This document shows positions 1 through 34,385 of a DNA stretch of 34,385 nucleotides, piece by piece. The notes below the pieces were generated by a model. It saw nothing but the letters and a program-made list of their open reading frames with translations. It did no database searches and had not been told where the DNA came from. The position numbers and the translations under genes are program-made. The stretch comes from Chloroflexota bacterium. GTDB taxonomy: Bacteria > Chloroflexota > Limnocylindria > Limnocylindrales > CSP1-4. How positions within the stretch are numbered: the stretch's first letter is position 1; each line of letters opens with the position of its first letter. The DNA lies in the NCBI GenBank assembly GCA_015661135.1, contig JACVXW010000007.1, positions 3,062-37,446 of the forward strand, in the 5' to 3' direction.

Positions 1-1822
1 GGAGGACCGCCGCGAGCACGAGAATCATCCAGAAGTCCATGCGGTCGAACCGCCCACCGCCCTCGCCGGCGAGGGTGGCGGTTCGATCGGGGCGGATCGG
101 CCGCTCATTCAACCGGGCCCGAATCCAGCCGATGAACCCGAGCTCGTCCGACGACGGCCGCGCACCCCAGACCGGCTGGAGCCGTGGTGACGCCGAGAGG
201 TCGCCGATCGGCTCCGCCAGCGGTTCGCCCAGCGCTGCGGTCGGCTCCCGATCGGATGAGGCCAGAATCGTGGTCTGCGCGCTGGTCACGGGCGCACCGG
301 CCGTCGCCGGCCTCGCGCCGTCCTGGCCCGGGCCGTCGTTGCCGGCCCCGTCATCCCATGCGGCGTCGCCGGCCCCGTCGTCGTCGCGGCGGCTCGCTTC
401 GATCTCCCGGGCCAGCCGCTCGCTCGCCGACCGCCGGAGCTCGGTCAGCGCGAACAGGAAGATCCCGGCCTGGATCGACGCCGCCACGGCCACGCCGGTC
501 CAGGAGCCGACCGCCGGTCCGATCCCCAGCCAGTCGTCGATTCCCGGGTTGTTCGGATACAGTGTGGTCAGGACGAAGTACATGTTGGCGAGGGTCGCCG
601 CGCTCGAGGCGACATAGGCGATCGTCCAGCGGATCGACACCGCTGCGAGGATCGCGCCGAGGATGGCCAGCGGGAACAGGTAGCGCTCGTGGACACGCGT
701 CGGGACCACGAAGAAGGCGATTGCCAGCACCGTGAGGCCCACGAGCATCGTCCGGCGGTCCGGGCGGCGCGCGACGAATACGCTGACCGCGATGAACACC
801 ACCAGCGTCAGCAGCGTGCCAACGACGACGGCCGGGACCGCGCCGAACGCGAACGCGTCCGGGCAGTTGTAGAACGAGATGCCCTTCGGCACGACCATGT
901 CGCAGACCCAGGTGCCGCTCTGGGCGATCCCGCCGCCCTTGAAGGTCACCAGCGCCCAGGGGTTCCAGGCGTTCACCGACAGGTATGGATAGCCGCCGGC
1001 GGTCTTGAAGATCTGCTCGACCAGGCCGGGCAATGACAGCCCGAAGGGCAGTGACATGACGATTGCGGTCGTGAAGCCGGCCAGGCCCGTGGTAATGATG
1101 CGGACGGGCCCGCGCACCCCGTCCTCCCAGCCAGTCGTCGTCCGTCGCCGCGCCGGGGGCGCTTCCTCGCCGTGGCCGCCCTCGGGCCAGAATGCACGCC
1201 GGATCGTGACCGCGGCCACGATCGGGACGAGGATCCCGAGCTGTGGCTTGATGATCGCCCCAATAACGGTCAGGATCGCCGCGCGCTCGGGCCGGTCCCG
1301 CCACAGCTCCCGCAGGCCGAGCAGCAGGAAGATCACGCCGAACGCATCCACCTGGCCCCAGATGGCGCTGTCCAGCCAGGTGATCGGATTGACGGCCACG
1401 AGGAGCGCGCCGAGCCGGGCCGCCCAGCGCCCGGCGCCGAGTTCCCGGGCCATGGACCAGACGAGCCCGGCCAGGACGACGTCGGCCACCATCGGCGGGA
1501 CCTTGATCAGGTCGCCGACGCCGCCGAAGACCTTGCCGACCATCCCGACGGCCCACAGGACGTACAGGTATCCGGGGGTGTAGTCGTGGAGGAAGTCCCG
1601 CCCGTAGAACCCGTTGAGGCCCTCGGTGGCGAGGTTGGAAGCCCAGAACTGGAAGGCGGCGATGTCGTTGGCGAAGCCGGAACCGGGCAGGAGGTATGCG
1701 ATGATGACGCGGAAGGTGAGGGCCAGCGCGAGGAGGATCAGGATGCCGCCGACGTCGTCCCGCGCCTTGGCGCGCGTCTCGGCTCCGCCCCGCACGGGCT
1801 CACCCGATACGGGGCCTGTCAA
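1..1822 (-). CDS. Polytopic GT-C-fold, lipid-carrier-dependent glycosyltransferase (mannosyltransferase-like); 3' end runs off the window
   Basis: Absent from the ORF track because it has no stop in the window. Manual translation from TTG 1822 (AGGAGG 9 nt upstream) gives LLALALTFRVIIAYLLPGSGFANDIAAFQFW..DYTPGYLYVLW..DSAIWGQVD..IKPQ..PTRVHERYLFP, motifs typical of GT-C membrane glycosyltransferases, with many TM segments. Confidence 0.8.
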   Translation of the reverse strand, partial: MTGPVSGEPVRGGAETRAKARDDVGGILILLALALTFRVIIAYLLPGSGFANDIAAFQFWASNLATEGLNGFYGRDFLHDYTPGYLYVLWAVGMVGKVFGGVGDLIKVPPMVADVVLAGLVWSMARELGAGRWAARLGALLVAVNPITWLDSAIWGQVDAFGVIFLLLGLRELWRDRPERAAILTVIGAIIKPQLGILVPIVAAVTIRRAFWPEGGHGEEAPPARRRTTTGWEDGVRGPVRIITTGLAGFTTAIVMSLPFGLSLPGLVEQIFKTAGGYPYLSVNAWNPWALVTFKGGGIAQSGTWVCDMVVPKGISFYNCPDAFAFGAVPAVVVGTLLTLVVFIAVSVFVARRPDRRTMLVGLTVLAIAFFVVPTRVHERYLFPLAILGAILAAVSIRWTIAYVASSAATLANMYFVLTTLYPNNPGIDDWLGIGPAVGSWTGVAVAASIQAGIFLFALTELRRSASERLAREIEASRRDDDGAGDAAWDDGAGNDGPGQDGARPATAGAPVTSAQTTILASSDREPTAALGEPLAEPIGDLSASPRLQPVWGARPSSDELGFIGWIRARLNERPIRPDRTATLAGEGGGRFDRMDFWMILVLAAVL

Positions 1823-1851
1823 CCGGATCGGCCTCCTGCACGAGCGTTGAG

Positions 1852-3354
1852 GTGGCGGGCAGCGTAGCACAGGGTCGGGGCTCCGCCGGCCCCGTCCGAT
1901 CCGGATCGCACTGGCTTGACCTCCTCCCTTCCGGGTTCATCGGAGCCGCGCTCGTGGCCCTCGCGTTGGCGGCCTACTGGCTGCCCGGGTCCCTGCGCTA
2001 CTACAACCACTTCGTCTGGCAGGCCCTCGCGTTTCTCGACGGCCAAGCGGCGATCGTGTGCCCGGTTGCGTGTGACCGATGGTTCCAGGACGTGTACCCG
2101 CTGCGGGATGCCGCCGGCAACCTGACGGGTCAGGTCCTCCTTCCGTTCCCTCCCCTGCCGGCGATCGTCCTGCTGCCGTTCGTCGCGCTCTGGGGCATCG
2201 CCACGGATCAGCGGGCTGTCTCGGTCGTGCTGGGCGCCGTGAACGTCGGCCTGTGCTGGTGGGCGCTCGGACGGCTGCCGGTCGGACGGGCCCCGCGGCT
2301 CGCGACCACGATCTTCTTCGGCTTCGGGACGGTTGCCTGGTACGCGGCCAGCCTCGGGACCACCTGGTTCTTCGCCCATGTCGTGGCCGTGACCCCGCTC
2401 CTGCTCGCGCTGGGCGTCGCCCTCGGGGGCGATCGGAGGTTCGCCCGCGATGCCGAGCCGGCCGCGGCGGATGCCCAGGAGGATGCTGATCCGGCGCCCG
2501 TCATCATGGTGATGGGCGCGGCCATCCGCACGTCCGTCCGGGAGGTGGCGGACGGTCTTCGGGCCCCGCTCGCCTTCATCGATCGGCGGCAGTTCCTGGC
2601 GGGATTGCTGTTCGGCATGGCCGCCACGGCGCGCCTGACGATCGTCTTCGGGGCGCCGTTCTTCATGCTCGTTGGCAGCGGTGGCTCGCTGGCCCGGCGG
2701 TCCGTCTCGGCCGGCCTCGGGGCGATCATTCCCGTCGGCCTGCTGCTCGCCTACAACCTGGCGACCACCGGGGAGGTCTTCCATCCGGGCTACGAGTACC
2801 AGTATCAATTGGAGGCGCACGGCTACGCGGCCCTCGGCTACAACCCGGATTGGGCTATCGAGGACATCCGCTACCTGCCCCAGAACCTGGGGATCCTGTT
2901 CCTGTCCGCACCGACGATCCTCCCGGCCAACGCGACAGGCGTCTTCGGCGACAGCGGCGCCGCTCTGTGCGCCGCGGCAGGCGCAGCGCGGGGCGTGTTT
3001 GACCCGACCTGCCCCATTGCCGTGCCGAAGGCGATCGGCATGAGCATCATCCTCACGAGCCCGGCCTTCCTGTTGGTCATCCCGGCCCTCGGCCGTCTCC
3101 GCCGTTCGCGGCTGGTGGCCGGCGCGGCGATGGCAGTGACTGCGATCGCCGTCGTCAACCTGATGCACTTCAGTCAGGGCTGGGTCCAGTTTGGCTACCG
3201 GTTCAGCAACGACTTCGTCGTGTTCGCCCTGCCGCTGGTTGCGCTCGGGATGGCCCGGCGGGGCGGCGTTGGGCTGCTGGCGGCCTGGCTCGTTGGCCTG
3301 TCCTTGGCCATCAACTTCTGGGGCATGACGTGGGGCAACGTCCTCGGATGGTGA
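1852..3354 (+). CDS. Polytopic membrane protein, probable GT-C-fold glycosyltransferase
   Basis: 500 aa with about 10 hydrophobic segments and PFPPLPA, TWFFAHV and QFGYRFSNDF motifs; glycosyltransferase neighbours. Start codon uncertain. Confidence 0.65.
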   Translation: MAGSVAQGRGSAGPVRSGSHWLDLLPSGFIGAALVALALAAYWLPGSLRYYNHFVWQALAFLDGQAAIVCPVACDRWFQDVYPLRDAAGNLTGQVLLPFPPLPAIVLLPFVALWGIATDQRAVSVVLGAVNVGLCWWALGRLPVGRAPRLATTIFFGFGTVAWYAASLGTTWFFAHVVAVTPLLLALGVALGGDRRFARDAEPAAADAQEDADPAPVIMVMGAAIRTSVREVADGLRAPLAFIDRRQFLAGLLFGMAATARLTIVFGAPFFMLVGSGGSLARRSVSAGLGAIIPVGLLLAYNLATTGEVFHPGYEYQYQLEAHGYAALGYNPDWAIEDIRYLPQNLGILFLSAPTILPANATGVFGDSGAALCAAAGAARGVFDPTCPIAVPKAIGMSIILTSPAFLLVIPALGRLRRSRLVAGAAMAVTAIAVVNLMHFSQGWVQFGYRFSNDFVVFALPLVALGMARRGGVGLLAAWLVGLSLAINFWGMTWGNVLGW

Positions 3355-4796
3355 TCGCGCCGGTCTCGGTACGGGATCGCGCGATGGCGCTCCCCGCCGA
3401 GTTCCAGACGGTCGCGCCGATCCTGGGCACCGCCCACCCCACCGGCTACCCCACGTACGTGATCCTTGGCTTCGTCGCCAACTTCCTGCTCACACCCCTG
3501 GGAGAGCCGGCCTTCCGGATGAACGTGTTCTCGCTCCTGTGTGTTGCGTTCGCGGCCGCGGTCACGATGCGGCTGGTCCTCCGGCTGACGGGATCGGTGG
3601 CCGTCGGCATGGCGGCCGGGGTGGGACTCACCACGACACCCGTCGCCTGGAACCTGGCAACGCACGCGGACCCGCACACCCTCCATCTGGCGCTCGTGGC
3701 GGTCCTGTTCGCCGCGCTGGTCCGCTGGGAACACGCCCGGCGAGATGGACAGGCAATGGCCGATCGCTGGCTGATCCTCGCGGCAGGGATCTTCGGCCTG
3801 TCGGCCGCAAACCACTCCCTGACCCTCCTCCTGGCCGTGCCGGTCGGGCTGTACGTGCTCAGCGTGCAGCCCGGCGTGATCGTCCGTCCACGGCTCTTCG
3901 GAGTGTGCCTCCTTGCCCTCATCGGCGCGCTCGTCGTCCCGTACCTGGAACTGCCCCTGCGCGCCGCCGATGGACCGTTCAAGGCGGCACTCGTCTACGG
4001 CAGGCCGGACACCTGGGACGGCTTCTGGTCCATCGCCCTGGCGGAGCAGTTCCGCGGCTCCCTGGCGGATCCGCTCGGCGATCTGCCGCGCAAGGTCGGG
4101 GAGCTCGGGGGGCTCGCTGCGGCCCAGTTCGGTCTCCTCGCAGCGCTCATTCCGGTTGGCTTCCTGGCGACCGTCGTTCGCCACCCGCGGTTCGCCCTGC
4201 TCACGGGCACCGCCATGCTGGTCACCGTCCTCTTCAACGCCTCGTACTCCAACGCGGACATCGGGCGCTACTACCTTGGGCCGGTCCTCTGGACATGGGC
4301 CTGGCTCGGGATCCTCGCCGGGATCGTGGTCGAGCAGGTCGGCAGCGAGCGCCGCCGCGTGGGTTCCGCGAGGGCCGTCACGGCGACCGTCCTCGCGGGG
4401 GCGCTGCTCCTTCCGGCGGCCGTGGACTTTGGGGCGCGGTCGGCCGCGGCGGACCGGAGCGGCGACACCTCGGCTCGAGCATGGGTGACGGCCGCGCTGG
4501 CCGGGATGGAGGAGGATGCGGTGGTCGTCAGCTGGTGGGGCCTGTCCACCGTACTCTGGTATGCGCGGCACGTGGACGGCCTGCGGCCCGATCTGACGAT
4601 CATCGACGACCGCACGCGTCTTGACCTCGGCTACGGAGAAGCAACAGACGTGATCGCCCGATTCCTCGGAACCCGGCCCGTGTACGTCATCCGCGCCAAC
4701 GATGCTGACCTGGCCCTCGTCGAGGCCCGGTACGTCCTCATGTCGATCTCGAACGAGCCGGCGCCGGACGTCTACCGCGTTGTTCGAGAACGCTAG
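3348..4796 (+). CDS. DUF2723 (TMEM260-like) membrane glycosyltransferase; N-terminal helix apparently missing
   Basis: EFQTVAPILGTAHPTGYPTY, FRMN and ANH motifs match DUF2723 proteins. The ATG overlaps the end of the upstream gene. Confidence 0.75.
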   Translation: MVIAPVSVRDRAMALPAEFQTVAPILGTAHPTGYPTYVILGFVANFLLTPLGEPAFRMNVFSLLCVAFAAAVTMRLVLRLTGSVAVGMAAGVGLTTTPVAWNLATHADPHTLHLALVAVLFAALVRWEHARRDGQAMADRWLILAAGIFGLSAANHSLTLLLAVPVGLYVLSVQPGVIVRPRLFGVCLLALIGALVVPYLELPLRAADGPFKAALVYGRPDTWDGFWSIALAEQFRGSLADPLGDLPRKVGELGGLAAAQFGLLAALIPVGFLATVVRHPRFALLTGTAMLVTVLFNASYSNADIGRYYLGPVLWTWAWLGILAGIVVEQVGSERRRVGSARAVTATVLAGALLLPAAVDFGARSAAADRSGDTSARAWVTAALAGMEEDAVVVSWWGLSTVLWYARHVDGLRPDLTIIDDRTRLDLGYGEATDVIARFLGTRPVYVIRANDADLALVEARYVLMSISNEPAPDVYRVVRER

Positions 4797-5596
4797 TGGG
4801 ACATTCGACGGCCTCCGCAGGGACGGAATCTGGCGCGCCGGCGCCGCCGCTCGTCCCGGCGCTGTCCTGCTTCTTTCCGGCCCACAACGAGGAGGCCAAC
4901 CTGCGTGGGCTCGTGGAGGAGGCGCTGGTGACCCTGCCCGCGATCGCCGAGGTCTTCGAAATCGTCATCGTCGACGACGGCTCACGGGACTCGACCTCTC
5001 GGCTCGCGGATGAGCTGGCCGCCGCCAATCCTCGCGTTCGCGCCGTCCACCACGAGGTGAACCGCGGCTACGGCGCCGCCCTGCGGACCGGCTTCGCGTC
5101 GGCGCGCCACGACCTGATCGCGTTCACGGACGGCGATCGCCAGTTCCGCGTTGCCGACCTGGCGCGCCTCACGACCCGGCTCGCGGCCGGGGACGCAGAC
5201 GCCGTGGTCGGGTTCCGGATCAAACGGGCGGACCCGCCTGTGCGGACCCTGTACGCCCGCGTCTACCGCCTCGCCAACCGGATCTTCTTCGGCCTGCGCG
5301 TCACGGACGTCGACTGTGCCTGCAAGCTGATCCGGCGCGGGGCCCTCCGTGGAATCAGCGTCGAATCGAGCGGGGCCTTCTTCTCGGCCGAGCTCCTGAT
5401 CAAGCTGCTGGCCTCCGGACGCCGGGTCGTCGAGGTGGGCGTGCCCCACTATCCCCGCACCGCCGGCAGCGCGACCGGGGCGAAACCACAGGTCGTCCTT
5501 CGCGCGGTCCGCGACTTCTGGCTGCTTCGGCTGCGCCTGTGGGCCGCGCCCGGCCGCGCCCTCGCGCGGGGCGAACCGATCCTGCCGGAGGCCTGA
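4796..5596 (+). CDS. Family 2 glycosyltransferase (polyprenol-phosphate sugar synthase-like)
   Basis: FPAHNEE, VDDGSRD, NRGYGAA, TDGDRQF (DxD-type) and DVDCACKL motifs. The GTG start overlaps the upstream TAG. Confidence 0.9.
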   Translation: MGHSTASAGTESGAPAPPLVPALSCFFPAHNEEANLRGLVEEALVTLPAIAEVFEIVIVDDGSRDSTSRLADELAAANPRVRAVHHEVNRGYGAALRTGFASARHDLIAFTDGDRQFRVADLARLTTRLAAGDADAVVGFRIKRADPPVRTLYARVYRLANRIFFGLRVTDVDCACKLIRRGALRGISVESSGAFFSAELLIKLLASGRRVVEVGVPHYPRTAGSATGAKPQVVLRAVRDFWLLRLRLWAAPGRALARGEPILPEA

Positions 5597-5625
5597 CGCG
5601 CGACGGTCAGAAGGACCCGCGCCGG

Positions 5626-6231
5626 TCAGCCAGGCCGACGCCCCGAGCTTCCGCCTGAGCTCCCGCCGGACCCGGGATCCTGTTCGAGCGAGTTGACGAA
5701 CTCGCGGAACATGTCCAATCGTTCGTCCACCACGGCTTCGCCGAGCGTCTCGAGGGGCACGTCCTGGCCCTTCGAGACGGCGCCTCCCGGGTCTGCCGCC
5801 TCGGCCCGCTCGTCAGCGCCCGGATCGGCGCCGAGTGCCGCCAGGTCGAGGACTTCCTCGGCCACGAGGATCCGGGCGTCGGCGCGGACGGCAAGGGCCA
5901 CGCAGTCCGACGGCCGGGCGTCGAGCTCAATTTCCTCGCCGTCCACCGCCAGGATCAACCGGGCGTGATAGGTCTCCTCGGCGAGTGCGGAGATGACCAC
6001 CCGTTCAACCCGGGCGCGGAGCCGCTCGAGCGCGGCGAGGAACAGGTCGTGAGTAAGGGGGCGCTCGGCCGCCAGCCCCTGGAGCTTCATGGCGATCGCG
6101 CTCGCCTCCCACTGACCGATCCAGATCGGAAGGTAGCGATCGCCAACGACGTCCTTGAGGATCACGACATGTCGGCTCGAGAGCATGTGGACACGGACGC
6201 TCTCGACCTGCATCTCGATCAGGCGGCCCAT
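5626..6231 (-). CDS. Bifunctional nuclease family protein (DUF151)
   Basis: LPIWIGQWEA, RPLTHDL and DARPSDCVALA motifs, with a C-terminal FREFVNSL. Confidence 0.9.
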   Translation of the reverse strand: MGRLIEMQVESVRVHMLSSRHVVILKDVVGDRYLPIWIGQWEASAIAMKLQGLAAERPLTHDLFLAALERLRARVERVVISALAEETYHARLILAVDGEEIELDARPSDCVALAVRADARILVAEEVLDLAALGADPGADERAEAADPGGAVSKGQDVPLETLGEAVVDERLDMFREFVNSLEQDPGSGGSSGGSSGRRPG

Positions 6232-6271
6232 GGGCGGATTATCCCATCGCCTGCACCGTCAGGACGGACCA

Positions 6272-6997
6272 TCAGGACGGCCGGAGCCACCAACCAGCGG
6301 TGGGCGGCGATGCGCGCCGGGTCAGCCTGACCAGCAGGCCGGCCACGAGACCGGCCACGAACCCGCCGATGTGGGCGAAGAATGCCACCCCGCCGTGCGC
6401 TGCCACCGCGCCGAGCGAAGCCGCGCCATCGAGGAGCTGGAGGAGGAACCAGTAGCCGAGGACGATGAGCGCGGGCACTTCGATCAGCTGGTAGAAGAAC
6501 CCCAGAAAGACGAAGGTCAGGATCCGGGCCCGCGGGTACAGCACGATGTACGCGCCGAGCGTGGCCGCGATCGCGCCCGACGCTCCGATCAGCGGGATTT
6601 CCGAGGCCGGATCCACCCAGACCTGGGCGAGTGTCGCGGCCAGGCCGCCGAGGAGGTAGAAGCCCAGGAACGGCAGGCGACCGAGCCGGTCCTCGATGTT
6701 GTTGCCGAAGATCCACAGGAACAGCAGGTTGCCCACGATGTGCCACCAGCCACCGTGCAGGAACATGCTGGCGAATGCGCCGGTGGCCGCGCCGCCCAGG
6801 TCGCCGGAGCCGGCCAGGGCTGCCGAGATCCGGGCCGGCACAGCGCCCCATGTCTTGAAGAACTGTCCGAGCGCCTCCGCACCGCCCGACGCCTCGATCG
6901 CAAGTTCCAACCCGAAGACGGCGACGCAGGCGCCGATCAGCCCGAGCGTCACGACCGGCCGTCGGCGCGTGGGGTTCGCGTCGCGGAGCGGAATCAC
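6272..6997 (-). CDS. Rhomboid family intramembrane serine protease
   Basis: HGGWWHIVGN, catalytic GASG and AHIGG motifs; MIPLRD N-terminus. GTGA overlap with the upstream gene. Confidence 0.92.
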   Translation of the reverse strand: MIPLRDANPTRRRPVVTLGLIGACVAVFGLELAIEASGGAEALGQFFKTWGAVPARISAALAGSGDLGGAATGAFASMFLHGGWWHIVGNLLFLWIFGNNIEDRLGRLPFLGFYLLGGLAATLAQVWVDPASEIPLIGASGAIAATLGAYIVLYPRARILTFVFLGFFYQLIEVPALIVLGYWFLLQLLDGAASLGAVAAHGGVAFFAHIGGFVAGLVAGLLVRLTRRASPPTAGWWLRPS

Positions 6998-9255
6998 GGG
7001 GTGGTCGTCGCGGCCGCCGAATTCTCAGGGGAGGCGGCGCCGGACGGCACGGGCGTGGTGCTGCCCGGGCCGCTGGTGGCGGCCTCCAGGACCGCCTTGC
7101 GAATCGCGGTCGCGGTGATCCAGACGATCGTGTCCGGCGCGTCGGCAATGCCCGGCTCAACGTACCAGCCGCGGGCATCGGCCCAGTCAACGGCGCCGCC
7201 GGCGAGGCGGTATTGCTCCACGAAGTCGCCGCTCGCCTTGATGAATGCCGCCAGCCGCTCATTTGCCGGGTCATAGCCGTAGATCCGGCCTTCGCGGCGC
7301 ACGGTCCCCGACGTCACGCACGTGTACGAGGCGGCATCCCGGAGAATCGCGTCGGGCAGCGCCGCTGCCGTCCAGCCCGCGGTCGTCCCGGCAACGACGC
7401 GCAGGATCTCGCCCCCGTCGGCGACCCAGATGTCGCCGTCGATGAAGAGGCAGGTGACCTCGTCCACGGGTCGCGGGGTCGTCAGGCGCTTCGCCGGCGC
7501 TGCCGGAAAGCCGCTGCCGTCGGCAGCCGGTGCATAGGCGAGGATCTCCTGCTCGGAGGGATCAACGATGTACAGGTTGTACAGGCCCGCCCCGATATCG
7601 CGGAGGTAGGTGCCGATCGCGCGGAGGTCGTCGCCCCACTCCGCAGAACCGGTGACCTTGACCTTGGTCGTTGTGCCGCGGCCCGTGTCATCCGCCGGGC
7701 GCCAACGCCACAGCACGTTCTTGACGTCAAGGACGAGGAGGTCCGGGCCGCCCACGGCGATGAAGACGGGCGCAGCCTCTGTGGTCCCGGCGGCACGGGT
7801 GCCGTCCCGGAAGATCGCGACCGCCGCGCGTTCGGCCAGGTTGATCCGATAGACGCTGGCGGTCTTCGGATCCAGGACGTAGGGCGCCCCATCGGGGCCA
7901 CGGATCAGCGCCGCCAGGTCCACGCCGGCATCAAGCGGAAAGGTGAAGACGTCCGTCGGGCTGACGTCGACCATGCCGAACAACCGGTCCAGCGCGGCGA
8001 TCGCCTGGTCTCGGAGCGGCACCGTTGTCGCCTTGGCGATGCCGGATTCCTCGGCGAGGTCCAGTTGGGCGAGCGTGTCGGTGAGGAGTCGCTCGGCGGT
8101 CGCCGGCTCGCTCGCAACCAGATCCACGCCCGGCCCGCGGACCCGGTCGAGGTTCGAGCGGGCCTGTTCCAGAGCCAGCTGGCCGACCTCGACCGACGCG
8201 ATCACCGCGCCTGGCGAGGGCCGCCCGTCGAGGAGGGATGCCGCGAGGCCCAGGGACCCGGCGACGGCGACGAGTACCAGGATCGCCACGGCGGCCCGCT
8301 GCTGGGTCTCGCGACGGGCGCTCATCGGGGTGATCCGGCGAGGCCCTGGGGACCGGCTCGGCAGGGCGTCCTGTAGCCGGCCGATCGTCCGGCCGAGGAT
8401 TCCGCCGGCGGCCCGGCGAGCCCGCAGGGCCCCGGCCTGGGCCGCGGCGACGCCGCCGCTGACGGTGTCTGCGAGCGGGATCGGTGAACGGTCCGGCGCC
8501 CCGGCCAGGGGTTCCGCCGGCCGGACGGGCACGAGCGTTCGATTGGCGCGCGTTGCCGAGACCTCGGCTGCCTCCAGGATGATCCCGCCATCGCTGCCGG
8601 TGCCGCCGGCCTCGATGAATCGGCGGTGCAGGTGCTCCATCGCCGGTTGGGGATGGAGGGTGACGAGGGCGTCCTTCAGAGCCTCCGCGCCCAGCCGCGC
8701 AAGGAGGTTGGGTGACACGAGCGCAAGCTGGTCGCCCACCGCGATCTCGCCGCGCCAGACGTCGGGCTCCAGGTCCGGGGTCGGCAGGCCGCGTTCGCGA
8801 TGGGGATCCGGGAGGGTGGACAGGCGAGCGCCGCGGCTGAGGTACGCCTCGGCCGGGCCCACCGTCGCGACATACAGCTCGTGGTCCCGCACGACGGCAA
8901 TGCCGACGCCGATCGGGGCCGCGCCTGAAACGGAGCCGCCAGGCCCGGCGAGACCGGCGCGCTCGCGCGCGTGGCCAAGGCGCTTGTTGGCGGCGAGGAT
9001 CGCCTTGACGAGGCAGACCCGGATGCCGGCCGATTCGTCGTAGTAGTACTCGTGGCGGATGGCGTCGGCGACGAGGCGGGTGGCTTCCCGGGATCGCGGG
9101 CCCGGCACGGTCGATGTCACGAGGAGGTAGAGCTGGCCCTTGGATCGAGCCCGCGAGCCGACCGTCGGCTCCACGACCACGACCGTATCCGGCGAGTCGG
9201 CGAGGCGATCTTGATCGGCGACAGCGCCGAGCTTCATCTGGAGCCGGAGGGCCAT
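6994..9255 (-). CDS. Single-pass membrane protein: degenerate PP2C-like N-terminal domain, TM helix, probable beta-propeller ectodomain
   Basis: N-terminal pattern AILAANKRL, LYVATVGPAEAYLSR, GDQLALVSPNL resembles PP2C motifs without the Asp residues. TM segment AAVAILVLVAVAGSLGLAASLL. C-terminal strands such as PYVLDP, LLVLD, LYIVDP, IWVADG, IYGYDP. Confidence 0.7.
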   Translation of the reverse strand: MALRLQMKLGAVADQDRLADSPDTVVVVEPTVGSRARSKGQLYLLVTSTVPGPRSREATRLVADAIRHEYYYDESAGIRVCLVKAILAANKRLGHARERAGLAGPGGSVSGAAPIGVGIAVVRDHELYVATVGPAEAYLSRGARLSTLPDPHRERGLPTPDLEPDVWRGEIAVGDQLALVSPNLLARLGAEALKDALVTLHPQPAMEHLHRRFIEAGGTGSDGGIILEAAEVSATRANRTLVPVRPAEPLAGAPDRSPIPLADTVSGGVAAAQAGALRARRAAGGILGRTIGRLQDALPSRSPGPRRITPMSARRETQQRAAVAILVLVAVAGSLGLAASLLDGRPSPGAVIASVEVGQLALEQARSNLDRVRGPGVDLVASEPATAERLLTDTLAQLDLAEESGIAKATTVPLRDQAIAALDRLFGMVDVSPTDVFTFPLDAGVDLAALIRGPDGAPYVLDPKTASVYRINLAERAAVAIFRDGTRAAGTTEAAPVFIAVGGPDLLVLDVKNVLWRWRPADDTGRGTTTKVKVTGSAEWGDDLRAIGTYLRDIGAGLYNLYIVDPSEQEILAYAPAADGSGFPAAPAKRLTTPRPVDEVTCLFIDGDIWVADGGEILRVVAGTTAGWTAAALPDAILRDAASYTCVTSGTVRREGRIYGYDPANERLAAFIKASGDFVEQYRLAGGAVDWADARGWYVEPGIADAPDTIVWITATAIRKAVLEAATSGPGSTTPVPSGAASPENSAAATTTP

Positions 9256-9320
9256 GCAAGCCTCTGCCAGGTCTGGGCGGGGTGGCCGGGGCCGGGATTA
9301 TCGCACGAGGGCCGGGGGGT

Positions 9321-9668
9321 TCAGCCCCCCGGAGACGAACCCCGGAAGCGAATCGTGACGCGGATCTCGGTGACGCTCGCGCCGGCCGGGGATGCCCGGA
9401 ACGCGTCCGCCAGTTGGCGGCTGTGGAGTCGCAGCTCCTGAGCCACGATCGGGGCGTCCGCCTCCACGAGCAGAACCGAGCCCTCGATCCGTGTGGCCCG
9501 GCAGGCACCGTGGGCGGCCGGGGCCCGCTCCGCGACGATCGCGTCGAACGTGGCGACGGCGCGAGCCCGGCGGAGCTCGTCGGCCAGGCCCAGGCGAGCC
9601 GCCGCGTCCGGGATCAGGTCGCCGATCCGGGACATCGGGCCGCGCCGGCGTCGGGGCTCCTCGGTCAC
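9321..9668 (-). CDS. dciA: DUF721/DciA-family protein
   Basis: MSRIGDLI..LGL..GSVLLVEADAPIVAQELRL pattern; lies directly after recF, as in the actinobacterial dnaA-dnaN-recF-DUF721 order; GTGA overlap. Confidence 0.75.
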   Translation of the reverse strand: MTEEPRRRRGPMSRIGDLIPDAAARLGLADELRRARAVATFDAIVAERAPAAHGACRATRIEGSVLLVEADAPIVAQELRLHSRQLADAFRASPAGASVTEIRVTIRFRGSSPGG

Positions 9669-10858
9669 CGTACCGCCGCCAGCGACCCTGCCGCGGCTGC
9701 ACCATCGGCGGCGGTCGGGCCATCCAGCGTGGCGCCCTCGGATGCCGGATCAACCCTCCAGGTGGTGGCGATTCGACGAAGGGCAGGGTCGAGGTCCTCG
9801 AGCGTCGTGGTGGTCACAAACGCCTGCGGGAGCTCGGCAATCCGCCGGACGAGGTGGGCTCGCCGGTCCGGGTCCAGCTCCGAGAAGACGTCGTCCAGGA
9901 GAAGGAGAGGCGGTCGGCCGTCGTGGGCGGTGAGGAGATCCAGCTCCGCGAGCTTGAAGGCCAGGATGGCTGTTCGCTGCTGGCCGCGGGAGGCGAACGT
10001 CGCCAGGTCACGGCCGTCCAGGACGAACGACAGGTCGTCGCGATGCGGGCCCACCAGCGTGGACCCGTTCCATGCCTCCTTGTCCGCCGTCTCGACGAGG
10101 CGCCGGGCCAGGGCCTCGCGGGGTGTCTCCCCGGCCCCGGCGGGTGCGTTCGTCTCGTAGCGCAGCCGCAGGGAGGCCTGGGCGGCCTCCTCAGGCGCGA
10201 TCTCGGCGTGGGCGGCACCCAGGGCCGGTCCGAGCTCGTGGAGCAGCTGGAGGCGGGCAGTCACGATGGCCCCGCCGGCGTCCAGGAACGGCTGGTCCCA
10301 GTAGCGAAGGTCGGCGCGCTCCGCCCGCTCCTCGCGGATTGCCCGGAGCAGCCCGTTGCGCTGCTGGAGGGCGCGGCCGTACGTCGAGAGGGCGGCGGCG
10401 TAGCCGGGCGATCGGCTCGCCGCGATGCGGTCGATGGCCGTCCTCCGGAGCGATGGGGAGCCGGCGACCAGGAGCATCTCCTCCGGCGCGAAGATGACGA
10501 TCCGGAGGACGGCGGCGAGGGTCGCGGGTCGCCGGGCCACGCCGTTCACCCGGATCCGCTTCCGGCCGCCGGCCGTGGCCGTGGGGCTCCCGGGCCGAAC
10601 GAGCGCGATGTCGACGGTATCGGCGCCCACGGTGCCCTCCACCCGAGCCAGGTCCGAGCCCCACCGGATCAGCTCGGTGTCCGTCGTGGTCCGATGCGAG
10701 TGCCCCCAGGCAAGGAGGACGATGGCCTCGAGGAGACTGGTCTTGCCAGCGGCGTTCGGACCCCAGACGAGCTGCGGCCCCGGCCCGAAGGAGGCCTCGA
10801 GCGCGCCGTACCCGCGAAGGTCGGCGAGGCGGATCGACGCGAGCGTGGCGACCCTCAG
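9665..10858 (-). CDS. recF: DNA replication/repair protein RecF (probable CTG start)
   Basis: The frame is open 72 codons upstream of the ORF-track start and encodes Walker A GPNAAGKTSLLEAI. Also GPHRDDL, SRGQQRT and LLLDDVFSELD. Confidence 0.92.
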   Translation of the reverse strand: MRVATLASIRLADLRGYGALEASFGPGPQLVWGPNAAGKTSLLEAIVLLAWGHSHRTTTDTELIRWGSDLARVEGTVGADTVDIALVRPGSPTATAGGRKRIRVNGVARRPATLAAVLRIVIFAPEEMLLVAGSPSLRRTAIDRIAASRSPGYAAALSTYGRALQQRNGLLRAIREERAERADLRYWDQPFLDAGGAIVTARLQLLHELGPALGAAHAEIAPEEAAQASLRLRYETNAPAGAGETPREALARRLVETADKEAWNGSTLVGPHRDDLSFVLDGRDLATFASRGQQRTAILAFKLAELDLLTAHDGRPPLLLLDDVFSELDPDRRAHLVRRIAELPQAFVTTTTLEDLDPALRRIATTWRVDPASEGATLDGPTAADGAAAAGSLAAVR

Positions 10859-11973
10859 GAAGTGGTACGGACCGGCATCACGACGTGGACGTACTGGTCG
10901 TCGCCGATCGGCTTGAAGACACCGGGGGCCAGTGGGCCCTGGAGTTCGATGGCGAACTGCTCCGCGCCGACATTCGTCAGGACGTCCGCCAGGTACTTGG
11001 CGTTGAACGCAATGGTGGTCCCGTCGCCTTCCACCACCGCCTCGACCTGGCCAACGTGATCGCCCACCTCGGCATTGGCGCTGACCGTGATCCCGGCCGA
11101 GCCATCCGAGCCGAACTGGAGCTTGACGATGTTGGCGGATTCGTGAGCGATGAGGGCGGCGGGCCGGACGGCACGCAGGAGCTCCTCGCGATCGAGGATC
11201 GCCCGGGTGGTGTGCGCCTTGGGCATGACCGTCTGGTAGTTCGGGAACTGGCCGTCGATGAGTCGGCTGACGATATCCACGCCCTCGAGATGGAAGAGGA
11301 TCTGGTTGCGGGCCTGGGCAAGGACGATCTCGACCGGCTCATCCGTGTCCGACAGGACGCGCATCAGCTCGTTCAGGGCGCGCGCCGGCACGACCACGCT
11401 CGTCTCCGCAACGGCATCGAGAATCGGGATCGTCTTCACCGCGATCCGGTAGTTGTCGGCCGCGGCGAGCGTCAGGCTGTCCCCTTCGAATTTCGCGAGG
11501 ACGCCGGTGAGGATGGGGCGGGCTTCGTCCGTGGCCGCCGCGAAGGCTGTCTCGCCGAGCGCCTGGCGGAGGACGTTCTGGGCAATCCTCGTGGTGGGTC
11601 GTTCGCCGGTTGCCTGGATGGCCGGGAACTCATCCGCGTCAATCCCCTTGATGTGCGACTCGAACCGGCCGCAACGGATATCCAGCGTCTCGTTCGTCCC
11701 GAGCTCGAGGTCGATGCGATCCCCACCCTGGAGGGAGTTCACCAGGTCCGTCAGAAGCTTTGCCGGCACCGTCGTGGCGCCGTCCGATTCGATCTTGCCG
11801 GGTACCCAGTAGGTGATCCCGATCTCGAGATTGGTGGCGGTTAACTTGAGGCCGGCGTCCTCCGTGCGGAGCAGGACGTTGGCAAGCACGGGTAGCGTGC
11901 TGCGCGCAGAGACGGCGCGACTGACCACGGACAGGCCGCGCGCCAGGTTCTCCTGCATGACCGAAAGCTTCAC
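10855..11973 (-). CDS. dnaN: DNA polymerase III beta sliding clamp
   Basis: 372 aa; ATNLEIGI, SRLIDGQFPNY and C-terminal VVMPVR; downstream of dnaA. Confidence 0.97.
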   Translation of the reverse strand: MKLSVMQENLARGLSVVSRAVSARSTLPVLANVLLRTEDAGLKLTATNLEIGITYWVPGKIESDGATTVPAKLLTDLVNSLQGGDRIDLELGTNETLDIRCGRFESHIKGIDADEFPAIQATGERPTTRIAQNVLRQALGETAFAAATDEARPILTGVLAKFEGDSLTLAAADNYRIAVKTIPILDAVAETSVVVPARALNELMRVLSDTDEPVEIVLAQARNQILFHLEGVDIVSRLIDGQFPNYQTVMPKAHTTRAILDREELLRAVRPAALIAHESANIVKLQFGSDGSAGITVSANAEVGDHVGQVEAVVEGDGTTIAFNAKYLADVLTNVGAEQFAIELQGPLAPGVFKPIGDDQYVHVVMPVRTTS

Positions 11974-12478
11974 GTCGATTCCACTCCACAGCGGGTGCGT
12001 TGACGGGCGAGTCTGATGGTACGGGCGCGCGACATGGTCGGATGGGCGGGGGCGCGCTCGCGGGCGCCATCCCGGGGGGCGCTACCGATCGAGCCGCCGC
12101 GTCCGGGCGGGGCGTTCGGGCCCCGGTCCGGCCGTCCGGTTCACTGTGTATCTTCCTCCATTCTCAACGACTCGTCATCATCGTCATCATGCTGTTGATA
12201 CGGTGGACGGCCATGCTCGATCCTGTTCGTCTTGACCGTGGGTGACCCGGCCCGCCGGTGTGGAATTCGCGTCCCCGGCCCCAGCTCGTCGGTGCATCGC
12301 CAGGGACCGGCTGTGGATGGCGCACGGACCCTCGCGTTCCGGCCGCCACAGCGTCCACGCTCGGGGACCGTCAGCGCACGCCCGGCCTCCCCCCGGGCCG
12401 CTCTCAACGGCGCTTCCCCACTGCCACCGCCGCGGTTGTCCACCACCACCGACTCCGGTGGAGGGCGGGTAGCCGGCC
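11974..12478. other. Probable chromosomal replication origin (oriC)
   Basis: Non-coding dnaA-dnaN spacer with many degenerate DnaA boxes (TTGTCCACC 12436-12444; CCATCCACA on minus 12312-12320; AATTCCACA on minus 12259-12267; GCGTCCACG 12351-12359). Tandem boxes at 12193-12210 abut a trinucleotide run (12172-12190) and a locally AT-richer patch. Confidence 0.8.
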
Positions 12479-13795
12479 TCAGTCGCAGGCGTGGAGGACC
12501 GTCGAGTGGTCTCGCCCGCCGAGCTCCGCGCCGATCCGGAGGAGTGAGACGTCCGTCTCCGCGCGCATGAGGAACATCGCGATCTGGCGCGGCACCACGA
12601 TGACCTTGTCCCGCTTCTGGCCCTTGAGGGCGTCCAGGCCCACGCCGTAGTAGTCCGACACGGCCTTGACGATCCGTTCCGGGGTGATCTGGCGCTTCTT
12701 GGGGTTGTACAGGACGTTCGACAGGACCGCCTGGGCCAGCTCGATCGAGATCGGCATGGCACCCATCGACGCGTAGGCGACGATGCGGTTGAGCGCACCC
12801 TCGAGCTCGCGGATGTTGCTGACGACCTTGCGGGCGATGAACTCGATGACGTCCGAGGTGATCGGCACCCCGCCCTCCTCGGCCTTGGCCCGGAGGATCG
12901 CGATCCTGGTCTCGAGGTCCGGGGCGGTGAGGTCGGCGATCAGACCCCACTCGAAGCGGCTCCGAAGCCGCTCCTCGAGGGTCAGGATCGCCTTCGGCGG
13001 GCGGTCGGACGACAGCACGATCTGCTTGCCATCTTCGTGGATCGCGTTGAACGTGTGGAAGAACTCCTCCTGGGTCCGCTCCTTGTCCGCGATGAACTGG
13101 ATGTCGTCGATGAGGAGGAGGTCGATCCGCCGGTAGCGGGCCCGGAACTCGTCGATCTTGCCCTGCTGGATCGACGTGATGAACTCGTTGGTGAACTTCT
13201 CCGACGTGGCGTAGACGACCCGCTTCCGCGGAAACTTGGCCGCGACCTGGTTCCCGATGGCGTGCATCAGGTGGGTCTTGCCCAGGCCGACCCCGCCGTA
13301 CAGGAAGAGCGGGTTGTAGGCGTGGCCGGGACGCTCGGCCACGGACAGGCTGGCGGCGTGGGCGAGGCGGTTGGCCGAGCCGACGATGAAGTTGGCGAAC
13401 GTGTAGCGGGCGTTGATGTTCGTCGAGCCGCCGTCCCCGCCGACCCGGGTGGCCTCCACCCGGACGTGCTGCGAGCTAGGTGTGGCGACCGGCCGTTCGG
13501 GCAGGGTCGCCTGCGCCTCGGCTTCGGCTGCCTCGGCGGCCACCTCCGGGCTCGTCCCGACGACGAAGTCCACGAGGACGCTGTAGCCGACGATCCGCGC
13601 GAGCGTCTGGGAGATCAGCGATCGATACCGAGTCTCCAGCCAGTCCTTCGCGAATGCGTTCGGGACGGCGATCCGAAAGCGGTTGTCGTCGACATCCACG
13701 AGCGTGGTGTCACGCAGCCAGGTCTCGAAGTTCGCCGGGGAGAGCGACACCTGGAGCTCCCCGAGGGCAGCGCGCCAGACCTGCTTCGCGTCCAT
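12479..13795 (-). CDS. dnaA: Chromosomal replication initiator DnaA; C-terminus truncated in this sequence
   Basis: YNPLFLYGGVGLGKTHL, LLIDDIQF, RLRSRFEWGL, NIRELEGAL and GGRDHSTVLHA motifs. Stops right after HACD. Start is ATG 13795 (alternative GTG 13813). Confidence 0.97.
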   Translation of the reverse strand: MDAKQVWRAALGELQVSLSPANFETWLRDTTLVDVDDNRFRIAVPNAFAKDWLETRYRSLISQTLARIVGYSVLVDFVVGTSPEVAAEAAEAEAQATLPERPVATPSSQHVRVEATRVGGDGGSTNINARYTFANFIVGSANRLAHAASLSVAERPGHAYNPLFLYGGVGLGKTHLMHAIGNQVAAKFPRKRVVYATSEKFTNEFITSIQQGKIDEFRARYRRIDLLLIDDIQFIADKERTQEEFFHTFNAIHEDGKQIVLSSDRPPKAILTLEERLRSRFEWGLIADLTAPDLETRIAILRAKAEEGGVPITSDVIEFIARKVVSNIRELEGALNRIVAYASMGAMPISIELAQAVLSNVLYNPKKRQITPERIVKAVSDYYGVGLDALKGQKRDKVIVVPRQIAMFLMRAETDVSLLRIGAELGGRDHSTVLHACD

Positions 13796-13975
13796 TCGTC
13801 GATGACGGCTCACTGTGGGAGGGGCTGTATGGATGGGCGGCCGGAACGGAAATCGCGGGTGTCGTCGCGCCGGGACCGCCGGGGAGCTGGGTCGAGTCGA
13901 GGAGCGGCTGGGAGGGTCTGCCTCACCCCTCGAGCCGGGTCTCTTGCGGGCTGACCGAGGTGCCGAGGGTCACGA

Positions 13976-14004
13976 AAGATAGCACCGCGCACCGGGCCTC
14001 GCAA
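13976..14004 (-). promoter_or_regulatory. Sigma70-type promoter for dnaA
   Basis: TTGCGA-17 nt-TATCTT on the minus strand, with an extended -10 (TGC-TATCTT). Confidence 0.7.
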
Positions 14005-14013
14005 GGTAATTCT

Positions 14014-14036
14014 GCGATACTCCATGGGAGTATCGC
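14014..14036. promoter_or_regulatory. Perfect inverted repeat between the divergent dnaA and rpmH promoters (candidate operator)
   Basis: GCGATACTCC-ATG-GGAGTATCGC, 10-bp arms. Confidence 0.45.
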
Positions 14037-14070
14037 CCCCAGGGTGCCTGCTGCCGCCGCTCCCGCGCGT

Positions 14071-14100
14071 TTGACACCCCTTCTCGCCCGGACCTATCAT
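14071..14100 (+). promoter_or_regulatory. Sigma70-type promoter for the rpmH operon
   Basis: TTGACA-18 nt-TATCAT. Confidence 0.75.
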
Positions 14101-14216
14101 CCCCCGGACATGAACGCGCCAACGCGCCGATGGGCGCACGGCGCGTTTGCGTGCCTTCAGGGGTTCACCACCGACTCGACCCCGAGGCCCGATGAAGAGG
14201 GATCCGCGAAACCCCG

Positions 14217-14351
14217 ATGAAGCAGACCTACCAGCCCAAGAAGCGACATCGTGCCAAGGAGCACGGCTTCCGCGCCCGGATGAAATCCACGGGCGGCCGC
14301 CGCGTTCTCGCCGCACGACGAGCACGCGGCCGGAAGCGCCTGACGGTCTGA
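14217..14351 (+). CDS. rpmH: 50S ribosomal protein L34
   Basis: Manual translation [44 protein letters not shown] (44 aa); divergent from dnaA. Confidence 0.97.
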
Positions 14352-14386
14352 CGGACGGTCGCGGCCGGCATCAGCCGCGTCTGGTG

Positions 14387-14719
14387 ATGCTCTCGCGCCC
14401 GCAGGACTTCGCGGCGCTTCAGGAGCGTGGGACGATGCGATCCCACCCCATCCTCGCCGCACGGATCGCTCGAACGGACCTCGAGACCACGCGGTTCGGG
14501 TTCGCGACCGGCCGGGCACTCGGCTCGGCGGTCGTCCGGAATCGCATTCGGCGACGACTTCGCGAGGAACTGAGGGTGATGGCACCGATGTTTCAGCCGG
14601 GCTGGGACATCCTGTTGATCGCCCGGCCGGCGATCGTGGATGCCGGGCAGGACACACTGGCGGCGGCGCTCCGCCGGCTGCTCAGCCGGGACGGCGTCCT
14701 TGGAGGAAGCGAATCTTGA
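14387..14719 (+). CDS. rnpA: Ribonuclease P protein component (start ATG 14387, or possibly CTG 14348)
   Basis: RFGFATGRALGSAVVRNRIRRRLRE (RNR motif); lies between rpmH and yidD. Confidence 0.93.
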   Translation: MLSRPQDFAALQERGTMRSHPILAARIARTDLETTRFGFATGRALGSAVVRNRIRRRLREELRVMAPMFQPGWDILLIARPAIVDAGQDTLAAALRRLLSRDGVLGGSES

Positions 14720-14922
14720 AGCGAATCGGGATCGGGTTGATCCACCTGTACCGCTTCGCGTTCGCCTGGCTCCCGTCCGCCTGTCGTTTTGAACCAACCT
14801 GCTCACGCTATACCGAACAGGCCATCGATCGGTATGGACTCCTGCGCGGCTCCTGGATGGGCGCTCGTCGGATCGCCAGCTGCCACCCCGGCAATCCCGG
14901 CGGGTACGACCCCGTCAGATGA
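14716..14922 (+). CDS. yidD: Membrane protein insertion efficiency factor YidD
   Basis: CRFEPTCSRY and CHPGNPGGYDPV motifs; TTGA overlap with rnpA. Confidence 0.95.
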   Translation: MKRIGIGLIHLYRFAFAWLPSACRFEPTCSRYTEQAIDRYGLLRGSWMGARRIASCHPGNPGGYDPVR

Positions 14923-14941
14923 ACGAGGACCCCACCGCGTG

Positions 14942-16117
14942 ATGCTCCGCAGCCGTCTCATCCGGCTCGTGCCGCTCCTCCTGCTCATAGGGCTGGCGCT
15001 CGTCGTGGCCGGCTGCATCGGGGGAAACGCGTCCCTGGCCCCGGGCGTGACGCCGTCGCCGACGGCCACGCCGCCTGCCGCCATCCCGCTCGTCCCCGCC
15101 GAATTGAAGGCAGACCCGGTCAGCCCGTTTGCCTGGCTGTTCAACCCGATCTTCCAGGGGTTCTTCATCACCCTTGCGGTATTTGACCGGTGGACGAGCA
15201 ACATCGCGATCGCGATCGTGCTCCTCACCCTCCTGATCAAGGTCGTCCTCATCCCGCTCTTCCGGCGGCAGATCGTCTCGACGCGCCGAATGCAGCTCAT
15301 CGCTCCCGAGGCGAACGAGATCAAGCGCCGCTACAAGGGCGATCGGATGAAGATCCAGCAGGCCACGGCGCAGCTCTACAAGGAGCGTGGCGTCTCCGCG
15401 GTCGGCTGCCTGCCGATCTTCCTGCAGATGGTCCTGCTGATCCCGCTCTACACGGTCTTCAGCCAGGGCCTCACCAACTTCAACCCGCAGGCAATGCTCG
15501 ACGTCTTCGGCTTCCGCATCCTCGACCTCGGGTGCGACGCCCTCCCCATCGTCCTGTCGAGCGGCCACGTCGACAACCCGTGTCTCAACCCGTTCGCCTA
15601 TGGCGTCAACTGGGGCGTGCCGGAGGTCTTCGTTTCGTGGGGCCAGCCCGGGACCATCCTGTCCGGCCTGAGCCTCCTCGCGATCATATCGTCGCTGTTC
15701 CAGCTGGTCGCGTCGCGGATGACCGTCCCGCCGCCGAGCCCTTCGGACGACCAGAACATCAAGACGCAGCGCCAGATGGCGATCTTCCTGCCCTTCATCT
15801 CCCTGATCTACGGGAGCATCCTCCCGGCCGGCCTGTTCCTGTACTGGATCGTCTCCACGATCTTCTCGATCGTCCAGCAGTACCTGATCATCGGCTGGGG
15901 CGGGATGTTCCCGCTCTTCGGCTGGACACCACGCTTTGCCGTGGGCCACGAACCGCGCTTCCCGGTCGCCGCACCCACGGCGCCGACCCCTTCCTCGCGT
16001 GCGGCGGGAGCGCCCGCGCGAGCCAACCCGGACCGGTCCAGCCTTGACCGATCCGCAGCTGCCCAGGCCACCATCCGCCAGCGGGGCCGGCAGGGCCGAC
16101 GCGGCAGACGACGATAG
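14942..16117 (+). CDS. yidC: Membrane protein insertase YidC/Oxa1 family, with lipoprotein-like signal peptide
   Basis: AIVLLTLLIK, GCLPIFLQM and PAGLFLYWIVS motifs; N-terminal hydrophobic stretch ending VVAGC. Confidence 0.93.
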   Translation: MLRSRLIRLVPLLLLIGLALVVAGCIGGNASLAPGVTPSPTATPPAAIPLVPAELKADPVSPFAWLFNPIFQGFFITLAVFDRWTSNIAIAIVLLTLLIKVVLIPLFRRQIVSTRRMQLIAPEANEIKRRYKGDRMKIQQATAQLYKERGVSAVGCLPIFLQMVLLIPLYTVFSQGLTNFNPQAMLDVFGFRILDLGCDALPIVLSSGHVDNPCLNPFAYGVNWGVPEVFVSWGQPGTILSGLSLLAIISSLFQLVASRMTVPPPSPSDDQNIKTQRQMAIFLPFISLIYGSILPAGLFLYWIVSTIFSIVQQYLIIGWGGMFPLFGWTPRFAVGHEPRFPVAAPTAPTPSSRAAGAPARANPDRSSLDRSAAAQATIRQRGRQGRRGRRR

Positions 16118-16135
16118 AGATGAGTGACGACTGAC

Positions 16136-17239
16136 ATGAGTGCGTACCAGGAATTCACCGGCAAGTCCGTCGAGGAGGCCCTCCGTCTCGCGCGCGAAGC
16201 CTTCGGGGCCGGCCTTGACGACCTCGACTTCGAGATCCTGACACCCGGTAGCCGCGGCGTTCTGGGCATGGGTGCGGAGCCCGCCCGAATCCTCGCCGCG
16301 CCTCGATCCGAGCTCGGCGGGGCCGCCCCGAAGCGCGACGCCGCGTCCGCCCGACCGTTGCCGCCGCCCCCGGCCCGCGAAGACCGCGGTGACCGCCCGT
16401 CATTCGGCGACCGGGACCGTGGTCCGCGCCGGGATGACCGTGGCCCGCGCCGCGACGACCGACCCCGCGACGACCGACCCCGCGACGACCGACCCCGCGA
16501 CGACCGACCCCGCGACGACGACCGCGGCCCGCGACCGGACGCGCCATCACCCGCGGAACCCCGCGAGGATCGCAGCGACCGGCCTGCCTTCGGCGACCGT
16601 GACCGTGACCGGGACCGCGGCCCGCGCCGGGACGACCGCGGCCCGCGGCCCGACACTGCCGACCGCGGCTCGCGCCGCGCCCCCGACCTCACGGACCGCG
16701 AAGCCGCGGAGCTCGCCGCAGGGCGGGGCTCCGTCGCATCGGAGCGGGCTGAGCTGGAGGCCGCCGAGGCGTCGCCTGAGGCGCTTGCGGCCGGCAAGGT
16801 CATCCTCGAGAAGCTCCTCGACCTGATGGGCTTCAGCGTGGCGGTCACCGTCGAAGCCGCCGAGACGAGTCGCCTGAACGTGACCGGGGAGGGCGACGAG
16901 CGAGAGGCGCTCGGGGCCCTGATCGGCCGCAAGGGAGAGCGCCTCTCAGCCCTCCAGCACCTCGTCAACCTGATGCTTTCCAAGGAGATGGGCGGCTGGA
17001 CTCGGGTGCTCGTGGATGTCGAGGACTACCGCGGGCGGCGCGAGCGCCAGCTCCGCGAGATCGCCGAGCGGGCGGCCCAGCGGGTCGTCGAGACAGGCAA
17101 GATGCTCCAATTGGAGCCGATGCCGGCGCTCGAGCGAAGGTGGGTGCACCTGGCGCTCCGCAGTCACCCCGACGTCTCGACCCAGTCGATCGGCGAGGAG
17201 CCGAACCGGCGGATCGTGGTGCTGCCTCACTCGAGCTGA
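16136..17239 (+). CDS. jag: RNA-binding protein Jag/KhpB/EloR (Jag_N, KH, R3H)
   Basis: FTGKSVEEA, LIGRKGERLSALQHL, DVEDYRGRRE and LEPMPALERRWVH motifs; follows yidC. Confidence 0.93.
   Translation: MSAYQEFTGKSVEEALRLAREAFGAGLDDLDFEILTPGSRGVLGMGAEPARILAAPRSELGGAAPKRDAASARPLPPPPAREDRGDRPSFGDRDRGPRRDDRGPRRDDRPRDDRPRDDRPRDDRPRDDDRGPRPDAPSPAEPREDRSDRPAFGDRDRDRDRGPRRDDRGPRPDTADRGSRRAPDLTDREAAELAAGRGSVASERAELEAAEASPEALAAGKVILEKLLDLMGFSVAVTVEAAETSRLNVTGEGDEREALGALIGRKGERLSALQHLVNLMLSKEMGGWTRVLVDVEDYRGRRERQLREIAERAAQRVVETGKMLQLEPMPALERRWVHLALRSHPDVSTQSIGEEPNRRIVVLPHSS
16451..16519 (+). repeat. 15-bp tandem repeat (CGCGACGACCGACCC x4 plus partial) encoding RDDRP in the Jag linker
   Basis: Four perfect copies at 16451-16510, read directly. 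Confidence 0.95.
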
Positions 17240-17420
17240 CACCGGTGGCGGCCAAAGCCGCCTCGGCGCCTTCACGACGGGCAGGACCGGCCCCGGACGA
17301 TCGGGTCACTCGCACGACCCGGCGACACCCGTCACGATGGCCCGGGGGTGCGCGTCACCCCGTCGCTCGAATCCGTCCCAGGGGAGGGCTAGCCAGAGCC
17401 GATGCTAGGATGACCGGCCC

Positions 17421-19472
17421 ATGAACGCGCGTACCGACGAGTCCGAGACGACGCCCGGTACGGAGCCGCCCGTAGAGGCTGCCCTGGACGCAGAGGCTGC
17501 CCTGGAAGCAGAGGCCGCCCTGGAAGCAGAGGCTGCCCTGGAAGCAGAGAGTGCCGCCCTGCAGGCGCCGGCCGATCTCGCGGTGCCGGGCCTCGAACCC
17601 GGACCCGTGGTCGAGCCTGGACCGGGTCGTGCCCGGACGGCCCGCCGCTTCGTCGTGGCGTTCACGTTCGGACTCCTGGCCGTGCTCGCGGTCGCTGCCG
17701 GCGCCCTGGCGGCCTTTGATTCATCCAATGCCGGACGCATCCTGCCCAGCGTCCACGTCGGCAGCGTGGACGTCTCGGGCCTGACCCCGTCCGAGGCGCG
17801 GGCAAGGCTGTCCACGGCGTTCCCGGACCTCGCCGTCGGTGAGCTCGTCCTCACCGCGGCGGAGGAAACGCGGACCGTGTCGTATGCGACGCTTGGTCGC
17901 CGGCTGGACGTCGATGCGCTGGTGGAGCGGGCGATGGCGGTCGGTCGCGGCGGCGCAACGCTCGAACGCATCGCGTCGAATGTCCGGACGATGGTGCGCG
18001 GCGTCGAGATCGACCTCCAGGTACGTTTTGATCCGATCGCGCTGGCCGAGGCGGTCCGGGCACTCGCCCGCGCTACGGATCTCCCGCCTGTCGACGCGAC
18101 GGTCGCCGTGTCGGGGAGCGGCTTCGCGTTGACCTCCGGCCACGATGGACGGACCGCGGACGTTGACGCGGCGACGCGGGCCGCCGCCGCGCTTCTCGCC
18201 GATCCAGCCGCCCCGCCGACGGTCCAGGTCAACGTCCCGATCCAGGACGTCGAACCGGACGTGACCAGCCAGGAGGCCCGGGCGGCCCGAGCCGCCGCCG
18301 CCGGGATCGCGGTTGATCTCGAGCTCGTGGACGGGTCGGAGACCTGGACGATCGCGGGTGACTCCTTCCGCGGCTGGATCACCTTCGCCGCCCAGGACGA
18401 CGGCAGCTATGGACCGGTCGTGGCCCAGGCCGGGCTCGAAGGCGGGCTCACCGAGATTGCCGCCGAGGTCGCTCGCGAGCCGGTGGACGCTTCGTTCCTG
18501 CTCGGCGATGGCAAGACGGTCGTCGGCGTGACCGCTGCCAGGAACGGCCGGGCCCTGGACGTGCCAGCAACCGTGGCTACCCTGATCGCGGTCATCGAGC
18601 AGCTCGCGGCCGGGCTCACGGTGTCACGCATCCCGATCACGACCGAGGTCGTCGAGCCGGGTCTGACCACCGCCGAGGCGGCGCAGACCGCGCCGCTCAT
18701 GGAGCCGATCTCCGAGTGGACCACCTACTTCCCCATCGGCATCAAGAACGGTCAGGGCGCGAACATCTGGATCCCGGCCGGGGACGTCGACGGGACGGTC
18801 GTGCTGCCGGGTGCGTGGTTCGACTTCTGGGACGCGCTCGGCCCCGTGACCCGCGAGCGCGGCTACAAGGACGGCGGCGCGATCATCAACGGCAAGACAG
18901 AACCCCAGGGCGCGCTCGCCGGCGGCATCTGCTCCACCTCCACCACCCTCTTCAACGCCGCGCTTCGGGCAGGCCTCGAGATGGGCGCCCGACGGAACCA
19001 CTACTACTACATCGACCGGTACCCGCTCGGGCTGGACGCGACCGTCTTCCAGAGCAGTTCCGGCTCGATCCAGACGATGTCCTTCCGGAACGACACGGCC
19101 TCGCCGATCCTCATTCGCGGCTCTGGCTGGTCCGTCGGCCGCAAGGGCTACGTCAAGTTCCAGCTGTGGTCCGTGCCCACGGGCAGGGACGTCGACTTCA
19201 CGACACCGATCGTGGAGAACGTCAGGCCGGCCACCGACAGCACCGTCTACACGACCGAACTGGCGCCGGGCGTCAAGGAGCGGATCGAGTTCCCGGTGGA
19301 CGGCAAGGAGGTCTGGGTGACCCGTACGGTCACGGACTCCGCCGGGGCCGTCCTGCACCAGGAGACGTACTACTCGCGCTACGCACGGATCACCGGGATC
19401 CTGCGAATCGGCATCGCGCCCGACCCCGACCAGACCCCCCCGCCGGATCCCGCGCCCAGCCCGAGTCCCTAG
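17421..19472 (+). CDS. VanW-family protein with N-terminal TM anchor and putative peptidoglycan-binding repeats
   Basis: GTVVLPGAWFDF, GGICSTSTTLFNAAL, RRNH, GLDATV and FRNDT motifs; TM helix near the N-terminus. Confidence 0.88.
   Translation: MNARTDESETTPGTEPPVEAALDAEAALEAEAALEAEAALEAESAALQAPADLAVPGLEPGPVVEPGPGRARTARRFVVAFTFGLLAVLAVAAGALAAFDSSNAGRILPSVHVGSVDVSGLTPSEARARLSTAFPDLAVGELVLTAAEETRTVSYATLGRRLDVDALVERAMAVGRGGATLERIASNVRTMVRGVEIDLQVRFDPIALAEAVRALARATDLPPVDATVAVSGSGFALTSGHDGRTADVDAATRAAAALLADPAAPPTVQVNVPIQDVEPDVTSQEARAARAAAAGIAVDLELVDGSETWTIAGDSFRGWITFAAQDDGSYGPVVAQAGLEGGLTEIAAEVAREPVDASFLLGDGKTVVGVTAARNGRALDVPATVATLIAVIEQLAAGLTVSRIPITTEVVEPGLTTAEAAQTAPLMEPISEWTTYFPIGIKNGQGANIWIPAGDVDGTVVLPGAWFDFWDALGPVTRERGYKDGGAIINGKTEPQGALAGGICSTSTTLFNAALRAGLEMGARRNHYYYIDRYPLGLDATVFQSSSGSIQTMSFRNDTASPILIRGSGWSVGRKGYVKFQLWSVPTGRDVDFTTPIVENVRPATDSTVYTTELAPGVKERIEFPVDGKEVWVTRTVTDSAGAVLHQETYYSRYARITGILRIGIAPDPDQTPPPDPAPSPSP
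17474..17545 (+). repeat. 18-bp tandem repeat x4 (AGAGGCTGCCCTGGAAGC) encoding EAALEA
   Basis: Four near-identical units, read directly. Confidence 0.93.
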
Positions 19473-19487
19473 ACGGGCGACCGGCGG

Positions 19488-19940
19488 TCAGGAGCTCGAG
19501 GCGGTCGCGCCGTCCGCCTGGCAGGTCGGGCACAGCCCGAAGAGCTCCAGGCGATGCGCGTCGATCTGGTAGCCGGTCTCGGTCGCGATTCGGCCGACGA
19601 CCCCGGCCAGCCCGGCGTCGTCCACATCGGTCGCCCGCCCACACCTCGCGCAGACGACGTGGTGGTGGTGGGCAGCCGGCTCGCACGCGATATACGCATG
19701 GTCGCCTGACGGGAGGTCGATCCGCTCGATCGCACCGACGCCTTCGAATACCTCGATCGTCCGGAAGATCGTGGCGCGGGCGATGCCCAGCCGCCGCATC
19801 GCCGCATCGCCGACGAGCTCGGCGGCCGTGAAGTGGCCCTGCCGCGACGCGATCAGGTCGGCCACCGCCCGGCGCGGACCCGTGAGCCGGTATCCGGCCC
19901 GGTCCAGCATGACGAGCGGCGATTCGACCACGGCATCCAT
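19488..19940 (-). CDS. Fur-family metalloregulator
   Basis: GYRLTGPRR, RATIFRT, HHHHVVCARCG and GLCPTC motifs. Likely start ATG 19940, 6 nt after a TATCCT -10 element. Confidence 0.9.
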   Translation of the reverse strand: MDAVVESPLVMLDRAGYRLTGPRRAVADLIASRQGHFTAAELVGDAAMRRLGIARATIFRTIEVFEGVGAIERIDLPSGDHAYIACEPAAHHHHVVCARCGRATDVDDAGLAGVVGRIATETGYQIDAHRLELFGLCPTCQADGATASSS

Positions 19941-19970
19941 CGCGACAGGATACGCGGCGCATACTTCGAC

Positions 19971-19990
19971 CTGATGAGCCAAGAGATCAG
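19971..19990. promoter_or_regulatory. Candidate operator in the fur/DMT divergent intergenic region
   Basis: CTGAT-N10-ATCAG inverted repeat overlapping the expected -35 of fur. Confidence 0.3.
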
Positions 19991-20130
19991 CCAGAAACAC
20001 CCTGCGAGGCTGGGCGACCGGCGCCGGCGTGTGCCGGGGTTCGCCCGCTGCGACGCGGACGGAGCGGAGGCTCGCAACCGGCGCTCCTGACCGGACGCCG
20101 ACCGAAGCCCGCTCTACCGGAGATCGTCTC

Positions 20131-21141
20131 GTGTTTTCCACCCCGTCCAGCCCGTCCATCAAGCCCCGTCGCGCCGCCGTCTGGCTCGTGCTGGCCGCCG
20201 CCGCTTGGGGCCTCGGGACGGTCATCAGCAAGCGCGCCGTCGAGGAGATCCCGCCACTCAGCCTGCTCGTCATCCAGCTCACGATCAGCGTGGTGGCGCT
20301 CTGGATCGGGCGGGGCCTCGTCGGGCGGGGCCTATTCGGGCGGGGCCTATTCGGGCGGGCCAGCGATCCGGCGGACCGTCCGGCGGATTCCGCCGCGCTC
20401 GATCGCCTGGGCCTGCTTAATCCCGGGGCCTCCTACGCCCTCAGCCTCGTGGGGCTGACGGGGATCACGGCCAGCCTGTCCGTGCTCCTTTGGGCCATCG
20501 AGCCGGTCCTGATCCTTGCCATCGCCTGGTGGTGGCTCCGCGAGCCCGTCACGCCGCGACTCGTGGTCCTCTCGGCGACCGCGGTTGCCGGGATGGCGCT
20601 CGTGGTCTGGTCCCCCGGCCTCGGCGGCCAGGTCGTGGCCATCCTCGCGACGGTCGCCGGGATCGCCTGCTGTGCGGTCTATACCGTGCTGGCCCGCCGA
20701 CGCATCGGTGACGTTCCGTCCACGCTCCGCATCGTCCTCGGGCAGCAGGCCTGGGCCCTCGGGTTCGCGGCCCTGCTCCTGGGCGCGTCGGTCCTGGTTG
20801 ACGGCGTCCTCGGCGGAACCGACGCCGCCGGCATCGGTTACAGCGCAATGTTCACGGTGACGGCGCCGATCTCCGTCGAGGCCTGGGCGAGCGCCGTCGT
20901 TTCCGGTGTCGTGTACTACGCCCTCGCCTATGTGTTCTACCTCAGCGGCCTTCGGCACGTTCCCGCGTCACGCGCAGCCGCCGCGTTCTACCTCATTCCG
21001 CTGTTCGGCGTGGCCGGCGGCGTGGCGCTGCTCGGGGACCGTCTGGACCCGGGGCAGTGGCTGGGCGCGGTGGTCATCGTCGCGAGCGTCGTCGCGATCG
21101 CCCGGTCGGGCTCGACGCCAAAGGCCGCACCCGCACGCTGA
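20131..21141 (+). CDS. DMT/EamA-family transporter
   Basis: AAAAWGLGTVISK, WAIEPVL, LREP, VPASRAAAAFYLIPLFGV and LLGDRL motifs; about 10 TM segments. Start uncertain. Confidence 0.88.
   Translation: MFSTPSSPSIKPRRAAVWLVLAAAAWGLGTVISKRAVEEIPPLSLLVIQLTISVVALWIGRGLVGRGLFGRGLFGRASDPADRPADSAALDRLGLLNPGASYALSLVGLTGITASLSVLLWAIEPVLILAIAWWWLREPVTPRLVVLSATAVAGMALVVWSPGLGGQVVAILATVAGIACCAVYTVLARRRIGDVPSTLRIVLGQQAWALGFAALLLGASVLVDGVLGGTDAAGIGYSAMFTVTAPISVEAWASAVVSGVVYYALAYVFYLSGLRHVPASRAAAAFYLIPLFGVAGGVALLGDRLDPGQWLGAVVIVASVVAIARSGSTPKAAPAR
20308..20359 (+). repeat. 15-bp tandem repeat (GGGCGGGGCCTATTC-type x3 plus partial) encoding GRGL(V/F)
   Basis: Read directly; lies in a loop of the DMT protein. 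Confidence 0.85.
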
Positions 21142-21233
21142 AGGTTGGCGTGGTCGCGGTCGCCCCGTTGACGCCACTCGGATACTGGGAACACCGCTCG
21201 GCTCTGCCCGAGCCCGCGCATCGGGGGGCGCCC

Positions 21234-22052
21234 GTGGCCGTCGAAGAAGTTCCGGATCTCGCCGCGATCAAGCGGCGCCAGCAGGCGACCTGGTCGGCCG
21301 GCGACTACCACAAGATCGGGACGCAGATCCTCATCGTGTCGGAGCTGCTGATCGAGGCGCTCGACGTGCGCTCGCCGGAGCGCCTCCTCGATGTCGCCAC
21401 CGGCAGTGGCAACGCCGCCCTGGCCGCCGCCCGGCGCGGGTGCACGGTCGTGGGGCTCGACTACGTTCCGGCCCTCCTGGGCCGCGCACGCCGACGCGCC
21501 GACGCGGAGGGTCTCGAGGTCGAGTTCATCGAGGGCGATGCCGAGGGACTGCCTTTCCCCGACGCGAGCTTCGACGTCGTGAGCTCCGTCTTCGGGGCCA
21601 TGTTCGCGCCGGACCAGGGGCAGACGGCCCGGGAGCTCGCCCGGGTCTGCCGACCGGGCGGTCGCATCGGCCTCGTCGCGCACACGCCCGAGGGCTTCAT
21701 CGGCCAGCTCTTCAAGACCAACGCGAAGCACGTGCCGCCGCCTGCCGGCCTGCGCTCCCCGGTCCTCTGGGGCACGGAAGATCGACTTCGGGAACTGTTC
21801 GGAGACACGCTGGCGGGCGCCACCTTCGAGCGGCGCTTCTACACGTTCCGCTACCGGTCGCCCGCCGCCTACCTGGACTACTGGCGCCGCTGGTACGGGC
21901 CCACGATTAAGGCGTTCGAGGCCGTCGGCGATGCCGGACGCGCGGCGCTCGAGGCGGACCTGCTGGATCTCATCGCCAGGTTCAACCGGGCCGACGACGG
22001 CACGATGGTCGTGCCGAGCGAGTACCTGGAGGCCGTCCTCATTCGCCGGTAA
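21234..22052 (+). CDS. Class I SAM-dependent methyltransferase
   Basis: LLDVATGSGNAAL, GDAEGLPFPDASFDVV and RVCRPGGRI motifs. Confidence 0.92.
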   Translation: MAVEEVPDLAAIKRRQQATWSAGDYHKIGTQILIVSELLIEALDVRSPERLLDVATGSGNAALAAARRGCTVVGLDYVPALLGRARRRADAEGLEVEFIEGDAEGLPFPDASFDVVSSVFGAMFAPDQGQTARELARVCRPGGRIGLVAHTPEGFIGQLFKTNAKHVPPPAGLRSPVLWGTEDRLRELFGDTLAGATFERRFYTFRYRSPAAYLDYWRRWYGPTIKAFEAVGDAGRAALEADLLDLIARFNRADDGTMVVPSEYLEAVLIRR

Positions 22053-22070
22053 GGCGCGGCGCGGGTGAGT

Positions 22071-22443
22071 TGGTGGAGATGGGGGAGAGTCGAACTCCCC
22101 GTCCAGAGCCCTTCGGCAGGAACCACTACGAGCGTGTCCGATCGTTTTCGTCGACCGTCCGGGCGGGGATCGGCACTCTCCCGGGTGGTCCAGTCACGTG
22201 TCTCTAGATCGAGCTTGCTCCCGGACTACGCGACGCTCGTCCGGGCTGCAGCCCCGCTGAATGACGCTTCCACGGCCCACGGGACGGAGGCCGCTTCCAC
22301 GCTCACCTTACCGCCTAAGCGGCGAGGGCGAGAGTCGACTGCTTGTTGGCAGTTGCTTCGATTTGCCGCCTGTTTAACGAGGCCTGACGGCACCTCGGCT
22401 CGCATTTCCTGTCTTCCGGACCCTGTCGAAACCACGCATCCCC
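22071..22443 (-). ncRNA. ssrA: tmRNA; tag peptide (A)ANKQSTLALAA at 22350-22315
   Basis: 5' GGGGATG pairs with 3' CATCTCC-ACCA including G3-U; TTCGAC near the 5' end; TTCGACT T-loop; tag ORF ending LALAA-TAG; smpB nearby. Confidence 0.97.
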
Positions 22444-22477
22444 ACAGGACCAAGACGCGCTCGGGCGTCTCTCCCAG

Positions 22478-22506
22478 AGTCTAGCCCAGGTTGCGCGATC
22501 GGCCAA
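22478..22506 (-). promoter_or_regulatory. Promoter for ssrA
   Basis: TTGGCC-17 nt-TAGACT on the minus strand, back to back with the -10 (TAGGAT, 22519-22524) of the urease-like genes. Confidence 0.6.
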
Positions 22507-22530
22507 TCTTGGGGCGAGTAGGATTCCCCG

Positions 22531-23196
22531 ATGCGACTGACGGCCTGGGAGGAGGAGCGCATGCTCGTCTTCAGCGCGGCCGAGCTGGCACGCCGCCACC
22601 GCGACGCCGGGCTGCTCCTCAACGCGCCTGAGGCTGTCGCGCTCATCTGCGACGCCATGTTCGAGGCGGCACGGGCCGGGGCCACCTTCGCCGACGTCGA
22701 GGCCGCCGGGCGGGCCGCCGTCCAGCCGGGCGAGGCCATGCCAGGCGTCCCATCCCTGGTCGACGAGGTCCGCCTGGAGGTGCTCATCGGCGACGGGACG
22801 CGGCTCATCGTCCTGCTGGATCCACTGGGCGCGGCCGCAACCGAGCCGAACGGCCCGGGCTCGGTCACGCTGGCCACGGCCGATCTTGACGATCCGGCTG
22901 CGCACCTGGAGCGACGGCAGGTCGTGGTTCGGAGCGCATCGCGGCGCGTCATCCATGTCTCGTCGCACTTCCCGTTCCATCGGGTCAACCGGCGGCTCGA
23001 ATTCGACCGGGGGGCCGCGACGGGCTTCCGCCTGGACATTCCCGCCGGAAGCTCGGAGCGCTGGGCGCCGGGCGAAACGAGGACGGTTTCGCTCGTTCGG
23101 TATGCCGCCGAGATGCATACCGGACCGGAGATCGACCCCGAAGGCGCGCCTTCGGACCCGCCGACCGACGCCTCGACCCAAAGCGGCCCTCGATGA
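22531..23196 (+). CDS. ureAB: Fused urease gamma/beta subunit (divergent)
   Basis: Gamma part MRLTAWEEER..LNAPEAVALI..DGTRLI; beta part SSHFPFHRVN..FDR..GFRLDIPAGSSERWAPGETRTVSLV. Confidence 0.88.
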   Translation: MRLTAWEEERMLVFSAAELARRHRDAGLLLNAPEAVALICDAMFEAARAGATFADVEAAGRAAVQPGEAMPGVPSLVDEVRLEVLIGDGTRLIVLLDPLGAAATEPNGPGSVTLATADLDDPAAHLERRQVVVRSASRRVIHVSSHFPFHRVNRRLEFDRGAATGFRLDIPAGSSERWAPGETRTVSLVRYAAEMHTGPEIDPEGAPSDPPTDASTQSGPR

Positions 23197-24917
23197 CCCG
23201 CCTCTCGCGAGTCGAGCGGCTGGCTCGCTACGGACCGACGACCGGCGACCTCGTCCGGCTCGCCGACACCTCGCTCCGGATCCGGGTCCGGGAGGACCGC
23301 CAGGCGCCCGGCGACGAGCCGGTCTGGGGATACGCCAAGGACCTCCGCCTGGACATGGCCCAATCCTCGAAGGCCGGGCCGTCCCAACTCGACGCGGTGA
23401 TCGTCGGCGCGCTCGTGGTCGATCCGGTCATCGGCATCGTCAAGGCGGACATAGGGATCAAGGACGGCCGGATCGTGGGCGTGGGACGCGCCGGCAACCC
23501 GGGCATTTCCGAGGGCATCGACCTGCCGATCGGGCCGCACACGTCTCCGATCTCGGCCTACGGGCTCATCGCGACACCGGGCGCCGTGGACTCGCACGTT
23601 CACACGATCAGCCCGAACCTGATCCCGGCGGCGCTGTCCGCCGGCGTCACGACCCTGATCACGGCGGGCTTTGAGGAGCCACCGGCCGCCATGGAGCGGA
23701 CGCTGCGCGGCCTGGAGGACTGGCCGATCAACGTGGGACTCCAGGCCAGCGCCCGGGCCGCGTCTGATGCCGCCCTCGAGCCGCTCCTGGACGCGGGGGC
23801 CGTCGGCTTCAAGATTCACGAGGATTACGGGGCTTCACCGGAGCTCATCGATCACGTCCTGCGCTTCGCCGACAGGCACGACATCTCGGTCAGCCTCCAC
23901 ACGGACGGCCTGCACGAGACCGCCGAGCTGGAGGACACGGTGGCCGCGATCGCCGGGCGTACCGTCCACGCCTACCACGTGGAAGGCTCTGGCGGCGGGC
24001 ACGTGCCCGACGTCATCGCCCTCGTCCGGGAAGCAAACGTCATCTGCTCGTCCACCACGCCGACGATCCCGTGGGGCGTGAGCGCGGCGAGCGAGACGCT
24101 GGCCATGACGATGCTCAATCACGGCACGAGCTGGGCGTTGCCGGAGGACGTTGCGCTGGTCCTGGAGCGCCTCCACCCGGCGACCATGGCTGCGGAGGGT
24201 CCGCTCCACGAGCTGGGCGCAATCAGCATCGTGAACTCGGATTCGCAGGGCATGGGCCGGATCATGGAGACGGTCCGGCGGACCTTCCAGCTGGCCGACG
24301 TCATGAAGGCCTGGCGGGCGTCGGAGGCCGGGCGGACCGTCGCGGCGCTGGCCGGCCTGCCCGACGAAGGCGAAGGCGCCGTGGGCGACGACGGGGACGA
24401 CGGTGATCGAGTCCTGCGCTACCTCGCCAAGGTGACCCTGGAGCCGGCGATCACGCACGGAATCGCGGAGCACGTCGGCTCACTCGCCCCCGGCCGGATC
24501 GCCGACATCGTCCTCTGGAAGCCCGGCTGGTTCGGGGTCAAGCCGGAGCTCGTCGTGAAGGGCGGCCACCCGGCCTGGTCCCCGCTGGGTGACGGCAACG
24601 CGTCCGTGGAGCGGTCCGAGCCGACGCGCTACGCGCGCGAGTTCGCCGGCCTGCCGCACGCTGCGCCCGGGGTGTCGGTGACCTTCGTCTCCGGGGCCGC
24701 CAACCAGGAGGTGCTGCGCCGCCGCCTCGCGAGCCGACGGACATTCCTCCCGGTTGCCGGCTGCCGGGGTTTGACGCGGGCATCCCTCGCCTGGAACCGG
24801 GCGACGGCCGCGATCGAGGTGGACCCGGCCACCGGACGCGTCACGCTCGGGGGGGTGCCCGTGGAGGCGCCGCCGGCGACCGAGCTCCCGTTGAACCGGC
24901 GATACTTCCTGCGCTGA
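23193..24917 (+). CDS. ureC: Urease alpha subunit-like amidohydrolase (divergent active-site surroundings)
   Basis: YGPTTGD, KADIGIKDGRI, GRAGNP, DSHVH, GFKIHEDYG, LHTD, YHVEGSGGGH, SDSQGMGR, FGVKP and LPLNRRYF motifs; ATGA overlap. Confidence 0.88.
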   Translation: MTRLSRVERLARYGPTTGDLVRLADTSLRIRVREDRQAPGDEPVWGYAKDLRLDMAQSSKAGPSQLDAVIVGALVVDPVIGIVKADIGIKDGRIVGVGRAGNPGISEGIDLPIGPHTSPISAYGLIATPGAVDSHVHTISPNLIPAALSAGVTTLITAGFEEPPAAMERTLRGLEDWPINVGLQASARAASDAALEPLLDAGAVGFKIHEDYGASPELIDHVLRFADRHDISVSLHTDGLHETAELEDTVAAIAGRTVHAYHVEGSGGGHVPDVIALVREANVICSSTTPTIPWGVSAASETLAMTMLNHGTSWALPEDVALVLERLHPATMAAEGPLHELGAISIVNSDSQGMGRIMETVRRTFQLADVMKAWRASEAGRTVAALAGLPDEGEGAVGDDGDDGDRVLRYLAKVTLEPAITHGIAEHVGSLAPGRIADIVLWKPGWFGVKPELVVKGGHPAWSPLGDGNASVERSEPTRYAREFAGLPHAAPGVSVTFVSGAANQEVLRRRLASRRTFLPVAGCRGLTRASLAWNRATAAIEVDPATGRVTLGGVPVEAPPATELPLNRRYFLR

Positions 24918-24952
24918 ACCGGCGCGGGGTCCGGCGACGGCCGGCCGCCAGC

Positions 24953-25417
24953 TCAGCCCTTGCGCGCCTCGGCGATGTCGCGGTCCATCTGCCGCCGGGC
25001 GTCCCGCTCGGCGATGTCGCGCCGGCGGTCGTGGAGTTGCTTGCCGCGGGCCAGTCCAATCTCGACCTTGGCCCGTCCGCGCCCGTCGATGTAGACGCGA
25101 AGCGGGATCAGGGTGAGGCCCTTTGCCTTCGTCTTGCCGAGCAGCTGGTCGATCTCCATCCGGTGGAGGAGCAGCTTTCGATCGCGCTTGGCTTCATGGT
25201 TGTAGCGGCTGGCGCCTTCCCACGGGGCAATGTGGGCACCGACGAGCCAGGCCTCGGAGCGCTCGATCCGGGCGAACGAGTCACTGAGGTTGAGCTTGCC
25301 GGCCCGGAGCGACTTGATCTCCGTCCCGGTCAGCACGATCCCGGCCTCGATCGTGTCCTCGATCGAGTATTCGTACCTGGCCCTCCGGTTGAGGGCGATC
25401 GTCTTCTCCTCGCCCAT
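24953..25417 (-). CDS. smpB: SsrA-binding protein SmpB
   Basis: NRRARYEY, EAGIVLTGTEIKSLR, RKLLLH and ARGKQLHDRR motifs. Confidence 0.97.
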   Translation of the reverse strand: MGEEKTIALNRRARYEYSIEDTIEAGIVLTGTEIKSLRAGKLNLSDSFARIERSEAWLVGAHIAPWEGASRYNHEAKRDRKLLLHRMEIDQLLGKTKAKGLTLIPLRVYIDGRGRAKVEIGLARGKQLHDRRRDIAERDARRQMDRDIAEARKG

Positions 25418-25495
25418 GGCTCAGGCTCCAATCGATGGGGCAGGGGGGCCGGTTGCCGGGTCACGCCCGCCAGGTCGGCGAGTCGGTCCCGGATT

Positions 25496-25536
25496 CGCAC
25501 GAACGCCGGCCCTTTCGGACCGGCGTTCGACTTGCG
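25496..25536 (-). terminator. Strong GAAA-tetraloop hairpin without a U-tract, between the small ORF and smpB
   Basis: CGCA-agt-CGAACGCCGGTCC-GAAA-GGGCCGGCGTTCG-TGCG on the minus strand. Confidence 0.5.
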
Positions 25537-25560
25537 GCTGCCACCCGCACGGAAGACCGG

Positions 25561-25608
25561 CTAGACGGTCGACTCCGGCGAGGTGGTGCAATGACTGTGA
25601 CTTGACAT
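25561..25608 (-). CDS. Putative 15-aa small/leader peptide MSSHSHCTTSPESTV
   Basis: AAAGGAGGTGAT Shine-Dalgarno (25625-25614) just upstream of the ATG, with a promoter immediately above it. Confidence 0.45.
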   Translation of the reverse strand: MSSHSHCTTSPESTV

Positions 25609-25637
25609 TGCACATCACCTCCTTTCGTTCGAGCCGA

Positions 25638-25666
25638 ACCCTAGCGGATGCCCGGCTCTCTGGCAA
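25638..25666 (-). promoter_or_regulatory. Sigma70-type promoter for the small ORF/smpB leader
   Basis: TTGCCA-17 nt-TAGGGT. Confidence 0.55.
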
Positions 25667-25722
25667 CATCGGCGATCCGCCCCGGCCCGGGGTGAGGAAC
25701 CGTGCGGGCAGACGAACGTGGG

Positions 25723-26986
25723 TCAGGCCGCGATCGGCCAGGCCGCCGGGGCGGAGGAGCCGCCGGTGAGGAACTCGATCGCGCGATCCAGGACCGGGTC
25801 AACTCCGGCCGGCGTGTCGGCGGGTACCTCGACGACGATGTCCGGCACGATGCCCACCTTGTGGATCCAGCGCTTGTCGGGCGTGAGCCACTTGAAGACC
25901 GTCAGCCTGACCCCGCCGGAATCGTTGACGAGATCGATCCACTGCTGGACCGTGCCCTTGCCGTAGGTCGTCTCGCCGATCAGGGTTGCCCGGCCCGTGT
26001 CCTGGAGGGCGCCGGCCACGATCTCGCTGGCCGAGGCGCTGCCGCGGTCGACGAGGAGGACGACCTCGATGGCGGCGTCCGTGGCGATGCCCTTGCCCGT
26101 CGCGTTGGTGGGGGTCTGGGTTCCCTTCGCATCCTCCTCCCAGAAGACCGGTCCCTCCTTCACGAACGTGCTGGCGACCGTCCGGGCGGCCGTCACGAAG
26201 CCGCCGGGGTTGCCGCGGACATCGATGATGAGGCTGGTCTGACCGCTGTCGAGCGCGGCCTGGACTGCCTCTACGAACCGTTCCGCCCCGTTCTCCGAGA
26301 AGCCGGTGAGCCGGACATAACCGATCGACCCGTTCGCATAGTCATCGGTGATGACTTCCCGCTGGTGGATCACGTCGCGTACGATCGAGACCTCGAACGG
26401 AGCCGCGCCCTCGCGGTCGATCGTGATGAGGACGGTGGTGCCCTTCTTGCCGCGGATCTTGTCGCGTGCCTCGTCCGGCGAGAGTCCATCCAGCGTGGAG
26501 CCGTCGACCTCGGCGATGATGTCGCCCGGCCTGAGGCCGGCCTTCTCGGCTGGGGATCCCTCGAGCGGGGCCACGATGACGAGTCGGCAATCCGGCCCGA
26601 ATGTCGTGCAGTCGACGGTCTTTCGCGCGGCATCCACCGTCCCGATCTCGGCCCCGATTCCCTCGAACTCGCCCGAGATGTCCTGGAGCGTGGAGCGGAA
26701 CTCCTCGGACGTCAGGTAGGTGGAGTAGGGGTCGCCGATCGCCTCGACCATGCCACGGATGGCACCTTCGATCACGGCCTTGCGATCGATCGGGCCGAGG
26801 GCGAACTGATCCCTGATCGCGTGATAGGCGTCCCAGAAGGGCTGGAACGCTTCTTCCTCGCTACCTGGGGGTGGCAGCGGCCGGGATGGGGGCGGATCCC
26901 GGGATCAGGCCGGTCGGCCCAGGGCCGGCGGGATTGCCGGACTCGCCGGGCGGGTCGGCGGGTCGGTCGCGGTCGTCGGGGAACAT
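25723..26986 (-). pseudogene. ctpA: S41 carboxyl-terminal processing protease (PDZ); 5' part frameshifted and TM anchor missing, likely artefact
   Basis: DPYSTYL, FEGIGAEI, DVRGNPGG, SASASEI and TYGKGTVQ motifs. ATG 26986 stops after 41 codons; the AFQPFWDAY segment lies in the catalytic frame with no upstream start. Confidence 0.8.
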
Positions 26987-27117
26987 TGCGGCGTGGCCCT
27001 CATGGAAAGCGTGCGAGCCTGGAGGCGGGGTTTCGGCGGCGTCGCGTGCGGCGGCAAGCCTACACGCGTGCCGCCGATCCTACGTCCGGGGAGAGCGCGG
27101 CGGCTGCCCCGGCGAGG

Positions 27118-28002
27118 CTAGCGGATCAAGTACGTCCGAACGGACAACCACGCGCCGAGCACGCCCAGCCCGATGCCGGAGCCCAGGACCAGGACGCTGA
27201 CCTCGCGAGCAATCGCGCCGACCCGGATCGGGAGGACGCGGAAGAACTCGAACATGAAGCCGCCCATCGGTTCCGCGAGGGCCGCCACGATCGCCAGCGT
27301 GAGCGTTGCCCCGAGCAGGCCGACGAGCGCGCCCTCGAAGATGAACGGCCAGCGGATGAAGGCATCGGACGCACCCACGAGGCGCATCACCTCGATCTCA
27401 TCCGCCCGGCTCACGACCGCGAGACGGATCGTATTGACGATGATGAACAGCACGATCAGGCCGATCAGCCCGAGGATGCCCAGGCCTGCCGTCCGAAGGA
27501 ACCCTGTCACGGTCGTGACGCGCTGCGCGAGGTCGGTGAGGTTCTTCACCTGGTCCACCACGGGATCCGCCCGCAGTTGCTCCATGACCGCCCCGAAGTC
27601 GGCTGGATCGCGAAGCTTGACCTCGAGGCTGGCCTGGAGCGGATTGGCGTCGAGATAGCGGGTAAGGTCTTCCTCACCCTGGGCGGCGCGGGACTCACGG
27701 AAGCGGCGCAGGGCCTCCTCCTTCGAGACGAACTGGACCGCCCGTACCTCCGGCAGCGCCTCGATCCTGGCCTGGAGCACGGCGACATCCACGTCTGCAG
27801 CGGTCGCCCGGAGGTCTGCCACGACCTCGACCTTCTGTTCAACGAACGCAAGCCCGGCGAGCAGGCCGTTCTGGAGGATGAAGAAGCCGGCGAGGAGGAG
27901 GAGCATGAGGGTCATCGTCACCGTCGCCGCGAGGCTGATCGCGGCGTTGCGCCAGAAACCCTGCCAGGCCCGCGACAGGCTGAACCCGAGGAACCCGATC
28001 AC
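27118..28002 (-). CDS. ftsX: Cell division permease-like protein FtsX
   Basis: FVSKEEAL, NPLQAS and NTIRLAVVSRADEIEVMRLVGASDAFIRWPFIFEG motifs. Confidence 0.95.
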   Translation of the reverse strand: MIGFLGFSLSRAWQGFWRNAAISLAATVTMTLMLLLLAGFFILQNGLLAGLAFVEQKVEVVADLRATAADVDVAVLQARIEALPEVRAVQFVSKEEALRRFRESRAAQGEEDLTRYLDANPLQASLEVKLRDPADFGAVMEQLRADPVVDQVKNLTDLAQRVTTVTGFLRTAGLGILGLIGLIVLFIIVNTIRLAVVSRADEIEVMRLVGASDAFIRWPFIFEGALVGLLGATLTLAIVAALAEPMGGFMFEFFRVLPIRVGAIAREVSVLVLGSGIGLGVLGAWLSVRTYLIR

Positions 28003-28038
28003 CGGGCACCGCCGCCGTGCCGGGTGCCGCCGCCGGAC

Positions 28039-28885
28039 TCAGCCACGCCGGTGATACCCGCCGCCCACTTCGTCGCGGATGACGCGGCCGTCTTCCATGG
28101 CGACCACCCGCTTCCGGAGCGCCGTGACGATGTCGGCATCGTGGGTCGCCATGAGGACGGTGACGCCGAGCTCATTGATGCGGAGCAGGAGCTGGATGAT
28201 CTCCCAGCTGATGAGCGGATCCAGGTTGCCGGTCGGCTCGTCCGCGATCACGAGCCGTGGATCGTGGACCAGGGCGCGGGCAATCGCGGTCCGCTGCTGC
28301 TCGCCGCCCGACAGCTGCCGGGGATCGGTCCACGGCCGGCCCGATCTTGCGGCGTGGCGTGCCGGTCACCTGGAGAGCGAAGGCGACGTTCTCGCGGACC
28401 GTCTTGGTCGGGAGGAGCTTGAAGTCCTGGAAGACCGTCCCGATCTTGCGCCGGATCCGGGGCACGAACCGACGCGGCAGCCGGGCCAGGTCCTGGCCGT
28501 CCAGGATGACCTCGCCCTGGGTGGGCGTCTCGTCGCGGATGAGCAGCCGCATCAGGGTGGACTTGCCCGCCCCACTCGGGCCGACCAGGAAGACGAAGTC
28601 GCCCTCGGGCACGATGAGATCCACGTCGCGCAGCGCCTCGCGACCATTCGGGTAGCGCTTCGTCACGTCGTTGAGGACGAGGATCGGGCGCCGGCCAGCC
28701 CCGGCGGTGCCGTTCGCGATTGCCGCGGCCGCCGCTTCGCGGCTCGGACCCTCGTCGGTGTCGTACGGGTCGGGATCGGAACGGTCGTCGAGACCGGCCG
28801 GGCGCGCTCGTCCGGTGTCGATTCGGCCCACTCGGGTCCGGGGAGGTGCCATCGTCAGGTTCGGCTCCGCGATTGCGTGCGCCAT
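28039..28885 (-). pseudogene. ftsE: Cell division ATPase FtsE, frameshifted by an apparent internal deletion near 28325, likely artefact
   Basis: GPSGAGKST and VFQDFKLL are in one frame; [15 protein letters not shown] and [10 protein letters not shown] are in another. The helix normally between them is absent. Confidence 0.88.
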
Positions 28886-29004
28886 CGGCGGGGATGCCTG
28901 GCGGCGCGTCGGCGCGGGACTCCGGGCACGGGCACGGTGGGTGGAGCCACGTCGAGCGGAGGCTACCACCGGCTTCGACGCCCCGGCAAACACGGGGCCG
29001 GGCG

Positions 29005-29914
29005 TCAGGGCAACCCCGGCGAAAACGGCAGGTAGCGGCCGAAGTCGGCAAACGGCCGGTTCCAGCAGAGCAGGACCGGGAAGCCGTCCATCCGCAGCCC
29101 GGCCCGAAGCGCCGCGGGGAGTGACGGCGTCCAGGAGGTGGGCCACGATCGGCGCCACGAGCCCCGCGTCTCGTGTCGCGACTGGGCCGATCCGCCCGAG
29201 CTCCGACCCGTAGCCGTAGCCGAGCATCTCGCCGCCCCCGTCGCGGTAGGCGAACCCGACCCGACCCTGACCGCGGATGAAGTCGTGATCCTGCGGGTGG
29301 GCGTATCCGAGTACCGACCCGTCCAGGGCCGCCAGTTCCGTCTCCAGGAGCCGATCGCGTTCGATGGGCGCGGTCGCGTCGAGCCGGACCGGGTGGATCC
29401 CGGTTGGCAGCGCTCGCAGCGCCTCGGGCCGCGTTGGCCGGCCAACGAGGTTGAACATCGGCAGGCGCGGCACCATGCCCATCGACGCGTACAGGCCGTT
29501 CGAGATCGGTTGGGCGGCATCCGTGACCGTAGCCATGACCGCGTCGTCGACCGGGTCCGGCCGAATGCGCTCGACCAGGCCCCGGCCCACCCCGCTCGCC
29601 TGGGCCTCGGGTCGAACGAAGAGGTTGGACAGGAACCAGACGGGGCCGCGGCGGATGGCCGAGGTGAACCCGACGATCTCCTCCGCGTCGCCCGGCGCGT
29701 CCTCGCCTGACCTCCGTGTCGCGACCCAGAAGCGGGCGGGGTCTGTCGCCAGCATGTGCGCGTGCATGGCGCGCAGGGCGGGGTTGTCGGCCGGGATCTC
29801 GTACTGGCCCAGCGGCACGAGATAGCCGTTGAGGCTTTCCCGGAAGATCGTCTCGCAGGTCGCGAGGTCCGCCTCGGTCGCCCGGCGGTAGCCGATCTCG
29901 CCGGCAGCAGTCAC
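29005..29914 (-). pseudogene. GNAT-family acetyltransferase (two-domain), frameshifted near 29110, likely artefact
   Basis: LSNLFVRPEAQASGVGRGL acetyl-CoA motif. The C-terminal LRAGLRMDGFPVLLCWNRPF..YLP is in a different frame, ending at 29005. Confidence 0.75.
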
Positions 29915-30948
29915 TCGGCCTCGCTGCCCGCGGGCGGGCGACCCGTCGCGAGGCGCTCCAGCTCGGCCTGCATGAAGACGTCGAGTTCGCCATCGAGCAC
30001 GGCGCCGGTGTTGGACGTCTCGTACCCGCTCCGGAGATCCTTGACCATCTGGTAGGGATGCAGGACGTAGCTTCGAATCTGGTTGCCCCAGCCGGCCTCG
30101 ACGTGCTCGCCCTTGAGCTTGCGGAGGGCCGCCTCCTTCTCCTCCAGCGCCCGTTCCAGGAGCCGGGCCTTGAGGACCTTGATCGCCAGCTCCTTGTTCT
30201 GGGTCTGGCTCCGTTCGTTCTGGCTCTGGGCCACGATCCCGGTCGGCAGGTGGGTCAGGCGGACGGCCGAGTCGGTCTTGTTGACATGCTGCCCGCCGGC
30301 GCCCTGGGACCGGAAGGTGTCCACCCTGATCACGTCCCAGTCCAGTTCGATCTCGACGTCGTCCTCTGCCTCGGGCAGGACCTCAACGAGCGCAAAGGTG
30401 GTCTGGCGGCGCTTCTGGGCGTCATACGGGCTGATCCGGACGAGGCGATGGACCCCGCGCTCGGCGCGCAGCCAGCCGTAGGCCCGGCGCCCGTTCACGG
30501 CCACGGTGACGCTCTTGAGGCCGGCCTGTTCGCCCGCCTGCTCGTCGAGGACCTCGGTCCGGAACCGATGTCGCTCGGCCCAGCGGAGGTACATCCGAAG
30601 CAGCATTTCCGCCCAGTCGGTGGCCTCGGTCCCGCCGGCGCCGGCACTCACGGTCACGAGTGCCGCCCGCTCGTCGTATTCGCCCGAGAACAGGAGCGCA
30701 GTTCGTTCCGTCGAGAAATCGCGCGACAGCGCCGCCGCCTCCGTCTCCAGCTCGGCGATCAGCTCGGAGTCGTCCGACTCGCCGATGAGCTGGACCATCG
30801 TTTCGAGGTTTTCGGTCCGGGCGAGGAGCGAGCCCCACAGGTCGATCTCGGTGCGCAGACCGTCCGCCTCGCGGAGGATGCGCTGGGCGCTCCGCTGGTC
30901 ATCCCAGAAACTCGCCTCCTGGGTCAGCGCGTCGAGTTCGGCGACTCG
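29911..30948 (-). CDS. prfB: Peptide chain release factor 2; 5' end, including the frameshift site, missing in this sequence
   Basis: GAGGTEATDWA, GVHRLVRISPYD, GAGGQHVNKT and WGNQIRSYV motifs. Homology extends upstream to RVAELDALTQEASFWDD with no start codon. Confidence 0.93.
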   Translation of the reverse strand, partial: RVAELDALTQEASFWDDQRSAQRILREADGLRTEIDLWGSLLARTENLETMVQLIGESDDSELIAELETEAAALSRDFSTERTALLFSGEYDERAALVTVSAGAGGTEATDWAEMLLRMYLRWAERHRFRTEVLDEQAGEQAGLKSVTVAVNGRRAYGWLRAERGVHRLVRISPYDAQKRRQTTFALVEVLPEAEDDVEIELDWDVIRVDTFRSQGAGGQHVNKTDSAVRLTHLPTGIVAQSQNERSQTQNKELAIKVLKARLLERALEEKEAALRKLKGEHVEAGWGNQIRSYVLHPYQMVKDLRSGYETSNTGAVLDGELDVFMQAELERLATGRPPAGSEAE

Positions 30949-31151
30949 TGGAGCAGGATCGGACGGAGCTCGATGAGTCGGAGGGCCGACTTGCTCCGGG
31001 CGACGACGGGGTTCACGCAGGGGCAGTAGCCGTTATGGGGGCAGACACCGCAGTTGCCATCGCAGTCGAGGGCGGCGGCGTAGCTGCAGTTCCGACAGTC
31101 TCGCTCACAGGCGATCAGGTCAACGAAGCTTGCTTCCTCGGCCTGCTTCAC
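30924..31151 (-). CDS. Small Cys-rich hypothetical protein (8 Cys; two CxxxCxxC plus CPC)
   Basis: GTG start preceded by GAGAGAGGGA; translation MKQAEEASFVDLIACERDCRNCSYAAALDCDGNCGVCPHNGYCPCVNP..; GC3-rich codons; its own promoter. The last residues may be junction-derived. Confidence 0.7.
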   Translation of the reverse strand: MKQAEEASFVDLIACERDCRNCSYAAALDCDGNCGVCPHNGYCPCVNPVVARSKSALRLIELRPILLHESPNSTR

Positions 31152-31245
31152 GGATCCCTCTCTCAACACACCTTGGGCACGGCGGGTGGGCGCGGGGGCT
31201 GCCGATGGGACGAGCGCGTCCCGGAACTATCGGGAAGTTGCCCGG

Positions 31246-31274
31246 AGTATAGGCGGGGACCTGCGGATCGCCAA
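31246..31274 (-). promoter_or_regulatory. Sigma70-type promoter for the Cys-rich ORF/prfB
   Basis: TTGGCG-17 nt-TATACT. Confidence 0.65.
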
Positions 31275-31321
31275 GGGGGTGAATGCGATTTCGCGCGAAT
31301 TCCGTGCCAGAATCATGCTGC

Positions 31322-31879
31322 TCAAGGGAGTTGGGCGCCGAATTCCTCCGTGAAGACATGGCCGGCACCCAGGAAGTACACGGCCAACGCCGCGGCCTCG
31401 TGGAGAATCGCCCCGATTCGGCTGTCGCGACCACCCTCGGTCGGGCTCGTTCGCGTCGGGGACCCCCACGCCTGAACACCTTCGTCCGTGGCAATCCGGA
31501 GGACTCGCAGCATGTGGCTGGGGTCACTCACGAAAACGGCGCTCGTGAGCCCGCGGGCCGTCATCATGCCGGCAACGCTCTCGATCGACTCCAGCGTCGT
31601 CCGTCCGCGATCCTCGGCGAGGATGGCCTCGGCGGGCACGCCATGGTCGATCGCCCATGCGCGCGCTGCGGCTGCCTCGGTCGTCCGATCGCCGGTTGCC
31701 TTGCCGCCGGTCACCACCAGGAGGGGTGCGATCCCCGCCTGATACAGGGCCACGGCGTGTTCCAGCCGCGCCTCGAGCACGGGCGACGGCCGGCCGTCGT
31801 ACTGGGCAGCTCCGAGGATCACGATCGCGTCGGCGGGCCGGGCCTCGTCCCTCCCCGCCTGGTCCAGGATCCGGTTGGC
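31322..31879 (-). CDS. YdcF/DUF218-family protein; N-terminal TM helix and start codon missing
   Basis: ADAIVILGAAQYDGRPSPVLEARL, VTGG, TEA, TTLES and VSDPSHMLR motifs. Homology extends upstream of the ORF-track start (RILDQAGRDEARPAD). Confidence 0.85.
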   Translation of the reverse strand, partial: ANRILDQAGRDEARPADAIVILGAAQYDGRPSPVLEARLEHAVALYQAGIAPLLVVTGGKATGDRTTEAAAARAWAIDHGVPAEAILAEDRGRTTLESIESVAGMMTARGLTSAVFVSDPSHMLRVLRIATDEGVQAWGSPTRTSPTEGGRDSRIGAILHEAAALAVYFLGAGHVFTEEFGAQLP

Positions 31880-31927
31880 GTCGGCGAGGCGAGGTCCCCG
31901 GCGCCGAGCTTCAGCGCCGCCGGCGGA

Positions 31928-34385
31928 TCAGGAGCCGTGGCACTTCTTGTACTTCTTGCCCGATCCGCACCAGCAGGCGTCGTTGCGGCCGATCTTCTCG
32001 CCCGTCGGCGTGTGGCCGGGTCTCGCCTGGGCCCCACCCAGACCGGGCAGACCGGCCCCGCCGCCCGAGGCCGCGATGCCCCCGCCCGACACGCCGCCGC
32101 GCAGCACGGCCCCACCCGCCACACCGACGCTCGGCCCCACCCCGCCGCCGGCCGTGACCGCCGGCCTCGCCTGTTGGCCCGGCCCGGCGAGCGGGAAGAC
32201 GCCTGCGGGGGGTGCTGCGGGCGAGGGTGCCCGCGTCAGCGTCACCCGGAAGATCGTGCTGGCAACCTGGTGGCGGATGAACCCGCCCAGTTCCTCGTAC
32301 AGCCGGAAGGCCTCCTTCCGGAACTCGTTCAACGGGTCCTGCTGCGCATAACCTCGCAGGCCGATGCCACGGCGCAACTCGTCCAGCTCGGTGAGGTGCT
32401 CCACCCACAGCGAATCGACCGTTCGGAGGAGGACGAAGCGCTCGATCAGGATCCACTCGGGCCCGATCTCGTCTTCCTTGGCGTCGAGCTTGGCGCCCGC
32501 CACCTCCTTGAGATGCACGCCGATCGCATCGGGGGTCCGCAGGTCCCAGAGCTCGTCCTCGTTCACGTCTTCGGCCGTGAAGCCAATCCGCCGGAGGGCC
32601 TCCACGAGGCCGTCCATCGTCCCGGTCTCGGGCCCGCCGCTGCCGGCGTGGGTATCGACGAGGACGTCGATCTCCTCGCCCAGGAAAGCCCGGACCGTCT
32701 CGGTCAGGTCCTCGTTGCGGAGGACCTTGTCGCGCTCGGCGTAGATCGTCTCGCGTTGCAGGTTGATGACGTCGTCGAACTCGACGACGCGCTTGCGGAT
32801 ATCGAAGTTGAAGCCCTCGACCCGGGTCTGGGCGCTCTCGATGGTCTTGCCCACGATGCCGGACTCGATGTAGGTGTCATCGTCCAGGCCAAGGCGCTCC
32901 ATGAGGCCGGTGACGCGCTCGGACGCGAAGCGCTTCATGAGGTCGTCGTCGAGCGAGAGGTAGAACCGGGACGAGCCCGGATCGCCCTGGCGGCCGGACC
33001 GGCCGCGGAGCTGGTTGTCGATCCGCCGGCTGTCGTGGCGCTCCGTGCCCACGATGTGGAGCCCGCCGGCCGCGACCACCCGCTCATGGTCCTCGTCGCA
33101 GATCGTCCTGGCCTCGGCGAGCGCCTCGTCGTAGGTCGCCTTGTCCACCTCGGCCGGGTTGAGTCCGCGCCGATGGAGGATTTCGGAGGCCAGCCCGGCG
33201 GGATTTCCGCCCAGCTGGATGTCCGTGCCGCGACCGGCCATGTTCGTCGCGATCGTCACGGCGCCGGTCTTTCCGGCCTGGGCCACGATCTGCGATTCCT
33301 TCTCGTGGAACTTGGCATTGAGGACTTCATGTTTCACGCCGCGCCGCTTGAGGAGCTCGCCCAGGATCTCGGACTTCTCGACCGAGACCGTGCCAACGAG
33401 GACCGGCCTCCCGACCTCCTGCATCGCGACGATCTCCTCGATCACCGCGTTGAACTTGGCGTTCTCGTTTCGGTAGACCAGGTCGGTCTCGTCCTCTCGG
33501 ATCATCGGCCGGTTGGTCGGGATGGCGACGACCTCCAGCTTGTAGATCTTCGAGAACTCCTCGGCCTCCGTCATCGCGGTGCCGGTCATGCCGGCGAGCT
33601 TGTCGTACAGCCGGAAGTAGTTCTGGAAGGTGATCGTGGCGAGCGTCACCGACTCGCGCTGGACCCGCAGCCCTTCCTTGGCCTCGACGGCCTGGTGGAG
33701 CCCCTCGCTCCAGCGACGCCCCGGCATCTGGCGACCGGTGAATTCGTCGACGATGACGATCTCGCCGTCCTTGACGATGTAGTCCCGGTCTCGCTTGTAG
33801 AGGGCGTGCGCGCGGAGCGCCTGCTCGAAGTGCCGGGCGAGCCGCGGGTCCGCGTCGTAGAGGTTTTCGACGCCGAGGAGCTTCTCCATCTTGTCGACGC
33901 CCTCCTCGGTCGGCGAGACCGCGCGATCCTTGAGGTCAATGAAGTAGTCGCCGCCCTCCTCCTCGCCCTCGGGGCGCTCGGAGAGCCGCGGCACGAGGCG
34001 GGCGAACTGGAAGTAGAGGTCCGCCGATTCCTCGGCCTGGCCGCTGATGATGAGCGGCGTCCGGGCCTCGTCGATGAGGATGTTGTCCACCTCGTCCACG
34101 ATCCCGAAGAACCGCTCGCGCTGGACCCGCAGGTCCAGCTCCGTGACCATGTTGTCGCGGAGGTAGTCGAACCCGAACTCGTTGTTCGTGCCGTAGGTGA
34201 TGTCGGCGGCATAAGCCTCGCGCCGGCTGACCGGCTTCAGGTTGATGAGCCGCTCGTCGTTCGTCGGGTACCCGGGCTCGAACACGAACGAGGTGTCGTG
34301 GGTGATCATCCCGACGCTCAGGCCCAGGAAGTGGAAGACCGGGCCCATCCACTGCGGGTCGCGTCGGGCGAGGTAGTCGTTGACC
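31928..34385 (-). CDS. secA: Preprotein translocase SecA; 5' part beyond the window
   Basis: GTNNEFGFDYLRDN, DEVDNILIDEARTPLIISG, ATNMAGRGTDI, QLRGRSGRQGDPG motifs and C-terminal SEC-C GRNDACWCGSGKKYKKCHG. Confidence 0.98.
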   Translation of the reverse strand, partial: VNDYLARRDPQWMGPVFHFLGLSVGMITHDTSFVFEPGYPTNDERLINLKPVSRREAYAADITYGTNNEFGFDYLRDNMVTELDLRVQRERFFGIVDEVDNILIDEARTPLIISGQAEESADLYFQFARLVPRLSERPEGEEEGGDYFIDLKDRAVSPTEEGVDKMEKLLGVENLYDADPRLARHFEQALRAHALYKRDRDYIVKDGEIVIVDEFTGRQMPGRRWSEGLHQAVEAKEGLRVQRESVTLATITFQNYFRLYDKLAGMTGTAMTEAEEFSKIYKLEVVAIPTNRPMIREDETDLVYRNENAKFNAVIEEIVAMQEVGRPVLVGTVSVEKSEILGELLKRRGVKHEVLNAKFHEKESQIVAQAGKTGAVTIATNMAGRGTDIQLGGNPAGLASEILHRRGLNPAEVDKATYDEALAEARTICDEDHERVVAAGGLHIVGTERHDSRRIDNQLRGRSGRQGDPGSSRFYLSLDDDLMKRFASERVTGLMERLGLDDDTYIESGIVGKTIESAQTRVEGFNFDIRKRVVEFDDVINLQRETIYAERDKVLRNEDLTETVRAFLGEEIDVLVDTHAGSGGPETGTMDGLVEALRRIGFTAEDVNEDELWDLRTPDAIGVHLKEVAGAKLDAKEDEIGPEWILIERFVLLRTVDSLWVEHLTELDELRRGIGLRGYAQQDPLNEFRKEAFRLYEELGGFIRHQVASTIFRVTLTRAPSPAAPPAGVFPLAGPGQQARPAVTAGGGVGPSVGVAGGAVLRGGVSGGGIAASGGGAGLPGLGGAQARPGHTPTGEKIGRNDACWCGSGKKYKKCHGS

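What the first reader, a model, noticed from the sequence alone, without database searches (positions are those of the whole stretch)
22531..24917. Divergent urease-like enzyme: metal ligands intact, substrate pocket and flap remodelled
Seen: all di-metal ligands are present (DSHVH, the carbamylated Lys in GFKIHED, LHTD, YHVEG, the Asp in SDSQ). Seen changes: the normally highly conserved GGGTGPAxGTxATTxTPG loop is replaced by a segment about 11 residues shorter (TAGFEEP, from 23661); the flap MLMVCHHL reads MTMLNHGT (24105-24128), so the flap Cys is Asn; SDSQAMGR is SDSQGMGR; FGGGK is WGYAK. Established: in Klebsiella aerogenes urease, the Ala167 and Ala363 carbonyls and flap Cys319/His320 shape urea binding. 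Inference: this may be an uncharacterised urease subfamily acting on a bulkier substrate (for example an N-substituted urea, carbamate or amide).
Basis: partly seen in the sequence, partly recalled or inferred. Interest (0 to 1): 0.75.

Follow-up and report, generated by a model that had tools for sequence, protein, structure and literature searches.

The report
Helper-less short-loop urease-like enzyme
This soil/groundwater bacterium carries a well-conserved relative of urease that keeps the whole catalytic machinery but has lost one wall of the substrate pocket and every nickel-helper gene, and whose closest relatives sit in one operon with an agmatine-deiminase-like enzyme, so it may split substituted ureas rather than plain urea.

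Summary
Observation confirmed. Every motif and coordinate holds. The short loop is not an artefact: 119 of 119 full-length orthologues have it, and contigs from two studies span it without indels.

The gene pair is ureAB (22531-23196) plus ureC-like (23193-24917). It belongs to a starred short-loop clade apart from canonical ureases. The six metal ligands and H219, D221, H320 and R336 (K. aerogenes numbering, recalled) are invariant. Clade-specific W45, Y47, F160, E162, Y212 and N309 are fixed or nearly so.

New points:
- ureG, ureF and ureD were not found in the own genome or in 5 of 5 relatives that are 91-97% complete. A positive control in the same phylum worked.
- No UrtA reached its cut-off in 41 family genomes.
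- In the nearest sister group, which shares WGYAK and TAGFEEPP, an agmatine-deiminase-like gene adjoins the urease-like genes in 22 of 48 loci, mostly between ureAB and ureC.

Best reading (0.45): an accessory-independent ureido (N-substituted urea) amidohydrolase. Main rival (0.35): a plain but divergent urease.

Earlier scan notes on other DNA (e1-2229587, e1-2843720) reached similar readings. No biochemical characterisation was found in the searches run.

The parts
22531..23196 (+). ureAB: fused urease gamma/beta-like small subunit (221 aa)
   Evidence: Pfam Urease_gamma 1-98 (E 3.6e-25) and Urease_beta 124-193 (E 1.8e-20). NCBIfam PRK13192 'bifunctional gamma/beta' scores 189 bits, below its 243 cut-off. 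The stop overlaps the ureC start.
23193..24917 (+). ureC-like catalytic subunit (574 aa)
   Evidence: Pfam Urease_alpha plus Amidohydro_1. Passes the PRK13207 subfamily model only. Best PDB match H. pylori UreB, E 2.3e-145. AF2 model pLDDT 86.2, pTM 0.92. Foldseek TM 0.90-0.93 to solved ureases.
23661..23681 (+). TAGFEEP: shortened loop after barrel strand 152-158, replacing the GGGTGPA...TPG loop
   Evidence: 11-residue gap against H. pylori UreB and H. mustelae UreB2. Loop is 9 vs 16 vs 20 residues in three groups. The model puts only residues 159-163 between strand 152-158 and helix 164-173. G159, F160, E162 and P163 are invariant in 119 of 119.
24105..24128 (+). flap MTMLNHGT: Cys319 position is Asn309, the catalytic flap His (H310) is kept, the next His is Gly
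   Evidence: N309 in 117 of 119, H310 in 119 of 119, G311 in 119 of 119.
23325..23339 (+). WGYAK in place of FGGGK (N-terminal domain)
   Evidence: W45 and Y47 in 119 of 119. Shared with the deiminase-linked sister group.
23589..23603 (+). DSHVH: two metal-ligand histidines (H135, H137)
   Evidence: Invariant in all three groups and in the 30-sequence alignment.
23805..23825 (+). GFKIHED: Lys207 (the carbamylated bridging Lys in ureases), His209, Asp211
   Evidence: Invariant. The roles are recalled from K. aerogenes work.
23895..23906 (+). LHTD: ligand His236
   Evidence: Invariant.
23973..23987 (+). YHVEG: ligand His262. The next residue is Val where canonical ureases have Thr
   Evidence: H. 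mustelae iron urease UreB2 has Ile at this position.
24237..24260 (+). SDSQGMGR: ligand Asp350. The Ala363 position is Gly353
   Evidence: 120 of 120. Gly is shared by the whole wider clade.
22071..22443 (-). tmRNA gene (ssrA), left border of the cassette
   Evidence: Rfam RF00023 at 127 bits. ARAGORN tag ANKQSTLALAA.
24953..25417 (-). smpB, right border of the cassette
   Evidence: ORF. It finds a 68-72% identical protein in 5 of 5 relatives. In relatives without the cassette it lies 368-458 bp from the tmRNA gene. The name smpB rests on recognising the sequence and on its pairing with tmRNA; no family scan was run on it.

Best explanation
The two translationally coupled genes encode a functional two-chain (gamma/beta plus alpha) metalloenzyme of the urease fold. 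It belongs to a deep, uncharacterised 'short-loop' branch of the family.

Shown:
- It keeps every residue ureases use for chemistry: four His and one Asp ligand, the bridging Lys, the substrate-polarising His, the flap His and the Arg.
- It is under purifying selection.
- It is vertically kept between ssrA and smpB in a Limnocylindria family.
- It is made in genomes where no UreD, UreF or UreG was found.

Inferred:
- The di-metal centre assembles by itself, as in other carbamyl-lysine amidohydrolases. The metal is unknown and need not be nickel.
- The enzyme attacks a terminal carbamoyl (ureido) group, R-NH-CO-NH2, by the urease mechanism. It would release NH3 and an N-substituted carbamate that falls apart into R-NH2 and CO2.
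- The deleted loop holds the Ala167 carbonyl, and the Ala363 position is now Gly. In ureases (recalled) these are the two backbone groups that hold the metal-bound urea nitrogen. Their removal would make room for R, with F160, E162, W45, Y47, Y212 and N309 as a new wall that could hold a cationic tail.
- In the sister group R is probably the aminobutyl chain of N-carbamoylputrescine or a related carbamoyl-polyamine made by the co-operonic deiminase. In the window's own lineage R is not known, and urea may still be accepted.
For: - Catalytic set invariant in 119 of 119 orthologues and 120 of 120 'alpha 2' relatives; dN/dS 0.11-0.29.
- Fold: TM 0.90-0.93 to solved ureases.
- Separate starred clade: 100* for 20 rows; 99* for the TAGFEEPP group of 24 rows.
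- Fails the urease equivalog cut-offs.
- ureG, ureF and ureD were not found in the own genome (65% complete) or in 5 of 5 relatives at 91-97% completeness. The same ureG search found ureG next to ureC in 3 other Chloroflexota genomes.
- UrtA over its cut-off in 0 of 41 family genomes.
- Sister group with the same WGYAK, TAGFEEPP, G311 and G353 has a PF04371 gene (E about 1e-103) adjacent in 22 of 48 loci: 17 between ureAB and ureC, 3 directly before ureC at a contig end, 2 upstream of ureAB.
- One genome of the window's own family (G062) carries a sister-type cassette 1.8 kb from such a gene, with an Amidohydro_3 gene directly upstream of ureAB.
- The own genome holds a PF04371 gene 73% identical to the G062 one, on contig C118.
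- P0121-type relatives are flanked by class-III aminotransferase, aldehyde dehydrogenase, IclR and ABC-transporter genes, which fits an amine product.
Against: - In the window's own lineage the deiminase-like gene was found in only 2 of 15 carriers in the family sample and in 0 of 3 further carriers (G047, G071, G059). It is never next to the cassette in 80 related loci.
- A free-living bacterium meets urea far more often than carbamoyl-polyamines.
- All residues needed for urea hydrolysis are present, and small urea should still reach the metals.
- The deiminase-like proteins score below the agmatine deiminase equivalog cut-off (296-321 vs 381.8 bits), so their substrate is not known. If it were free guanidine the product would be urea itself.
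- Pocket size was not measured.
- Neighbours in the window are housekeeping genes and give no substrate hint.
- The MFS gene upstream is present in only about a third of loci.
Confidence: 0.45

Rival explanations
1. It is an ordinary urea amidohydrolase, only divergent. The short loop and flap changes are neutral or tune kinetics. The enzyme gets its metal without helpers and recycles internally made or diffusing urea for nitrogen.
For: - Every catalytic and ligand residue of urease is kept, and the fold is the same.
- All sources that name it call it urease subunit alpha.
- Most carriers in the lineage have no deiminase gene, so a widely available substrate such as urea is the simplest assumption.
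- Precedents, recalled and not checked here: Bacillus subtilis urease is active without known accessory genes, and H. mustelae UreA2B2 is an iron urease that needs none (its structure 3QGA is).
- The flap Cys is dispensable in K. aerogenes (recalled; C319 variants are in the PDB list).
Against: - Fails all urease-alpha equivalog cut-offs.
- The loop carrying the Ala167 carbonyl is gone, and the Ala363 position is Gly.
- H. mustelae UreB2, the known helper-free urease, keeps the full loop and the CHH flap.
- No UrtA-type urea transporter in 41 family genomes.
- A deiminase gene embedded between the subunit genes of the sister group makes little sense for a plain urease, unless that deiminase makes urea.
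Confidence: 0.35
2. It acts on another small carbonyl or imino compound, such as formamide, acetamide, a carbamate ester, hydroxyurea, biuret or guanidine, using the same di-metal hydroxide.
For: The catalytic set is kept while the pocket wall is remodelled, with no helper genes. Other amidohydrolase genes (Amidohydro_1/3) lie beside sister cassettes in G062, L087 and L120, which hints at multi-step breakdown of a nitrogen compound.
Against: Nothing in the contexts points to these compounds. The deiminase link points to a ureido group.
Confidence: 0.12
3. It is inactive (a decaying gene or pseudoenzyme), or the short loop is an assembly error.
For: Urease-like proteins without metal ligands do exist among the representatives, for example P0145, P0150 and P0178. 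Two relatives have disrupted copies, G062 and G087.
Against: - Ligands invariant in 119 of 119.
- dN/dS 0.11-0.29.
- Same loop length in all orthologues.
- Independent contigs identical across the loop.
- Intact coupled ORFs.
Confidence: 0.03

Closest known systems
Canonical nickel urease UreABC (K. aerogenes 2KAU, S. pasteurii 4UBP, H. pylori 1E9Y)
   Same: Same subunit domains. Same fold, TM 0.90-0.93 and 39-42% identity. Same six metal ligands, substrate His, Asp, flap His and Arg.
   Different: The loop after barrel strand 2 is 11 residues shorter. The flap reads CHH in ureases and NHG here. The Ala363 position is Gly, HTEG is HVEG, and FGGGK is WGYAK. No ureD/F/G was found in the genomes. 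It scores below the equivalog cut-offs.
Actinobacterial 'urease subunit alpha 2' / ure(AB)C-only clusters (Streptomyces SCO5525-5526 type)
   Same: Fused gamma/beta gene followed by the alpha gene, with no accessory genes in the cluster (passages of PMC2492869). Same wider clade. Gly at the Ala363 position and Val/Ile after the ligand His. Proteins of Streptomyces, Thermobispora and Streptosporangium fall in this group.
   Different: About 46-47% identical. Their loop has 16 residues, not 9. They lack WGYAK, TAGFEEPP and Asn309. Streptomyces also has a canonical cluster with ureFGD (recalled; passage lists ureDGFCBA, SCO1231-1236), whereas the Limnocylindria carriers have none. I found no biochemical study of this group either.
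Helicobacter mustelae iron urease UreA2B2 (PDB 3QGA)
   Same: A urease-fold enzyme that works without accessory proteins and with a metal other than nickel (recalled). It has Ile after the ligand His where the window has Val and canonical enzymes Thr.
   Different: UreB2 keeps the full-length loop and the flap MLMTCHHL. It is only about 40% identical and is a true urease.
N-carbamoylputrescine amidohydrolases AguB (nitrilase fold) and AguY (amidase-signature fold)
   Same: The proposed reaction, and the genomic partnership with an agmatine-deiminase-family gene, which is seen here in the sister group. [quoted passage not shown]
   Different: No sequence or fold relation. The activity of the urease-like enzyme is untested. 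The word 'urease' does not occur in PMC12283126 (listing). AguB over its cut-off was found in 0 of 5 carriers, but nitrilase-family proteins at about 265 bits exist in three of them, so absence is not shown.

Membership tests
Urease (EC 3.5.1.5), structural family | Gamma, beta and alpha domains (Pfam Urease_gamma, Urease_beta, Urease_alpha plus Amidohydro_1) | tested here: met
   fold confirmed.
Urease (EC 3.5.1.5), structural family | Di-metal ligands: 4 His, 1 Asp and the bridging Lys | tested here: met
   H135, H137, K207, H236, H262 and D350 are present and invariant in 119 of 119.
Urease (EC 3.5.1.5), structural family | Catalytic helpers His219, Asp221, flap His320 and Arg336 (K. aerogenes numbering, recalled) | tested here: met
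   H209, D211, H310 and R326 are invariant.
Canonical nickel urease (functional equivalog) | NCBIfam equivalog score for urease alpha | tested here: not met
   TIGR01792 547 vs 680; PRK13206 548 vs 907; PRK13309 509 vs 1001; PRK13985 505 vs 1083. Only the subfamily model PRK13207 passes.
Canonical nickel urease (functional equivalog) | GGGTGPA...TPG loop that supplies the Ala167 carbonyl, and Ala363 | tested here: not met
   Loop 11 residues shorter; Gly at the Ala363 position.
Canonical nickel urease (functional equivalog) | Flap Cys-His-His | tested here: not met
   Asn-His-Gly here; only the catalytic His is kept.
Canonical nickel urease (functional equivalog) | Accessory genes ureD(H), ureF and ureG for nickel insertion | tested here: not met
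   0 matches in the own genome (65% complete) and in 5 of 5 carriers at 91-97% completeness. Positive control. ureE was not searched.
Canonical nickel urease (functional equivalog) | Hydrolysis of urea; nickel content | not testable with these tools
   Needs enzyme assays and metal analysis.
N-carbamoylputrescine (ureido-amine) amidohydrolase, functional class | Genomic coupling to an agmatine-deiminase-family gene | tested here: inconclusive
   Met in the sister group (22 of 48 loci) and in G062. In the window the gene is on another contig. It was found in only 2 of 18 carriers of the window's type.
N-carbamoylputrescine (ureido-amine) amidohydrolase, functional class | Absence of the usual enzymes for this step (AguB, AguY, putrescine carbamoyltransferase) | tested here: inconclusive
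   AguB TIGR03381 over its cut-off in 0 of 5, but hits of about 265 bits in 3. AguY and PTC were not searched.
N-carbamoylputrescine (ureido-amine) amidohydrolase, functional class | Release of putrescine, CO2 and NH3 from N-carbamoylputrescine | not testable with these tools
   Needs an assay.

The most novel reading that the evidence does not exclude
The short-loop, helper-less urease-like enzymes (this Limnocylindria lineage, its deiminase-linked sisters, and perhaps the whole actinobacterial 'alpha 2' clade) are not ureases. They would be self-metallating ureido-amine amidohydrolases. That would be the first physiological non-urea substrate in the urease family, and a further non-homologous solution for the step from N-carbamoyl-polyamine to polyamine. 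It would also mean that many 'urease' calls in soil and groundwater metagenomes are mis-assigned.
Probability: 0.4. Interest if true: 0.8.

Novelty: new variant of a known kind. Interest (0 to 1): 0.68.

Why it matters
Urease is treated as a one-substrate, nickel-and-chaperone-dependent enzyme, and ureC is widely used as a marker gene for ureolysis.

Here a large, conserved branch keeps the chemistry but drops the chaperones and one wall of the pocket. In the sister group it is wired to a guanidino-group deiminase.

If the substrate is a substituted urea, three things follow:
- The reaction scope of the urease fold widens.
- A new route is added to polyamine and guanidino-nitrogen metabolism.
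- Counts of 'urease' genes in Chloroflexota- and Actinomycetota-rich habitats overstate ureolysis.

If it is a true urease, it is still a natural example of helper-free assembly of the urease metal centre in a lineage with no ureDFG at all.

Tried and rejected
- **Riboswitch upstream.** I looked for a regulatory RNA before ureAB. The only Rfam hit in the window is the tmRNA gene on the other strand. No promoter-like site was found in 22000-25500.
- **Window neighbours as substrate hints.** They are an EamA transporter, a class-I methyltransferase, a Fur-family regulator, an S41 protease, FtsX and so on. All are housekeeping or uninformative.
- **Proline-racemase-family gene.** It lies between ureC and smpB in about a third of related loci. 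It is also present next to smpB in a genome without the cassette (L083), so it is not part of the cassette.
- **MFS gene upstream.** It is in 28 loci. In the family sample it is adjacent to the cassette in 5 of 15 carriers. It is also in 3 non-carriers, one with an internal stop and one only 40% identical. The link is too weak to use, and no NCBIfam family matched it.
- **Island at the tmRNA gene.** Rejected as a classical case: the cassette lies on the 5' side of ssrA, not at its 3' end.
- **Apparent fused UreABC ORFs.** The ORFs of 700-770 aa in some sister loci were artefacts of my ORF caller. ureAB lies in another frame.
- **RNA evidence.** No RNA holder was listed, so nothing can be said on expression.
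- **Literature.** Searches found no characterised member and no description of a ureAB-deiminase-ureC operon. The library holds open-access papers and preprints only.
- **My ORF caller.** It failed to call ureC in 17 of 81 sources. Counts by relative gene position therefore rest on 64 sources.
Full report
**1. What is there**

The window is contig C41 of a 2.03-Mb, 65%-complete, roughly 70% G+C metagenome-assembled genome. Related loci carry titles naming Limnocylindria/Limnocylindrales, phylum Chloroflexota.

Two ORFs on the + strand make up the finding:
- 22531-23196 (221 aa) has Pfam Urease_gamma plus Urease_beta.
- 23193-24917 (574 aa) has Urease_alpha plus Amidohydro_1.

The stop of the first overlaps the start of the second (ATGA), so the two are translationally coupled.

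Against H. pylori UreB (E 2.3e-145) the query lacks 11 residues right after ITAGFEEPPAA. It has MTMLNHG for MLMVCHH and SDSQG for SDSQA.

An AlphaFold2 model built from a 30-sequence alignment (pLDDT 86.2, pTM 0.92) places only residues 159-163 between strand 152-158 and helix 164-173. The model superposes on solved ureases with TM 0.90-0.93.

**2. Real and conserved, not an artefact**

The word-indexed protein search scored 8000 candidates. The 120 best are 72-100% identical.
- SDSQGMGR is in 120 of 120.
- WGYAK is in 112 of 120. One reads WGYGK and 7 did not match my pattern.

In a joint alignment of the 119 hits that are at least 540 aa long:
- The loop between fixed anchors has 9 residues in 119 of 119.
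- The six metal ligands and H209, D211, H310 and R326 are invariant.
- The lineage-specific residues are fixed or nearly so: W45, Y47, F160, E162, P163 and G311 in 119 of 119, Y212 in 117 of 119, and N309 in 117 of 119.

The roles of H209, D211, H310 and R326 (H219, D221, H320 and R336 in K. aerogenes numbering) are recalled from the literature, not taken from a call.

dN/dS against 11 orthologues is 0.11-0.29. Contigs of two public runs from different studies cover the loop codons without any difference or gap, and no indel was listed in four runs. One run may be the source sample.

**3. Place in the family**

A full HMMER scan of 1.84 billion cluster representatives gave 454 proteins at E <= 1e-30. 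On a tree of 34 full-length rows (quick IQ-TREE, SH-aLRT only):
- All proteins with shortened loops form one starred clade (100*, 20 rows) apart from canonical ureases.
- Inside it, (P0123,(P0121, Limnocylindria)) is starred at 99*.

Loop length steps down from 20 residues (canonical) to 16 (actinobacterial group) to 9.

The 16-residue group contains proteins named urease subunit alpha (in one case 'alpha 2') from Streptomyces, Thermobispora, Streptosporangium and others. This is the ure(AB)C-only cluster type that a 2008 paper noted in S. coelicolor and S. avermitilis (PMC2492869, passages read).

Gly at the Ala363 position and Val/Ile after the ligand His are traits of the whole clade. The flap Cys is not conserved anywhere in it.

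NCBIfam places the window protein in the subfamily model PRK13207 only. All urease-alpha equivalogs are missed.

**4. No helpers, no urea transporter**

ureG (TIGR00101), UreF (PF01730) and UreD (PF01774) gave no match in the own genome or in five carriers of 91-97% completeness.

The search works in this phylum. In three other Chloroflexota genomes ureG was found over its cut-off within about 800 bp of ureC. A genome with a sister-type gene (G295) again had none.

Each carrier has a single strong urease-alpha match, so no canonical urease could lend its helpers. UrtA (TIGR03407) reached its cut-off in 0 of 41 family genomes. ureE and nickel importers were not searched.

**5. Genomic setting**

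The pair lies between the tmRNA gene (22071-22443, minus strand) and smpB (24953-25417, minus strand), in a core region that also holds dnaA, dnaN, yidC, jag, ftsX, prfB and secA.

Across 64 related sources where my ORF caller found ureC, 58 have a called gene downstream. smpB is that next gene in 26 and the second in 22. A tmRNA gene lies upstream in 15 rows.

In five relatives without the cassette, smpB and the tmRNA gene are 368 and 458 bp apart in two of them. None of the five loci shows urease-like or MFS genes.

The cassette was found in 15 of 41 sampled genomes of the family. Within an 81-genome class sample it was found only in that family. The pattern is one fixed site with repeated loss, which fits a dispensable nitrogen-scavenging function.

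**6. The functional lead**

A scan of metagenome contigs with the nearest outgroup representative (P0121, 57% identical, Euzebyaceae-type) returned 48 loci.

Their UreC proteins share TAGFEEPP. Except for the P0121-type rows they also share WGYAK, G311 and G353 with the window protein. They have Val/Thr/Ser at 309 and Trp at 212.

In 22 of the 48 loci a PF04371 gene (Porphyromonas-type deiminase family, E about 1e-103) touches the urease-like genes:
- 17 lie between ureAB and ureC, with overlapping or abutting ends.
- 3 lie directly before ureC at a contig end.
- 2 lie upstream of ureAB.

Several of these loci are near-copies of each other, so they are not 22 independent events. On the tree they fall in one subgroup.

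The proteins are agmatine-deiminase-like but score below the equivalog cut-off: 296-321 vs 381.8 bits across the five scanned, 314-321 for the three co-operonic ones. Enzymes of this family turn a guanidino group into a ureido group. Published homologues act on agmatine and on longer guanidino-polyamines (PMC13625781, passages read).

The next step in the known pathways is hydrolysis of the carbamoyl group. It is done by AguB, by the recently found AguY, or by putrescine carbamoyltransferase (abstract of PMC12283126). A urease-like enzyme in that place would be a further non-homologous solution.

Other relatives (L089 type) are flanked by class-III aminotransferase, aldehyde dehydrogenase, IclR and ABC-transporter genes, which fits further use of an amine product.

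Within the window's own family, genome G062 carries a sister-type cassette at another site. A divergent PF04371 gene lies 1.8 kb away and an Amidohydro_3 gene lies directly upstream of ureAB. Its ureC has one frame disruption, which may be a sequencing error.

The window's genome itself has a PF04371 gene, 73% identical to that of G062, on contig C118 among unrelated genes.

**7. How it may work**

Recalled from urease structural work (not from a call): the metal-bound nitrogen of urea is held by the backbone carbonyls of Ala167 and Ala363, and the other nitrogen leaves as ammonia with help from the flap His.

Here exactly these two positions are changed (loop removed, Ala to Gly), while the leaving-group machinery is untouched. 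A substituent on the retained nitrogen could then be accommodated.

The invariant Glu162, together with Phe160, Trp45, Tyr47, Tyr212 and Asn309, could bind a cationic chain. This is inference. I could not measure distances in the model.

Without UreDFG the metal centre must assemble on its own, as in other carbamyl-lysine amidohydrolases. The helper-free iron urease of H. mustelae shows this is possible in this fold. That enzyme, however, keeps the full loop and the CHH flap.

**8. Weighing**

Against the substituted-urea reading for the window's own lineage:
- Only 2 of 15 carriers in the family sample have a PF04371 gene, and none of 3 further carriers does.
- That gene is never adjacent in 80 related loci.
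- Urea is by far the commonest ureido compound.
- If the deiminase acted on free guanidine its product would be urea.

I therefore put 0.45 on a ureido-amine or substituted-urea amidohydrolase, 0.35 on a plain helper-free urease, about 0.12 on another small substrate, and 0.03 on inactivity or artefact.

**9. Novelty**

Eight literature searches found no characterised member of this clade and no description of a ureAB-deiminase-ureC operon. The library is open-access only, and no supplements were read.

Two earlier notes of this scan on other genomes reached related readings:
- e1-2229587 describes an actinobacterial helper-less urease-like enzyme beside agmatine-type genes and a COG1574 amidohydrolase.
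- e1-2843720 describes a Limnocylindria lineage with 'usual helper-less urease genes', there in an operon with carbamate/citrulline enzymes.

I read these after finding the deiminase link. They are leads, not evidence. Their claims on missing helpers and on the deiminase and amidohydrolase neighbourhood agree. The carbamoyltransferase/carbamate-kinase link was not tested.

Verdict: a real, conserved, probably active enzyme; a new variant of a known kind; substrate and metal still open.

Noticed in passing
window 22071-22443 (-) and 24953-25417 (-): The tmRNA gene (tag ANKQSTLALAA) and smpB bracket the urease-like cassette. In relatives without the cassette the two genes are only 368-458 bp apart, so the cassette is an insertion or deletion exactly between the two partners of trans-translation.
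   Followed up: partly
representatives P0145, P0150, P0178, P0185, P0187, P0192, P0196, P0210 and others: Many full-length urease-alpha-like proteins lack the bridging Lys and/or several metal ligands. One example is a Kitasatospora protein named urease subunit alpha, WP_402298092.1. They look like a set of urease-derived pseudoenzymes or enzymes with different chemistry.
   Followed up: no
L139 (G062:C1:2142000-2157000), about 6570-10398: An Amidohydro_3 gene ends 8-11 bp before ureAB of a sister-type cassette, and a PF04371 gene lies divergently upstream. The ureC there changes frame near locus position 9390. G087 also has ureC in two pieces.
   Followed up: partly
window 23973-23987; PDB 3qga_C alignment: The residue after ligand His262 is Val. 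It is Val/Ile in the whole short-loop clade, Thr in canonical nickel ureases and Ile in the iron urease UreB2 of H. mustelae. It is a possible marker of helper-free or non-nickel centres.
   Followed up: no
window 10855-17239: dnaN, dnaA, yidC and jag lie together, and a partial SMC_N (RecF/RecN/SMC-type) match scoring below its Pfam cut-off lies just before dnaN at 9668-10642, so the window probably lies at the chromosomal replication origin. The intergenic stretch 13814-14788 was not examined for DnaA boxes.
   Followed up: no
window 19488-20282 (-): A Fur-family regulator (Pfam FUR at residues 129-247) has a roughly 128-residue N-terminal extension in the longest ORF. The true start may be further downstream.
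   Followed up: no
L135 (G000:C118) 1159-6144: The own genome's agmatine-deiminase-like gene sits between a SufBD gene and a penicillin-amidase-family gene, with an ornithine-cyclodeaminase-family gene beyond. Its longest ORF has about 110 extra N-terminal residues.
   Followed up: no
G258: A 99%-complete Chloroflexota genome has a UreC homologue (51% identical to the sister type) but no ureG over its cut-off. This may be another helper-free urease-like lineage.
   Followed up: no
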